A stretch of 64,000 bases of DNA from an uncultured delta proteobacterium (GTDB lineage: Bacteria > Desulfobacterota > Desulfobacteria > Desulfobacterales > UBA2156): assembly GCA_963736855.1 (NCBI GenBank), contig CAVTQK010000009.1:619769-683768 (forward strand), in the 5' to 3' direction. The notes under the pieces were generated by a model, which saw nothing but the letters and a program-made list of their open reading frames with translations, was not told the DNA's origin and did no database searches. A program made the position numbers and the translations under genes. Below, piece after piece: positions 1 through 64,000 of this stretch. How positions within the stretch are numbered: position 1 is the stretch's first letter; every line of letters starts with the position of its first letter.

Positions 1-52
1 GTCCGGCAGCGCTGCAACAGCGAACTGGCCTGCATATTTTTCACCTTGGTCT

Positions 53-1264
53 CTAATGTTTCTTGGACGGTGAAAAATCCTTCATAAGAGGAAAGAAAAC
101 ACCGAGAATAAAAAAAATCACCAGTGCAGTGATAAAAAACCCCTTCTCAAACCCGATCATCGGGATGATTCTTCCCATCAAAGCGGAACTGAGCATCATT
201 CCGAAATAGATGCAGGTATTATAGCCTCCCATAGCGAGTCCTCGTGATTCCGGGGGCACGACTTCGGCGATGAGCGCCCCGATCGAGGTGAAAGCCAGCC
301 CCATGCTGATTCCCAGGGTGAGAGCAAAAAAAATGAAATGAAGCATAGTTCGGGATATTCCGAAACCGGCCATGGTCGCAGCAAATCCGATAAATCCGAT
401 GACAACCAAGGTTCTCCGATCACGAACCCTGTCGCTCATGTGACCGAAAGGAATACGGGAAACGGCATTACAGAGTCCCTGAGCTGAAAATATCAATCCG
501 ATTTGTCCGACATTGAGGTTTTGATTTTGAGCATGAAGAGGGATGAAGGTGATGAACATGCCGAGTCCGAAGCAACCGCCCAGTGTGGTGAGCCAACAGG
601 CCAGAAGAGGGCGATTTTTCACCAAACTTTTAACGACTTTCGAAATTTTAGGCTTCTCTGAACCGGCACTGTAAGTTGAGTGAAAAGAAGGCAAAATGAG
701 AGCCACTACCCCAAATGTGACTAGAATGACTGCCCCGGAGATAAGAAAAACCTGCAAGTATCCCATTTCATGAGCCACAAATCCTCCCACCGCGGGCCCC
801 AGGCTCATGGCAGTGTAAAGGGCCGTTGTGTACCACCCATAGGAACGCCCCAGGTGAGTGGGCGGAGAAAAATCAGCGACAAATGACATCATCGTCGGAC
901 CGAAGGCGGCCAGACCTATACCGAAGAAGAGATAGATCCAGGTGATCTGTGCAGGAGTCTCACTGAAATAGAGCAGGAACGAAGTGGCCGATAAAATGAG
1001 TAATCCCAGAGATGCGAGCAATTTACGCCCTAAACGATCCGAGAGGATTCCGAAGGGCAGCGATAACACTCCCGCCATGAGAAAGAACGCTGAATTGATG
1101 ATTCCCACCTGCGCCGTATCGGCGCCCAGAGACCGTGCATAAAGAGGAACGACGGGCATTCGCATGTAAGAGCCCAGATAGCAACAGAAAGCAACCCCGC
1201 AGCACATGAAGAGCAGGGTTGCATAAGACGGATAAATCAGTTCGTTCCGTGTAACGGTTTTCAT
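53..1264 (-). CDS. MFS transporter
   Basis: 403 aa, about 12 hydrophobic segments, MFS motif A (GILSDRLGRK; GHMSDRVRDRR). Confidence 0.9.
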   Translation of the reverse strand: MKTVTRNELIYPSYATLLFMCCGVAFCCYLGSYMRMPVVPLYARSLGADTAQVGIINSAFFLMAGVLSLPFGILSDRLGRKLLASLGLLILSATSFLLYFSETPAQITWIYLFFGIGLAAFGPTMMSFVADFSPPTHLGRSYGWYTTALYTAMSLGPAVGGFVAHEMGYLQVFLISGAVILVTFGVVALILPSFHSTYSAGSEKPKISKVVKSLVKNRPLLACWLTTLGGCFGLGMFITFIPLHAQNQNLNVGQIGLIFSAQGLCNAVSRIPFGHMSDRVRDRRTLVVIGFIGFAATMAGFGISRTMLHFIFFALTLGISMGLAFTSIGALIAEVVPPESRGLAMGGYNTCIYFGMMLSSALMGRIIPMIGFEKGFFITALVIFFILGVFFPLMKDFSPSKKH

Positions 1265-1466
1265 TCCTATTCCTTCACCAACGCATATCGCTTTTGCAGA
1301 TCTGATGGATCATTTCGCAAAATCGTCTCACAAGCGAAACGATGACGCAATATAAAATCATGAAAATGTAGGTTTTCTACAGCGGGTCGGTTCGCTGTTG
1401 ACAGGACGATGCGCTATTCGTATCATACACGTATTAGGAAATTCACAATATATGAAGGAGTCGGAA

Positions 1467-1793
1467 ATGGCAGAAGCAAAAGGATTGAGCAAACCGGTTA
1501 AGTTGAAAAATGAGCTGGCAGAGTTACTGGAAGCAAAAGAGCTTCCCAGGACAGAGATTACCAAAAAATTATGGGACTACATTAAAGCGAATAAACTTCA
1601 GACAAAGACTGAAAATGGAAAGCCTGAAAATGCAGGCAAGTTCATTGTGGCTGATGCTAAATTGCTCCCGATCTTTAAAAACACAAAATCCCAAAGCAAA
1701 TCCGGCAAGGTTACTGACCTTACAAATCTGAAAGAAGGCCAGACGATCAACATGATGCAGGTAGCCGCTGTTGTCAGCGCAAACATAGAATAA
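1467..1793 (+). CDS. SWIB/MDM2-domain-like protein
   Basis: LPRTEITKKLWDYIKANKLQ...IVADAKL resembles bacterial SWIB; AAGGAG RBS before ATG 1467. Confidence 0.75.
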   Translation: MAEAKGLSKPVKLKNELAELLEAKELPRTEITKKLWDYIKANKLQTKTENGKPENAGKFIVADAKLLPIFKNTKSQSKSGKVTDLTNLKEGQTINMMQVAAVVSANIE

Positions 1794-1799
1794 TCTAAA

Positions 1800-1838
1800 T
1801 GTGTCGGGCCTGCATATGAATAATGCAGGCCCGACACA
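1800..1838. terminator. perfect 16-bp hairpin (terminator or REP-like)
   Basis: TGTGTCGGGCCTGCAT / ATGCAGGCCCGACACA just after the stop codon; no U-tract. Confidence 0.55.
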
Positions 1839-1861
1839 CCTGAGAAAACAATACGAAGCGA

Positions 1862-1931
1862 ATCGGGTAAGGGGGAGTCTTTCTCTTCTCCTCCCCACAC
1901 CACCTGCATACGGGCCAGCACTAAGCGGTTC
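1862..1931 (-). mobile_element. group II intron 3' remnant (domains V-VI, class C-like)
   Basis: minus strand GAACCGC...CCCGTATGCAGGTGGTGTGGGGAG...CTCCCCCTTACCCGAT. Confidence 0.7.
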
Positions 1932-1998
1932 GAAAAAATTATCGGACCATATCCGGATAAAAGTATCAGTCCGCAGTTCTTTGAGAGGAGAATGACCC

Positions 1999-3144
1999 AT
2001 GGCGTATAAAGATATCCTGAAAAACGGAATAAGGACGTTCGAGGATCTGGAGAAATGGCTCACCGGGCAGAAGGCGAGGGTCGATCCCAGACTCAGGGAG
2101 GTCATCGCCAGATATCCCATGAGAGTCAATACCTATTATCTCGGACTCATCGAAAAGATGAACGACGGCATATGGAAACAATCGATTCCCAACGTCGAGG
2201 AACTCGAGCATTACATGGACCTGTCGGAGGATCCGCTGGATGAGGAGGGAGACATTCCTCTCGGCGGCCCGAGGACCATCATACATAGGTATCCGGACAG
2301 GGTTCTGTTGTTCGTGTCCAATGAGTGCGCGATGTACTGCAGATTCTGCACCAGAAAACGGAAAGTGGGCGACGATCGTAAAAATCCGTCCAAAGAGGAG
2401 ATCGGCAAGGGGATCGAATACATCGCGTCCCACGAAGATATCAGAGACGTGCTGATCTCCGGTGGGGATCCCTTGCTGATTCCGACCAAAAGACTCGATG
2501 AGATCCTCGGCGGTCTCAGAGCCATCCGGCACCTGGATCTGATCAGAATCGGCACGAGGGTTCCGTGCGTCTGGCCGCAGAAAATAATCGAAGACACGGA
2601 ATTGATCGAGATGCTCAAGAGCCATACGCCTCGGTCGCTCAAGAATCCACAGATCTATATCAACACACACTTCAACCATCCCTGTGAAATCACGGACCAG
2701 AGTTATCAGGCCGTCAAGATTTTGAGGGATCTGGGCATTCCCGTTGCGAACCAGAGCGTCCTGCTCAAAGGGGTCAACGACGACACGGACGTGATGAGGG
2801 ACCTGGTGCATGGTCTGGGCAGGATGGGAGTACGGCCCTATTATCTCTACTACGCCGATCTCGTTGAGGGAACAGGTCATTTTCGAACCGAAGTGTACAA
2901 AGGAAAAGAAATCTGCCGAGACCTCTGCGGGGCCACCACCGGTTTTCTGCGCCCCACCTATGTCGTGGACGCGCAGGGCGGACGGGGCAAAGTCCCGGTG
3001 GACCTCGGCTTCTCGGACGGAATCAGCGAAGACAAAAAGGGCGGAATACTCACTTCAGCCATCGGACTCGGAAAGGTCTATGTGAACGATCCGATCGAAA
3101 AAATCGAGGGGAAGCCGACGCGGCACAATCCGAACCGGAAGTAA
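1999..3144 (+). CDS. kamA: KamA-family radical SAM lysine 2,3-aminomutase-like
   Basis: HRYPDRVL, CAMYCRFCTRKRKVG, ISGGDPL, NTHFNHP, NQSVLLKGVND, PLP-lysine GGRGKVPV. Confidence 0.85.
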   Translation: MAYKDILKNGIRTFEDLEKWLTGQKARVDPRLREVIARYPMRVNTYYLGLIEKMNDGIWKQSIPNVEELEHYMDLSEDPLDEEGDIPLGGPRTIIHRYPDRVLLFVSNECAMYCRFCTRKRKVGDDRKNPSKEEIGKGIEYIASHEDIRDVLISGGDPLLIPTKRLDEILGGLRAIRHLDLIRIGTRVPCVWPQKIIEDTELIEMLKSHTPRSLKNPQIYINTHFNHPCEITDQSYQAVKILRDLGIPVANQSVLLKGVNDDTDVMRDLVHGLGRMGVRPYYLYYADLVEGTGHFRTEVYKGKEICRDLCGATTGFLRPTYVVDAQGGRGKVPVDLGFSDGISEDKKGGILTSAIGLGKVYVNDPIEKIEGKPTRHNPNRK

Positions 3145-3169
3145 AGCAAGGGGCGCGGCCCTGGCTCCA

Positions 3170-3385
3170 TAACGAGCACTTCAATGCCGGCGCCCAAGCC
3201 ATTCGCAGTGTATCGATAAACTCATCCGCCCAACGTGAAGCCCGTTCAGGGGTAACGCACAGGTTTCCCCAATACTCCGTTAACAGTTCGAGATAAGGGA
3301 TTTCGTCGGCCTCCACCGCCGCCCAGAGGCGTTCGAGCCAATGGTTCCGGAGCCGGTCCCCAGCCGGTGCGTCGGCGATGATTTG
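3170..3385 (-). pseudogene. frameshifted fragment of an unknown gene
   Basis: protein-like stretch WLERLWAAVEADEIPYLELLTEYWGNLC...WAD without a start, between kamA and miaA. Confidence 0.4.
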
Positions 3386-3501
3386 AATGTGATGGCGTTA
3401 TGGGCTTGGAAAAGGAGATAAATTTTGTATGATATAATAATCACTTAATGATATCTCAACAAGAAATCAGGTAAAGGGGACAGTTGTTTTCACGAGCAAA
3501 C

Positions 3502-4437
3502 ATGGATTCTCCGATATCGATGCGACCGAAAGTGGTGGTTCTCTGCGGGCCGACGGGGGTGGGGAAGACCGCCGCGGCCATCGCCGTCGCAAAGCACTTT
3601 TCCGCCGAGATCGTCAACGCCGATTCCATGCAGGTGTACCGGTTGATGGACATCGGGACGGCCAAACCCGGGCCGGAAGAACGCCGGGCCGTGCCCCATC
3701 ACCTCATCGACATCATCGATCCGGACGCACCATTCAGCGCCGCCGCCTATGCAACGTTTGCAGCAAAAGTTATCGACACACTCCATGAAAACGGAATCCT
3801 CCCTCTTGTCGTAGGCGGAACCGGCCTTTACATCAAAGCCCTGCTTCACGGGTTGTTTAAGGAAGTCCCGAAGAATCCACGTATCCGTTCCCGGCTCAAG
3901 GCGGAAGCAGCCGTATCCGGAATCGGAGAGTTGCATGCCCGGCTTCAACACCTGGATCCCGAAGCCGCTCGGCGGATCCATCCCAACGATGCCTTCCGCG
4001 TCATCCGTGCCCTGGAAATCTGCGAGTCCACGCATACCTCCCTCTCCAAACACCATGCCGCTCATGGATTTTCCAAAAAACCCTTCGATGCCCTGAAAAT
4101 CGGGCTCACCCTGGAACGGAATGTGCTCTACGATCGTATCAACCGGCGAGTGGATCAAATGCTCGCCGCCGGTCTCCTGGAAGAGGTGGAGTCCCTCTTG
4201 AAAAAAGGATACGATCCCACGCTGAAATCGATGCAGGCCATCGGGTACCGTCACATGATACAATTCATTCAAAAAGAAAGGTCATGGGACGAGGCCGTTT
4301 CCACCATGAAGCGCGACACCCGCCGGTACGCCAAACGGCAGTGGACCTGGTTTCGGGCAGACCCGCAGGTGAACTGGTACACACCGGACGCCGTCGAAGA
4401 CATCTGCCGAGCCGTTGCCGCGCACCTGGAAGGCTGA
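3502..4437 (+). CDS. miaA: tRNA dimethylallyltransferase
   Basis: GPTGVGKT, DSMQVYR, IGTAKP, VGGTGLY, TRRYAKRQ. Confidence 0.97.
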   Translation: MDSPISMRPKVVVLCGPTGVGKTAAAIAVAKHFSAEIVNADSMQVYRLMDIGTAKPGPEERRAVPHHLIDIIDPDAPFSAAAYATFAAKVIDTLHENGILPLVVGGTGLYIKALLHGLFKEVPKNPRIRSRLKAEAAVSGIGELHARLQHLDPEAARRIHPNDAFRVIRALEICESTHTSLSKHHAAHGFSKKPFDALKIGLTLERNVLYDRINRRVDQMLAAGLLEEVESLLKKGYDPTLKSMQAIGYRHMIQFIQKERSWDEAVSTMKRDTRRYAKRQWTWFRADPQVNWYTPDAVEDICRAVAAHLEG

Positions 4438-4571
4438 ATGCTCGTTTGAAAGCAAATATATGCCAATTCTTGTTGACACTTCAATGTATTTATATAAATA
4501 TCAAACAGTTATAATATTCCTGAATTTTTCAGATCCATCCATCACGCTCACTGACCGAAAAGATCCTGGAA

Positions 4572-5585
4572 ATGCCAAGGGATAAACTAAAAAAGAGGAT
4601 CGCCCTTTTTTTCACCGGAGGCACTATTACCATGAAACCGGTCTCCGGCCGGAAAGGAGTCGTTCCCAGCAAAGCCTTCGAGCGCTTCTTCTCCGAATTG
4701 GACCCGCTGGTCCATAACGTCCGTATAAAACCTGTGCCGTGGTCCAACCTGCCTAGTCCTCACATGACTCCGGAAAAGATGTTTCAACTGGCAAAGGACG
4801 TGGACGAAAAGCTTGGCGATCCGGACTTCATCGGCGCCGTGGTGATCCACGGTACCGACGTCCTGGTGGAATCGGCCTATATGGCGGATCTGGTGGTGGC
4901 CACTTCCAAGCCCATCATCTTCACCGGCTCCATGCGGTACTACAGCGAGGCAGGATATGACGGAATCCGGAACCTGCTCAACAGCATCAAGGCCTGTCTG
5001 CTTCCCATGCCGCCCGAAAACAGCGTCTTATTGCTCATGACCGACCGGCTCTTCGGCGCCCGGGAGGTCATCAAGATCAATGCCTTGAACATGGATGCCT
5101 TCGAAGCGCCGGAAAGCGGACCTGTGGCTTATGTGGCCGGAGATACGATCCTGCTGACCCGGGGCCGGAAAGGATGCGATCGATCGAAGCGACCGCTTAT
5201 CCCGACGGAAAGGATCGAACCCCGGGTTGCCTTGATTACCTGCTATACCGGGATGGACGGCGATCTCATCGAGCATCTGCACCGGCAGGGCGTTGCCGGA
5301 CTGGTCATCGAAGGATTCGGGGCCGGAAATGTTCCGCCGGGGATCGTCCCTGCCGTCGAAAAGCTGATCGAGGATGGGATCCCCGTGGTGCTCACCACGC
5401 AGTGCGCCGAAGGCGGGGTCTGGCCCATCTATGCCTATCCGGGCGGCGGGGCGGACCTGGTCAAAAAAGGGGTGATTCTGGGAGGCAGGCTTTCCGGCGC
5501 CAAGGCCCGAATCCAGGTCATGGTCGCCGTGGGGGCCGGCATGAACCCGGATGAAATCAAAAAGATGTTCGAAAGCAGCTTCTGA
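4572..5585 (+). CDS. L-asparaginase
   Basis: TGGTITM, HGTD, TGSMR, EGFGAGN. Confidence 0.9.
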   Translation: MPRDKLKKRIALFFTGGTITMKPVSGRKGVVPSKAFERFFSELDPLVHNVRIKPVPWSNLPSPHMTPEKMFQLAKDVDEKLGDPDFIGAVVIHGTDVLVESAYMADLVVATSKPIIFTGSMRYYSEAGYDGIRNLLNSIKACLLPMPPENSVLLLMTDRLFGAREVIKINALNMDAFEAPESGPVAYVAGDTILLTRGRKGCDRSKRPLIPTERIEPRVALITCYTGMDGDLIEHLHRQGVAGLVIEGFGAGNVPPGIVPAVEKLIEDGIPVVLTTQCAEGGVWPIYAYPGGGADLVKKGVILGGRLSGAKARIQVMVAVGAGMNPDEIKKMFESSF

Positions 5586-5599
5586 TGATGAGGAAAACC

Positions 5600-6985
5600 A
5601 TGAAACGCATCCGAGTCAAAGCAGCCCTTGCTTCCGATGCTCCGATGGATTCCATTCGAATCCAGGGTTGGGTCCGCACTCGAAGGGATTCCAAGGACTT
5701 TTCTTTTCTCGAGATCAACGACGGATCGTGCCTGAAGAATATCCAGGTCATTATCGACAAGGATACTCCGGCCTTTGCCGATCTTAAGGACATCCAGACC
5801 GGGGCATCCATAGAGGTGTCGGGGGCCTTAATGGAATCACCCGGTAAAGGCCAGCGATGGGAAATCAAGGCACGAGACCTGAAGCTCTTCGGTGCTGCGG
5901 ATCCGGAATCATATCCGCTTCAAAAGAAACGGCATTCGGATGAATTCCTGCGAACAATGGCCCATCTGCGGCCCCGGACCAACAAATACGGCGCCCTGTT
6001 TCGCATTCGATCCGAAAGCGCTTTTTCCGTACATCAATATTTCAGGGACAGGGGATTTATTTATCTGAACAGCCCCATCATTACGGGGTCCGACTGCGAA
6101 GGCGCCGGAGAGCTCTTTCGAGTGACCACCCTTCCTGTCAATCTCCCGCATGCGGAATCGAAAACCGATATCTTTCAGGATGATTTTTTCGGGAAAGAGG
6201 CCGGTCTGACGGTTTCCGGACAACTGGAAGCCGAGTTGTTCGCCTGTGCCATGGGAAATGTCTATACCTTCGGACCGACTTTTCGGGCGGAAAATTCCAA
6301 CACCCCCCGGCACGCCGCCGAATTCTGGATGATCGAGCCGGAGATGGCTTTCGCCGACCTTTCCGACAACATGGACTTGGCCGAAGACCTCGTCAAGCAC
6401 ATGACCCGGCATGTGGTGGAGCAATGCTCAGAGGATTTGGAACTTTTTACCCGGTTCGTGGACAAAGACCTTATGAAGCATGTGGAGATGGTCCTGAACA
6501 GCACCTACGAGCGCATCCCCTATGCCGAAGCCATCGATATTTTAAAGAAATCCGCTAAATTGTTCGAGTTTCCCGTCGACTTCGGCGTGGATCTTCAGAC
6601 CGAACATGAACGGTATCTATGCGAGATGCACTTTCAAAAGCCGGTCATCGTCTACGATTATCCGAAAGCGATCAAAGCCTTTTACATGCGGCTCAATGAC
6701 GATAATACCACCGTTGCCGCCATGGATCTTCTGGTCCCGAGGGTCGGGGAGCTCGTAGGAGGAAGCCAGCGGGAGGAACGTTACGACGTTCTCAAGCGCC
6801 GGATCCTGGAAAGCGGTATGGACCCCGCGGATTACTGGTGGTATCTGGATATCCGTCGATACGGCACGGTTTACCATTCCGGGTTCGGATTGGGGTTTGA
6901 GCGTTTCCTGATGATGGTCACCGGTGTCACCAACATCCGGGACATTATCCCCTTTCCCCGGACCCCCAAGCATCTCGAATTTTGA
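5600..6985 (+). CDS. asnS: asparagine--tRNA ligase
   Basis: GWVRTRR, INDGSC, LTVSGQLE, FRAENSNT, GGSQREER, IPFPRTP. Confidence 0.97.
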   Translation: MKRIRVKAALASDAPMDSIRIQGWVRTRRDSKDFSFLEINDGSCLKNIQVIIDKDTPAFADLKDIQTGASIEVSGALMESPGKGQRWEIKARDLKLFGAADPESYPLQKKRHSDEFLRTMAHLRPRTNKYGALFRIRSESAFSVHQYFRDRGFIYLNSPIITGSDCEGAGELFRVTTLPVNLPHAESKTDIFQDDFFGKEAGLTVSGQLEAELFACAMGNVYTFGPTFRAENSNTPRHAAEFWMIEPEMAFADLSDNMDLAEDLVKHMTRHVVEQCSEDLELFTRFVDKDLMKHVEMVLNSTYERIPYAEAIDILKKSAKLFEFPVDFGVDLQTEHERYLCEMHFQKPVIVYDYPKAIKAFYMRLNDDNTTVAAMDLLVPRVGELVGGSQREERYDVLKRRILESGMDPADYWWYLDIRRYGTVYHSGFGLGFERFLMMVTGVTNIRDIIPFPRTPKHLEF

Positions 6986-7142
6986 ACTTCGGACGAAACG
7001 AGGCCCTTTTTTAAACTATCTGTGTCGTGGGCACTAGAAACCGGGGCTGAAGCCCGCTTACGATCCCTTTTCGCTTTTAGTCTATTCGGCTTGCGGGGCA
7101 GACGTGCGGGATGCAATCGTCTCCGAAAATTCTTTCGGCGGT

Positions 7143-7664
7143 CTATTCCCCCTCGAACTCGGTGAGGGTAAAAATTTTATAATTTTGAATCAGCTCACAC
7201 CCCTTCAAATCAGGCAACCCCACCAGGAAGGCGCACTCGACGATGATACCGCCAAGCTTTTCCACCAGGCGGGTAGCCGCGGCAATGGTCCCGCCTGTTG
7301 CAATCAGGTCGTCCACGATAAGGACTCGGTCCCCTTTCCGGATAGCGTCTTCGTGAATCTCGACGACGCTGGTTCCATACTCCAGGGAATAGGATTCGCT
7401 GACGGTCTTGTAAGGGAGTTTTCCCTTTTTACGGATCGGGACAAACCCGGTATTCAGCTTATAAGCCAAAACCGACCCGAAGATGAACCCCCTGGCATCG
7501 ATCCCAACAACCTTGTCAAGGCCAATGTCCCGATACCGTTCGTAAAAAAGGTCGCAGGCCTTTCGAAAGGCTCCGGGATCCTGAAGGAGCGTGGTGATAT
7601 CCCGGAACATCACCCCCTCGATGGGCCAATGGGGAACGGTCCGAATTGTTTCTTTTAAATCCAT
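7143..7664 (-). CDS. apt: adenine phosphoribosyltransferase
   Basis: [32 protein letters not shown]. Confidence 0.96.
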
Positions 7665-7675
7665 TTTGCAATCCC

Positions 7676-8422
7676 TCACTCGATATTTCCGATGGCATGA
7701 ACGAGAATCTTTTTGACGTTTTCGGCGTTACGGTTAGATACGGCTAGAATCTCCTCCCAGGATACCGGGGGTTCATCTTCCTTCCAACAATCATAATCGG
7801 TGGACATGGCCACCACGGCATAAGGTATCTTGACCTCGTTAGCCAAGGCGGCTTCTGTAGCCACCGACATATTGATCACGTCTCCTCCCCAGGTCTGAAA
7901 CATCCGTGATTCGGCCCGGGTGGAAAACCGGGGTCCCTCAATGGTCACCACTGTACCCCCATAATGGGTTTTAAATTTCAACTCAATGGCGGAATCATGC
8001 AGGATCTTTCGGAGATTCGCATCAAAGGGGTCGGCCATAGCGCTATGGTTGATCCCCTTTTCAAACGACTCCCAAAAGGTGTTTTTTCGCAATCGGGTAA
8101 AATCGATGAACTGATCAACGATGACGAAATCTCCCTTCTCGATCCCTGTCTTCAAGCTGCCGCAGGCTGTCGTGGCCAGGATATGGGTGACGCCTTGCTC
8201 CTTAAGGGCAAATATATTGGCCCTGAAGTTGATCTCGGATGGGCTGTATTGGTGCTTTTTCCCATGGCGGGATAGCAACGCAACCATTTTCCCATGGATG
8301 GTGCCTATGGAAAGAGGAGAAGTCGGCCTGCCATATGGCGTTTCGACTTCTATCTCCTTTGGATCCAGCAGGATTTCAGGATCGTCCAAGCCGGATCCGC
8401 CGATGATGCCGATTTTGACCAT
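7676..8422 (-). CDS. mtnP: S-methyl-5'-thioadenosine phosphorylase
   Basis: [29 protein letters not shown]. Confidence 0.92.
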
Positions 8423-8524
8423 GGATCACCTTCCTCAGATTAACCGTTAAACTCCATTTTAAAAGCGGAATCACATTTTAAGACAATTAGTATAGTTGGG
8501 TGCTCTATCAGGTTCAAGTTAATT

Positions 8525-8681
8525 TTGATGGCTTCGCAAAAAGTCCAAAATCAGATGGCAAAGTAAAAAGTTCAAGTTCAAGGCGTCGCGAATCCCGTGT
8601 GATGAGGCGTACTTATCGTACGTCGAAATCGCAACGGGATGAAGCGCAACGCAGAAATTGGACTTTTTACGAAGCCATCAA
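8525..8681. repeat. MITE-like structured repeat, copy 1
   Basis: 24-bp TIR TTGATGGCTTCG(C/T)AAAAAGTCCAA (23/24 match), internal CGTAC..GTACG hairpin. Confidence 0.85.
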
Positions 8682-8788
8682 TTTAAAAAATCAATTGCTT
8701 TCGGTATCACTACGAAGGAACCAAGTTGTTGACCCCTTATTACGCATCCTGTAATAAGATTGACAACAGCTTTGTGAAAGGAACCTCA

Positions 8789-8962
8789 ATGAATCGCATA
8801 CAGACCTTCATCCTTCGGGCTGTCTTGGGACTTGTCTTGTCTGTCCTCATCGATAAAATGTTTTTTGGGCAAATCAATCCCGTTCGCGTTGGATTTTTGG
8901 CCTCGCTGATGGTGATGATGGCCTATGTGACGGAATACCTGCGATTGCGAAAAAAGCAATAG
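8789..8962 (+). CDS. small two-TM membrane protein
   Basis: 57 aa, two hydrophobic segments, AAGGA RBS, upstream of selB. Confidence 0.6.
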   Translation: MNRIQTFILRAVLGLVLSVLIDKMFFGQINPVRVGFLASLMVMMAYVTEYLRLRKKQ

Positions 8963-9013
8963 TCCGGATGGCTGTACCCTCTCGAATTTGAAAACGGAGG
9001 TAATCTAACCCCC

Positions 9014-10945
9014 TTGAAACGAATCATACTCGGCACGGCCGGACACATTGATCACGGAAAAACAAGTCTGATCAAGGCGCTGACCGGCATCGACACGGAC
9101 CGACTCAAGGAAGAAAAACTCCGCGGGATCACCATTGAATTGGGATTTGCCTTCATGGATATCCCCGGAGGTTACCACCTCGGTATCGTGGATGTCCCGG
9201 GACACGAGCGCTTTGTGAAACATATGGTGGCCGGCGCCACAGGGATCGACCTGGTCATCATGGTCATCGCAGCCGATGAAGGGGTCATGCCCCAGACCAT
9301 TGAACATATGGAGATCTGCACCCTTCTCGGTATCCGATACGGTCTTGTTGCCCTGACCAAAATCGATATGGTGGATGAGGAGTGGCTCGAATTGGCCCAG
9401 GAGGACATCCGCGCATTCATCCGGGGGACTTTTCTGGAGAAGGCGCCCATCCTTCCGATTTCCTCTGCGACCGGCCAGGGTCTTTCGGAGCTGCAGAAGG
9501 CCATTGGCGCTTTGTGCGCTATCATTCCCGATCGACCGGAGTTTTCTCTCTTACGTATCCCCATAGACCGTGTCTTCACCATGAAGGGTTTCGGAACGGT
9601 GATCACCGGGACACTGATCTCCGGCCGGGTGGAACTGGGAGAGGTTGTGACTATTTATCCTTCCGGCGTTTCAGCGAAAGTGAGGGGGATCCAGGTGCAT
9701 AACGACAGCGTCACTGCCGCCGAAGCCGGAATGCGCACCGCCATCAATCTGCAGGGTGTGGAAAAATCGGCCATTGAAAGAGGGGAAATCATCGCCAGGC
9801 CGGGTACCCTGAAGCCCTCGTATATGATCGATGTTCAACTCCATTTTCTAAAAAGCAACTCGAAACCGATTAAAGACCACACCCGGGTACGTCTGCACAC
9901 CGGAACCAGCGAAGTGATCGGAAATTTGATCCTTTTGGATTGCGATGAGCTTTCGCCGGGGGATACGACGGTGGCTCAGATCCGCCTGGAAATGCCGATC
10001 ACCGGTGTTAAGGGAGACCGTTTCGTTATCAGAAGCTATTCACCGGTCCGCACCATCGGAGGCGGGAGGATCCTGAACCCCATTCCGCAAAAGCACAAGC
10101 GATTCAAAACTGAAATCATTTCGAGGCTTCGAGGTCTTATTGAAGACCCTCCTGAAAAGATTGTTTTATACCACGCCCTCGAATCCGGTTTGACCGGCAT
10201 CGGTTTTCAAGACCTGATCCTCATGACCGCCATTACGGAAAAAGCCCTCCAACGGATTCTGGAGCTATGCTTGTCGAAAAGACAGGTCCTCCTTTTGGAC
10301 AAAGAAAACCGCACCTTTCTGCATGCCGATAATTTCGAAAGGTTCAAGTCGGAAATCGTCAACCATCTGAAGCGCTATCATCAGCAATATCCCTTGAAAA
10401 CCGGAATGCCCAAGGAAGAACTCCGTTCACGGTTCCCGAAAGCTGTCCACCCCAAGGCATTTCACATGGCCATCAGCGAAATGATCGAGAAAAAGCAGAT
10501 AGTTCAGGAAGAACAATCCATCCGCATCGCCTCCCATACGGTGGCCCTCGGAAAGGACCAGCAAGTACTGCAAAACCGGATCCTGGATGCCTATGAAAAA
10601 TCCGGACTCATGCCCCCTTATTTCAGCGAGCTGTGTAAGGACCTGGACGTGGATCCTAAGAAAGCCGGAGAGATCCTTTTGGTTCTGGTTGACGAGGGGC
10701 GCCTGATTAAAGTAAAAGAGAATTTATTCTTCGGCACAGGAATCATTGAGGATCTAATGAGCCGCCTGAAGGCCTTTTTTCAGGACCACGAGGAGATCTC
10801 GACCCCTCAATTTAAAGAGATGACCGGTGCATCGAGGAAATTTGTGATCCCGCTTCTGGAATACTTCGATGCAAAAAACATCACCATAAGGGTTGGAGAC
10901 GCCCGCAAACTCAGGATTAAACCCGACAAGCAGGAAAGAATGTAA
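9014..10945 (+). CDS. selB: selenocysteine-specific elongation factor
   Basis: [28 protein letters not shown]-terminal winged helix [13 protein letters not shown]. Confidence 0.97.
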
Positions 10946-10949
10946 TACC

Positions 10950-12158
10950 ATGGAGAACCCAAACACCGAATCCACAGGGCAGGAAGACAAAAAAGCTTTC
11001 AAACGATTTGCAGCAAAGCGCATGGTCATCGGAATTCTTTCTACCGTGGCCGCTCTCTGGATTCTCGGCACGATAATGGGATATTTTTCCGGCCAAAAAG
11101 AAAGTGTTCAGGAGCCCGCATCCCACTCCGATACAGCCTCGTCCGAAAAATCGACCATCCCCTTATCCCACAACGATCCGGGCACGCAGCCCGTTCTTCA
11201 TGAAAAGCCGGAGCAACCGGCCGGTCATACGGTTTCAGCTTTGGAAGTTCCCCATGGCGCCCAGCAGCTCCGGGACGTAACCGGACAGCCTCCGGGGATT
11301 CAGCCCAAAATCAATATCGATTCAAAGCATCCTGACGTTTCGGCAGAACATGAGACCTCCGCCTCCGAAGGACATGAAACTCAATCCCCTGTTCAGGTGA
11401 GGTTTCCGGTCAGGGGAATGGCTCTTGTCGATGCTGTCATTAAGCCGCTGGAACATGAACTGGAAGAACGGTTTTGGGGGTGGCGTCCCAACGACCTGAT
11501 CCAGTTCACGGACAACGTAAATAACTTCCAGATGGGCGTACTCGAAGCCACCCGCCGCACTGCGGTGATCCTGGCGGAAAGGATTTCCCGGACCGGAAGC
11601 ACGGAGGCATTCGACCGGAACCTGGAAAGCTCAATGAACTGGTTCATGATCAGTGCTGACAAGTACTGGTTTCCCTCTGCGGAGTCGAAATATAAAGATG
11701 GGCTCGAAGAGCTCAAAGTCTTCTTCAAGAAGCTCGAAAAAAAGCAGGCCTCCTTTTATTCGCGAACCGACAACCTCATCCCGTTACTCATGGTGTACGA
11801 AGATCTTCTGGGAAGCTGCGACGAAAACCTCGTCAAACAGCGGGAAAAAGACGGGACCCGTGTCAGCTTTTTCAGGGCCGACGACTATTTTTATTACGCC
11901 AAGGGGGTGGCCAGCGCCATGCTGACCCTCATGGAAGCCGTTTCCGTGGATTTCGACGTCACTATAGAATCCCGCAGAGGAACAGAAGTCCTCCATCATG
12001 CCATCGAATTTCTGAAGCTTGCCACCCAAATCGATCCCTGGATCATTTTGAACAACAACCTGAGCGGGTTTTTTGCCAATCATCGGGCCAACATGGCCGC
12101 ACCCATCAGCCACGCCCGATTTTATCTCAGCGTCCTGATCAAGACCCTTTCCACTTAG
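10950..12158 (+). CDS. DUF2333-like membrane-anchored protein
   Basis: N-terminal TM, low-complexity linker, WRPND...DNVNNFQMG...RADDYFYYAKG...NHRANMA. Confidence 0.7.
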   Translation: MENPNTESTGQEDKKAFKRFAAKRMVIGILSTVAALWILGTIMGYFSGQKESVQEPASHSDTASSEKSTIPLSHNDPGTQPVLHEKPEQPAGHTVSALEVPHGAQQLRDVTGQPPGIQPKINIDSKHPDVSAEHETSASEGHETQSPVQVRFPVRGMALVDAVIKPLEHELEERFWGWRPNDLIQFTDNVNNFQMGVLEATRRTAVILAERISRTGSTEAFDRNLESSMNWFMISADKYWFPSAESKYKDGLEELKVFFKKLEKKQASFYSRTDNLIPLLMVYEDLLGSCDENLVKQREKDGTRVSFFRADDYFYYAKGVASAMLTLMEAVSVDFDVTIESRRGTEVLHHAIEFLKLATQIDPWIILNNNLSGFFANHRANMAAPISHARFYLSVLIKTLST

Positions 12159-12198
12159 TCAGACCGAAAGCGGGGCGTACCCGTGATATGCTATGTCG

Positions 12199-13386
12199 TT
12201 ATCCGGGTAAGCACGATATAAGTGCTTCCGCAACCCCGTCCAGAAAGAGCATCCCGTGCCGGGTGAGGGAAAAACGCTCCGACGAAAAGGTCGCAAACCC
12301 TTCCCGTGTCAGGCGTTCAGCCGTCTTTGAAGTGCAGCCGTAGAACGACAGGCCGAATCGCTTTTCAAAATCTTTCACGGCGATGCCCTCCCGCCTTCTG
12401 AGCCCCAAATAGACGGCCTCCATCTGCTGCTGGATCGTGGAGAGCACCTCTTCACCTCCCACGGGCCGCATGTCCGACCCTGTTGCCTCAAAGTATCCAT
12501 CGATATCCCGGATGTTCCACCATCGCTTGTTTTCTCGAAAGGAGTGGGCGCCGGGTCCCAGTCCCGCATAGGAGGCGAATATCCAATATTTCTGGTTATG
12601 CCTGGATCGGTTGACACCCGAGACGCCTTCTCCCATCCGGGCAAAATTGGAAACTTCGTAATGCTCGAACCCGTGATCCTCCAGGTAGCCGGACGTTGTC
12701 ACAAACAGATCCGCTTGCCGCACCTGGGGCAGCGGCTCAACTTCTCCGGACTCCCGACGGGCGTAAAGAACCGTTCCCGGTTCATAGGAAAGCAGATAAC
12801 AGGATAGGTGACTCGGGTTCAAGTCCACGGCTTTTTTCAAATCCGCAAGCCATACTTGTTCCGTCTGATCGGGAAGACCATAGATCAGGTCGATGCCGAT
12901 ATTCGTAAACCCGGCCCGCCCGGCTCCTTCTATTGCCGCCACAGCCTCGGCGTCTGTATGGATGCGCCCAAGAAAAGCCAGGTTTCGGGGACAAAAAGAC
13001 TGGACGCCGATATTGATCCGATTGATTCCGGCTCTATGATACTCTCCAAGGCTTTTGGGATCCACGGTACCGGGATTGACTTCCAGCGTGACTTCCGTAT
13101 CGCTTGAAAATCGGAACCGGTTTCCGGCTTTTTCCAAAATCTCTCCGATCTCATGAGATGAAAGCAAAGAAGGTGTCCCACCTCCAATATAAATGGAATC
13201 AAAGATAAGATCGGTCCAATCCTTTGAAACGATCTCCATTTCGTTGAGAACCGACCGAAGATAGGCCGGTTTCAGCTCAAGGTCGGTGACGGAATAAAAA
13301 TCGCAATATGGGCACTTTTTGAGGCAAAAAGGAACATGGATGTAAAAACCTGCAGCATCTGCCGCTGCAGCCATGGGGGCTTGCAT
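12199..13386 (-). CDS. hemW: radical SAM heme chaperone
   Basis: YIHVPFCLKKCPYCDF, GGGTPS, YEVSNFA, HNQKYW; start uncertain (TTG 13425 possible). Confidence 0.9.
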   Translation of the reverse strand: MQAPMAAAADAAGFYIHVPFCLKKCPYCDFYSVTDLELKPAYLRSVLNEMEIVSKDWTDLIFDSIYIGGGTPSLLSSHEIGEILEKAGNRFRFSSDTEVTLEVNPGTVDPKSLGEYHRAGINRINIGVQSFCPRNLAFLGRIHTDAEAVAAIEGAGRAGFTNIGIDLIYGLPDQTEQVWLADLKKAVDLNPSHLSCYLLSYEPGTVLYARRESGEVEPLPQVRQADLFVTTSGYLEDHGFEHYEVSNFARMGEGVSGVNRSRHNQKYWIFASYAGLGPGAHSFRENKRWWNIRDIDGYFEATGSDMRPVGGEEVLSTIQQQMEAVYLGLRRREGIAVKDFEKRFGLSFYGCTSKTAERLTREGFATFSSERFSLTRHGMLFLDGVAEALISCLPG

Positions 13387-13426
13387 GAGCCGACCGTTGG
13401 ATAAGGAGGTCACTTTGAGACCCAAG

Positions 13427-13972
13427 TTATAATCGGGGCTCCTGGCTCATGGCCACCCCGAGTTCAAGGGCCTGGACATTGATGTCCAGAAAGCCGGGCG
13501 GAATGCGATCTTGAAGCACCTTCAGAATAGATTCGGATTTGATGACCTGAGTGAGTCCCACAACGGCTCCCAGCATGCAGATATTGAAAACGATGGGCTT
13601 ACCTATTTTTTCCATGACCTGTTGATACATGGGAAGCTCGATTTGCCGGGCATCCACCTTCCGCTCAATTTTGACGTACCGGATATCGGTGATGAGGAGC
13701 CCCCCGGGACGAATGATGGTATAAAATTTATTATAGGCTTCCTGCGTCAGACAGACCAGAACATTAGGCTCATTGGCTTTGGGGAAATGGATCTCGCTAT
13801 CCCAGATGATGACATCGGTTCGTGTGGCGCCCCCCCGGGCCTCCGGTCCGTAGGACTGGGACTGGACAGCCATCAGGTCCTCATAGAGCACCGCGGCCTC
13901 GGCCAGGATAATGGCCGCGGTGATCACCCCCTGACCCCCTGAACCGGAAAAGACCATCCTGCATCGATTCAT
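13427..13972 (-). CDS. korC: 2-oxoacid:ferredoxin oxidoreductase gamma subunit
   Basis: GSGGQGVI, QSYGPEARGG. Confidence 0.85.
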   Translation of the reverse strand: MNRCRMVFSGSGGQGVITAAIILAEAAVLYEDLMAVQSQSYGPEARGGATRTDVIIWDSEIHFPKANEPNVLVCLTQEAYNKFYTIIRPGGLLITDIRYVKIERKVDARQIELPMYQQVMEKIGKPIVFNICMLGAVVGLTQVIKSESILKVLQDRIPPGFLDINVQALELGVAMSQEPRL

Positions 13973-13985
13973 GCCGCAAATTTCC

Positions 13986-14792
13986 TCATTTGCCTCGGGT
14001 TTTGGCCCGTTCAATAATCTTATCGTATTCCCGGCAGTATTCCGACCTCTCCTTCTGGACAAATATGCCGCGCTCGATAAGATCCGGGTTTTCCTTTTTC
14101 GCTTTAGAACCTAAAGGCGTGGTGTGATCCCTGTAGTAGGCCATCATTTCCACGGCGCTTCCCATCTTGTTTTTTCTCCCGAAATAGGTGGGGCACTGGG
14201 ACAGAATTTCCACCACTGAAAAACCTTCATGCAGGATGGCTTTTTTAAAAACATCGATCATCTGCTGCACATGGTAGGTGGTGGTGCGTGCCACGAAGGT
14301 GGCCCCGGCGGCAATGGAAAGCTCGACCACATCGAAGTCATAATCGATGTTCGTATAAGGCGCGGTGGTGGCCAAGGTGCCGTATCCGGACAAAGGACTG
14401 TATTGTCCGCCGGTCATCCCGTAAATCCGGTTGTTCATAATGATGGCCGTCATCTCGATGTTGCGCCGGGCTGCATGGATAAAGTGATTCCCTCCGATGG
14501 CCAGGGCGTCTCCATCCCCCATGGGAATAATGATGTTGAGTTCCGGGAGCCCCATCTTGACACCCGTGGCAAAGGCCAGAGCCCGGCCGTGGAGTGTGTG
14601 CAATGTGTGAAAATCGAGGTACCCCGATATTCGGGAGGAGCACCCGATGCCCGACACCATGACGATTTCGTTTTTGCTCAGGCCCAGACCCTCAATGGCC
14701 CGAATCAGGGCGTTCATCACGATTCCGTGGCCACAACCCGGACACCACATATGGGGGAAAAAGCGTTCCCGAATGTAATCTTTGAGCGGCAT
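13986..14792 (-). CDS. korB: 2-oxoacid:ferredoxin oxidoreductase beta subunit
   Basis: WCPGCG, SGIGCS, GDGD, NNRIYGMTGGQ. Confidence 0.9.
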   Translation of the reverse strand: MPLKDYIRERFFPHMWCPGCGHGIVMNALIRAIEGLGLSKNEIVMVSGIGCSSRISGYLDFHTLHTLHGRALAFATGVKMGLPELNIIIPMGDGDALAIGGNHFIHAARRNIEMTAIIMNNRIYGMTGGQYSPLSGYGTLATTAPYTNIDYDFDVVELSIAAGATFVARTTTYHVQQMIDVFKKAILHEGFSVVEILSQCPTYFGRKNKMGSAVEMMAYYRDHTTPLGSKAKKENPDLIERGIFVQKERSEYCREYDKIIERAKTRGK

Positions 14793-14796
14793 CCCT

Positions 14797-15945
14797 TTAA
14801 ACCCCTTTTCCCTGGATCACCCGTAGGATGTTACGGATATCCGTGGGCGTAATGAGTGATCCATCGATTCGATTGGCCAAAAAAACTTTTTCCGGATCTT
14901 CCACCGCCAGTTTGACGGTCTGCAGGATCTGCCCCATATTCATCTCCACCACCAGGACGATCTCCGGAGCCTTGCACCGATCGCGGATCAGATCGACCGG
15001 AAACGGCCATAAAGTCTGAAGCTCCAGAAGGCCAACCCTCTCTCCTCGGGGTCGTCGGTTTTGGACTACATGCAACGCGCTTCTCGCCGAGGATCCGTAG
15101 GAGATGAGCAGGACCTGGGCGTCATCCACAAAATATTCCTTGCACCGGGCGATTCGATTCGTGTTGTTGTTGATCTTATCTATGAGATGTCGCAACAATC
15201 CCTGGACTACACCGGGATTATTCGATGGAAACCCCCACATGTCATGGAACAGCCCGGTCACATTGTAGCGGTGCACCCCGCCGAAGTCCGACATGGGAAG
15301 ACGGCCATCCTCCCGGGGAAGATACGGATGATAATCGACACCTTCCGGCACGGAGGTGCGCAGCCGTTCGAGCAGGGGGATCTCGTCTTTCTCGGGCAGA
15401 ATCAGACGCTCACGCATGTGCCCGACCACCTCGTCGAAAAGGAGGATCACCGGGGTCCGGTAAGTCTCCGCCAGGTTGAAGGCCTCCACGGTCATGAGGA
15501 AGACGTCCTGATGATTGGAAGCGGTAAGGGCGATCACGGCGTGATCTCCATGGGTTCCCCACCGGGCCTGGTTGACGTCCCCTTGAGAAACACTGGTGGG
15601 AAGCCCGGTGGACGGTCCCCCCCGCTGGACGTTTACGATCACACAGGGAATCTCCGTCATGATGGCATATCCCAGGGCCTCTTGCATCAGGGAAAATCCC
15701 GGACCGCTCGTGGCCGTCATCACCTTGTGGCCGGTCAGTGACGCTCCGATGATGGCGCAAATGGAGGCGATTTCGTCTTCCATCTGGATGAACTTGCCGC
15801 CTCGCTGCGGAAGCCGGTAGGACAGATGTTCGGCGATCTCCGTGGAGGGGGTAATCGGGTATCCGGCGAAAAAATCGAGACCGGCGTAAAGCGCCCCTTC
15901 GACACAAGCTTCGTTTCCCTGAACAAACTTGATGTTTTTCTTCAT
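14797..15945 (-). CDS. korA: 2-oxoacid:ferredoxin oxidoreductase alpha subunit
   Basis: GYPITPSTE, QMEDE, ATSGPG, QRGGPSTGLPT. Confidence 0.9.
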   Translation of the reverse strand: MKKNIKFVQGNEACVEGALYAGLDFFAGYPITPSTEIAEHLSYRLPQRGGKFIQMEDEIASICAIIGASLTGHKVMTATSGPGFSLMQEALGYAIMTEIPCVIVNVQRGGPSTGLPTSVSQGDVNQARWGTHGDHAVIALTASNHQDVFLMTVEAFNLAETYRTPVILLFDEVVGHMRERLILPEKDEIPLLERLRTSVPEGVDYHPYLPREDGRLPMSDFGGVHRYNVTGLFHDMWGFPSNNPGVVQGLLRHLIDKINNNTNRIARCKEYFVDDAQVLLISYGSSARSALHVVQNRRPRGERVGLLELQTLWPFPVDLIRDRCKAPEIVLVVEMNMGQILQTVKLAVEDPEKVFLANRIDGSLITPTDIRNILRVIQGKGV

Positions 15946-16160
15946 TCAGAACCCTCCGGCTCCACAACCACTTCGATGGCGAGGTCAGGGCACCTGAGTT
16001 CACAAAGCCGGCAACAGATACAGTCCTGGGGCCGCTCAACGCTGACTTTGTCCTGTGCATTCAGTTCCAGCACCGACTTCGGGCAAAATGCCACGCAAAT
16101 CCCGCACCCTTTGCACCAATCTGTCTGGATGCGATGTTCTTTCAATTTCGGCTTGGCCAT
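15942..16160 (-). CDS. korD: 2x[4Fe-4S] ferredoxin-like delta subunit
   Basis: CKGCGICVAFCP, CICCRLCELRCP. Confidence 0.88.
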   Translation of the reverse strand: MAKPKLKEHRIQTDWCKGCGICVAFCPKSVLELNAQDKVSVERPQDCICCRLCELRCPDLAIEVVVEPEGSE

Positions 16161-16260
16161 CTATATCCTTTTGTTCCTGGAAACCGTTCTTCTTTCAGGT
16201 TTTCATCGCCCGAATACCGGTTAAAAGGTTGAGTTACCCTACCACGTCCCGACGCTGTTT

Positions 16261-19011
16261 TCAATCGGCGGCTTTCAGAATTTTTCTTACGACATACGGC
16301 AGGATGCCGCCATGCAGGAAATAGCTCACCTCGATGGGCGTATCGAGTCGAGCGATGACCGGAAACCGAACCATCGATCCATCTTCTTTCACGGCCGTCA
16401 CCTCGAGTCTCTCACGGGGCTGAACCGATGCGATTCCCCGGACGGAAATGATTTCGGACCCGCAAAGCTTCAGCGTTTCGAGTGCCCCTTTTTCGGCAAA
16501 AGCGAGGGGCAAAACCCCCATCCCCACCAGGTTGCTCCTGTGGATCCGCTCGAAGGATTCAGCAATCACGGCACGAACACCCAGAAGCCGGGTCCCTTTT
16601 GCCGCCCAATCCCGGGATGAACCGGTCCCGTATTCTTTCCCGGCTAAAACAACAAGGGGAATTCCTTCTTTTTCATAGGCTTGAGCGGCATCGAAGACAG
16701 CCATCTCTCTTTTTTCCGGAAACTTGAGGGTAAAGCCCCCTTCCTTCGGCGCCACCAGCTTGTTCTTGATCCGGATATTGCCGAACGTTCCCCGTATCAT
16801 CACCTCATGATTCCCCCTGCGGGCTCCATAGGAGTTGAAATCCACGGGGGAAACACCTTGATCCATGAGGTATCGGCCGGCCGGAGAACTGCTGGGAATC
16901 GTGCCGGCCGGAGAAATATGGTCGGTAGTCACCGAATCCCCGACGTACAAAAGCACCCGGGCGTCATCGATGTCCTTTGAATCTTCCCTCTCCATTCTGA
17001 ACCCTTCGAAATATGGCGGCTCTTTGATGTAGGTCGATCCTTGGGCCCACGGGAATGTGGTGCTCTTTCCCGCCGACATCTCCTTCCAGAACGCATCCCC
17101 TTTAAAAATCCGGCGATAGGTCTTTTGAAAAAATCGCCTCTTGACGTGGCGTTCGATGAGCTGTTGCACCATTTCTTTGGAAGGCCAGATGTCTTTCAGG
17201 TATACCGGTTCACCGTTGGGATCCAATCCGATGGGCTCTTGGGTCAAATCGATATCGATCCTCCCGGCAAGTGCGAAACAAACAACGAGCATGGGGGAGG
17301 CTAAAAAATTGGCCCGCACTTTCTGGTGGATCCGGGCCTCGAAGTTCCGGTTTCCGGAAAGGACCGCAGCCACCGTAAGGTGATGTTCGTTGATGACCTT
17401 TTCGATTTCCGGGTGCAGGGGGCCGCTGTTGCCGATGCAGGTTGTGCACCCGAAACCCGCCACATGGAAGCCCAGCGCCTCAAGATACGGGAGAAGGCCC
17501 GCGGCCTTCAGGTAATCCTCCACCACCCTGGACCCGGGAGCCAACGAGGTTTTAACCGAGAGAGGGATTTTCAGGCCCTTCTCCACAGCGGCCTTGGCCA
17601 GGAGACCGGCTCCAATGAGGACTTCGGGATTGGAGGTGTTGGTACAGCTCGTGATGGCGGCGATAACGACACTTCCGTCTCCAATGCTATCCTTTTTCCC
17701 GTGGATATCCACTTCGAAGACACGCCGGTCGGTAGGACGGCAGTCCGAAGGCGATATACTTGGGCTCCCCGATTCATCTCGGAACATAGACATCAGGGTC
17801 GGATCGGCATCCCGTTTATAAGCGCACCCCATCAAATCGACAAAAACGGCCTTCAGCTTTTGGATCTCGATCCGGTCCTGGGGTCTTGCAGGTCCCGCAA
17901 CAGCGGGGCGCACGGAAGAGAGATCCAGTTCCAGGACCTCCGAATAACGCACCCTGCGCTCCTCCAAGTCAAAAAAGCCGCACGCCCTGGTGTATGTCTC
18001 CACGATCTGCGCATGGTTTTTTCCCCGGGTCAGCACGAGATAATCGATTGTCATTTCGTCGATGGGAAATAAATTGATGGTGGCACCGCATTCGGGGCTC
18101 ATGTTGGAGATGGTGGCGCGCTGTGGCACAGTGAGGGTTTTCACTCCCGGCCCGAAATATTCTACGAACTTCTCCACCACTCCTTTTTTTCGCAACATCT
18201 CTGTGATGGCAAGAACAAGGTCCGTGGCTGTGGCTCCCGGACCGAGGGCTCCGGACATGCGGACTCCGATGACCTCAGGAATGGCCATGAAATAGGGTTG
18301 TCCGAGCATTACCCCTTCCGCCTCAATGCCACCCACGCCCCACCCCACCACGCCGATGCCGTTGATCATGGTCGTGTGGGAATCGGTCCCGACCAGGGTG
18401 TCCGGGAAGGCCAGCAAACCGTCACCCTCCTTTTGAGTCACAACTACTCTTCCCAGGTGTTCGAGGTTGACCTGGTGGCAGATCCCCGAGTTGGGGGGGA
18501 CCACCTTGAAGTTTCCAAAGCTTTTCTGTGCCCACTTCAAGAGGGCGTAGCGCTCCCGATTCTGCTTGTATTCCCTAGCCACGTTCTTTTTCAGGGCGTC
18601 GGCCGTGCCGAAATAATCAAGCTGGATAGAGTGATCGACGACAAGCTCTACGGGGATGAGGGGGTTGATCGCTTTGGGGTCTTTCCCCAAGTCTCGGACG
18701 GCGTCGCGCATAGCGGCAAGATCCACCACGGCCGGAACCCCGGTGAAATCCTGCATAAGGACCCGGGCCGGATGAAAGGGGATCTCCACCGGTGCATCAT
18801 ACCGACCGGCCCATCGGGCGATCTTTTCAAGGTCCGCATCGGTCACCACCGCTCCGTCGAGATGCCGAAGCAGGTTCTCACATAACATTCGGATGGAAAA
18901 AGGCAATTCGGAGATATGACCGATCCCCTTTTCTTCTAGCGCCAAGATGTTATAGTAATGGATGGATGCCCCGTTGACTCGGATCGTCTTTACGAACTCG
19001 TTTTTATTCAA
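16261..19011 (-). CDS. acnA: aconitate hydratase A
   Basis: QDFTGVPAVVDLAAMR, GTDSHT, SCTNTSNP, GCTTCIGNSG, GSSRDWAAKG. Confidence 0.97.
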   Translation of the reverse strand: MNKNEFVKTIRVNGASIHYYNILALEEKGIGHISELPFSIRMLCENLLRHLDGAVVTDADLEKIARWAGRYDAPVEIPFHPARVLMQDFTGVPAVVDLAAMRDAVRDLGKDPKAINPLIPVELVVDHSIQLDYFGTADALKKNVAREYKQNRERYALLKWAQKSFGNFKVVPPNSGICHQVNLEHLGRVVVTQKEGDGLLAFPDTLVGTDSHTTMINGIGVVGWGVGGIEAEGVMLGQPYFMAIPEVIGVRMSGALGPGATATDLVLAITEMLRKKGVVEKFVEYFGPGVKTLTVPQRATISNMSPECGATINLFPIDEMTIDYLVLTRGKNHAQIVETYTRACGFFDLEERRVRYSEVLELDLSSVRPAVAGPARPQDRIEIQKLKAVFVDLMGCAYKRDADPTLMSMFRDESGSPSISPSDCRPTDRRVFEVDIHGKKDSIGDGSVVIAAITSCTNTSNPEVLIGAGLLAKAAVEKGLKIPLSVKTSLAPGSRVVEDYLKAAGLLPYLEALGFHVAGFGCTTCIGNSGPLHPEIEKVINEHHLTVAAVLSGNRNFEARIHQKVRANFLASPMLVVCFALAGRIDIDLTQEPIGLDPNGEPVYLKDIWPSKEMVQQLIERHVKRRFFQKTYRRIFKGDAFWKEMSAGKSTTFPWAQGSTYIKEPPYFEGFRMEREDSKDIDDARVLLYVGDSVTTDHISPAGTIPSSSPAGRYLMDQGVSPVDFNSYGARRGNHEVMIRGTFGNIRIKNKLVAPKEGGFTLKFPEKREMAVFDAAQAYEKEGIPLVVLAGKEYGTGSSRDWAAKGTRLLGVRAVIAESFERIHRSNLVGMGVLPLAFAEKGALETLKLCGSEIISVRGIASVQPRERLEVTAVKEDGSMVRFPVIARLDTPIEVSYFLHGGILPYVVRKILKAAD

Positions 19012-19074
19012 TATCGCCTCCTACCTCATACCCGTGGATTCTTCTTCTAAATCTACTTGCACTTTATGCCTCCA

Positions 19075-20298
19075 TTATCTCCTGAAAGCATCCGTGACGG
19101 CCCGGGCAAACCCTGAGCAGGAAAGTTCCACGGCCCCTTCCATCTGTCGAGCCAGGTCGTAGGTAACCCGTTTTTGTGAAATGGCGCTGCTGAGTCCTTC
19201 TCGGACAAGATCTCCGGCCTCCTTCCATCCCATGTAATCGAACATGAGAGCCCCAGACAGGATTAGAGACCCCGGGTTCACCTTGTCGAGCCCGGCGTAT
19301 TTCGGGGCAGTACCATGGGTGGCTTCAAATACCGCGTATCCGTCCCCGATATTGGCCCCAGGCGCCATCCCGAGCCCTCCCACCATGGCAGCCAGTGCGT
19401 CGGACATATAGTCCCCATTCAGGTTCGGCATGGCCAGGACATCGTACTCGTCGGGGCGAAGCAGAATATGTTGAAACATGGCGTCTGCAATCCGGTCCTT
19501 GATGATGACTTTTCCCTCTGGGAGCCTTTGTTCTTGTTTATCCGACAGGTCTTCTTCCGTTACCGTCACATCGGCGAATTTTTCGCGTGCCAATTCGTAT
19601 CCCCAGTTGCGAAAGGCCCCCTCGGTGAATTTCATGATGTTTCCCTTGTGAACGAGGGTTACACTGCGTCGTCCATGCTTAAGGGCATATTGAATCGCCA
19701 TACCCACCAAACGGCGCGTTCCGAAACGGCTCATGGGTTTAAGCCCTATCCCTGAGCCTGGACGGATTTTCTTTCCCGTCTCCTCTTGAACGAGGGCGAT
19801 AATTTTTTTAGCAATCGCCGAATCAGCCTCCCATTCCAACCCGGTATAAACATCTTCGGTATTTTCCCGGAATACGACCATATCCACCTTTTCCGGATGA
19901 CGCATGGGGCTGGGCACCCCCGGGATGTATTTTACCGGCCGGATGCATGCGAAAAGGTCCAACTCCTGGCGCAGGGCCACGTTGACACTGCGGATCCCCT
20001 TTCCAACAGGAGTTGTCAGAGGCCCCTTAATGGCGATACCATGTTCCCGTATGCTCTGAAGCGTCTCATCCGGAAGGAAACTTCCGGACTCCCGGAAGGC
20101 CTTTTCACCTGCCAGTACCTCTTTCCAGCGAATACCCCGTTTTCCTTTATAAACATGGTCCACGGCTGAATCCAGAACCATACGGGTGGCCTTCCAGATA
20201 TCCGGACCGGTGCCGTCCCCTTCGATATACGGAATGTCGGGAAAGTCCGGAAACCGGCAACGCGCAGACTCTGAATCCCGGATCGTCTCCATTTTCAT
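19075..20298 (-). CDS. icd: NADP-dependent isocitrate dehydrogenase
   Basis: [43 protein letters not shown]. Confidence 0.96.
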
Positions 20299-21584
20299 CG
20301 ATTTTTGCTCCTGATCCCCTCAACAGGGCCCTTTGGAACCCGAACCAAAAGACCGGCATTAGGAAGCACGGCCAGAGCTCCTTTTCGGTTTTGTATATGT
20401 TGCAGCGCTTGATCAAGTGAAACTTTTTTAACTCCGATAATTCGACAGGTTTTTTCGTCAAGATCCGTGATCATGAGAATTCTGATCCGGTCGGTTTTAG
20501 TCATCATGGAAAGGGCGGTTCCACCGTTTCCCTCATATCGCCCGGAAAGCCTCTCAAATGCTCCGGCATATCCCCCCATGGAAAAATAAGGTAAGAAAGT
20601 ACTGGAGCCCACCCCGTCCCGGCACCGGGCCAATGCCACCAGTGTCCCCCCGTCCTCGACGAAAAGGGAGGCGTTCTGAATCGCCTTATGGCTCTGGATG
20701 AAGTTGATGTCCCTGGGATGACTCCCGCATGATGCCAGAACCCACGAATACCTCTTTCCATCGGGGAGTTCGCAATTTCGCGCATGCTCGGCGCATGCTT
20801 TCCGAAAATCGGAAGGACCGGTACCGAAAAGCAGCTCGCAAACCTTTCCGTTTCGGTCCAGGATGCCATGGATGGCCATATGGGCCTGAAAAAAGGCTTC
20901 ATGCTCCTCGAGATCCTCGGCCAGGGGGTTGCCGTCCAAAACTCCCGGTCGGCAGCCGGGAGCCAATCGCTTCTTGGCCCTATCCAGGAAAAGGGCATGA
21001 TTGAGATAGATGGCCTCCTGGAACCCCAGACCCGGAAAAATCAGCTTCCGTCCCCCCCCATATCCCGCAAAATAATGATGGGAAATCGCACCGAAAGTTA
21101 AAACAAACGTGCACTCCAGAAGATCTTTACGCATCAGAACCGGTGTCTTGCGGGATGTTTCACCCAAGAGCGCAAAGGAGTCCGGGTTGCTGCCGTCGTG
21201 GTGTATAATGGTAAAACGGCGATAGGCATCGCCGTAGGCGGCAAGGCTTTCAACATCACTTTGCCGGGCATGGGTGCCGTAGGCAATGAAAAACCGGATC
21301 CGGCCGGAATCGACGCCTCGCTTCTCAAATGCCTCCCTCAACCCGGGAAGATAAATCGGATAATTGCACAGGCGGGTCTTATCCGCGACAACGATGCCGA
21401 CCCGGCTCAGATCCGGCCTGGCGGAATCTATGGCGTGATCGACTTGAAGAAAAAAGCGTTCCGGGTCGCACCGGGACTTTGGGTCCCGGACATCGAAAAG
21501 AACAACATCACCGGAAAGGTCCCAATCGATGAGGTCGTTACCGTATCTCAGAGTAATTTTATCCAAGGATTTGGCCTGGCTCAA
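20295..21584 (-). CDS. LarA-family (nickel-pincer) 2-hydroxyacid racemase/epimerase
   Basis: [29 protein letters not shown]. Confidence 0.8.
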
Positions 21585-21599
21585 AGCATGAGGCGGACA

Positions 21600-23132
21600 T
21601 CAGTTCAGCGGACCCACGGCTTCTTCCACGGCATCGACGATGGCGCCGCTTCGAACCAGGTCCGTTAACGCGGCGATATCCTTCGAAAGGACGCGGTCGA
21701 TATCCAGATGCCTGACGGTCTCCCGGATGGTCCGATAGGCCGCCAGTGTCCCTTTCCCCGGTTTCATGTTGGTGAAAAGATCCATGGCCTGGGCGGCGCA
21801 CAGCATCTCGATGGCGATGACGTGCTCCACATTTTTCAAAATCGACCGGCACTTTCGGGCCGATATGGTCCCCATGGAGACATGGTCCTCCTTGTTGGCC
21901 GATGTGGGGATGGAATCCACACATGCCGGATGAGCCAGGACCTTGTTTTCCGAGACCAGAGCCGCGGCCGTGTATTGAGTGATCATGAAGCCGGAATTCA
22001 ATCCGCCGTCAGCCACAAGGAAGGCCGGAAGTCCGCTGAGCTGGGGGTTTACCAGCCGTTCCACCCGGCGCTCGGAGATCGCCCCCCACTCGCATATCCC
22101 TATCCCTAAAAAGTCGAGGGCCAATGCCACAGGCTGACCGTGGAAATTACCCCCTAATAGAAATGTTTTATCTTCTGTAAAGATAACGGGATTCCCGGTG
22201 GAAGCGTTCATTTCGGTCTCCAGGACCTTCTTCGCGTATGCCGCGGCGTCTTTACCCGCTCCGTGCACCTGAGGGGAACAGCGCAGCGTGTAGGCGTCCT
22301 GAATCCGGCAGCAATCTTGGTGAGAGGAGATGATCTCGCTGTCTTTGGTGATGCGGAGCATGTTGTCGGCCGCCGCCGCTTGGCCGGGATGGGGTCGGAC
22401 CCGATGGATTCGGGGGTCGAACTCCGTCCGGCTCCCCATCAGGACCTCCAGACTCATGGCCGCCGCGATATCCGCGGTCTTTGCGAGTTTAAGAGCATCG
22501 TAAAGGGTCAGTGCGCCGATGGCGGTCATCACCTGGGTGCCGTTCACCAGGGCAAGCCCTTCGCCGGCTTCCAGTGTAAGGGGTTTGAGGCTGCATCTAG
22601 ACAGGGCCGCTTTACCGGACATCCGCTTTCCACGGTAAACGGCCATTCCCATACCGATAAGGACCAGGGCAAGGTGAGCCAGGGGGGCCAAATCACCGCT
22701 GGCGCCAACCGACCCCTGAGCCGGCACTTCCGGATGGATTCCCCGATTGAGACACTCTATCAACTGGCGGACGGTCTCCAAGCGGATTCCCGCATGTCCC
22801 TTTGCAAGGTCATGCACCTTCAGGGCCATGACCGCCCTTACCGTTTCGGTGTCCAGTAGTTCTCCTACGCCTGCGGCGTGGCTCATGAGGATGTTTTTTT
22901 GAAGTTGCCGGGTATCCTTCAGAGAGATCTTCACATCGCTGAGCACCCCGAATCCCGTGGTCATCCCGTAGATGATTCTCCCCTCGGCAATCCATTGATC
23001 CACCAGCCGGCGAGCGGCCCGGATCCGACGAGAGGCCTCTTGGGTCAACGCCACTTGCGTCCCATTCCGGGCCACCGCAGTCAAATCTTCCAGGTTAAGG
23101 TTTTCACCACCTAAAGATATCTTCCTTGGCAT
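21600..23132 (-). CDS. hutH: histidine ammonia-lyase
   Basis: GSVGASGDLAPLAH (MIO motif), QDAYTLRC, GGNFHGQP, EDHVSMG. Confidence 0.95.
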   Translation of the reverse strand: MPRKISLGGENLNLEDLTAVARNGTQVALTQEASRRIRAARRLVDQWIAEGRIIYGMTTGFGVLSDVKISLKDTRQLQKNILMSHAAGVGELLDTETVRAVMALKVHDLAKGHAGIRLETVRQLIECLNRGIHPEVPAQGSVGASGDLAPLAHLALVLIGMGMAVYRGKRMSGKAALSRCSLKPLTLEAGEGLALVNGTQVMTAIGALTLYDALKLAKTADIAAAMSLEVLMGSRTEFDPRIHRVRPHPGQAAAADNMLRITKDSEIISSHQDCCRIQDAYTLRCSPQVHGAGKDAAAYAKKVLETEMNASTGNPVIFTEDKTFLLGGNFHGQPVALALDFLGIGICEWGAISERRVERLVNPQLSGLPAFLVADGGLNSGFMITQYTAAALVSENKVLAHPACVDSIPTSANKEDHVSMGTISARKCRSILKNVEHVIAIEMLCAAQAMDLFTNMKPGKGTLAAYRTIRETVRHLDIDRVLSKDIAALTDLVRSGAIVDAVEEAVGPLN

Positions 23133-23167
23133 GGATCCTCTTTGCGTCATCAAACAACTTTTTAATT

Positions 23168-23324
23168 TTGATGAAATCGTAAAAACTCAAAATTGGGATG
23201 GCAAAGTAAAAAGCTTCAGATGCAAGGCGCGCAAATCCTGAGGAATGAGGCGTACTTATAGGTACGCCGCAATGACGAAGGATGCAGCGCAACGCAGCAG
23301 ATGGACTTTTTACGAAGCCATCAA
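23168..23324. repeat. MITE-like structured repeat, copy 2
   Basis: same architecture as 8525-8681; ends GGACTTTTTACGAAGCCATCAA. Confidence 0.85.
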
Positions 23325-23609
23325 TTTTATTAGTACAGCCGGGCTGAAATTTCAATCAGGAATTCGGAACCTCACCTGAGAAAGCTTTCTGACAAAAGCC
23401 TTGACAGCGGAGGGTCTTTGTATGAAGCTTTCAGTCTATTGGCCCTCCAATCGGCCGGAATTTACCCTGCAGTTGCATAAAAAACATGACAAGGTATAGA
23501 AAAAAGAATGATAAAAGGGCATTTGAATACGTTTAGGCATGGTTCGCGAATAAACTTTTAGTGACTTTAAAAACAAAGAAAAAATTTGTCACATTTTTTA
23601 CCCGGAGGG

Positions 23610-23708
23610 AAAGCTGAGGATGCACCATCTCCTTCGTTGCCAAGGGCTCGCAGTAAAATACTACGGCTTCACCCTTGGACGCCTTGGATCTGGGACATCC
23701 TCAGCTTT
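23610..23708. repeat. diverged structured repeat in the gcvT-glyA leader
   Basis: 13-bp closing IR AAAGCTGAGGATG/CATCCTCAGCTTT, inner CCAAGGG/CCCTTGG; shares CATCT..CGTTGC and CGCCTTG.ATCTG with copy 2. Confidence 0.6.
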
Positions 23709-23746
23709 TGCAACAACAGGGTTTACCCATAAAAAGGAGTCTGGAA

Positions 23747-26395
23747 ATGGAAACGCTGCGTAAGACACCCTTACACGATCGCCACGCTTCCCTGGGCGCC
23801 AACCTTGTCTCTTTCGGCGGGTGGCACATGCCTCTGCATTATCGCTCGGGCATCCTTCAGGAGCATCTGGCCACCCGAAAAGAGGCTGGCCTCTTCGATG
23901 TTTCCCACATGGGCCGCTTCATCGTCTCCGGGAAAAATGCCCTATCCTTTCTCCAGCATGTGCTGACCAATAATGCCGCCGCCCTCGAAGTGGAAGAAAG
24001 CCAATACACCATAATCGCCGATGTCGAAGGCGGTGCCATTGACGATGCCTACCTTTACCGTTTCGTGGAAGACAGCTATCTTCTGGTAGTCAACGCGGCC
24101 AACACCCGAAAAGATTGGGACCATTTCAATGCGACATTGAAAGGCTTCAAAGACGTTCGGCTGGAAGATCACACGGAATCCCTTTCCATGCTCAGCCTCC
24201 AGGGACCCCGATCCAAGGAGATCATGACGGAAATTCTCGACTCAGGACAGCTTCCTGAACCGATGAGAAACGCACTTTCCACCGCCGTCATTGCCGGAGC
24301 GACCGTCCGAATCGGCAGAACCGGATATACCGGCGAGCCGCTATGCTTCGAGCTTTTCATGAAACAGGAAGATGCCCCGAAGGTGTGGGATCGGATTCTT
24401 TCCAAGGGCGCTTCTCCCGTGGGATTGGGAGCCCGCGACACTTTGAGGCTGGAAGCCGCGCTCCCCCTTTATGGACACGAGTTCGGCACCGACCCTGAAG
24501 GAAAGCCGATTCCCATATTCACCTGTCCCCTTGCCCGGTTCGCCGTCAGTTTTTCCCCTCTTAAAGGAGACTTTATCGGCCGGACGTCGCTTTTCAGGCA
24601 ATTTGAGGCTTTCAAACGGATTGCCTGCCACGATTTTTCCAACACAAAAGACCTCCCCCGCCGGGTCCAGCCTGCGGCGCTCATGGAAAAAGGGGTTCCC
24701 CGGCTGGGATATCGCATTTTTCGAAACAGCTCACAGGTGGGGTATGTCACCAGCGGCACCATGGTCCCTTATTATCAATTTACAGGAGACGGCATTCACT
24801 CCACCCCAACCGAACAGACGGAGCTGAGGGGAATCTGCCTGGCCCTTATGGACAGTGATTGCTGGGAGGGAGACATTATTGAAATCGATATCCGGGGCAG
24901 GCGGGTCAAGGGAGTGATCGTTCCCTACCATTTGCGAAGCGAGGCCCCTCCCATGGCCCGGCCTATCCTCTGGAGCCGGATTCATCAGGAAAAGCGTTCT
25001 TCCGGAAAGAGCCCCTTCCTCGAGAAAGCCCGGATCCTCACCGAAAAGGCCTTATCAAATACCCGATGGCGCCGACAGGAATGCATCAACCTGATCCCCT
25101 CGGAACAGACCCCCTCCATCCTGGTCAAGCTTCTCTCCATGGCCGACCCTTCCGGCCGTTACGCCGAGCACAAACCGGTCCCCGCCTTTTCCGATGCCGA
25201 GGTGTTTTATTACCAAGGAACCGACTTTATCGCCGAAGTAGAGTCTCTGCTCAAAGAGGAACTTTGCACCTACCTGGGATGCCGGGAAGTGGAAACCCGG
25301 GTGATCTCCGGACAGATGGCCAACACCGCCGTCTTCAGCGCCATGGTGGACTTTCTCAACCGGGCCGATCGGAAGAGCGAACAGCGTCGGATTCGAAAGG
25401 TCCTCAATAACCATATCATCAAAGGCGGGCATCTGAGCGCACAGCCCATGGGCGCTCTGCGGGATTTCGTCATGCGGGATCCCAAGACGGAAAAGCCTGC
25501 AGTGGTCAATTTTCCGGTGTTGGTTCACGACCCTTTCAAGATCGATGTGAGCGCCTGCAGGGAGGTACTCGAAGAGCACCGGCCGGAGCTGATCATCTTC
25601 GGTAAGAGCATGACCCTTTATCGGGAGCCGGTGGCCCAGATCCGGGAAATGGTGAATACCTTGGGCTTGGATTGCATGATCCTTTACGACATGGCCCATG
25701 TCCTGGGCCTTGCAGGGCCCTTGTTCCAGGAGCCGTTCAGGGAAGGTGCGGACATCGTCACCGGGTCGACCCACAAGACGTTTTTCGGAACCCAGAGGGG
25801 TATCATCGCCTCCGACTGCACTTTGGAAGATCACCGTTTCGAATTCTGGGAAGCGATCCAGCGCCGAACATTCCCCGGCAGCACCAGCAACCATCACCTG
25901 GGGACCCTGCTGGGGCTCCTGATGGCCGCCTATGAGATGAACCATTTCAAGGAATCCTATCAAAATCAGGTGCTCGCCAACGCCAAAACCTTCGCGAAAG
26001 AGCTGGCAGCGTATGGCCTGAGTGTAGCAGGAGACCCGGAAATTTCCTATACCGAAACCCACCAGGTGATCCTCAACGTCGGGTATGCCAAAGGGCCGGA
26101 GATTGCCCGACGCCTGGAGGAAAACAACATTATCGTCAACTACCAGGCTTCCCCGGCGGATGAAGGATTTACCGCTTCAGGTTCCTTGCGCATGGGTGTT
26201 CAGGAAATGACCCGGTTCGGCATGAAGGAACCCCATTTTCAACAACTGGCCCAGTTTGTTGCGGAAGCCCTGGGCGGAAACCGCACTGTCAAGGAGAAAG
26301 TACTTCAATTCAGGAGGGATTTCCAGGAGATGCATTATGTATTCTCAATGGATCAATTTACCGATCTGATCGATCGGCTCTATCGTTTAATTTAG
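23747..26395 (+). CDS. GcvT aminomethyltransferase - serine hydroxymethyltransferase fusion
   Basis: N-terminal FDVSHMG, RTGYTGE, GLGARDTLRLEA; C-terminal INLIPSE, GGHLS, DMAHVLGL, STHKT; AAGGAG RBS. Confidence 0.93.
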   Translation: METLRKTPLHDRHASLGANLVSFGGWHMPLHYRSGILQEHLATRKEAGLFDVSHMGRFIVSGKNALSFLQHVLTNNAAALEVEESQYTIIADVEGGAIDDAYLYRFVEDSYLLVVNAANTRKDWDHFNATLKGFKDVRLEDHTESLSMLSLQGPRSKEIMTEILDSGQLPEPMRNALSTAVIAGATVRIGRTGYTGEPLCFELFMKQEDAPKVWDRILSKGASPVGLGARDTLRLEAALPLYGHEFGTDPEGKPIPIFTCPLARFAVSFSPLKGDFIGRTSLFRQFEAFKRIACHDFSNTKDLPRRVQPAALMEKGVPRLGYRIFRNSSQVGYVTSGTMVPYYQFTGDGIHSTPTEQTELRGICLALMDSDCWEGDIIEIDIRGRRVKGVIVPYHLRSEAPPMARPILWSRIHQEKRSSGKSPFLEKARILTEKALSNTRWRRQECINLIPSEQTPSILVKLLSMADPSGRYAEHKPVPAFSDAEVFYYQGTDFIAEVESLLKEELCTYLGCREVETRVISGQMANTAVFSAMVDFLNRADRKSEQRRIRKVLNNHIIKGGHLSAQPMGALRDFVMRDPKTEKPAVVNFPVLVHDPFKIDVSACREVLEEHRPELIIFGKSMTLYREPVAQIREMVNTLGLDCMILYDMAHVLGLAGPLFQEPFREGADIVTGSTHKTFFGTQRGIIASDCTLEDHRFEFWEAIQRRTFPGSTSNHHLGTLLGLLMAAYEMNHFKESYQNQVLANAKTFAKELAAYGLSVAGDPEISYTETHQVILNVGYAKGPEIARRLEENNIIVNYQASPADEGFTASGSLRMGVQEMTRFGMKEPHFQQLAQFVAEALGGNRTVKEKVLQFRRDFQEMHYVFSMDQFTDLIDRLYRLI

Positions 26396-26411
26396 GGCCG
26401 ACCTATATTGC

Positions 26412-27450
26412 ATGGACATGGGCGCGTCTCTGAATTCGAGAATCTTTTCTGCCGCCGTTTTTCTGGGGTTTGTTGTCTTTTCCATACTCACATTTCTTTT
26501 CCTGGAAATGTATCACTTTGCCCAAACCCCGGCCGACCCCCTTGCCCCCGTCAGGTCGTTTGTCGTCTTGCCCGGGGACTCCTTCCGGCGGACAGCCGAA
26601 AGGCTCCATCAAGAAAAGATCATCGAGAGTGCATGCAAGCTACGCCTGTACGCCCGGCTGAAAGGTTTGGATATACGGATTAAGGCCGGTGAATACGCCC
26701 TTTCGGCCGCCCAGACGCCCGCAGCCATATTGGATGCCATGGCTGCCGGTAAAGTGGCTCTGTACAGGGTGACCGTTCCTGAAGGATATACTCTTTTCCA
26801 AATTGCCGATCTTCTTGCCCAATCGAACATTTTGGATCGAGGAGATTTCATAAGGACCGCCACCGATTCGGAAACCGCCCGGCGCCTCGGCATCGAAGCC
26901 TCCACCCTCGAAGGATACCTTTTTCCGGACACCTATTATTTTCCCCGGCCTTCTTCCCCAGGATCGATCCTTTCCACTATGGTGGGCGCTTTTCGTAAAG
27001 CTTTCAAGCCTCAATGGGAAGAAGCGGCAACCAGGGCGGGTTTCACGATCCACCAAATCGTCACCCTGGCCTCCATGATCGAAAAGGAAACCGGTGCCCC
27101 CTTTGAGCGGCCTTTAGTCGCTTCGGTCTTTCACAATCGACTCCAAAAGAAGATACGCCTGGAAAGCGATCCCACGGTGATCTATGGCATCAAGGACTTT
27201 GACGGAGATCTCACGCGAGAAGCACCTCGCTCAACGCACCCCTTATAATACTTATCGGATGTCAGGACTCCCTCGCGGACCCATCGCAAACCCTGGAACC
27301 GATTCCCTTGAGGCGGCCCTTTATCCTGCAAAGACCCCTTTTATATATTTTGTCTCTAAAAATGACGGAACCCACCAATTCTCCGAAGACCTCCAGACCC
27401 ACCGTTTGGCCGTAGAAATCTACCAGAAAGAAAAGGAAGTATTGCCATGA
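26412..27450 (+). pseudogene. mltG: endolytic transglycosylase, frameshift near 27215-27220
   Basis: LEGYLFPDTY, LASMIEKE, LESDPTV in one frame; PYNTY..GLP.GPIANPG..YFVS in the next. Confidence 0.88.
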
Positions 27451-28463
27451 CGCCTCGGCCTTCGGATAGGATCTTAGCCGGTCAGCGATTGATGGTCGGG
27501 TTTGACGGGACTCACCTCGATGAGGACCTGAAGTATCTGATCAGAGATATCGGGGTTACCGGCATTATCCTGTTTAAAAAAAATATACAGACCCCGGAGC
27601 AGATCCGGGAGCTGACCCGATCGGTCCAGGAATATGCCGCGTCCTGCGGAAAGGATCCCCTATTTATCGCGGTTGATCAAGAAGGAGGGGAGGTGGCCCG
27701 GCTGCGAGGCCTTTTTTTTACGGAATTTCCGGGGAATCCCCATATCCAAAATTCCGCCGACGCCCATCGATTTGCCGAGGTGACCGCCTCCGAACTTCGA
27801 TCTATAGGGATCAACATGAACATGGCGCCGGTGCTGGATGTGGTTCCGGCCGGAATCAACAGCGTCATGGCGGGGAGGTCCTTCGCGGGCGATCCGTTTC
27901 GGGTTTCTGAATTGGGGCAGGTGGTGATTTCCCTTTTCCAGGGAAAAGGCGTCCTTTCGGTGGCCAAACACTTCCCGGGGATGGGTCGGGCCGTCATAGA
28001 TCCCCACGTCGATCCCATTGATCTTAGGATCTCGCTTCCGGAAATGGAAGCCTGTGATCTCGTACCCTTCAAGGATGCCGTTGAAGCAGGAGTTTCGGGC
28101 ATCATGCTCTCCCATCTCGTCTATTCCGGAATCGATCCAGACTGGCCGGCCAGCTTATCGGAGGTCATCGCAAAGGATCTATTGCAACACCGTATGGGAT
28201 TTACCGGGATCGTTTTTACCGACGACTTGGATATGGGAGCCATCGAGAGCCATTACCCTGTCGAGACTCTTGCCGAGCGGATTCTGGAAGCCCGGATCGA
28301 TATCGCCCTGGTTTGCCATCGGACCGAAAAAATCGAAGCCTTTTTTGAATCTGTTTTAAAGACTATCGGGAAATCGTCCCGGATCCGGCAGTCCGGAGTC
28401 GCCGCCTGTCGGAAAATCACAGAGGTCAAGCGTACCTTTTTAAATGCACCGATCTCCCAGTGA
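27447..28463 (+). CDS. nagZ: beta-N-acetylhexosaminidase
   Basis: DQEGG, APVLDV, KHFPGMG...DPH, TDDLDM. Confidence 0.9.
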   Translation: MTPRPSDRILAGQRLMVGFDGTHLDEDLKYLIRDIGVTGIILFKKNIQTPEQIRELTRSVQEYAASCGKDPLFIAVDQEGGEVARLRGLFFTEFPGNPHIQNSADAHRFAEVTASELRSIGINMNMAPVLDVVPAGINSVMAGRSFAGDPFRVSELGQVVISLFQGKGVLSVAKHFPGMGRAVIDPHVDPIDLRISLPEMEACDLVPFKDAVEAGVSGIMLSHLVYSGIDPDWPASLSEVIAKDLLQHRMGFTGIVFTDDLDMGAIESHYPVETLAERILEARIDIALVCHRTEKIEAFFESVLKTIGKSSRIRQSGVAACRKITEVKRTFLNAPISQ

Positions 28464-29471
28464 CGCTTTTCCCTCTGACGGCCGGATTCGGGAATAGACA
28501 TCATCCTTCAGCCCGCAGGATTCGCCCCGGCGCAAGCGATGATACCCCACATGGGCGATCATGACGGCGTTGTCCCCGCAAAGCGCCGGGGGCGGAATAT
28601 GGAGGGAGATCCCATTTTCCTCGGCAGCATCTCCCATCCGTTTTCTAAGCCTGGAGTTTGCAGCCACGCCGCCCACCACCGCCAAGTGCCTGCATCCGGT
28701 CTCTTCCGTCGCACGAATCGCTTTGGCGACCAGGACATCCACAACCGCTTCCTGAAAAGCCGCAGCAATTTGGGGAAAAGCATCCCGGTAATCGGGATGG
28801 GTTTGGATATACCGGTTCACCGCTGTTTTGATTCCGCTGAAGCTGAAGTCAAAGGAGGACGGATCCAGCAATGCCCTGGGAAAACGGATCGCAGCCGGAT
28901 TCCCCCCCCGTGCGATGCGATCAATAGCCGGACCACCGGGATACCCGAGGTCGAGCATCTTGGCCACCTTGTCAAAAGCTTCCCCTGCCGCGTCATCCCG
29001 GGTTTTCCCCATCAGAGTCCAGTGGAGTAAGCCGTTCACCCTGTAAAGGGCCGTGTGTCCTCCGGAGACCATAAGCGCAATGAAAGGAAACGATAGCGAG
29101 TCGTGGGCAAAGAAAGCGCTGTGGATGTGGCCTTCGATGTGATCCACCCCGACATAGGGTATACCCAATGCATAGGCAAGGGACTTGGCAAAGGAAAAAC
29201 CGACCAGGAGAGACCCAACCAGGCCGGGCCCCTGGGTCACCGCCACACCGTCGAGCTCTTTGAGGGTTACCTCCGCTATTTGCATGGCTTTGCGCACCAC
29301 GTCCACGATGGCCTCCATATGTTTGCGGGAAGCCAGTTCCGGGACCACGCCTCCAAAGGGATGATGTATCTCGATTTGTGAGGCCACCACCGATGATAGG
29401 ATCTGATGACCGTCCTTTGTCACGGCGGCTGCGGTTTCATCGCACGAGGTCTCGATCCCCAGCACGATCAT
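28440..29471 (-). CDS. tsaD: tRNA threonylcarbamoyltransferase
   Basis: GIETSCDET, GGVVPELASR, HIEGH, VSGGHT, DDAAGEAFDK. Confidence 0.97.
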   Translation of the reverse strand: MIVLGIETSCDETAAAVTKDGHQILSSVVASQIEIHHPFGGVVPELASRKHMEAIVDVVRKAMQIAEVTLKELDGVAVTQGPGLVGSLLVGFSFAKSLAYALGIPYVGVDHIEGHIHSAFFAHDSLSFPFIALMVSGGHTALYRVNGLLHWTLMGKTRDDAAGEAFDKVAKMLDLGYPGGPAIDRIARGGNPAAIRFPRALLDPSSFDFSFSGIKTAVNRYIQTHPDYRDAFPQIAAAFQEAVVDVLVAKAIRATEETGCRHLAVVGGVAANSRLRKRMGDAAEENGISLHIPPPALCGDNAVMIAHVGYHRLRRGESCGLKDDVYSRIRPSEGKASLGDRCI

Positions 29472-31363
29472 GAAAGCGTCTGCTCCCGTTTCTGAAGGTC
29501 ATCCTCGGGACGATCTATCGGTCGGCTTTTTTGATTTATCTCCAGATGCACATCCTCCAGATGCACTGAAAAACGCCTCAAGAAAAGGGCGTTCACCACG
29601 CAAAAGCCCTTGACCGCCTCTATCCGGGACGGATCGGCTTCGGTGAAAGAAATGAGCAGCCCCCCCACGGGGTGTTTCTTGAGAATTGTCGACAAATCAT
29701 CGAATGATCCCAGGATAGGATATCCGTTCAGCTTCCTGCCGACTTTCAGGGGGTCGTCATCGATGAACCCGATCGGCTTGATGCCAAGGCTGGGGTTGTT
29801 GAGGATCTCACGCAACAGGATCTCGCCGCCGCGTCCGGCCCCGTAGATGATCACCATGTCCCCGGCCAGAGCCTTTCGCTTCACCGTGTCCATAAAAAGG
29901 CGGAAGGATCCCCGGGTCCCCAGTAGCAATCCGGTCGTTAAAAACCAGTCGATGACAAAAATCCCCTTGGAAAAATCTTCAAACCGATAAATAAACGTGA
30001 TCACCGTGACGGACAGCACGGTCCCTGCTGCAGTGGCCTTGAGATAGGTAAAAACGTCGTTTGCGCTCATATAGCGCCAGATGCCCCGGTAGATGCCGAT
30101 GGCAAAAAAGGCTAAAAACTTGCAGGCAATGACTGTCGGAAGAGATCGGAGAAATACCTTGAAATAGACGCCGAACGCATCATCGTCGAACCTGAGCCGG
30201 TAAGAAACGTAATAAGCGAAAGCGATCAGCCCAAAATCCAGGATCACCAGAAGAATCTGTCGCTTGTAGGTCAACTCCACCAGGATGGGTGTGTACACCC
30301 GCCCCCGAAGAAGAGAAAACTCCTTTTCGGGATAAACTCGAATCTGGGCGAGATAAATTCCCATGAGAAGAACGGACAGGGCTAGCGGGATGATGACCCC
30401 GGGGGAGGTGAGCGTGTCGCTTCGGTCCACAAAAATTGCGGAGAGTCCGGACACTGCGCCGATACCGTAAAGAAACAGGACCGCCCCTCGTTCGGAAAAC
30501 CCCATAAGCACCAGCCGATGGGAGGTGTGATCCCGCCCCCCCGTGGACGCCTTCCTCCCGCTCAAGAGACGAATCAGGGTCACCAAGGTGGTATCCAAAA
30601 TCGGAACCATGAGAACCATCACCGGAACTGCGTAGGCCGAAATCCGGTTCCCGGTACCGTTTTGGGTGTAAAGCATGGCCAGCATGGAGAGGGAAAAGCC
30701 GATGGGGAGACTTCCGTTGTCGCCCATGAATATGGACGCCGGTTTGAAATTATACACCAAAAAAGCAGCCATGGATCCGGCAAGAATCAAGGAGATGAGA
30801 AAAAGGCTTTCGGTGTGATCAAAGAACAGTACCGCAAATGTCAAAGTCGCTACCAGGCCAACCCCGGCACAAAGACCGTCCATGTTATCCAACAGGTTGA
30901 AAGCATTGGTGATTCCCACAATCCACACAATGGTCACCATCGTGTCGAGAGTCATGGAGACGAACCAATGGAGCCGAAATCCTAAAAAGGCGATGAAGGA
31001 GGCCACCACGATCTGACCCACTAGCTTGGTGTGGGGTTTGATCTTGATGAAATCGTCTACAAGGCCCAGCAAGAAGAGCGCGGTGATACCGAGCCACACC
31101 ACGGCCGCCGGGGAAGCAGGGAGCTTGATGACGGCGGATCGGTCCATATGAGAAACGACGGTGGAAAAATCGGAGATAAAAAACAAGGGGATCGCTATTC
31201 CGGCATAGATGGCTATTCCTCCAAGCAGGGCGGTGGGCTTCTTATGCCACCGCTCTTCGGAGGGTTTGGCCAGCCAGCCTTTCATAATAGCCGCCCACCG
31301 GATGAGAGGGGTCAGCACCAGGCAGATGAAAAAGGAAGCCCCGAATAAACCGTACTCCATCAT
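29468..31363 (-). CDS. WecA/MraY-family transferase fused to a CapD/PglF-like membrane + Rossmann domain
   Basis: GLVDD, NAFNLLDNMDGL, FMGD.G, DHTSHRL; C-terminal IYGAGRGG, GFIDDD. Confidence 0.85.
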   Translation of the reverse strand: MMEYGLFGASFFICLVLTPLIRWAAIMKGWLAKPSEERWHKKPTALLGGIAIYAGIAIPLFFISDFSTVVSHMDRSAVIKLPASPAAVVWLGITALFLLGLVDDFIKIKPHTKLVGQIVVASFIAFLGFRLHWFVSMTLDTMVTIVWIVGITNAFNLLDNMDGLCAGVGLVATLTFAVLFFDHTESLFLISLILAGSMAAFLVYNFKPASIFMGDNGSLPIGFSLSMLAMLYTQNGTGNRISAYAVPVMVLMVPILDTTLVTLIRLLSGRKASTGGRDHTSHRLVLMGFSERGAVLFLYGIGAVSGLSAIFVDRSDTLTSPGVIIPLALSVLLMGIYLAQIRVYPEKEFSLLRGRVYTPILVELTYKRQILLVILDFGLIAFAYYVSYRLRFDDDAFGVYFKVFLRSLPTVIACKFLAFFAIGIYRGIWRYMSANDVFTYLKATAAGTVLSVTVITFIYRFEDFSKGIFVIDWFLTTGLLLGTRGSFRLFMDTVKRKALAGDMVIIYGAGRGGEILLREILNNPSLGIKPIGFIDDDPLKVGRKLNGYPILGSFDDLSTILKKHPVGGLLISFTEADPSRIEAVKGFCVVNALFLRRFSVHLEDVHLEINQKSRPIDRPEDDLQKREQTLS

Positions 31364-31474
31364 TATTGCCGCCTGATCGTTATGGGTGCCGGTGGACGTG
31401 CGCTAACCGGTAGGTCGCGTTTAATAAACAGGGCCGGATCAGGGCACCCGACCGGTGCCGCCCGAACCGATCCC

Positions 31475-31627
31475 TCAGGTCTTGCACGGGGCTTTTCCCT
31501 GCTGACCCTTTTCGAGCCATTTCAGCAGAGCCAAAAAGGGGGCTGCCATACGTCGGACAAAAGACGGCTTGCCTTTGGACGGGGCCTTTCCTCTTTTCTT
31601 ACCGTCTTTTGAAGCGACTACTTCCAT
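31475..31627 (-). CDS. putative 50-aa small protein (below the ORF-track cutoff)
   Basis: MEVVASKTVRKEERPRPKASRLLSDVWQPPFLALLKWLEKGQQGKAPCKT*; ATG overlaps the purM end. Confidence 0.45.
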   Translation of the reverse strand: MEVVASKDGKKRGKAPSKGKPSFVRRMAAPFLALLKWLEKGQQGKAPCKT

Positions 31628-32661
31628 TGGATCCTCGACCCGTCTGCCGGACGCTTGATGATTTCGCCGATGACAAACGCTTTTTCATCCAAACCGTTGA
31701 GGCGCTCCAAGACGTCCTTGACGGCTTCTTCCGGAACAACGGCCACCATGCCGATGCCGTTGTTGAAGGTCCGCAACATCTCCTCATCGGACACCTTCCC
31801 GGCCTCTTTCAAAAAGGAAAAAACCGGCGGCACCTCCCAGCTGTCCTTATAAAAGAGAGCACCGCATGCTTCCGGAAGGATGCGGGGGACATTTCCCGTA
31901 ATCCCGCCTCCGGTAATGTGAGCGAGACCTCGGATAGGGCGATCCTTGATAAGAGCCTGCAGTGTTTTAACGTAAATCCGGGTCGGCGTCAAAAGCGCTT
32001 CGCCGAGCGGCCGGTCCAGCTTTGAAACAAAATCCTGGATATCAAGCTTTAAGATATCGAAACATATCTTTCGAACCAGTGAAAACCCGTTGGAATGAAG
32101 ACCGCTGGAGGCAATCCCGACCAGCCTGTCGCCTACCGAGATGTCGCTTCCGTCGATGATCTTCTGATTGTCTACGATGCCCACCACGAATCCGGCCAAG
32201 TCATATTCATCGGGGTGGTAAAAGCCCGGCATCTCCGCGGTCTCTCCCCCGATCAGGACGCACTGTGCTTCCTGACACCCGCTGACAATCCCTTTCAAGA
32301 TATCGGTTGCGATCTGGGGCTTGAGCGATCCCATGGCCATATAATCCAGAAAAAACAGAGGCTTGGCTCCATGAACGGCGATGTCGTTGACGCACATGGC
32401 CACCAGGTCAATCCCTACGGTGTCATGGGTTTGGGTCATGAAGGCGATTTTCAGTTTTGTTCCCACACCGTCGGTGGAACTTACCAGGACCGGGCTGGAA
32501 ATGTTCTGAAGGTTGAGGGAGTATAGACCCCCGAATCCGCCGATGCCGCCGATCACTCGGGAATTGAATGTGGTCTTGGCCATTTCCTTGATCCGATCCA
32601 CAAAACGGTCGGCCTTTTCAATGTCAACACCGGCATCTGCATAGGTCCATGATTTGGTCAT
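31618..32661 (-). CDS. purM: phosphoribosylformylglycinamidine cyclo-ligase
   Basis: YADAGVDI, TDGVGTK, GGETAEMPG, SSGLHSNG, RTFNNGIG; GGAGG RBS. Confidence 0.97.
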   Translation of the reverse strand: MTKSWTYADAGVDIEKADRFVDRIKEMAKTTFNSRVIGGIGGFGGLYSLNLQNISSPVLVSSTDGVGTKLKIAFMTQTHDTVGIDLVAMCVNDIAVHGAKPLFFLDYMAMGSLKPQIATDILKGIVSGCQEAQCVLIGGETAEMPGFYHPDEYDLAGFVVGIVDNQKIIDGSDISVGDRLVGIASSGLHSNGFSLVRKICFDILKLDIQDFVSKLDRPLGEALLTPTRIYVKTLQALIKDRPIRGLAHITGGGITGNVPRILPEACGALFYKDSWEVPPVFSFLKEAGKVSDEEMLRTFNNGIGMVAVVPEEAVKDVLERLNGLDEKAFVIGEIIKRPADGSRIQWK

Positions 32662-32694
32662 CCTTCTCCCGGGACCTCCTTTGAATATGAAATG

Positions 32695-32835
32695 TGATGG
32701 CTTCGTAAAAAGTCCATCTGCTGCGTCATCCTTCGTCATTGCGGCGTAATCGCCTCATTCCTCAGGATTTGCGCGCCTTGCATCTGAAGCTTTTTACTTT
32801 GCCATCCCAATTTTGAGTTTTTACGATTTCATCAA
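32695..32835. repeat. MITE-like structured repeat, copy 3 (inverted, internally shortened)
   Basis: near-identical reverse complement of 23168-23324 with short deletions. Confidence 0.85.
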
Positions 32836-32967
32836 ATATGACGCTTCAAAATACCAGGAAAAATATCTTCAAAGTCTTTGCAAGTCAAAAGAAATTTTTG
32901 ACAAATATATTTCGATATCATATTAATACCATTTTATTTTCTTTCGAAAAGCTGGATGGAGGAAATC

Positions 32968-34170
32968 ATGTCTCGTTTTGCACGGTTGGATCGACTCCCG
33001 CCGTACGTCTTTGCCACCGTAAATCAAATCAAGATGGAGGCAAGACAGGCTGGAGAGGATATCATCGACCTGGGAATGGGAAACCCGGACATCGGGACGC
33101 CGCCGCACATCGTTGCCAAGCTCATCGAAGCCGCCCAGAAACCCCAAAATCACCGATATTCGGCCTCCATGGGGATCACCAAGCTCCGAACGGCGATCTC
33201 GGGCTGGTACAAGCGCCGGTTCGACGTGGATATCAACCCGGATACCGAGGCCATCGTCACCATTGGAGTCAAGGAAGGAGTGTCCCATCTGATCCTTGTA
33301 ACCATCCGCCCGGGCGATGTGGTCTTAACGCCGAACCCTACCTACCCCATTCATCCGTATTCGGCCATCATCGCCGGCGGAGATGTCCGGGGAATCCCTG
33401 CGGGCCCCGATGAGGATTTCTTCGACAACCTCATGCGCGCCACAAAGCAGACATGGCCCAGACCCAAGGTCCTCATTATTTCCTTCCCTCATAATCCCAC
33501 GACCGAGGTGGTAGGGCTGGAATTTTTCGAAAAAATCGTGGCTTATGCCAAAGAACACGATCTCATGGTGATCCATGATTTTGCTTATGCGGATCTGGTC
33601 TTTGATGGATACCAAGCCCCCAGCTTCCTCCAGGCCAAAGGCGCCAAGGATGTCGGTGTGGAGTTCTTCTCGCTTTCCAAAAGTTACAGCATGCCCGGGT
33701 GGCGCGTGGGGTTCTGCGTGGGAAATGCGGAAATCGTCGCCGCGTTGCGCAGGATTAAAAGCTACCTGGACTACGGCATCTTTCAGCCGATTCAGATTGC
33801 CGCCATCATCGCCTTGAGCGGGGAAAATGAGGCGGATCATAAAGAAGGCCTCAGGGACCGCCAGCCCTGTGTGAAGGAAATTGTGGACATTTACCGCCAG
33901 CGGCGGGACGCCCTGATTTCGGGCCTGGAAAGGATCGGGTGGCATATCCCGCCGCCGAAAGGAACCATGTTCGTCTGGGGGAAAATCCCTGAAAAATACG
34001 TGAAAATGGGGTCCGTTGCCTTTTCAGAAATGTTGATCCGAAAAGCAAAAGTTGCCGTTTCGCCCGGTCTGGGGTTTGGAGAGTATGGGGATGAATATGT
34101 CCGTTTCGCCCTCATCGAAAACCCGATGCGCATCAATCAGGCCGTGAGGGGAATCCGACAGGTTTTATAG
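32968..34170 (+). CDS. class I/II PLP aminotransferase (AlaC/LL-DAP-like)
   Basis: [36 protein letters not shown]. Confidence 0.9.
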
Positions 34171-34183
34171 AGGGGAGTTGCCG

Positions 34184-35503
34184 ATGAAATCCATACGTGT
34201 GGGGCTGTTAGGGTGCGGTACGGTGGGCACGGGGGTGGCCCGGATTCTCTTGGAAAACGAATCTCTCCTGAAAGCAAGGGTGGGTGCGGACATTCACCTG
34301 ACGCGCGTGGCGGATATCGACCTGACAAAAAACCGGGGAATCCGTTTTAATAAAGGGGTTCTTATAAAAGACGCCTCCAAGATTGTGGATGATCCTGATA
34401 TCGATATCGTCGTCGAGACGATCGGGGGACTTACCGCAGCCTATGACCTGATCCTGCGCGCGATTAAAAGCGGCAAGCACGTGGTAACGGCCAACAAGGC
34501 ATTGCTGGCCGTCCATGGAAACGCATTGTTTTCAGCGGCGTATAGAAAAGGAGTCGATCTGGCCTTCGAAGCCAGCGTGGGAGGGTGCATGCCGGTAGTT
34601 AAAACCCTGCGGGAATCCCTGGTGGGCAATCGGATCGAATCGATGATCGGGATCCTCAACGGGACATGCAATTACATTCTCACCCAAATCTCCCGGGAAG
34701 GGATGACATTTAAAGAGGCCTTGGCTCAAGCCCAGGCCCAGGGGTTTGCCGAGGCCGACCCGACACTGGACGTGGAAGGACACGATGCCGCTCACAAGCT
34801 GGCGATTTTGTCGGCTTTGGCCTACGGGATGACGGTCAACCTGAAAGACATCTATATCGAAGGGATCTCCGGGATCACCCCCCTGGATATCGATTTTGCC
34901 CGGCAGTTCGGCTACACGGTGAAACTTCTGGCCATCAGTAAAAATTTCGGAAACCGCGTGGAAGCCCGGATTCATCCCACCATGGTCCCTGAAAACAACC
35001 TCCTTTCCAGCGTGAACGGTTCTGTGAATGCCCTGACCATCACCGGGGACCGCGCGGGGGACATGATGCTTTACGGTTACGGCGCCGGTATGATGCCGAC
35101 GGCCAGCGCCGTGGTATCCGATATCGTGGACTTGGCCCGGAACATCCTTTCCGGAAGCCGCCCCCTTCGGATTCCGATGATGTCATACCAGAAAAATCGC
35201 ATCCGGAAATTATCCGTGGTTCCCATCGGTGATATTTATACCCATTACTATTTCCGGTTTTCCGCCCTTGACCAGCCCGGAGTCCTTTCCAAAATTTCCG
35301 GAGTCCTGGGAAAATACGGCATCAGCCTCCAATCCGTTCACCAGAAGGGAAGAAAAACCAACGGGGCGGTTCCGGTGGTGATGCTTTCCCATAAGGCCCG
35401 GGAAAAAGATGTGGCCTCAGCCCTAGCGAAAATCGGCGCCATGGACGTGGTGGATGCCAAGCCGATCCTCATTCGAATCGAAGAGGAAGTGCAGCAACAG
35501 TGA
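34184..35503 (+). CDS. hom: homoserine dehydrogenase with ACT domain
   Basis: GCGTVG, TANK, EASVGG, GILNGTCN, GFAEADP, DQPGVL. Confidence 0.95.
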   Translation: MKSIRVGLLGCGTVGTGVARILLENESLLKARVGADIHLTRVADIDLTKNRGIRFNKGVLIKDASKIVDDPDIDIVVETIGGLTAAYDLILRAIKSGKHVVTANKALLAVHGNALFSAAYRKGVDLAFEASVGGCMPVVKTLRESLVGNRIESMIGILNGTCNYILTQISREGMTFKEALAQAQAQGFAEADPTLDVEGHDAAHKLAILSALAYGMTVNLKDIYIEGISGITPLDIDFARQFGYTVKLLAISKNFGNRVEARIHPTMVPENNLLSSVNGSVNALTITGDRAGDMMLYGYGAGMMPTASAVVSDIVDLARNILSGSRPLRIPMMSYQKNRIRKLSVVPIGDIYTHYYFRFSALDQPGVLSKISGVLGKYGISLQSVHQKGRKTNGAVPVVMLSHKAREKDVASALAKIGAMDVVDAKPILIRIEEEVQQQ

Positions 35504-36141
35504 AAGAAAAACTCATGAATATTATCTGCTCTGACATGGAAGGGATCTTCACACCTGAAATCTGGATCAACGTGGCTAAAAAGACCGGCATCGACGATCT
35601 CAAACTCACCACTCGGGATGTGCCGGATTACGATGTGCTCATGAAGCGCCGTCTGGCCATTTTACATCGACACAGGATCACTCTGAAAAACATCCAGGAC
35701 GTGATTTCAGGCATGGAGCCCCTTCCCGGCGCCAAGGCCTTTTTAGACTGGATGCGTTCCAAGTTTCAGGTCATCGTCGTCTCCGATACCTTCGTGGAAT
35801 TTGCCGGACCGCTCTTGGAAAAGCTGGGGCGACCCACGCTCTTTTGCCACTGTCTCACCGTCAACGACGAGGGCCTGATCGTGGATTACAATCTGCGACA
35901 ACCCGAGGCAAAAAAGCAAACAGCCCTTTCCTTAAAGGGCCTGAACTATCGGGTTATCGGCATCGGCGATTCTTACAACGACATCCTTATGCTTAAAGCT
36001 GCTGACCACGCCATCCTGTATCACCCGCCTGAAAACGTGAAAAAAGAGTATCCGGATTTTCCGGTCACGGAAAATTATGTAGAGCTCAAGGAGATACTTT
36101 TAAGCCTCACGGACGGCAGATGCGTAAAGGAATCGAAATGA
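35500..36141 (+). CDS. thrH: phosphoserine phosphatase / homoserine phosphotransferase
   Basis: DMEG..PEIW, TTRDVPDYDVLM, SDTF, GDSYND. Confidence 0.92.
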   Translation: MKEKLMNIICSDMEGIFTPEIWINVAKKTGIDDLKLTTRDVPDYDVLMKRRLAILHRHRITLKNIQDVISGMEPLPGAKAFLDWMRSKFQVIVVSDTFVEFAGPLLEKLGRPTLFCHCLTVNDEGLIVDYNLRQPEAKKQTALSLKGLNYRVIGIGDSYNDILMLKAADHAILYHPPENVKKEYPDFPVTENYVELKEILLSLTDGRCVKESK

Positions 36142-36575
36142 ACCCGGCTCATCGAACATCGGTCCGGGTGCTCTACGGTGACACCGATAAAATGGGGTTC
36201 GCTTACTACGGCAACTATATGCGCTGGTTTGAAATCGGCCGGACCCAGCTTTTTCGCTCCTGGGGGTTCACTTATAAAAGCATCGAAGAAAAAGGGGTTT
36301 TTTTGCCGGTTTCCGAGGCCTTTTGCAAGTACGTGACCCCGGTCACATACGACGACCAACTGGTTGTGGAAACCCGCTTTGATCCGAGCGTGAAAGCCGG
36401 CGTCAAGTTCGATTACAGAATATTTTTCATGGAAAAAGAGACCCTTTGTGCATCCGGCTACACGTTGCATGCATGCATGAATACTGAAGGCCGCGTGATC
36501 CGCCCTCCCCGATTCCTGTCGCAATTGATTCGGGAACATACGGGATCGCCACCCGACAAAAAAGGGGGATCATGA
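36138..36575 (+). CDS. YbgC/4HBT-family acyl-CoA thioesterase
   Basis: RVLYGDTDKMG..YYGNY..WFEIGR. Confidence 0.88.
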   Translation: MNPAHRTSVRVLYGDTDKMGFAYYGNYMRWFEIGRTQLFRSWGFTYKSIEEKGVFLPVSEAFCKYVTPVTYDDQLVVETRFDPSVKAGVKFDYRIFFMEKETLCASGYTLHACMNTEGRVIRPPRFLSQLIREHTGSPPDKKGGS

Positions 36576-37573
36576 AAAAGACCTCTGCGTTGAATATAGA
36601 CTTTCATCAATTCCCAAAATGCCGGATCCTTGTGATCGGGGACCTGATGATCGATGAGTACATCTGGGGGGACGTGGATCGAATCTCGCCGGAGGCGCCG
36701 GTCCCCGTGGTCTTGGTTAAAAACGAAAGCTTCACCCTCGGAGGCTCGGGCAACGTCATCCACAACTTGGCCGCACTGGGCGGCCAGGTTTTGGCCGTCG
36801 GCGTGGTCGGGACGGGAAGAAACGGGAATCGGATTTTAAAAAAATTGGAAGAACTCGGGGTCAACACCAAAGGGGTCATCCGGGATCCGGAGCGACTTAC
36901 CACCCAGAAGACCCGGGTCATCGCCGTCAGCCAGCATGTCCTGCGCATCGACCGGGAAACCCGAAAGGAGGTGTCTTGGGAAACCCGAAACCAACTGATC
37001 GCCTCCATCGAAAAATCCATCCCGAAGGCGGACATGGTCCTGATCTCCGATTATGGGAAAGGCCTGATCACTCAAGACTTGATGGTCCAAATCCTGAAAA
37101 CTGCCCGTGCGAAAAATAAATTTGTCATTGCCGATCCCAAAGGCTTAAGTTTTGTCAAATACGCCGGGGTCTCGCTTTTGACGCCCAATAAAAAAGAAGC
37201 GGGAATCGCCGCCGGTGTGGAGATCGTAGACAGCTCTTCATTGCAAAAGGCGGCGGAAAAAATCCTTCAAACCTTAGATATCGGAAAACTCCTCATCACA
37301 TTAGGACAAGATGGCATGATCCTTTTCGAGAGGGAGAAAAACCCTTATGCCATCCGCGCCCAGGCCCGGCAGGTCTATGATGTCTCAGGCGCCGGCGACA
37401 CGGTACTGGCTGTCCTTGGCCTTGCCATGGCCTCCGGAGCCACCCTTGAAACGGCCATGCATCTGGCCAATGCCGCCGCCGGCATCGTGGTGGGCAAGGT
37501 GGGGACTGCCGCAGTCACTCTGGAAGAGCTGATAAACGCCGTCTCCTCAGGGCCGACCGACCATGGCGGATGA
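36572..37573 (+). CDS. rfaE1: heptose-7-phosphate kinase
   Basis: RISPEAPVPV, SDYGKG, TPNKKE, DVSGAGDT. Confidence 0.92.
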   Translation: MKKTSALNIDFHQFPKCRILVIGDLMIDEYIWGDVDRISPEAPVPVVLVKNESFTLGGSGNVIHNLAALGGQVLAVGVVGTGRNGNRILKKLEELGVNTKGVIRDPERLTTQKTRVIAVSQHVLRIDRETRKEVSWETRNQLIASIEKSIPKADMVLISDYGKGLITQDLMVQILKTARAKNKFVIADPKGLSFVKYAGVSLLTPNKKEAGIAAGVEIVDSSSLQKAAEKILQTLDIGKLLITLGQDGMILFEREKNPYAIRAQARQVYDVSGAGDTVLAVLGLAMASGATLETAMHLANAAAGIVVGKVGTAAVTLEELINAVSSGPTDHGG

Positions 37574-37931
37574 AGCATGCCTGGATATCCGGGACTGCCG
37601 GACCCATCTCCTCTTCAAAGTCTACGTTCTTCCAAGATCCTCCAAAAACGCCTTTGCCGGAAGACATCTGGACGCCCTGAAAGTCAAGTTGACGGCACCC
37701 CCGGTGGAAGGAGAGGCCAATCGCATCTGCATTGAATTTTTATCCAGGCAACTCAAGATACCCAAGTCGAGTCTTGGCATCCTCTCCGGAAAAAGCGGTA
37801 GAACCAAGCGGATCCGTTTTGATCCACCTGCTAAAAACACGGCAGTCAGTGAAGTCTGTCGTGTTAAATCACTTCTCGTTAAATTCTCGAATCCGGAAAA
37901 AACAATCCGGAAAAAACAACTTGACAATTGA
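37563..37931 (+). CDS. DUF167/YggU family protein
   Basis: VLPRSS, LTAPPVEGEAN, SGKSGRTK. Confidence 0.85.
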   Translation: MADEACLDIRDCRTHLLFKVYVLPRSSKNAFAGRHLDALKVKLTAPPVEGEANRICIEFLSRQLKIPKSSLGILSGKSGRTKRIRFDPPAKNTAVSEVCRVKSLLVKFSNPEKTIRKKQLDN

Positions 37932-37949
37932 TGAGTAAAAAGCTAAACT
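37921..37949 (+). promoter_or_regulatory. sigma70 promoter of the tRNA
   Basis: TTGACA-17 nt-TAAACT, about 20 nt upstream of the tRNA. Confidence 0.75.
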
Positions 37950-37968
37950 TTTAAGTCTTCAATACGGA

Positions 37969-38045
<77 letters not shown>

Positions 38046-38054
38046 ACAAAAACG

Positions 38055-38090
38055 ATGGGTTGCATGATATTTCATGTAACCCATTTTTTA
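38055..38090 (+). terminator. rho-independent terminator
   Basis: ATGGGTTGCATGA/TCATGTAACCCAT stem followed by a T-run. Confidence 0.8.
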
Positions 38091-38667
38091 TTGGGGGAAC
38101 CTAGGGGTAACCACTCTCCCACCCCGTCTCATTCGTTTTACCCCGATTTTCCTTGAACCTTTTTGTCCGATTAAAAAAAATCGAAATCCTTCTGTTTCGC
38201 CAACGATGGAATAAGATCCATTTATAATGGTTGCCTATGATTGAAAAGATTCGCTATGAATTATTTGTGCAACTCACTCATGCCTTTTAATTGCATTTAG
38301 GGATTAGCTTCAAGAGCTTCCTTCAAATCAAGGGAGAAGATCCTATGGTTCATGGAGGTATAGCAAGCTTGCAATTCAAACCGATTCCCCATGAACAAAG
38401 GAGAGCATACCCTTCAGCGCCCGCATTACCTCTGCTTTGGATATCCCTTATAGAAGATCTCGCAATTTTTCATACTTGAGCTTTATAGATAACCGCAAAA
38501 AGAAATAAAATTTGAGTTGGTATGCTTTTACCGGTAGGTTTGGTAGCTCTAAGATCGGTGATTTTGGTAAAGAATTAGATCACTGTTCCCATCTTGACAT
38601 TATTGATAACGGTTGGTAAGCTTTTTTAAGCTGAATAGTCCTTATCGTGGGAAAAAATGGGGTGGCG

Positions 38668-39288
38668 ATGGAGACCAAGCCAAGCAGGCGTACGCATCGC
38701 GAAAAAACGCTGCTCTCTGACGCGGAAATCCGCCCACCCTTGCGATCGAAGATATTAGGGGACTATGGGGATTCTGATAGTGTGCTCATTGAGGAACTCG
38801 GTCTTTGCCGAGGTCAAGTCCGCGTTGACATGGCTCTTGTGAATGGCCACCTTTACGGGTTTGAGATCAAGTCGGATCGGGACAGCCTGAAAAGACTGGG
38901 CGTCCAGGCCGAAATTTATAGCAAGGTGTTTGACCGCATGACCATAGTGGCTAGCGAGCGCCATTTGGATGGAGTTCTCGAATGCCTGCCGCCATGGTGG
39001 GGTGTTCTGCAGGTTGTACAAGGGGCAAGTGGCGTTCGGTTCAAGCCCCACCGCAAAGGAAGAAGAAACCCGAGCAGAGATTCCCGAACTTTAGTGGAAT
39101 TACTCTGGCTTGACGATGCAATCACCTTTCTCGAACAGCGTGATTCAGCGCGTGGTGTCCGGGGCAAGCCTCGCAGGGTGGTATGGGACAAGGTTTGTGA
39201 TTGTTATACTCTTGATGAAATTGCTGAGAACGTGCGCGAACGCCTCAAGGCCAGGGCAAGGCATCAAGATCTTCTACAACCTTCGTGA
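38668..39288 (+). CDS. sce7726-family PD-(D/E)xK nuclease-like protein
   Basis: EELG...RVDMALVNG.LYGFEIKSDRDSLKRL..Q...YSKVFD, WWGV. Confidence 0.8.
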   Translation: METKPSRRTHREKTLLSDAEIRPPLRSKILGDYGDSDSVLIEELGLCRGQVRVDMALVNGHLYGFEIKSDRDSLKRLGVQAEIYSKVFDRMTIVASERHLDGVLECLPPWWGVLQVVQGASGVRFKPHRKGRRNPSRDSRTLVELLWLDDAITFLEQRDSARGVRGKPRRVVWDKVCDCYTLDEIAENVRERLKARARHQDLLQPS

Positions 39289-39489
39289 TGTGATGGATCG
39301 TCCCCAGCCGCCTCCAAGCCTCTTGTGAACCATATCCGCTTTGACCGTTTGCACATTCCATCATTCCTGAACAGCCACGGCAGTGGTCAGCCCCATAATA
39401 GTAGGTACCCACCCGTTGATTTACGAGGTCTCTCGCTAAGCTCGGGAATTGTTGACTTGGCAGAGTAATTTTTATGCTTTCACCTTTAA
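39245..39489 (-). pseudogene. C-terminal remnant of a beta-family protein, truncated by an IS
   Basis: open frame KGESIK...QFPSLARDLV...CANGQSGYGSQEAWRRLGTIHHITKVVEDL* runs up to the IS end at 39490. Confidence 0.65.
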
Positions 39490-41350
39490 CTAATCTTCGA
39501 CAGTTTCAAAATTAAAGTTTTGCGATTTCAGCCAGTTGCAGACAGAAAGCGGGTTTGTGGCACTACACATTCGGCTCTTTGACGACCTTCAGTTCAATCT
39601 CGTTACGCGGCCTGGGGGCTGGACGCCGGCCGCCTTGAACGCCTGGTAGGCAACCCCCTCAAAATCGGTACGGATCCGATACGAGCGGCCGTCCAGATCC
39701 AAGTGCACCGCTTGCAGCCGCTTGAGATCGCGCATAAGATCCGGCCAGGAGCATTCAATGCCCTTTTTGTCCAACTGCTTCGACAGATCCACTTCCAGGC
39801 GCAAAGCAAGAAAGCTGGCCACGATGTGACCGATGCTGGTCTCATCGCGCTGATGGTAGATGGGTCGTACTTCCAGGGTGGATTTCTCCTCCCGGAAGCT
39901 TCGCTCCACCCGCCACAGCCCCTTGTAGGTCTTGGCCACCTCGGCGGGTGATAGCCGGGTGTTGGTTCTGAGCACAAACTTGCCATCGAAGCGCCGGTCA
40001 GCCTCAACGGCGGCGGTGTTGATGCTCACGGCCCCTTTTCGGATCCTCAAAAACCGCGCATAACCACGGTTTTTCACCAGCGCCTTGCTCCCCTTGCGCT
40101 CGATGGTATCGATGAGCTTGGCAAGGATCGCTTCCCGGACCGCCTCGTCCTTTTTGGCTTCTTGGGGATTGCGGCAGACAATGTACCGGCGTCCGTCGAA
40201 GAGCACTTCCTTGACTTCCAGGTTCTCCTCCACAGACTGGTAGCGGCCTCCGCAGATGAGAATCTGCTCCCGGACTTCTTTGTTTTTTCTCAGCTTGCAG
40301 CCCAGGATGTAGTCAAATGGGTTTTCCGCGCCTCCGGCAGACTCGGCAAGCAGCTTGAGCGTCTCTGCTGAGAGCATGGCTCGGTCGGCTACCACAATCA
40401 CTTCTCCGATCGGAAAGCGCTCTTTCATACGGGCCACGATGTGTGTAAAGGCCTTGATGTCGGCGGTGTTACCCGGGAAGATCTCCCAGGTGACCGGCCA
40501 GCCCTTGGCGTCCACGGCTACACACAACATGTATTGTAAAAGATCTCCCCGGTGGTCCCGGGAGTAGCCGCGCTTTCTGAACTCGGTCTCCTTTTGCCCG
40601 TAGACGTAAGTGGAGGTGGTGTCCAGGAACAGCAGATCCAGCTTCTGGCTGAACAGATCCCGGTCCCGGAGAAACAGCTCTTTTTCCAAATCCGCGCGTA
40701 CATCGTGCAAAAAGCCCACCATGCGGTAAAGATGCTGTAATTCGAGGGACTCAAGACCTTCGCACTCTACGGTCTTCAGCCACTGGCTGCCCTGCAGATC
40801 GCTTCCGGGTTCACACAGCCGCTGCAGTGCGAGCGCAAACCCGGCTCGTTCCACATCAAACTGGAACCGTCTCTCGGCGCAGAACTTATGCATCAAATCG
40901 GCAAGTCCCTGTTTGTGCCAGAGCCTGTCAAAAACCAGCGCCGGCCCCCAGCAGCGGCTCTTACAGCTTTCAACCTGGGGCAGCCGCGAGGTATTGAGCG
41001 CCTTCAGGTTTTGGGAGAAACGCGCCAGGTTCTGGATCAGCGCATCGATCTGGCCGGATTGCTGGAGTAGATCCAAACGTCCCAAGGTGCAAATCACTCG
41101 CTGGCGCACCGATTTGCCGTCACGGTAAGATTCTACAATTTGTAAGTAATCCCGGGGGCTGTTTTTGGAACCGCTTTTCTTTGCACGTATGAACATGGCT
41201 GATTCATAAACACAAACCCGCAGCCATGTCAAGGTTTATTTATTATTAAATGGCACTACGTTTGGCGGTAAAATCAGAAACGCATGCAATGATTTCGGTA
41301 CGTTGGCTTGCAAAAGGGCCTCAAAATTGCTCCAAACTGTCGAAAATGAG
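39490..41350 (-). mobile_element. IS1634-family insertion sequence
   Basis: TIRs CTAATCTTCGACAGTTT / AAACTGTCGAAAATGAG; no target duplication seen. Confidence 0.85.
39589..41196 (-). CDS. IS1634-family DDE transposase
   Basis: YLQIVESYR, FLDTTS, GYSRDHR, VADR, YKGLWRVERSFR..K..LEVRPIYH. Confidence 0.9.
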   Translation of the reverse strand: MFIRAKKSGSKNSPRDYLQIVESYRDGKSVRQRVICTLGRLDLLQQSGQIDALIQNLARFSQNLKALNTSRLPQVESCKSRCWGPALVFDRLWHKQGLADLMHKFCAERRFQFDVERAGFALALQRLCEPGSDLQGSQWLKTVECEGLESLELQHLYRMVGFLHDVRADLEKELFLRDRDLFSQKLDLLFLDTTSTYVYGQKETEFRKRGYSRDHRGDLLQYMLCVAVDAKGWPVTWEIFPGNTADIKAFTHIVARMKERFPIGEVIVVADRAMLSAETLKLLAESAGGAENPFDYILGCKLRKNKEVREQILICGGRYQSVEENLEVKEVLFDGRRYIVCRNPQEAKKDEAVREAILAKLIDTIERKGSKALVKNRGYARFLRIRKGAVSINTAAVEADRRFDGKFVLRTNTRLSPAEVAKTYKGLWRVERSFREEKSTLEVRPIYHQRDETSIGHIVASFLALRLEVDLSKQLDKKGIECSWPDLMRDLKRLQAVHLDLDGRSYRIRTDFEGVAYQAFKAAGVQPPGRVTRLN

Positions 41351-41373
41351 TTAGACTTATGGGTAATAGTAAG

Positions 41374-41926
41374 CCCACACCATTCGGGCATACGGATCAC
41401 GTACCATGGCGGTTCGGTTGACAAAGCCGGTTTTACAAGCAGTTTCGGCAAACCCAGCCCTGCAAAATATTCGGCTGTTAATGCAAATGCCGGCCCCGGG
41501 TACTATACGTCATCTGCCTCATCTTCGTCTTGAATCTCTTGATCGACTTTTCACTGATTCGTCGATTGAGGCGGGCACTGAAGGAAAACCCCAGAAACTC
41601 ACACCTCCAGGGCAAATCCACACCGCTCTTCGCTTCATTGACCCTCAGCTTCATTCTACTGCTCAGGTAATTGCCGATACTCTTCAAGACTCGTCTTCCC
41701 GCGCGCCTGCTCGCGACGTATATGTTCAGGTCGTCGGTATAGCGCACAAACCGGTGCCCCCGACGCTCAAGCTCTTTGTCCAATTGATCCAGCATCAGAT
41801 TCGCCAATAGCGGAGACAACGGACCCCACCTCGCGATGACGCCCTTGTCCTTCTCCTAACCTTCGGCTCTGCGAATACCTGGCACGAGGACTTTCACCCG
41901 TCAGCTCCGTGCCATGCCCGGCACAC
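41374..41926 (-). mobile_element. internally deleted class C group II intron
   Basis: 5' GTGTGCCGGGCATGGCAC...; RT fragment GPLSPLLAN..RYTDD..FLGFSF; DV AACCGCCATGGTACGTGATCCGTATGCCCGAATGGTGTGGG; DVI missing. Confidence 0.88.
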
Positions 41927-41979
41927 ACGTTAAGGGTGAGGCGCAGCTATTCACTGCCGCCTCCACTCGATGGTTCTGC
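41927..41979 (-). other. attC site, R' interrupted by the intron
   Basis: GCAGAAC-CATCG-AGTGGAGG...CCTCACC-CTTAAC-GT|intron. Confidence 0.65.
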
Positions 41980-42576
41980 TTTTATCATCCTTCCCAGGCT
42001 GTCCATTTGCTTTTTGTAGCAATCCGGGCAAAGACCATGGGAAAAGTCAACGTCTAAATGTTTTTTAAAGTATGACTCGACTTGAATCCAGTAATCTTTG
42101 TCATTCCTTACCTGTTTGCACACAGCGCAAATGGGAACGATGCGCTCAAGCTCGACTATCTCACTGATGTCTTCAACCACTAGCAGTACCAACTTTTTTC
42201 CCTGAAACAGAAACGGAGAAGCAGTTATCAGAGCGTAAATCTTCCGAATGTGTCCATTTCGTACGAGTTCCATTTTATGCCGACTGCGAACAGCTTTTTT
42301 CCCCTGAAAGGCTTTGTTGACGGAATTTCGGATTATACATTCCTTACAAATGGGAGATCTTCCACAACCTTCCGGTACATCATGCGAATGCAAACAGTGT
42401 AATGCTTCCCCACCACGATGTCTGAGAATACTCGTCCTCTCAGCTGCCAAGAGCGGGGCAGCCGCAGCATTATACTCATAAATTTGCACATCATCATCGA
42501 CCACAAAGATCGGCGAGGGAATTCCGTCGAAAATCGCCCTAAATAGGTCTTCGGGATTTTGTTGGTTTGTAGTCAT
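41947..42576 (-). CDS. PAS-domain protein with C-terminal Cys/His motif
   Basis: IFDGIPSPIFVVD, PICAVCK.VR, FSHGLCPDC; GAGGAG RBS. Confidence 0.8.
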   Translation of the reverse strand: MTTNQQNPEDLFRAIFDGIPSPIFVVDDDVQIYEYNAAAAPLLAAERTSILRHRGGEALHCLHSHDVPEGCGRSPICKECIIRNSVNKAFQGKKAVRSRHKMELVRNGHIRKIYALITASPFLFQGKKLVLLVVEDISEIVELERIVPICAVCKQVRNDKDYWIQVESYFKKHLDVDFSHGLCPDCYKKQMDSLGRMIKAEPSSGGGSE

Positions 42577-43711
42577 CCGATTCTCCTCTTTGAAACCGAA
42601 CATAAAGCTCACCCGCAGCCTCTTTGAGTTTTAAAATGCCCCATTCAATTTTGTCCGGCACAAAAGCCGGAAATGTCAATCTGATAAAAAGACCTTTCTT
42701 GCGCTTTCCCTCCTTACAGTCGGGAGGGATAGCATCCCACGCCGCAGCTACACCCACACCAGCTTGTTTTGCGGATTCGATGAAGGATGCTTCTTTATCA
42801 CTTGAAATATTCTCAAGGGTGAGGGGGGCAAAAAAGCCGCCGCTGATCGCAACTGGAAACGCACCTGGGAACTGGCTATTAAGAGCGGCATTTAATGCCT
42901 CCATTCTCGGCCTGTACAGTTTGCACAAGTATTTGACGAAATCGTCATACCGTCCCGATTCAATAAAATCGGCTATGAACGCCTGAGTCGGCAGATTGGG
43001 GTTTATGCGTGTATTGGCAATAATGCCGGACAGATGCCCCACATAATGATCTGGAACAATCATATACCCGCATTTGGTTCCCGGAGAAATCGTTTTCGTA
43101 AAAGAGCTTGTTAATATGGGTCCCCATTCCGAAACCTCTATCGAGCCATTGGCTTTCCCATCATACCGAAGGGCTTGATAACAGATATCCCATACGCACA
43201 GGATGCTATATTTCCGGCAAATACGTTCAATATCCTTCCGGTTCTCTTCTGTGTAGTTGATCCCTGTTGGGTTTTGATGGAACGGTATTCCGTAAAAAGC
43301 TGCAACCGCGTTCTTATTAGCAACATCTCTGAATTGGTCCAAATCGACCCCTTCCGTCGTCAACTTAACGCCGATCAAATGATGTCCATAGCACTTGGCA
43401 TCGAGTAATACTCGATCGTAGCTTGCTTCTTCAACAATGATATTGCTTTCTCTGGGGAGAGACTTAAAAAAAAGCGAGATAACCTCCAGGCCGCCGTTGC
43501 CGACGATAACTCGCTCCGGATTAACACCATGTAAGCTGCCAATAAGATCCCGCAGCGGCTTGAATCCAGTAAAATGGCCGTATTGAAGCACATCCGTTCC
43601 ATACCGCATGATGACTTTTTCGTATCCCTTTGACGCCATTGGAATAAGGCGCGATAAGGCTTCTTCTGCAGGAACCCCGCGCAAGAAATTGATTGATCGT
43701 TTCTCACTCAT
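42539..43711 (-). CDS. PLP-dependent aminotransferase (MocR/ARO8-like)
   Basis: INFLRGVP, LQYG, HQNPTG, SFTKTISPG; C-terminus runs through a half attC. Confidence 0.8.
   Translation of the reverse strand: MSEKRSINFLRGVPAEEALSRLIPMASKGYEKVIMRYGTDVLQYGHFTGFKPLRDLIGSLHGVNPERVIVGNGGLEVISLFFKSLPRESNIIVEEASYDRVLLDAKCYGHHLIGVKLTTEGVDLDQFRDVANKNAVAAFYGIPFHQNPTGINYTEENRKDIERICRKYSILCVWDICYQALRYDGKANGSIEVSEWGPILTSSFTKTISPGTKCGYMIVPDHYVGHLSGIIANTRINPNLPTQAFIADFIESGRYDDFVKYLCKLYRPRMEALNAALNSQFPGAFPVAISGGFFAPLTLENISSDKEASFIESAKQAGVGVAAAWDAIPPDCKEGKRKKGLFIRLTFPAFVPDKIEWGILKLKEAAGELYVRFQRGESDDYKPTKSRRPI
42595..42619 (-). other. half attC (L'-R' only)
   Basis: minus strand GGTGAGC-TTTAT-GTTCGGT with no upstream complementary arm. 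Confidence 0.5.
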
Positions 43712-43804
43712 TTTGCCCTTTGTTATTTCCCTTCATTTCTTAGTAAAGCATAATGCGGTGCTGTACATATCGAATCGTTAATATTATAAAAAGTTTTTAA
43801 TCGT

Positions 43805-44920
43805 CTATTGCTTCAGTTTATAGAGGGCAATTGCATTTTCTGATGCAATTTTACGCGCCAGATCGGGAGGAAGTGAATTAAGGAATACCGGCGACAATTC
43901 ACGGGTCGGTGGAATCTTTTTAGCAAGCACGGCGGCCGTACCTCTTCCATGGAAGGATGCAGAGGCGATAAAGTTGTCGCTGCCGATCACGAAACGGTTC
44001 GGAAAATCCTTCAACAAGCATAGCCATTCCGGCTTGGTCTGCCTGTCAGGGGTCAACGGGAAATTCTCAGGTGCACGCCCGAGCCCGAGACGCAAGCTCA
44101 TATAGAGATTGGGGTATTTTTGCAGGAGCCTTCGACTCAAATCCGTCGTCCAATGGCCGATATTATCAGACCCTGCATGGGCCCAGCAAATTTTGGCCTT
44201 GGGATTGTGATCGAGAAGTCGTTCAAAGGCTGCCAGATTGCTGTGAAGGACCTTAGGATTGTTGGGAGAGGTTAACCAGTTGGGGGTTGGGATATCCTTG
44301 ATGACAACGTCGAAATGAATATCAATTGGCACGTCATATCGAGCGGCAATGTCGGCAAGTAAAAGCAGAAGCGGGTGGTCGGCCGACACATTTTCATAGG
44401 GATGGTCCTGCCCGTGCAGGGACAGGTGATGGATTGCCATTTCGCCAAAACCGGCTGCTCCCTGGCGGATAATATCGTCGGCTTTTTGTTTAAACTGCTG
44501 CCTCAGGCTTTCACTGACGGCAGGCTTTTCCCCCGCCTGCTGTAGCATGACATTCAGAGATCCTCCTCCACCCAAAAAAGCGAAGCGTGTGGAATTCTGA
44601 TGGAGGGCGGCAACGAATGCATCGTAGTCATAACCGGTGGAGTTATGCGGTGGAGGCATGACGATCATTCTGCTGATGCCGATCTGATCCATTACGGTCA
44701 AGGCAGCACTGAAAGAGCCGCTGAAATCGCGTCGTTCTCCGGGAATCAGATGGTTATGGACATCAATCCAATGGACGGTGCTGGCATGGGGAGCAACGGA
44801 ACCGCCGGCTGCGTTGGAGGCAGGCGCTCCGGCTCCCAATGATTGTGCGATGGCGATCGACATGGTTAATAGCAAAAGGATGACTGCGAGCCGGACAGAA
44901 AGGTTAATCCGCATGATCAT
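43805..44920 (-). CDS. secreted amidohydrolase-family protein
   Basis: signal peptide, IDVHNH, GFGEM, WAHAG, VIGSD. Confidence 0.8.
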   Translation of the reverse strand: MIMRINLSVRLAVILLLLTMSIAIAQSLGAGAPASNAAGGSVAPHASTVHWIDVHNHLIPGERRDFSGSFSAALTVMDQIGISRMIVMPPPHNSTGYDYDAFVAALHQNSTRFAFLGGGGSLNVMLQQAGEKPAVSESLRQQFKQKADDIIRQGAAGFGEMAIHHLSLHGQDHPYENVSADHPLLLLLADIAARYDVPIDIHFDVVIKDIPTPNWLTSPNNPKVLHSNLAAFERLLDHNPKAKICWAHAGSDNIGHWTTDLSRRLLQKYPNLYMSLRLGLGRAPENFPLTPDRQTKPEWLCLLKDFPNRFVIGSDNFIASASFHGRGTAAVLAKKIPPTRELSPVFLNSLPPDLARKIASENAIALYKLKQ

Positions 44921-44942
44921 TCTCCTCTTGCGCCAGTTTCAA

Positions 44943-45008
44943 TCAGACCGGCATTAAAGCTACGCCGCAAAAACAGCAGGTTTTTTCGGCTGATGCCAAT
45001 TGCTAGAA
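44943..45008 (-). other. degenerate attC-like site
   Basis: GGCATTAAAGC...GCTGATGCC inverted arms between cassette genes; neither R box matches the AAC/GTT consensus. Confidence 0.35.
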
Positions 45009-45413
45009 ATTCTTTATCAGTTCACTAATATTCCAAACAAGCTGTCCATATCCTTGATTAATATATAATCCTATCTGCGCAATTAATGAGTATGCTATCG
45101 CAAATTGTGCCAAGGCATAAACAGCAATAGTGAATTGGCTTATGCTAATGATGCCTGCACCAAACTGGGAAATATTGATTATACCGATACCAAATTGCCC
45201 AATCGAAATTATTCCTTTAGCCGGTACCGGTATTCTGTTAGGGCGATATTTGAATGAAATATGAAGTAGAGGCAATCCCATAATGATTGTTTTGCTTTTA
45301 TATTCAAATCCCCAACCATCCCATTTGTCTTTAGCGGGATACGGGGCCCCGCAATTTGGGCAAGCAAAAGCTTGTTCGCTAAGATCATGTCGACACTCTC
45401 TGCATTTTTTCAT
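45003..45413 (-). CDS. zinc-ribbon membrane protein
   Basis: CREC...CPNCGAP, FEYKS...GLPLLHIS, repeated GIISIGQF units. Confidence 0.75.
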   Translation of the reverse strand: MKKCRECRHDLSEQAFACPNCGAPYPAKDKWDGWGFEYKSKTIIMGLPLLHISFKYRPNRIPVPAKGIISIGQFGIGIINISQFGAGIISISQFTIAVYALAQFAIAYSLIAQIGLYINQGYGQLVWNISELIKNF

Positions 45414-45421
45414 GTTTTTCC

Positions 45422-45597
45422 CTACCGGGGACAGATCCGTGAACTTGTTCATGGAACTGATCAACCGAAAGCCAGAATCAGCGGATCGCTCATCAAGGAA
45501 TTCGGTTCGAAGACGGAAGACTTATTCTCTATTCTTGACTTTCCGATCTTTTAAGGAATTTTTTCTTGACATCCGAAGACCATATAGATGTTCGGCT
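45422..45597 (+). mobile_element. solo right-end remnant of an IS1111-attC-like element
   Basis: close match to 61314-61490; ends TTGACATCCGAAGACCATATAGAT|GTTCGGC. Confidence 0.8.
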
Positions 45598-45604
45598 TTT
45601 CCTA

Positions 45605-45952
45605 TTATTTTTGAATTATACGAACCGTTTCTTTTTCATTTTCACCAAGTAGATAGAACACAACAAATTTCGCAGGGGTGTCCCCACCATTTTTAAATTT
45701 GGCGACTCTAACATTTGCTGGTTCGTAAAACGCATCTCCAATCTCAAGGTGCCGGGTTGGTTCACCTTCGATTTCAAAGGCGTTCTTACCTTCCATTACC
45801 ACTCCTATCGTCGGGCAGGAATGTAAATGTAGAGAAGCATCTATTCCAACGTTCATGGCGACTTCTTGAATTTCGACTTTTGTGACAGGCTTGCCTCCAT
45901 CAATAACAGCCGTCAGCAGATCTCTTCTCATAACTGGTTGTGTCATCTTCAT
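45605..45952 (-). CDS. cupin-domain protein
   Basis: HLHSCP..G.V.EG...FEIEG...GDAFYEP. Confidence 0.8.
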   Translation of the reverse strand: MKMTQPVMRRDLLTAVIDGGKPVTKVEIQEVAMNVGIDASLHLHSCPTIGVVMEGKNAFEIEGEPTRHLEIGDAFYEPANVRVAKFKNGGDTPAKFVVFYLLGENEKETVRIIQK

Positions 45953-45982
45953 AGTATTCTCCAAAATTTGTGTATTCTTCCC

Positions 45983-46073
45983 ACCGAACACGGGCGTAAC
46001 CGGAGCGCGGCCTGGGATTTCCTGAAAACGCCAACTCGTGTCCCCGCGCGTCCGGTTGACGCATTCGTTAGGT
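45983..46073 (-). other. attC site
   Basis: minus strand ACCTAAC-GAATG-CGTCAACC...GGTTACG-CCCGT-GTTCGGT. Confidence 0.88.
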
Positions 46074-46490
46074 ACTTCGATTCACAATACCCACGGCTGG
46101 TTTCTTGACTGATAGATAGCTTACTATAAAAAGCAGCACCAGTAGTAACTGGAAGAGGAGGAGAGGAACCAGCCTCTTGTGTGGCATAAAGCCGGAGGTT
46201 ACGGCGAAAACACCACTACTGGCAAGTCCAAAGATCACCATGATGGTAATGATGAGAACACCTCGGCGCTCGTATGGTCGACGGTCAGCCCAGATTAGCA
46301 AAGCAGTCCAACCGAGCATGAGTGAGCCTGCCAGTGCTATTGCGTAGCGATATGGGATCTCCGGGGAATAGTCGCTGAGAGGACTCGTGCGAGCAAGTAT
46401 GGCCTGAGCAAACATTGACATTGCTGCTAATGCATCAGCTACTGCACCGACCCAGTAGCTGATTCGCAACCACTTGGTATTCCCCTCCAT
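46068..46490 (-). CDS. four-TM hypothetical membrane protein
   Basis: hydrophobic segments, LMLGWT.LLIWADRRP.ERRG; stop codon in R''. Confidence 0.75.
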   Translation of the reverse strand: MEGNTKWLRISYWVGAVADALAAMSMFAQAILARTSPLSDYSPEIPYRYAIALAGSLMLGWTALLIWADRRPYERRGVLIITIMVIFGLASSGVFAVTSGFMPHKRLVPLLLFQLLLVLLFIVSYLSVKKPAVGIVNRST

Positions 46491-46539
46491 AAAGACCTCC
46501 GCATACAAGATGTTTCACGACCAACTGTTCGGGCTGGCC

Positions 46540-46598
46540 ACCTAACGCTTGGGCTTTTCGGCGAGCAAAGCGAGTCCGGCAACAGCCCATGGTTGGGG
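46540..46598 (-). other. attC site
   Basis: plus strand ACCTAAC GCTTGGGCT...AGCCCATG GTTGGGG. Confidence 0.75.
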
Positions 46599-46629
46599 CA
46601 ACCTATTTAATTTATACTGATTTTTTATA

Positions 46630-46658
46630 TTGACAATCGTCACGTGACGGTTTACAAT
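46630..46658 (+). promoter_or_regulatory. higBA promoter with operator palindrome
   Basis: TTGACA-17 nt-TACAAT; CGTCACGTGACG in the spacer; ATG 6 nt after the -10 box. Confidence 0.85.
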
Positions 46659-46664
46659 CCCTCT

Positions 46665-46946
46665 ATGATAAAAACATTTGCCGATAAAGAAACGCAACAG
46701 CTTTTTATTGCTGGTAAATCAAAACGGCTACCTTCCGATTTATTAAAAAGAGCTGTAAGGCGTTTAGAATATATACATTATGCAACAAACCTAAATGACC
46801 TCTTGGTGCCTCCAAGTAACCGGCTCCATGCACTAAAAGGAGATAGACAAGGACAACATTCAATATCGATCAATGACCAATGGCGAATTTGTTTCCGATT
46901 CGTCGAAGGTGATGCCTACGATGTTGAAATAACCGATTACCATTGA
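46665..46946 (+). CDS. higB: HigB/RelE-family toxin
   Basis: MIKTFADKET, PPSNRLHALKGDR.GQHSISINDQWRICF. Confidence 0.9.
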   Translation: MIKTFADKETQQLFIAGKSKRLPSDLLKRAVRRLEYIHYATNLNDLLVPPSNRLHALKGDRQGQHSISINDQWRICFRFVEGDAYDVEITDYH

Positions 46947-46957
46947 AGGATATGAAC

Positions 46958-47272
46958 ATGGCCATATCAAACATCACAAAAAGGCAATTACGCCCAACAC
47001 ATCCCGGTGAAATGCTCAAGGAAGATTTCATGCCGGATTTCCATCTAAACGCCACGACTATGGCTAAGGCCTTAGGGGTATCACGCCAAACCATTAATGA
47101 AATTTTAAGGGAACGACGAGCCATAACTCCTGCCATGGCGCTGAGATTATCTCGTCTTTTTGGCAATTCCCCGGAATTTTGGTTGAACGCGCAACACTCA
47201 TGGGATTTGTGGGATTCCGAACAGCGATTCCATGAAGAATTATCTCAAATTCAACCTTTGAGTGCTGCATAA
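46958..47272 (+). CDS. higA: HigA antitoxin
   Basis: PTHPGEML, HTH, ITPAMALRL, PEFWLNAQ. Confidence 0.92.
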   Translation: MAISNITKRQLRPTHPGEMLKEDFMPDFHLNATTMAKALGVSRQTINEILRERRAITPAMALRLSRLFGNSPEFWLNAQHSWDLWDSEQRFHEELSQIQPLSAA

Positions 47273-47312
47273 CTTGCTGCTTTTTTCTGTCCTTTAAAAT
47301 TTCAGCTTAAAG

Positions 47313-47393
47313 CTCCAATGGGCGCCGGTTCACCTGCGGAACCGGAGACAAATTTATTTGGACACGGGGACGTCAGGTGCAACCGCGTTATGT
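47313..47393 (-). other. atypical attC, near-identical to 62135-62218
   Basis: AATGGGCGCCGGTTCACCTG...CAGGTG(C/T)AACCGCGTT; R' reads ATT. Confidence 0.65.
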
Positions 47394-48052
47394 GGCGCCG
47401 GCGTTCGCTTGGAAATATCCCCCGCGACAAGAATGAACGCGCCAATTTCAAACGATGATGGCCATACTCGCTCGATGAATCGCGCGAGTCGTGATGCACT
47501 TGGAACTTGTATCGCTGTGCGCACGGAAAGGTGTTGTACCGGCAGACCGCGAAATAGAGACTTGGCCTCGCGCACAGTATGCCAATGTGCGCCACGGTAA
47601 CCTCCACGGCCGCCGCCTCTTCCTTTCTGCCACCAGAGGAGACTATGCCGATTGAGCAATCCGATTGCGAACCGGCGGCGCGCAACGCGAACGATCTCGC
47701 GGATCGCAGCAACCTCTTCCGGGATAAAGCAGATTGCTGCGATGGACACGACCGAATCGAAGCTTGCGTCTGCATACGACAGAGCACGGGCGTCAGCAAC
47801 GGCGTAGGTTGCTCTACCCACGTCGCGACGACGTGCGTACTCCACCCACTCCGAGTTGATGTCAACGCCTACCACGTTGCCGTCCATTGCGGCAGCAAGT
47901 GTGCGAGTGAAGAACCCAGTACCACAGCCAACGTCCAGCAGCGATTCTTCTGGGCGAGGTTGGAGTCCCTCAAGTATTAGCGCGGCCTCACGCTTCCCGA
48001 TCCATCGACCGCGCGGGGTCTCGTGCCACCGATCGTAGGCTTCTGTATCCAT
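47354..48052 (-). CDS. class I SAM-dependent methyltransferase
   Basis: YDRW, LLDVGCGTG, ADARAL..DASFD. Confidence 0.88.
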   Translation of the reverse strand: MDTEAYDRWHETPRGRWIGKREAALILEGLQPRPEESLLDVGCGTGFFTRTLAAAMDGNVVGVDINSEWVEYARRRDVGRATYAVADARALSYADASFDSVVSIAAICFIPEEVAAIREIVRVARRRFAIGLLNRHSLLWWQKGRGGGRGGYRGAHWHTVREAKSLFRGLPVQHLSVRTAIQVPSASRLARFIERVWPSSFEIGAFILVAGDISKRTPAPHNAVAPDVPVSK

Positions 48053-48067
48053 GTCAGTATCCAAGCC

Positions 48068-48130
48068 ACCTACCGAGAAGCTAACCGACGCGCTGCTTTT
48101 TTGCGCGTCCGGTTGAGCGTTTTGTTATGC
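48068..48130 (-). other. attC site with mutated R' (GGT)
   Basis: minus strand GCATAAC-AAAAC-GCTCAACC...GGTTAGC-TTCTC-GGTAGGT. Confidence 0.75.
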
Positions 48131-48347
48131 GAGCCGTTTTATGTGCGAGGTCGATAAGTGAAAGTAGTGCGCTATTAACGGCCTGTTCGTTCGGGAAGGC
48201 TGCTGCAACTTCCGGTTTAAGAACTACAATGTTTGACGACTCACGAAGACGTTTAGCATACTTACCGCGCACCAAGCCACCGGGAAAATCTGACCGTTTA
48301 TACTCTCCACGTAATTCATCTTTTTTGTTTTCTTTATCCTTCTTCAT
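48081..48347 (-). CDS. BrnA-like antitoxin
   Basis: DELRGEY...RGKYA...VVLKPEVAAAFPNEQAVNSAL; downstream of BrnT. Confidence 0.75.
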   Translation of the reverse strand: MKKDKENKKDELRGEYKRSDFPGGLVRGKYAKRLRESSNIVVLKPEVAAAFPNEQAVNSALLSLIDLAHKTARITKRSTGRAKKQRVG

Positions 48348-48606
48348 ATATTTTTCGTTCTCCCTTGCTCGCAATGCGAGCACTTATGATTCTAATGGTT
48401 TCACTATGTTCTGTATGCGCCACCACCAACAATCTACCTCGTTCTGATACACCGAAGGTGACATACCGATCCTCGAAAACTGAATGGTCTGGATCGGCAC
48501 CAGTAACAGACATCGCATCGTTCAATGCTGTTGCAGCTTCTTCAAAAGAGACTTTGTGCTTACGCAGATTTGAGTTGGCCTTCTTTATATCCCATTCGAA
48601 TTTCAT
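48334..48606 (-). CDS. brnT: BrnT-family toxin
   Basis: MKFEWD..KA.SN.RKH.VSFEEA...HS..EDR...IRIISAR. Confidence 0.9.
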   Translation of the reverse strand: MKFEWDIKKANSNLRKHKVSFEEAATALNDAMSVTGADPDHSVFEDRYVTFGVSERGRLLVVAHTEHSETIRIISARIASKGERKIYEEG

Positions 48607-48642
48607 GTTACTTATTGTATCATTTCTTCATTTTAATTTCAC

Positions 48643-48729
48643 GCATAACGACGGAAATAACCTGCGCCGCCGCCGTTAATGGATTTAAAGCCGTACTTAC
48701 TCGGCGTCAGGTTGATTGATTTGTTGGGC
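48643..48729 (-). other. attC site
   Basis: plus strand GCATAAC...AATAACCTG...CAGGTTGATT GATTT GTTGGGC. Confidence 0.85.
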
Positions 48730-49047
48730 GATTTTTGTAATTTTATGCATGTCTTTTCTCTGCCCGTGAACATGCAGCTTGAATCCCAGCGCGTGAGTCA
48801 CCTTCAAAATCGTCGCAAAGCTCGGATTTCCCTCGCCGGAAAGTGCTTTGTACAGGCTCTCACGGCCCAACCCGGTGTCCTTGGCAAGTTGGCTCATACC
48901 ACGGGCGCGGGCGATGGTACCAAGCGCTTTGGCGATGAAGGCTGCATCGTCGCCAGCTTCTTCCATGCAGGCTTCAAGATACAGGACCATGTCCTCCTCG
49001 GTTTTGAGATATTCGGCGCTATCCCATTTGCGCAACTTCAATGTCAT
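48697..49047 (-). CDS. addiction module antidote (HTH)
   Basis: WDSAEYL, ALGTIARARGMSQLA, RESLYKALS..GNPSFATILKV. Confidence 0.88.
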   Translation of the reverse strand: MTLKLRKWDSAEYLKTEEDMVLYLEACMEEAGDDAAFIAKALGTIARARGMSQLAKDTGLGRESLYKALSGEGNPSFATILKVTHALGFKLHVHGQRKDMHKITKIAQQINQPDAE

Positions 49048-49056
49048 GTCGTCCTC

Positions 49057-49347
49057 CTACAATTTGCGCGCCAGTTGTAGCGCGGTCTTGATATCCTTGC
49101 TCTGTGTAGACTTGTTGCCCCCCGCCAGTAAGATCACCAGTTCTATGCCGCGCTGTACGAAATACACTCGATAGCCCGGCCCATAGTGAATTCGCATCTC
49201 CGATACACCCTCACCCACCGGCGAGCAATCACCGAAATTGCCATCTTCGGCCCGGTCGATGCGTGCTTGAATGCGCGCTACTGCCCGCTTGTCTTTCAGG
49301 CTGGCAAACCAAGCATCGAAGGTGTCCGTAGTCTGAATACTAATCAT
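49057..49347 (-). CDS. addiction module killer (RelE/HigB-like)
   Basis: GNFGD..PVGEGVSEMRIHYGPGYRVYF...LLAGGNKSTQ. Confidence 0.9.
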   Translation of the reverse strand: MISIQTTDTFDAWFASLKDKRAVARIQARIDRAEDGNFGDCSPVGEGVSEMRIHYGPGYRVYFVQRGIELVILLAGGNKSTQSKDIKTALQLARKL

Positions 49348-49414
49348 GATTTATATTTGTAGCATCTGGGATACAAAAAGGCAAGAACTATTTGATACGG
49401 CTCGGTACTGGCAA

Positions 49415-49498
49415 GCCCAATGCTTTGGATCACTTGCAAAAAATAGTGCAAAGCGAAGCGGCGCGCTATTTTTTGTCAAGTGCATCCAATTGTTCGGC
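49415..49498 (-). other. attC site with R' = ATT
   Basis: plus strand GCCCAAT..GGATCACTTG-AAAAAATAG..CTATTTTTT-CAAGTGCATCC AATT GTTCGGC. Confidence 0.8.
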
Positions 49499-49939
49499 TT
49501 CCTTGAGCTTTTCAATATCAATTTTATCTTGTGGTCTTCCGCTAGCTTCCTTTGCACGGATAAGATCAGACCGTGAAATGAAGGGAATTTTAAAATTTTC
49601 CAATTGTACTATTTCACGTTTTTTCCAAGCATCTTCGAATTCAATACCAGGTATCGACATCATTATATCAACCCTTATAGGAGGTCTTCCCATCTGATAA
49701 AAATATCCTTCGTGAGCGAAATCATCTGAAGTAAGATTTTCCAGTGGTGCACCAAATTCTTTTAAAGCAGCATATACAGCTTTTGCATTTTTTTGATCAG
49801 TCGCTATAAATAAATCGAGATCTTTCGTGAAACGAGGTTCACTGTATTTCATCACTGCGTACCCGCCCACAACAAGATATCGAATTTTATACTTTTTGAA
49901 AAGTTTCAATAGATCTTTGAAGTCTGGACTCGTCAGCAT
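49466..49939 (-). CDS. minimal nucleotidyltransferase-like protein
   Basis: YLVVGGYAV...PRFTKDLD...K..SGRPQD..D. Confidence 0.8.
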   Translation of the reverse strand: MLTSPDFKDLLKLFKKYKIRYLVVGGYAVMKYSEPRFTKDLDLFIATDQKNAKAVYAALKEFGAPLENLTSDDFAHEGYFYQMGRPPIRVDIMMSIPGIEFEDAWKKREIVQLENFKIPFISRSDLIRAKEASGRPQDKIDIEKLKEAEQLDALDKK

Positions 49940-50084
49940 TTTTCCCTCGAATTAAAAAATAATCATTTAACATTTCCGTTACCGCCTCAAAAATAGCAAG
50001 ATCTCCTTGGGATTGCCAGAAGCGAATATCAAATGAACGTCTGTCACCTTTTATACGTTGATATTTTTCTTCTATTTTTATCAT
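49887..50084 (-). CDS. small partner of the nucleotidyltransferase (probable TA pair)
   Basis: FDIRFWQSQG...RLQRS; overlaps the NTase start. Confidence 0.6.
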   Translation of the reverse strand: MIKIEEKYQRIKGDRRSFDIRFWQSQGDLAIFEAVTEMLNDYFLIRGKNADESRLQRSIETFQKV

Positions 50085-50107
50085 TTCTTATTCCTATGGT
50101 TTTATGT

Positions 50108-50157
50108 ATGCAACATTCCGCATCACCGACTGCGTCCGGTGAATGCGGTGGTTATCA
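50108..50157 (-). other. short attC site (50 bp)
   Basis: plus strand ATGCAAC..CCGCATCACCG...CGGTGAATGCGG..GTTATCA. Confidence 0.7.
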
Positions 50158-50329
50158 GCCAATGAACCGGCCCGAATCATTTTTCTTTGCCGGGGTTTCG
50201 TAGCCGATTCATATCTTCCCGCCGAATTGACATGGCCGGGTTTTTGACCGGCCCGGCGCAATTTCACATCGCGAATCAATACCATATCAACCGGATATTG
50301 TAACGGGTATAAACCTTGCGGTCTTTCCC

Positions 50330-52474
50330 TTACCCCTTGATCAACAGTTCTCTTTTAAAGGGCAGCTCTCTCAGCCTCACCCCCGTGGCCTTGAATAAAG
50401 CATTGGCCACAGCAGGGGCCACCGATGGGAAAACAGGCTCGCCGACGCCCCCGGGCTTAAGAGTGTTCTTGGCGATATGCACTTCTATTTCCGGCACTTC
50501 AGACATGGTAAGAACAGGGTAATCATCATAATTGGCCGTCTTCACACCGCCGTTTTCAAAACGGACCTTTTCATGAAACGCAACACTCAATCCCATGACG
50601 ACGCCGGCCTCGGACTGGGCCCGGATCGCATCCGGGTAAACGGCAGTGCCGCAGTCCAGGGCGCAGACCATCTTGTGAACGGTGATCTTCCCCTTTTCGT
50701 TTACCGACACCTCCGCCATGTGGGCCGCAAACGACTCAAAACAGGACGTTACGGCCACCCCTCTTGCCCTGCCTTCGGGGACAGGAGTCCCCCAAGCGGC
50801 TTTCTCCGCCAGAAGAGACAGAATGTTATAAGGTCTGCCGTCTTTTTCCATGTGATCAAGGCGGAATTGAACCGGATCCTTTCCGGCGGCATGGGCCAGT
50901 TCATCCATAAAGGATTCGACAGTGAAAGCATTGACGGAGTATCCCACCGACCGCCACCACCCCACGGTTACGGGCGAATTTATCATCACATAGTTCACAA
51001 GCAGGTTCGGGAGAGAATAAGGCATATCCGCGATGCCCGAAACCGCATCCTGATCAATGCCGTCCTTCACATATTGAGGCATCAGCCTGGACATCACGGA
51101 CGGCGCGGCAACTGTATGCGACCAGGCGATTACCCTGCCGTTCTTATCCAATCCAGCCCTTATTTTGCACTGACTTGCCGGACGGAAGCGGTCATTGGCA
51201 AAGTCATCCTCACGACTCCAGATCACTTTGACCGGACGGTTCAGTGTTTTGGAAAGCAAAACCGAATCCTCAACCGGATCCTGTTCCCCGCGCAGGCCGA
51301 AACCGCCGCCGGCCGGCAGGGTCATCACCTCAACCTTTTCAATGGGTAGGCCGGTTAATTTGGATGCCGTGAGTTGGGTAGCGGTCTGCCGCTGGGTCGG
51401 TATCCATACCCTGCAACGCTCTTTTTCCACATGGGCAGTGCAGTTGATCGGCTCGGCCTGGGCGTGAGAGATATAGGGTAACTTGTAGGATTGTTCTATT
51501 GTCTGAGCAGCTTCCGCCAATGCTTTTTTCACATCACCGCCGGTTTTAGCCACTGATGCCGGTTTCTCAAGATGTTCTTTAAATAACGCATCCAGGGTAT
51601 CATCATTCAGGTCCGGATGAGACCCTTTTGACCATCTGATATTGAGAGCATTCCGCCCTTTCATGGCCGCATAGGTCGTTTCCGCGCATACCGCAATCCT
51701 GTTTTTAAGGGGCGCTACTTTGATCACTCCCTTGACCGCCATGGCCGCCTTTTCATCATAGGATCGAAACGAAGCTCCGTAATGGGGCGGGCGGGCGACA
51801 AAGGCAACGCACATGCCGGGTATGGTGAAATCAATACCGAAAACGGTTTTTCCCATTACTTTGTCCGGAATATCCATCCGCTCCCTTTGGGTGCCGATAA
51901 TGCGGTAATCCTTTGGATCCTTCAGGGGCGGATACTCGGGGACCGGTCGTTTCCCGGCGGCTTCCGCTAACTGGCCAAAGGTGAGGCTGCGTCCGTCCGG
52001 ATGAATGACTTTGCCGTCTTTTGAGGCACATTTTTCGGCGGGAATCTTCCACTGCTCCGCCGCGGTTTCAACCAGCATCCGCCGGGCGGCGGCGCCAACC
52101 TTGCGGAGCAAATCCCAGCGATGGCGGATACTGCTGCTGCCGCCGGTCGCCTGCTCATGCCATACAGGGCTTTTAAACGGTTCCGCCGCGAGCGCCATTT
52201 TTACCCGCACTTTTTCCCATGCCGCATCCAGTTCATCCGCGATAATCATGGGAATACCGGTGTGGGTGCCCTGGCCGAGATTTGTCTGGCCCACCCAGAC
52301 CGTGATCGAGTCATCCGCGGCTATCTCCAGAAAAGCGTGGGGTTTGAAAGGGATATCCACGCCGGCCAGCACCGGTGAAACATTGAACAGGCCCACCCTG
52401 CCGGGCAGGGCCGCCGCCGCGATCACAAGGCTGCTTTTCTTCAGGAAATCTCTTCGTGTCATTTGTGTATTCAT
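50330..52474 (-). CDS. molybdopterin oxidoreductase large subunit (IorB-like), Tat signal
   Basis: TRRDFLK, GQG..T, TGGSSS, GGGFG, WWRSVG, GGVGEP. Confidence 0.9.
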   Translation of the reverse strand: MNTQMTRRDFLKKSSLVIAAAALPGRVGLFNVSPVLAGVDIPFKPHAFLEIAADDSITVWVGQTNLGQGTHTGIPMIIADELDAAWEKVRVKMALAAEPFKSPVWHEQATGGSSSIRHRWDLLRKVGAAARRMLVETAAEQWKIPAEKCASKDGKVIHPDGRSLTFGQLAEAAGKRPVPEYPPLKDPKDYRIIGTQRERMDIPDKVMGKTVFGIDFTIPGMCVAFVARPPHYGASFRSYDEKAAMAVKGVIKVAPLKNRIAVCAETTYAAMKGRNALNIRWSKGSHPDLNDDTLDALFKEHLEKPASVAKTGGDVKKALAEAAQTIEQSYKLPYISHAQAEPINCTAHVEKERCRVWIPTQRQTATQLTASKLTGLPIEKVEVMTLPAGGGFGLRGEQDPVEDSVLLSKTLNRPVKVIWSREDDFANDRFRPASQCKIRAGLDKNGRVIAWSHTVAAPSVMSRLMPQYVKDGIDQDAVSGIADMPYSLPNLLVNYVMINSPVTVGWWRSVGYSVNAFTVESFMDELAHAAGKDPVQFRLDHMEKDGRPYNILSLLAEKAAWGTPVPEGRARGVAVTSCFESFAAHMAEVSVNEKGKITVHKMVCALDCGTAVYPDAIRAQSEAGVVMGLSVAFHEKVRFENGGVKTANYDDYPVLTMSEVPEIEVHIAKNTLKPGGVGEPVFPSVAPAVANALFKATGVRLRELPFKRELLIKG

Positions 52475-52477
52475 GGT

Positions 52478-52939
52478 TTACCCTCCCTGCCTCGCGGTCA
52501 TTTCCGCAGCCATTTGAATCGCCTTTTTGATCCGGGGATGCGTGCCGCAACGGCAAATCACATTATCCATAGCATCGTTGATCTGTTCCTCGGTCGGATT
52601 CGGATTCCGTGAGAGAAAATCAACTGTCTGGAGCATGATTCCGGGTTGGCAGTATCCGCACTGGGGAACCTGTTTTTCGATCCAGGCAACCTTTACCGGA
52701 TGATTTTCGGGCAGGCCCTCAATGGTCGTGATCTTGTTTCCAAGCACGTCTTTTACATAAACAACACAGGATCGCTGGGCTTCGCCGTCAATGAGAACCG
52801 TGCACATGCCGCATTCGGCAATGCCGCAGGTGTATTTTACACTCGTAATCCCCAGGTTGTCTCGCAGAACCCACAACAGAGGGGTGTCCGGGTCCTCATC
52901 GACCTGCCTATTTATCCCGTTCACGTTTAATACAATCAT
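52478..52939 (-). CDS. [2Fe-2S] small subunit (IorA-like)
   Basis: PLLWVLRD, CGIAECGMCTV, QCGYCQPG, CRCGT. Confidence 0.92.
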   Translation of the reverse strand: MIVLNVNGINRQVDEDPDTPLLWVLRDNLGITSVKYTCGIAECGMCTVLIDGEAQRSCVVYVKDVLGNKITTIEGLPENHPVKVAWIEKQVPQCGYCQPGIMLQTVDFLSRNPNPTEEQINDAMDNVICRCGTHPRIKKAIQMAAEMTARQGG

Positions 52940-53064
52940 GTTTCCTCCTTGATGTGGTGATTATTTCCTTTTTTAACAAATCCGACTTGTTACCTTATGC
53001 CGGAAGCAGATATTTCATTTGTTTTGCTGAATATCCACTAATTGTAACTGTAATATTTATCAGT

Positions 53065-53202
53065 GGATAATGGCGAGCTGAGCGGCCGGCCGGTGAGCCG
53101 AGTTGCGCCGCAGGCGCGATGAAGGCGAAATCCGGCGGCGGGCCGAGGCGCTCGTGGCAATCGCAGGACGTAGCCGCCGTCCGGTTGAGCGCCTCGTTAG
53201 CG
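53065..53202 (-). other. long attC site with R' = ATT
   Basis: minus strand CGCTAAC-GAGGC-GCTCAACC...GCTCAGC-TCGCC-ATTATCC. Confidence 0.7.
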
Positions 53203-54108
53203 TTCATCATTCCACCCCTGCTTCTTAGCTTTAGATAGGCATTCTTTCGCCCGCCTATATCCCAATTCAATCATCTCGGATGCCCGGTCAAACTCTAATG
53301 TATGACACGCGTTCCTGGCAATTTCTATGACTATGTCCGGCGGGTAAGCGGCAAGCTTTTGGCGCGCGATGGTACTCTGCATAGTCTCAAACGCCTGAAT
53401 GGCGATATCGTACGCCCCCCAATCTCCACTGCCCCTGCTTGTCACGGATTGTTGGAGTTGATTTATGAAGCGATTGATCCTTTCACGTAACGGAGATGAA
53501 GGGGACGCTGGAGCAGCACTCAAGGTGCTCCGCTCTTCCGGATTCTGTGCGGGGCCCCCCAGATTTACGGCAATAGTAATGTCGGTTTCATCACCAAACG
53601 TTGGCGCAATAGGCACAGGATTTAAAACCCCTCCATCAACAAGATCTCCCCCTTTGTACTTGAAGGGAGTAAAGAGAAGCGGTATTGCGAAAGACGCTCT
53701 CATAGCATCAAAGAGACTACCCGACTTTATCCATATTTCCTTCTGGCCTTTTATATCGGTCGCAACAGCCGTATATGCAAAGGGGAGATCTTCGATTAAT
53801 TGCTCTCCTACTAGCTTGATAAGGGTGTTGATGATTTTGTCGCCTCTTACTAGTCCGCTCTTTTCCCATGAAAGATCCAGTAGAGTGACTATGTCAACTT
53901 TCGTGATGGAACGCACCCATTGCTCATATACATCTAGTTTTCCGGCAGCATATATTCCCCCTATGACTGCACCGATTGAGCAACCGACTATTGATCGTAT
54001 TTCATAATTGTTTTCTTCAAGCCAATGAATTACGCCAATATGTGCTAAACCTCGAGCGCCGCCACTCCCAAGAACTAGAGATACAGTTTTCATATTCGTT
54101 ATTGCCAT
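53197..54108 (-). CDS. patatin-like phospholipase
   Basis: GSGGARGLAHIG, GCSIG, DGG. Confidence 0.92.
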   Translation of the reverse strand: MAITNMKTVSLVLGSGGARGLAHIGVIHWLEENNYEIRSIVGCSIGAVIGGIYAAGKLDVYEQWVRSITKVDIVTLLDLSWEKSGLVRGDKIINTLIKLVGEQLIEDLPFAYTAVATDIKGQKEIWIKSGSLFDAMRASFAIPLLFTPFKYKGGDLVDGGVLNPVPIAPTFGDETDITIAVNLGGPAQNPEERSTLSAAPASPSSPLRERINRFINQLQQSVTSRGSGDWGAYDIAIQAFETMQSTIARQKLAAYPPDIVIEIARNACHTLEFDRASEMIELGYRRAKECLSKAKKQGWNDER

Positions 54109-54134
54109 AATCTCAGCGAATGCCTTTCCTGAGA

Positions 54135-54221
54135 CGCTAACGCCAAGCTAAGCAGGCGGCGCCCGGTGTTTCCTATGAAAAGCCGAAAGTAATTCCGCTC
54201 TGCTTAAGCGACATGTTGGGC
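54135..54221 (-). other. attC site
   Basis: minus strand GCCCAAC-ATGTC-GCTTAAGC...GCTTAGC-TTGGC-GTTAGCG. Confidence 0.9.
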
Positions 54222-54529
54222 CGATGAACTGTCTACTTGCATAGCTTCCACATGCAATTTTAAGCCGAGTGCACTTATAACCTTTAGGATTGTGTCGAAA
54301 TTTGGAGTTCGTTCCCCAGAGAGTGCTTTGTAAAGACTTTCCGGGAAAGGCCGGCATCACGAGCCACTTGTGACATGCCTTTAGCGCGCGCGATATCGCC
54401 CAAAGCTTTTGCAATAAATGCAGCATCACCATGTGCCTCTTCAAGGCAAGCTTCAAGGTAAGCTGCCATTTCTTCCGGGGTGCGAAGATGTTCAGCGACA
54501 TCATATCGTGTGGTGATAGTTTTTGTCAT
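54204..54529 (-). pseudogene. addiction module antidote, frameshifted
   Basis: paralog of 48697-49047; frame breaks after GLSR near 54340. Confidence 0.8.
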
Positions 54530-54538
54530 AATAGACTC

Positions 54539-54830
54539 CTATAAATTCTGCGCAAGTCGAAGGGCTATTTTGATATCTTTGGCTTGGGTATGTTTATCGC
54601 CGCCAGCCAACAATATTATCACCTTTTGCCTTTGTTTTTTTGTAATAAACCCGGTATCCGGGACCATAATCGATCCGCAGTTCTGAAACGCCTTCACCCA
54701 CATCCTTAACATCCCCGGGATTTCCGGAAGCAAGCCTTTCGATTCGAGCAAGAATGCGGGCGCGTGCACGAATGTCATGCAACCCATCAATCCATTTGGA
54801 AAATATTTCAGTCTTGCGAATTTCGATCAT
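54539..54830 (-). pseudogene. addiction module killer, frameshifted
   Basis: GVSELRIDYGPGYRVYY and LLAGGDK lie in different frames across a T-run near 54635. Confidence 0.8.
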
Positions 54831-54836
54831 GGCTAT

Positions 54837-54865
54837 AATGTATCCAGTGGGCTACATAATGTCAA
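54837..54865 (-). promoter_or_regulatory. TA promoter with operator
   Basis: TTGACA-17 nt-TACATT-6 nt-ATG; ATGTAGCC..GGATACAT inverted repeat. Confidence 0.75.
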
Positions 54866-54891
54866 TACCTATTGTGCAGCATGAGGGTGGA

Positions 54892-54964
54892 GGCCAACGT
54901 ATGCCTCACCGGTGGTCGGAAGCCAAAGGCTGACCGGCCATCCTTGTGCAGGCGATGGTTAGAT
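54892..54964 (-). other. attC site
   Basis: plus strand GGCCAAC GTAT GCCTCAC...GTGCAGGC GATG GTTAGAT. Confidence 0.8.
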
Positions 54965-55219
54965 TTCGCCTTTATAGACTTCTTTGCGATCACCGACTCT
55001 GAGGATGAGTATGTCAGCGCCAAGGATGGCATATATCACCCTATAGTCACCTATGCGGTACTTGCGAAGTCCGGCAAACTGCCCCTTGAGTACTGGGTTC
55101 GCCTCTGGCTTTTTGATCAGTTCGGTCTCTATCAAATCGAGGATTCGCTTTGCCTCTGGCTTGGACAACTTCTTGAGGTCTCGATGTACTGATTTCTTAT
55201 AGACGATGTTATAGGCCAA
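54959..55219 (-). CDS. RelE/ParE-family toxin
   Basis: LKGQFAGLRKYRIGDYRVIY...VGDRKEVY. Confidence 0.9.
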   Translation of the reverse strand: MAYNIVYKKSVHRDLKKLSKPEAKRILDLIETELIKKPEANPVLKGQFAGLRKYRIGDYRVIYAILGADILILRVGDRKEVYKGEI

Positions 55220-55427
55220 GAGACTTCCTCATCTCCTTGGCGGAAATGAGTTCATCGCCCTTATCATGAAGTCGATCAAGAGCGATCTGAAGGTCGGCGA
55301 AGTCTTCGACGTACAACTCCAACGCTTTCTGGATGATGAAGGATCGTGGTCTCTCTGTCTCTTTGGCTATGCTGTCAAGTTGTGTTGCGAGATCTTTCGG
55401 AAGCCGTACCGATATGGCTGTACTCAT
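55209..55427 (-). CDS. RHH antitoxin
   Basis: ISVRLP..L...LD.IA....RPRS.II..AL. Confidence 0.85.
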   Translation of the reverse strand: MSTAISVRLPKDLATQLDSIAKETERPRSFIIQKALELYVEDFADLQIALDRLHDKGDELISAKEMRKSLGL

Positions 55428-55455
55428 GTGACACCTCCTGTCATTGCTGTATCAC

Positions 55456-55484
55456 AATGTATGCAAGAGCGCATCGTTTGTCAA
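55456..55484 (-). promoter_or_regulatory. TA promoter
   Basis: TTGACA-17 nt-TACATT, GGAGG RBS downstream. Confidence 0.7.
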
Positions 55485-55498
55485 GTCTCTGTTTCGAA

Positions 55499-55522
55499 AT
55501 CTAACATTTAGTTGAGCGGCGA
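55499..55522 (-). other. half attC abutting the IS91-like remnant
   Basis: plus strand ATCTAAC ATTTA GTTGAGC. Confidence 0.5.
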
Positions 55523-56085
55523 CTGAGCCGCTGACGCGGCAGGTTTTTTTGCGATTCGTTGCGAGCAGTATGGAGGCATGGTAGACCCCTCGGTGTCCGC
55601 CCGGACACAACCCAAACCCTTAAGGAGGTCTACCATGAGCATTCTACGCGAACGCATGATTCAGGACATGCAGCTTCGAGGCTTTTCGCCCCGGACCCAA
55701 CAATCCTACGCGCGAGCAGTCCGTAAGCTGGCTCAACACTATCACAAATCCCCGGATCTCGTCACGGATGAGGAACTGCGCTAATATTTCCACTACCTCA
55801 TCCCAGGGGGCGGATTGGCCGGCCGAACGTGGCGACCGGCCAGAGCCGGCCACCTGCTGCCTGAAAAACCTCTGGCTCGGATCTTTCGGGCCAAGTTCCG
55901 GGACCTGCTCCAAAAGGGGCGCCTGATTGAGCAAATCCCCAGCAAAATCTGGCGCCAAGATTGGGTCGTGGACATCATCCCGGTCGGAAACGGCCATGCG
56001 GCTTTTAAGTACCTATCCCCCTATATCTTCCGCACGGCCATCAGCAACCGCAACATCCTCGCTCTGAAAAACGGCCAAGTCACAT
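55523..56085 (+). mobile_element. deleted remnant of a tyrosine recombinase + IS91-like transposase element
   Basis: left hairpin GAGCCGCTGACGCGGCAG; MSILRERMIQDMQLRG..RTQQSY (integrase N-terminus) joined to HYLIPGGG...KYLSPYIFR. Confidence 0.8.
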
Positions 56086-56303
56086 TGGCCTGAGCTGATA
56101 TCGTTTAACCCAATTATCTCACCTCCAGAATATGCTTTTAGTCTGTTAGGAATATGATTATTTAAGAAATTTCGAAAAATCGCTTCTCTGTTTGAACCAA
56201 TATCACCTCGATGATTACCGCTTCTAACCAAATTACTCTCAATGGATAATTTTTTTGAAAGATTATTGAAATATGTTTTGATTCTATTCATCACAATATT
56301 CAT
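56078..56303 (-). pseudogene. N-terminal fragment of a DUF6602-like protein
   Basis: H.GDIGSNRE...FL..HIP...SGQCD, cut by the IS91-like remnant. Confidence 0.55.
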
Positions 56304-56312
56304 TCAGCTTAG

Positions 56313-56371
56313 GCATAACGCTCTGCGTCATCCGCGAGCGAAGCGAGTCGGACTGAATGCGACTGTTCGCT
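56313..56371 (-). other. attC site
   Basis: plus strand GCATAAC..GCGTCATCCG...CGGACTGAATGC GACT GTTCGCT. Confidence 0.75.
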
Positions 56372-56652
56372 CATCTCTTTTTCAGATATTTCTTTAAATC
56401 TCTGTAATAATTTTGATGAGGGCCAATCATTATCAGCTCAAGTTGTTCTTCGTTGAAACGGTAAGCTAAAAGGTACTGAATGGTTTTAATTTTAAATTTA
56501 TGCACATATACTTCCCTCAGGTCACCTTTTTTTTCATCACCGATATCTGGATTTTCGAGTATTAACTTGATCTGCTCATCAAGAGCCATTTTCTGAGCTT
56601 GATTAAACTGTTTCACCCGTTGTTCGAAAGATCGAGATTGAATAATTTTCAT
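56371..56652 (-). CDS. RelE/ParE-family toxin
   Basis: NPDIG..KKGDL..VYVHKFK...LLAY...GPHQNYYRDLK. Confidence 0.88.
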   Translation of the reverse strand: MKIIQSRSFEQRVKQFNQAQKMALDEQIKLILENPDIGDEKKGDLREVYVHKFKIKTIQYLLAYRFNEEQLELIMIGPHQNYYRDLKKYLKKR

Positions 56653-56655
56653 CCG

Positions 56656-56877
56656 TCATTTTCCAAATTTGTATTCGGAGTATTCACCCTGCTCTAATTC
56701 GGTAAGACCAATGAATATTTCCTTGATTAAGCTGAATGTAAGGTCGGGGTTTTCCTCGGCGCATTTCCCAATCATGGCCCAATATTCGATTTGACCTGTC
56801 ACTGACCTTTTATCGATTTTACTATAAATTTTAGCCTGTTTGACCAAATCCTCAGACACCCTGACTGCTGTGGTCAT
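56656..56877 (-). CDS. ParD-like antitoxin
   Basis: AVRVSEDL...RSVTGQIEYWA.IGK.AEENPDL. Confidence 0.85.
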   Translation of the reverse strand: MTTAVRVSEDLVKQAKIYSKIDKRSVTGQIEYWAMIGKCAEENPDLTFSLIKEIFIGLTELEQGEYSEYKFGK

Positions 56878-56956
56878 ATTTGCACCTCCAATTATTTGTT
56901 GTAAATGTACAACATATAGTCGCAAAATGCAACACAAAATTGGCATTGGCTTCAGA

Positions 56957-57027
56957 AACGAACGTGGAAGCTCAGCCGACGGCAAAAAGCGTAGCCTTTT
57001 AACGGTCGGCTGAGCGGATTGTTGGGC
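56957..57027 (-). other. attC site
   Basis: plus strand AACGAAC..GCTCAGCCGAC...GTCGGCTGAGC GGATT GTTGGGC. Confidence 0.8.
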
Positions 57028-57043
57028 ATCAGCGCCCAAAGGT

Positions 57044-57436
57044 TCATTCACGCGCGAAAGCCCGTGGCAGGCAGGCGCCCTCGCTGATACGGAACGACTT
57101 CAGCGGAACCGGATTGCTCGGCTTAGCCTTCAGATTGAGCGCCATAAGCGCCGCCAGCAGTTCCGGGCTCTGATAGGACCAATCCTGAAACCAGCCGTGG
57201 TTGGCCAAGCGGTACTGGAATCGGTCGTCGTGCCGCTGCACGTCCACGTAAGCGCCCGGGTCGTTAGGGGTTCCCGGGAAATACTGGTCGTAGAACGAAA
57301 GCTCGTGCGCGTGCGGCAACCAAAGCAGCAGGCGCAGGAAATCCGCCTCACCAATATCCAGCCCAACGGCAACTTCCGCATCGTTACCTTGGAGTTTGGT
57401 GATCGTGAGACCGGAGATAGCTGGCAACTCGATCAT
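57044..57436 (-). CDS. hypothetical protein
   Basis: 130 aa GC-rich ORF with a GAGGG RBS, inside a cassette. Confidence 0.6.
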   Translation of the reverse strand: MIELPAISGLTITKLQGNDAEVAVGLDIGEADFLRLLLWLPHAHELSFYDQYFPGTPNDPGAYVDVQRHDDRFQYRLANHGWFQDWSYQSPELLAALMALNLKAKPSNPVPLKSFRISEGACLPRAFARE

Positions 57437-57441
57437 ATGGC

Positions 57442-57780
57442 TCAGCCCTCGCGACTGTCGAAGGGCTCGAAGTTCCGATCGGCGAACGCCGCAGTGAGTA
57501 TTCCCGAACTGCAAAGCCACTCGACCGCGGCCGCAAGGCCGAGTCCTGCGACATGAATATTCTCGCTATTGCGCGGCAAGACGTAGATACGCTCACGCTC
57601 GCCCGGATGGACGATAATCTCGTCGCCGTCGAAGGTGTCTCCGATGATCACGGATTCAAGCGCCTGCGCCTTCGTCAGGACATCTCGGCCCGGATCCCAG
57701 AACCAGTATTCGTCAATTCGCTTGCGCCATTCTGCGAGATTGTTATCGCCGCTTAGTATGCGCCGCGGCGGATAGACTAT
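57442..57780 (-). pseudogene. C-terminal part of a possible SMI1/KNR4-like protein
   Basis: VYPP.RI...YWFW...IIGDTFDGDEI...IYVLPR; no start codon inside the cassette. Confidence 0.45.
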
Positions 57781-57795
57781 GCCCCTTCCTTTGAC

Positions 57796-57860
57796 GCCCA
57801 ACGCCCGGTTACACAGGGCGCGGCGATTTATCAGCGCTCCTGTGCAAACCGATGTTAAAG
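57796..57860 (-). other. attC site
   Basis: plus strand GCCCAAC..CGGTTACACAGG...CCTGTGCAAACCG AT GTTAAAG. Confidence 0.8.
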
Positions 57861-58193
57861 ACCGATTTCCTTCTTTATTGCGTCCACACACAATTTATTG
57901 AGGCTTTGTCCTTTTTTAATGGCGGTGATTGCAATCTGCTCATGCAGATCTCTTCCTAATCTTAAATTGAATTTTCCGGAATATCCTTTTTTAGCTGTAG
58001 ATGGCGGAAGCTTTTCTCCATCCTGCTCATAAATATCTATCCATTCCTCAATAACATGGCAAAGCTCTTCATAAACTTTAATTTCATCTTTTCCATGAAC
58101 ACCCCCTAACATCAAACCGGGGGCACGCCCGATATAACAGTGATCTTTCTCAGACCACTCAACAATTTTTAAATAACGATCACTTTTTTTCAT
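57855..58193 (-). CDS. hicB: HicB-family antitoxin
   Basis: VEWSEKD.CYIG..P...YSGKFNLR...LH. Confidence 0.88.
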   Translation of the reverse strand: MKKSDRYLKIVEWSEKDHCYIGRAPGLMLGGVHGKDEIKVYEELCHVIEEWIDIYEQDGEKLPPSTAKKGYSGKFNLRLGRDLHEQIAITAIKKGQSLNKLCVDAIKKEIGL

Positions 58194-58383
58194 CTTTAAT
58201 CCTTTCCAATGCCTTTTTAACATCAGCCTCTTGATAAGGCTTTGCGTCATTGCCTGGTTTGCCGCTGATCGTGATATTAACGCCTTTGGGATGCTTATAA
58301 TTTCTATGACTTCCCTTTCCACCACGATCTATGAAACCAGCAGATTCTAATTTTTTTATTAATTCTTTAATTTTAGGAGGCAT
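58180..58383 (-). CDS. hicA: HicA-family toxin
   Basis: L..AGF..RGGKGSHR..KHP. Confidence 0.9.
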   Translation of the reverse strand: MPPKIKELIKKLESAGFIDRGGKGSHRNYKHPKGVNITISGKPGNDAKPYQEADVKKALERIKDEKK

Positions 58384-58389
58384 AATTGA

Positions 58390-58418
58390 ATGGTATCACA
58401 ATGGTACTGGATTATCAA
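58390..58418 (-). promoter_or_regulatory. hicAB promoter
   Basis: TTGATA-17 nt-TACCAT-6 nt-ATG. Confidence 0.65.
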
Positions 58419-58452
58419 TGATATTTTTTAATGCAAGCATGTATCTTTTGGT

Positions 58453-58583
58453 CTTTAACGTCGAATTAAGTTGCGGGCAGGGTGTACGGAAGTGAAAGCA
58501 CCGAAAGACTATCAGAAACCATGAACGTATTTATAGAAAAACCCGTCCGACCCTGCCCGTCAATCTTGAATGTAATGTTAGCC
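58453..58583 (-). other. long attC site
   Basis: plus strand CTTTAAC..ATTAAGTTGCGGGCAGGGT...ACCCTGCCCGTCAATCTTGAAT..GTTAGCC. Confidence 0.85.
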
Positions 58584-58597
58584 CGCTTTGCAAGCCC

Positions 58598-59503
58598 TCA
58601 AATATTTTTCGCGTTTTCTGTTGCAATCAACACATTCCGATGAAATATCTCATACGGAATACCTGTATTAAGTTTGCCAAACACTTCTCTGTAACCTTCT
58701 TCCGTTTGCTCAATAAGATTAGGCAAGTAGAAAAGCTTTCCCCAAGTCTCCATTTTTTCTTGAAAAGACCTGCCCAGCTTTGTTGCTAAGGGACGATCGA
58801 GATGTTTCTTGTTCCACGGGCAGGCGTGTTGACAGATCTCACAATCACCCACTCTGTTCCCCATTACTAATCGTGCTTTCTCCAGTAAATCTTCAGATTG
58901 CAATAGGTAGGAAAGACACTTGCTCACATTCAATACATACGGTTGATCAAGTGCGAGCAACGGGCAAGCTGACTGGCAATTGTCGCATTTGCCACAGTGG
59001 TTAGGTTCTTCTTCTTTATTATGCTCAAGATCGGCATCGGTTACAATCCCGCCAAGGGCAAGAAAAGTCCCATATTTTTTGGAGATCAGCAATGAATGCT
59101 TCCCCTGCCATCCTAAGCCCGCCCTTATTGCCGCCAGCTTTAACGGGAGGATGGAGCCCTTACTCGTTTTGCTCTCACATACAATTGCTTGGTATCCTTC
59201 CTTTTTCAAGAAAGCAACGATGGGTTGTAATGGTTTCACTACATCAAGAAAAAATCCTGAGAGGTAGAGCCGGCTTGTTCGTCCATACCGGGTATCTGAC
59301 CACGCTGGGAGCGTTAATCCTCCAATGTAGATACCCGCAACAATAATTGTTTTTGCATCTGCCAAAGACAGTTTGGGATTTCGTCGTTTAGAGTGATTTA
59401 GGGCATACCCTTTGAACTTAGACGCCTCAGTGAAGCCCAAAACATCAATTCCTGTAGAATCTGCCAAAAGCTTGATTTCTTTGGATAGGAAGGTTTCTGC
59501 CAT
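58598..59503 (-). CDS. QueG-like (epoxyqueuosine reductase family) Fe-S protein
   Basis: AGLGWQGK.SL.IS..YG, CGKCDNCQSACP, DCEICQHACPWN. Confidence 0.82.
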   Translation of the reverse strand: MAETFLSKEIKLLADSTGIDVLGFTEASKFKGYALNHSKRRNPKLSLADAKTIIVAGIYIGGLTLPAWSDTRYGRTSRLYLSGFFLDVVKPLQPIVAFLKKEGYQAIVCESKTSKGSILPLKLAAIRAGLGWQGKHSLLISKKYGTFLALGGIVTDADLEHNKEEEPNHCGKCDNCQSACPLLALDQPYVLNVSKCLSYLLQSEDLLEKARLVMGNRVGDCEICQHACPWNKKHLDRPLATKLGRSFQEKMETWGKLFYLPNLIEQTEEGYREVFGKLNTGIPYEIFHRNVLIATENAKNI

Positions 59504-59542
59504 CTTTTTATAACTCACCTTCTTCTGAACTCTCACACGGGT

Positions 59543-59595
59543 TAACAACGCGACGCATCAGCGGCGCGGCTTGTCCGCGTCCGCTGCATGCGATT
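59543..59595 (-). other. attC split by the IS110-family element (R'' displaced to 61484-61490)
   Basis: plus strand TAACAAC..GCATCAGCGG...CCGCTGCATGCGATT [IS] GTTAGGC. Confidence 0.85.
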
Positions 59596-59788
59596 GATAC
59601 TAGTTATGGCCTTCCTAAAAAAGGGAGGCGGCGAATGATAGACCGCAGTACGTTTTCTGTGCTCCGACGAGCTTATTAAGGGCCCATTCTCGCACAGAAA
59701 ACGCCCTGCGGGTTGCCCCCTTTCGCTTATGACGGTAAACTGATGTCACCCCTGACATTCACCTACCCAAGAAAAAGGAGGCCAAACA

Positions 59789-60858
59789 ATGAAATTCTAC
59801 ACTCAGCAACATCGGCATTACTGCGGAATCGACCTGCACGCCAGAAAAATGTACGTCTGTATCATCGACCAAAAAGGCAAAGTCCGGGTTCATGAAAATA
59901 TCCAAACCGATTCTGAACAGTTCTTCGAGCTGATTTTTCCGTTTATAGAAGATGTCGTTGTCGGCGTCGAATGCGTTTTCTGCCCCGCCTTTCAGGCGGG
60001 ATCTTCGACTGGCAACGGGTTGCCGATCTCTGCGCCGCACATAAAATTCCGTTTGTTCTCGGCCATGCATTATACATGAAAGCCATCCACGGCGGCAAAA
60101 CAAAAAACGACAAGATCGATTCCTATAAAATCGCCCTGCTACTCAAAGGGGGAAATTTCCCCACGGCTTACTCCTATCCGTCCGAATGGCGGGCCACACG
60201 CGATCTGTTGAGAAGACGCATGTACATCGCCCGGCGCTGCGGAGAACTGGTGGCCCATATCCAGAACACCAACACTCAATACAATCTGCCGGCCTTCAAG
60301 AAAAAGCTTACACGCAAATACAATCATGAAGGTGTGCCGGAACGCTTCGAAGATCCGGAAGTCCGAAAAAGCGTTGAAGTCGATCTGGCCATGATCGATT
60401 CACTCAATCAGATCCTGAGACAGCTGGAATGGCATATCGAAAAAACCGCCCGACAGCAGGATTACCACATGCTGTATCTGCTGCGCTCCACCCCGGGGGT
60501 CGGTCAAATCCTGGCCCTGGTAATTCTGTATGAAGTCCACGATATCCGACGCTTCCCAAGAGTTCAGGACTTTTCGTCATATGCCAGGCTCATCCGACCC
60601 GTCAAAGAATCCGACGGCAAATGGGCCGGTTACTCCAATAAGAAAATCGGCAACCACCACCTAAAATGGGCCATCAAAGAGGCGGCCATCCTGTTCCTGA
60701 GGGAATCCGAACAGGCCAAAAAATACGTGGCCAAGCTCGAACGAAAATACAACAAGGGAAAAGCCCTGGGGATCTTTACACACAAATTGGGACGGGCCAT
60801 CTATTTCATGCTCAAAAACAAGGAGGCATTTAACATGAAGCACTTCTTTGCCGAATGA
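59789..60858 (+). pseudogene. IS110-family recombinase, frameshifted by a 26-nt insertion
   Basis: GIDLH, VE, KNDKID, PGVG, F.SYARL...ES.GK, GN..LKW in two frames. Confidence 0.9.
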
Positions 60859-61460
60859 TCTTGGGGCTGGGAGATGTCAGCTTGTGGCCTAACTGAGATC
60901 TCATGGGTGGATCCGAACCTCTGTACTTATTGCTTGCAGCACGACTGCTCAAAAGAGTGGACCAAATACCCGAAGCTCATCGCGCTTGATTGGCGGTATC
61001 CCCCGGTCCCAACCCAATATACCGATACCTTGAAATGAGAAGGATCGCGTTCTGCCCCTTATTCGAGTGACGCCCTAACTGGATGCTCCGCCCACAGCGG
61101 ACAAGCCGATTCGCTTTGAGTGCGCCGGATCAAGGGTACCGAAATATATTCTGAAGCTGCCGGATGGCAGCACGCTGATTGTCAAAGAACACCTTGACGT
61201 ATCAGTCAATCCCGATAGATGTTTGGTGCAGACGCGTTATAAAAACGCCCTGACGCCCAAAGATGACCGGAAAAGCGAGCTTATAAGCGAGCGAATCACA
61301 AATGGCCATTTCCTTACCGGGAACAGTTCCGTGAACTTTTTCATGGAACTGTTCAACCGAAAGCCAGAATCAGCGGATCGCTCATTAAGGAATCTGATTC
61401 AAAGATGGAAGATTTATTCTCTATTCTTTTTCCTTCCGATCTTTTAAGGAATTATTTTAT
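60859..61460 (+). ncRNA. candidate bridge/seek RNA region
   Basis: long ORF-poor region between the transposase and right IR, with GCCTAACT (60887) and CCCTAACT (61073); boundaries unknown. Confidence 0.55.
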
Positions 61461-61565
61461 TGACATCCGAAGGCCATATAGAAGTTAGGCAATTAATCAC
61501 TCGATCCCCGAAGCATGAATAGTACAAGTTCGGGAGCAAATAGACCCCTTAAATGTGTTTTAAAA

Positions 61566-62108
61566 TTAGAGACCAGCTGGGATTTTTGAGTGCATCATTT
61601 TCTTTCGGTCCAACTTACGCCCATCCACTATAAAAGTTCCATCGCCAACTGCATGAACAGTTCGCTTCTCCTTTCGTGAATTATCAAAGTACGCAGCAAC
61701 GCCTTCGAGGACGACGATATTGTGCTTCTTGACGATATCGACAACTTTGCACTCGATATTCGCCATACATTCTTTTATCAAGGGCGCTTTGACATGCTTT
61801 CCCTTCACGGGGGTCAACATGAACTTTTCAAATTTGTCTGTATCAGCGCCTGAACATGTTCCCACTCCAACGACCTTATCAAGCATGTCAACTGTGGGAA
61901 GTGCAATAACACACTCCTTCGTTTTACGAAGAGCATCAAAGGAATAGTTCCAGGGCCCAGTGGTCATGGCAAATATCGGCGTAAAGTCCACCACCATGGT
62001 CCACGAGATCGTCATTATATTGTTCTTCTTTCCGTCATGTGTCGTAACAAGAACAACTGGACCAGATTCGATCAACGTAAACGCTTTACTGATCTGCATT
62101 TTTCTCAT
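61566..62108 (-). CDS. flavin reductase-like FMN-binding protein
   Basis: GPVVLVTT...NIMTISW, VGTCSG...DKF, APLIKEC.ANIEC. Confidence 0.88.
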   Translation of the reverse strand: MRKMQISKAFTLIESGPVVLVTTHDGKKNNIMTISWTMVVDFTPIFAMTTGPWNYSFDALRKTKECVIALPTVDMLDKVVGVGTCSGADTDKFEKFMLTPVKGKHVKAPLIKECMANIECKVVDIVKKHNIVVLEGVAAYFDNSRKEKRTVHAVGDGTFIVDGRKLDRKKMMHSKIPAGL

Positions 62109-62134
62109 GTGCACACACGCTCCTATTTTTGTTT

Positions 62135-62218
62135 GCCTAATGGGCGCCGGTTCACCTGCGGAACCGGGGACAAATTTATTTGGACACGGGGACGTCAGGT
62201 GTAACCGCGTTGTTCTGC
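62135..62218 (-). other. attC site with R' = ATT
   Basis: minus strand GCAGAAC-AACGC-GGTTACAC...GTGAACC-GGCGCCC-ATTAGGC. Confidence 0.75.
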
Positions 62219-62285
62219 CGCGCTTGCGCGGCGGGACAACCGGTTGGCAAACCGGCGCCCATTCTCGCCGACGCGCAAGCGGCGG

Positions 62286-62348
62286 CGAGAACGTAGCCAT
62301 CATCCGGAGCGCGCTGTTTGCGCGATCGGGTGCATGGCATGGTTCAAG
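62286..62348 (-). other. attC site
   Basis: plus strand CGAGAAC GTAGC CATCATCC...GGGTGCATG GCATG GTTCAAG. Confidence 0.75.
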
Positions 62349-63991
62349 TAAGCCGCTGTGCGGCAGAAAAACCTTCCAGTCATTTTTTCAATTAAGCCCA
62401 TCCGCGGTAAGTTGCAAAAGCTTATAGTCTTCTGGCATACCTCTCATATCGGATCCCCATCCAATAAACCCTTCAAAGAAAGGAGAGAGGTTATGATGAA
62501 AGACTATTACCAAAATTCCATGAGAGCCCTGCAACTTGCCGGAATGAGCCAGCGTACCCAAGCATGCTATACACGATCGGTTCGCATGCTCGCTGATTTT
62601 TACTCAATACGCACCAGAATATGTCCGCCGCTTCGGCGATGCCATGCCAAATGAACACAGAAAAGTGATTAATGCCATCATTGACTGCCGTGCTCAAAGC
62701 TGCTGCATGGCCATTTACCAGTGTGAAAAATGTCACAGCTCCCATTCCGTGTTCCGATCCTGCGGCAACCGGCATTGCCCCTTCTGCCAGAATCATAAAA
62801 CCAAAATGTGGCTTGCCTGGCAGACCAAACGACAACTCCCGGGACACCATTTTATGATCACCTTTACCGTCCCCGAACAATTACGTCGCTTTATCCGCAG
62901 CAACCAGCGGCTCTGCTATGCGGCATTGTTCAAAGCCTCCGCCGACACTCTTAAAAAACTTTCTTGTGATCCAAAATACATCGGCGGCGATCTTCCCGGT
63001 TTCTTCGGCGTGCTGCATACCTGGGGCCGACAGCTGCAGTATCATCCGCATATCCACTACATCGTCGCCGGCGGCGCTTTGTCCAGAAAAGAAAATAAAT
63101 GGCATCGCGCTCGCATCGATTTTTATCTGCCGGTCCGGGCCATGTCCAAAATGTTTTCCGCTAAATTCCGCGATGAAATGAAAAAAGCAGCACTTTTAAG
63201 CGCTATTCCCGCCGACGTATGGTCAATCGATTGGAATGTGAACTGTTAACCCGTGGGCAGCAGCAGGCACAGCGTCCGATATCTGGCCCCCTATGTGTTT
63301 AAGGTCGCCATCTCCAATCGCCGTATCGTTAAGGTACAAGATCGCAACGTCTTCATTCGTTATAAGAAAAAAGATAGCCGGCGCTGGCGCGCCATCTCCC
63401 CCTTGATATCATGGAATTTCTAAGACGCTTCTTACAGCACGTTCTGCCAACCGGCTTTATGAAGGTCCGTTACTATGGCTTTTTGCACCCTTGTTCCTCT
63501 GTTCCGTTGAATAAGATCCGCACGCTAATACAAATAGCTTATGGGTTTGAAATTGCCTGCCGCAAAGCATCCTTTGCGCCGCATACACCGCCAATCTGCC
63601 CGCATTGCGGCGGCAAAATGAAATACCTCTATTCGGTGCTGCCGCTTATGATGGCCCCGGCAGGGCACGGATAAACAGGTTTGAGGGTCGCTTATCTTTC
63701 ATCAATTCGCTGCCTGATAATCCGGCGGCACAGGATAGCTGCACCTGCGGCTGTCAAAACGATGCGCTGTACGGTTCTGCTTGTCAAAGAACGGTCGATT
63801 CTTAGCTGATTCTGAAAGACAAACGGTTCGATTTCAGTGACCGGCTCCGATTTTAGCCAGCAGCGCCATACCCCGGCTAAACCCTCCCTGATACCTCTCC
63901 AAGCATTACCCCTAATAAATAGTGCGCCCTGTCCGGACTTCTTGAACAATGGATTGAAAACGACCTTCCAGGTCGTGTCAATCCTTATAGG
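62343..63991 (+). mobile_element. tyrosine recombinase (N-terminal remnant) + IS91-like Y2 transposase element, degenerate
   Basis: LQLAGMSQRTQACY; CGNRHCPFCQ, HTWG...HPHIH, RYLAPY, EFLRRFLQHVLP.GF.KVRYYG; internal deletion, stop at 63247, later frameshift. Confidence 0.88.
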
Positions 63992-63997
63992 TTAGAC
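63941..63997 (+). other. attC-like hairpin at the element's right end
   Basis: CTTGAAC-AAT-GGATTGA-AA-ACGACC..GGTCGT-G-TCAATCC-TTATAG-GTTAGAC. Confidence 0.65.
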
Positions 63998-64000
63998 ATT

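Follow-up and report, generated by a model that had tools for sequence, protein, structure and literature searches.

What kind of mobile element interrupts the integron attC site near the end of this contig, and by which enzymes might it have arrived there, pointing against the cassettes? The window, which is the whole stretch of 64,000 nucleotides analysed from an uncultured delta proteobacterium (contig CAVTQK010000009.1, assembly GCA_963736855.1), contains at positions 62343-63991 of the + strand an element, E1, which is 1.65 kb long and decayed from a type of 2.4-2.6 kb. Its insertion point is G|TT in the R'' box of a minus-strand attC, and it is oriented opposite to the array. Judged by its gene remnants, E1 is a dead two-gene insertion sequence of the IS91 family, encoding a tyrosine recombinase followed by a Y2 HUH rolling-circle transposase. 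A sequence-only reading had cast it as an inverted, self-contained integron cassette. From the comparisons reported here, E1 is probably a dead member of a clade of IS91-family Y2 and tyrosine-recombinase elements that homes to integron attC sites by the mechanism proposed below.

A degraded two-gene element within an attC site

The left junction of E1 reads ...CATGG|TTCAAGTAAG, and the string GGTTCAAGTAAG at 62341-62352 gave 1 match where 0.23 are expected by chance; the right junction is G|TTAGAC at 63991-63997. Because both junctions share GGTT, the cut can be placed only to within 3-4 nt, and the element boundaries are to be read within that shared tetranucleotide. The left end, which resembles a terIS (62342-62364, + strand), consists of GTTCAAG, TAA, and a GC-rich hairpin (GCCGC-TGT-GCGGC, 62352-62364). 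It is followed by a tyrosine-recombinase remnant of the first 37-38 codons (62493-62606, + strand), which aligns to residues 1-37 of the intact recombinase of locus L050 and matches Phage_int_SAM_4 below the cut-off (E 4.9e-05). At an internal deletion junction (62596-62607, + strand), approximately 791 bp are missing relative to C24, a copy in the same genome on which query positions 94-304 and 309-1694 map 791 bp apart. The deletion took the remainder of the recombinase gene and the first transposase codons, and the Y2 (IS91-family) transposase pseudogene (62596-63674, + strand) has no native start. Its natural stop lies at 63672-63674, a TAA stop interrupts it at 63247-63249, and a frameshift at approximately 63390-63400 moves its alignment from the frame that matches residues 7-274 to the one that matches residues 271-365. 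Pfam searches recovered Zn_Tnp_IS91 (PF14319, 6.9e-21) and Y2_Tnp (PF04986) in three pieces (7.4e-22, 8.8e-11, and 2.5e-09). The right end, which resembles an oriIS (63933-63991, + strand), contains a subterminal inverted repeat, CTTGAAC (63941-63947), AAT, an imperfect hairpin (63951-63984) with outer stem GGATTGA/TCAATCC and inner stem ACGACCT/AGGTCGT, the spacer TTATAG, and the terminal G; its CTTGAAC is the exact reverse complement of GTTCAAG at the left end. All that the sequence-only reading had stated about these junctions and ends held on re-checking, and the copy is inactive as it had claimed, with internal deletion, stop, and frameshift all present.

The interrupted attC has its top strand on the minus strand. 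Read on the + strand, its left part (62286-62342) comprises the R' complement CGAGAAC (62286-62292), an imperfect hairpin, a 3-nt spacer, and G, while TTAGAC (63992-63997) is the remainder of R''. Removal of E1 had been said to restore a normal attC, and a 63-nt fold was indeed recovered from the left flank and the 7 nt after E1 (17-pair stem, spacers 3/3, -15.8 kcal/mol), the right half of which comes from GTTAGAC only, as the right flank of E1 is 9 nt long and the contig ends at 64000. The same site was recovered by a window-wide scan and has the attC-like arm plus AAC by which the sites of relatives are scored below. An empty-site allele of the window's cassette was sought in 11 genomes of the family and not found.

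A crude scan placed attC-like sites of the window at 45983-62348, with one more at approximately 40929 and none in positions 1-40000. Since these sites carry their bulges on the 3' arm when read along the + strand, the + strand of the window is the attC bottom strand. The cassette ORFs lie on the minus strand, including a flavin-reductase-like ORF (61566-62108; PF01613, E 7e-27) whose cassette begins at the R' box of the resident attC, and the E1 genes lie on the plus strand, so that the two run in opposite directions, as had been proposed. An IS110-type gene at 59971-60858 is unrelated to E1. GC skew over the array is weakly negative on the + strand (-0.077) and noisy; a negative value would fit an attC top strand on the lagging-strand template, and we do not rely on this signal.

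Relatives of E1 and co-variation of the element ends

Two further copies of the E1 type, C24 and C19, occur in the same genome, with nearly identical right ends and different flanks. The C24 copy is directly followed by GTTC and lies approximately 1.5 kb from an IntI gene, and a search for its missing left end gave only a solo left-end remnant elsewhere. E1 and 46 relatives found elsewhere form a set of 47 complete elements with the same end architecture, and this recurrence makes the architecture more than a chance arrangement. The window's clade comprises 79 loci from records labelled as belonging to many phyla. In 20/20 loci fetched from the phylum scan, Y2 is preceded by a recombinase gene, and the transposase of an intact relative matches the IS91-family model NF033538 at 378 bits against a cut-off of 125.

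Complete elements begin with GTTCAAG.AAGCCGC-hairpin and end with GGGCTT-CTTGAAC-hairpin-spacer-G|TT, and their left and right 7-mers pair at 7/7 positions in 39 elements and at 6/7 in the other 8; the pairing extends over 7 nt, or 12-13 nt including flank. Across clades, the first bases of the element change in concert with those that precede the terminal AAC, a prediction of the sequence-only reading that the relatives bear out with four fully complementary 7-mer types: GTTCAAG/CTTGAAC and, in other clades, GTTGGAC/GTCCAAC, GTTGAAC/GTTCAAC, and CATGAAC/GTTCATG. Near-complementary end types are GAAGA(A)C/GTTCTTC, GGGGAAC/GTTCCCC, and xACGAAC/GTTCGTx; end-pair types 4-8 were assigned by reading of the ends and not by the automated left/right table. 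In that table, which mis-registers or misses the right end in 8/32 loci (L051, L060, L067, L153, L155, L159, L160, and L168), left ends match their own right-end region at 11/12 positions or better in 24/32 loci, compared with 72/790 pairings of right-end regions with foreign left ends.

The terminal hairpin is the element's own, again as had been supposed, and recurs beside different flanks in C24, C19, and the 46 relatives with its structure conserved. In the alignment of 32 distinct right ends, from which those with long loops (L090, L107, and L126) were omitted, 93.4% of cells are paired and 5/12 pairs change on both sides, a level reached by 0/500 shuffles. The inner stem was counted with a supplied structure, as RNAalifold recovered the outer stem alone because of alignment gaps. 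The end fold of E1 has spacers of 3 and 6 nt and bulges of AAA against G, and the canonical attC bulge pattern is absent. Judging from base pairing, the two ends of E1 can come together in an attC-like fold.

Insertion sites of the window's clade

At L050, the empty site is an attC of 72 nt whose R box matches at 7/7 positions. Within the window's clade, an attC-like arm plus AAC is present at 28/44 insertion sites versus 180/1941 control GTT sites, counts that contain related copies from the same genomes, so that the p-value makes the contrast look stronger than it is; in 24 of those 28 sites the 3' arm is the more bulged one. This arm-duplex plus AAC test with controls replaced stricter tests, in which a 6-7/7 R-box complement was present at 3/45 sites and a constrained-fold stem walker accepted 5/45; full R-box complementarity is not expected because neighbouring cassettes supply one box. 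The proposal that empty sites are attC sites split at G|TT therefore stands for most of the window's clade, in one polarity, but not throughout: 16/44 sites fail, some through strictness of the test (L126 and L075) while others look non-attC, four insertion sites in genome G231 are not clearly attC, and sister clades with the same architecture show no obvious attC insertion. At most of its sites, then, the window's clade homes to integron attC sites, and mostly in one polarity. Small flanking ORFs lie on the strand opposite to the element both in the window and at L050.

The target tetranucleotide is GTTA in 37/47 elements, GTTC in 3/47, and CTTG in none, the shared part being AAC|, and insertion is thus not at arbitrary GTTC/CTTG tetramers, in agreement with the sequence-only reading. 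Junctions of the 47 complete elements share only GTT with the target, with no duplication beyond the triplet. The target core equals the first 3 nt of the element, also in a clade with a GAA core (L060 and L152); L151, another GAA-core copy, sits at GTA instead. As the fourth target base is A in 37/47 and not the pairing-favoured C, pairing can account for no more than 3 nt in the choice of target.

The element recombinase and host integrases

The family that best matches the element recombinase is the integron integrase (TIGR02249, 176.8 bits in two stretches, with a cut-off of 265). Aligned with the IntI of this genome, it shares 30% identity and has a gap of approximately 31 residues at the IntI-specific segment; on this alignment it is an IntI/Xer-like enzyme that lacks the IntI-specific segment and is not IntI proper. 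The host genome encodes four IntI genes over the cut-off. In searches with TIGR02249 at E<=1e-40, no hit was obtained in G275 (a complete genome with 2 element copies), G240 (7 matches), or G030 (which holds L050), and G231 (7 copies) gave only a 147-bit fragment. The presence of copies in multi-copy genomes without IntI speaks indirectly against host IntI as the driver.

Proposed mechanism and alternatives

In the mechanism that we propose, Y2 would work on the minus strand of the element. It would nick this strand at the ori-like right end, following the xAAC that the target supplies, displace it by rolling-circle replication, and stop at the ter-like left end once past the ...CTTGAAC that belongs to the element. 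Pairing of the 7-mers, together with the hairpin, would join both ends in an attC-like fold. The single strand would then enter a structurally similar site, the top strand of an attC folded as R''-spacer-hairpin, directly behind its AAC. A putative task of the recombinase would lie at the folded junction or in resolution. Rolling-circle transposition of one strand is suggested by the enzyme family, and we put it at about an even chance that Y2 itself carries out cleavage and joining. Given the IS91-type tetranucleotide at the left end, plain Y2 insertion at xAAC| would explain the junctions equally well, and since both ends resemble IS91/IS1294 ori and ter, IS91 chemistry is as good an explanation as insertion of a cassette by the recombinase. 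A Y2-only reading, however, gives the conserved recombinase gene no function, which counts against it.

An alternative division of labour, advanced by the sequence-only reading, limits Y2 to making a single-stranded circle and has the IntI-like recombinase join the folded end junction to G|TT of the folded attC top strand, so that the element is a self-mobilising inverted cassette. We regard this as possible and somewhat doubtful. It draws on the integron integrase being the best family of the recombinase (TIGR02249, 176.8 bits), on retention of the recombinase gene in 20/20 sampled relatives, on an end junction that folds in the attC layout with a co-varying, R-box-like pairing of 7 bp, and on the GTT triplet alone being shared with targets, as in integron recombination; in addition, two canonical IS91-type elements that we examined have neither recombinase nor long terminal hairpin. 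Set against these points, the recombinase does not reach the IntI cut-off of 265 and is some 31 residues short at the IntI-specific segment, and the ends, which carry the IS91 tetranucleotide, resemble the ori and ter of IS91. A GAA core in one clade is easier to reconcile with programmable pairing than with an invariable GTT, and use of attC is not clear in clades that have the same recombinase. A Y2-only relative, E2, also lies at an attI-side G|GTT, although its recombinase may have been lost after insertion.

It is very improbable that host IntI took the element for an outsize cassette and inserted it through recombination between two attC sites. While the attC-like end junction, the four IntI genes over the cut-off in this genome, and the proximity of the C24 copy to one of them would suit such an event, an R''-side insertion opposite to the cassettes, as in 24/28 scored sites, is not what IntI normally produces; genomes in which no IntI was detectable (G275, G240, G030, and G231) contain elements that are intact or present in several copies, and the bulge pattern of the element fold is not canonical. 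Ordinary IS91 targeting of GTTC/CTTG, with the attC hit and the cassette likeness arising by coincidence, is scarcely credible in view of the preference for GTTA (37/47, versus 3/47 for GTTC), the excess of attC-like sites over controls (28/44 versus 180/1941) in one polarity, and the co-variation of the element 7-mers, even though both tetramers are present in the ends and GTTC follows the C24 copy. The view that the terminal hairpin is the attC of a neighbouring cassette has in its favour the position beside an R''-type box and nothing more; the same hairpin accompanies the element beside different flanks in C24, C19, and all 46 other complete elements, which refutes it as a property of the neighbour and leaves this view next to no probability.

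Comparison with known systems

Elements of the IS91 family insert beside a GTTC/CTTG (GAAC/CAAG) target tetranucleotide. E1 resembles them in its Y2 HUH transposase with a zinc-binding N-terminal domain and in the tetranucleotide CAAG (GAAC in other clades) at left-end positions 4-7. Its end downstream of the gene may correspond to the ori of IS91 and IS1294, and its upstream end with the GC hairpin to their ter, and the lack of target duplication beyond the shared triplet would be a further point in common. The left-end hairpin aligns with IS91/IS1294-like left ends over 10 invariant columns, and the right end shares with theirs a CC(T)TATA-type motif in which no more than 3 columns are invariant, a modest likeness. 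Unlike the IS91 family, the elements described here target attC R'' boxes (GTTA 37/47) in one polarity rather than GTTC/CTTG, and they possess a long terminal hairpin, co-varying end pairing, and a conserved gene for an IntI/Xer-like recombinase.

As in an integron cassette, the first bases of the element, TT and 4 nt, pair with the box that precedes its own hairpin, its terminal G precedes the target TT, E1 sits at G|TT of an attC box, and a 7/7 box pairing flanks an imperfect hairpin. Unlike a cassette, it brings two enzymes of its own, inserts inverted on the R'' side rather than at R' in array orientation, folds without canonical bulges, occurs in IntI-free genomes, and has IS91-like ends.

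The IS200/IS605 family, exemplified by IS608, transposes as a single strand with guide sequences. The likeness to E1 extends to an HUH enzyme, subterminal hairpins, and a short hairpin-foot sequence that could pair with the cleavage site, and programmable pairing in the style of IS608 would be consistent with the co-variation of the element ends. The differences are a Y1 enzyme there and a Y2 enzyme here, a recombinase that is present only here, and a 7-bp Watson-Crick pairing between the ends which targets follow over 3 nt only.

To our knowledge, the only mobile elements that target attC are the IS1111-attC group of the IS110 family and the group IIC-attC introns. Both are mentioned in PMC9229058. 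They share with E1 a site- and orientation-specific insertion into attC, the introns also lying opposite to the cassettes. The enzymes of E1 are unrelated to those of either, namely a DEDD transposase in IS1111-attC and a reverse transcriptase/ribozyme in the introns; Pfam searches of the E1 genes gave Phage_int and IS91 domains only, with no DEDD (IS110-type) transposase. A widespread IS91-type element with its own IntI-like recombinase that homes to attC would be a third attC-targeting kind, one that can split and reshape cassette arrays and seed new attC-like sites. Its co-varying end pairing offers a testable handle on cleavage and target choice in the IS91 family and on the role of the recombinase in this subgroup. 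We would further suggest, tentatively, that such elements are self-mobilising cassette mimics, in which the two ends of a single-stranded copy made by the HUH enzyme pair by a programmable match of 7 nt into an attC-like fold, and an IntI-related recombinase lacking the IntI insertion joins this fold to the attC top strand. If that suggestion is true, integron parasites would gain a third class with enzymes of a new kind, one that might link IS91-type elements to the attC/IntI system in evolution, and the strand of attC that normally goes unused would be recombined.

In the open full-text literature searched, no description of attC homing by IS91-type elements was found. Members of the IS91 family in ISfinder that have an upstream tyrosine-recombinase gene include ISWz1 and ISShvi3. 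Related elements of the ISWz1 type flank resistance regions in Flavobacteriia, according to PMC9751785 and PMC11322121.

A dead element at an attC site and its relatives in the same genome

The element at 62343-63991 (plus strand) retains the first ~37 codons of a tyrosine-recombinase gene, together with an IS91-type Y2 transposase split into three parts. Every element of the description made in a sequence-only reading was found again in the window, including the ~791 bp deletion, the TAA stop at 63247, and the frameshift near 63395 for which that reading had called the copy inactive; the finding is genuine and the element is dead. Its left junction reads ...CATGG|TTCAAGTAAG (62341-62352), and near its right end CTTGAAC (63941-63947) is followed by a hairpin spanning 63951-63984, by TTATAG, and by G|TTAGAC. 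An attC-like site of 63 nt is formed by the left flank (62286-62342) plus the 7 nt past the element. The cut point is ambiguous because GGTT is common to both junctions, and the right flank comprises only 9 nt owing to the contig end.

Contig C24 ends in a longer but frameshifted copy with 88-89% identity, and contig C19 holds a fragment of the right end. The right-end hairpin is nearly identical in these copies while the flanks differ (GTTCAAT and GTTAGGG), so that the terminal hairpin is the element's own, and its origin in a neighboring cassette is ruled out. The C24 copy adjoins an IntI gene and lies immediately after ...ATTGAAC, which belongs to a second IS91-like element with Y2 alone (C24 locus L018, 6103-7443; intact transposase of 411 aa), possibly having inserted within that element's own right-end box. 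The Y2-only element starts with GGTTCAAGTAAG, ~150 bp from the IntI start, at the position where attI is expected. The C19 fragment (L020, ~4720-5250) is a chimeric remnant, to which another transposase-like reading frame contributes its 3′ end on the left side. At 431089-431103 of the window's own contig, C9, a solo left-end remnant (L171) retains the exact 15-nt left-end motif; its hairpin has decayed and no element follows.

Left and right ends co-vary across clades

The sequence-only reading had predicted that the first bases of such elements co-vary with those before the terminal AAC. The first sign that this holds came from a diverged two-gene element on contig C17 (L019, about 4130-6480, minus strand; both genes defective), which has GTTGGAC at its start and GTCCAAC ahead of its terminal hairpin. 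This element adjoins an ORF resembling a type I restriction-modification methylase. A phylum scan recovered the transposase in 49 of 401 genomes, with the recombinase gene upstream in all 20 of the 20 loci fetched. Several end types showed exact or near-exact left/right pairing in conserved context: GTTCAAG/CTTGAAC, GTTGGAC/GTCCAAC, GTTGAAC/GTTCAAC, CATGAAC/GTTCATG, GAAGA(A)C/GTTCTTC, GGGGAAC/GTTCCCC, and xACGAAC/GTTCGTx. Where complementarity is complete, the 7-mer varies on both sides at positions 1, 2, 4, 5, and 7, and the predicted co-variation extends across clades. In an automated test, a complement of at least 11/12 to a locus's own left end was found downstream of the transposase in 24/32 loci, versus 72/790 pairings with left ends of other types; in the eight failing loci the right end was disrupted or contig-cut, or the register was wrong. 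The pairing runs on into the flank (AAGCC/GGCTT), and therefore makes up an inverted repeat of 12-13 nt, the right copy of which is contained in the terminal hairpin module.

Searching one genome per species with the transposase of L050, an intact relative in genome G030, returned 79 loci of the window's clade, with record labels of Desulfobacterota, Proteobacteria, Rokubacteria, Anaerolineales, Planctomycetota, Spirochaetes, and others. Together with L050, L055, and the window, 82 sequences entered the end analysis; both ends were present by a fixed rule in 47, and the other 35, mostly contig-cut or missing the rule, were set aside. Pairing of the 7-mers was complete (7/7) in 39 of these 47 and 6/7 in 8. 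Conservation of the hairpin, also anticipated, was borne out at the level of structure: over 29 different right ends 93.4% of cells were paired, 5/12 pairs changed on both sides, and 0/500 shuffles scored as high.

In L083, L085, and L086 the entire right-end module is duplicated in tandem, the second unit beginning G|TTGAAC, and in L107 and L165 the terminal 7-8 nt are repeated in tandem just beyond the right end; these duplications may have arisen by recurrent cutting and joining there. L135, which shares its genome with two further copies, starts with ATTCAAG rather than GTTCAAG; unless this is a later mutation, its first base would be target-derived, favoring a cut between G and TT. The window-clade element L051 (genome G403) interrupts the reading frame of another IS91-type transposase gene and itself has a missing or disrupted right end.

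Insertion targets

Excising the L050 element in silico leaves an attC of 72 nt whose R box is perfect; the flanking small ORFs run opposite to the element, as in the window, and many other clade flanks have the same layout by eye. By a fixed criterion, an attC-like arm plus AAC (a duplex at −9 kcal/mol or below with no fewer than 9 pairs, and AAC no more than 12 nt to its 5′ side) was present at 28/44 insertion sites versus 180/1941 control GTT sites in the same loci (odds ratio 17), where sites from one genome are not independent and two pairs have a common flank. Surplus bulged bases fell on the 3′ arm in 24/28 of the positive sites versus 51/180 positive controls. The expectation that empty sites are attC split at G|TT stood for most sites of the window's clade; sister clades differ, the four sites in genome G231 not being clearly attC. 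The target begins with GTTA in 37/47 elements of the window's clade, and since its fourth base is A, not C, extended pairing explains target choice for 3 nt at most. For three elements, what stands in the "target" position is a further copy of the right-end module in tandem. In the GAAGAAC/GTTCTTC clade, GAA rather than GTT follows the right junction in 2/3 loci (L060, L152), and GTA in L151.

Which enzyme moves the element

Host IntI is an unlikely driver. At E ≤ 1e-40, TIGR02249 had no match in G275 (a complete genome with two copies), G240 (seven matches), or G030, while in G231 (seven copies) it matched a fragment only. The element's recombinase scores 176.8 bits against this model (cut-off 265), has no counterpart of ~31 residues at the position of IntI's own segment, and is IntI-like at best. 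The sequence-only reading proposed that this recombinase inserts a single-stranded circle generated by Y2. CAAG and GAAC are the tetranucleotides of the IS91 target rule, and positions 4-7 of the left end are CAAG or GAAC. On the element's minus strand every insertion reads target-xAAC| element ...CTTGAAC| flank, which matches the IS91 scheme once the tetranucleotide is relaxed. We lean towards Y2 carrying out both cleavage and joining: the 7-mer pairing and hairpin would draw the two ends together, and the attC top strand would be chosen as a mimic of the element's ori (box-AAC|, 5-7-nt spacer, hairpin). Insertion by Y2 leaves the recombinase unexplained, while insertion by the recombinase, the less favored but still plausible reading, assigns it a role.

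The element belongs to the IS91 family by its transposase but departs from it by its target rule. Both of its ends show a modest resemblance to those of a canonical IS91 and an IS1294-like element from E. coli plasmids, in which the right end, downstream of the gene, is of the CCTATA type and a GC hairpin stands a few bases in from the left end. Its layout is that of an integron gene cassette, from which it differs in its orientation, in its strand marks and, on indirect evidence, in not depending on IntI. The passages returned by a full-text literature search held only a passing remark and gave no account of attC homing by IS91-type elements; within the literature searched the class is undescribed. 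New here are the co-variation of the ends between clades, the core-triplet rule, the lack of IntI in multi-copy genomes, and the apparent homology of the ends to those of IS91.

The integron array

The window is the final 64 kb of contig C9 in a 3.9 Mb genome of 25 contigs, which encodes four integron integrases above the TIGR02249 cut-off. A minus-strand cassette array spans ~45.9 kb to 62.3 kb of the window, packed with small minus-strand ORFs, including a flavin-reductase-like gene (PF01613), that are set apart by recurring box-hairpin-box sites. A crude scan placed attC-like sites at 45983-62348 and one at ~40929, with none in 1-40000. Read on the plus strand, the array sites have their extra bases on the 3′ arm, which identifies this strand as the attC bottom strand. 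One cassette holds a HicB/HicA toxin-antitoxin-like pair (57855-58383, minus strand), overlapping small ORFs whose translations were judged by eye. An IS110-family transposase gene (59789-60858, plus strand; PF01548 and PF02371), apparently split into two overlapping ORFs, directly adjoins the attC-like site at 59540-59609 and may be an IS1111-attC-type insertion. Two repeat pairs, 47317-47389/62139-62211 (73 nt, 97% identity) and 45417-45536/61309-61428 (120 nt, 90% identity), suggest duplicated cassette segments.
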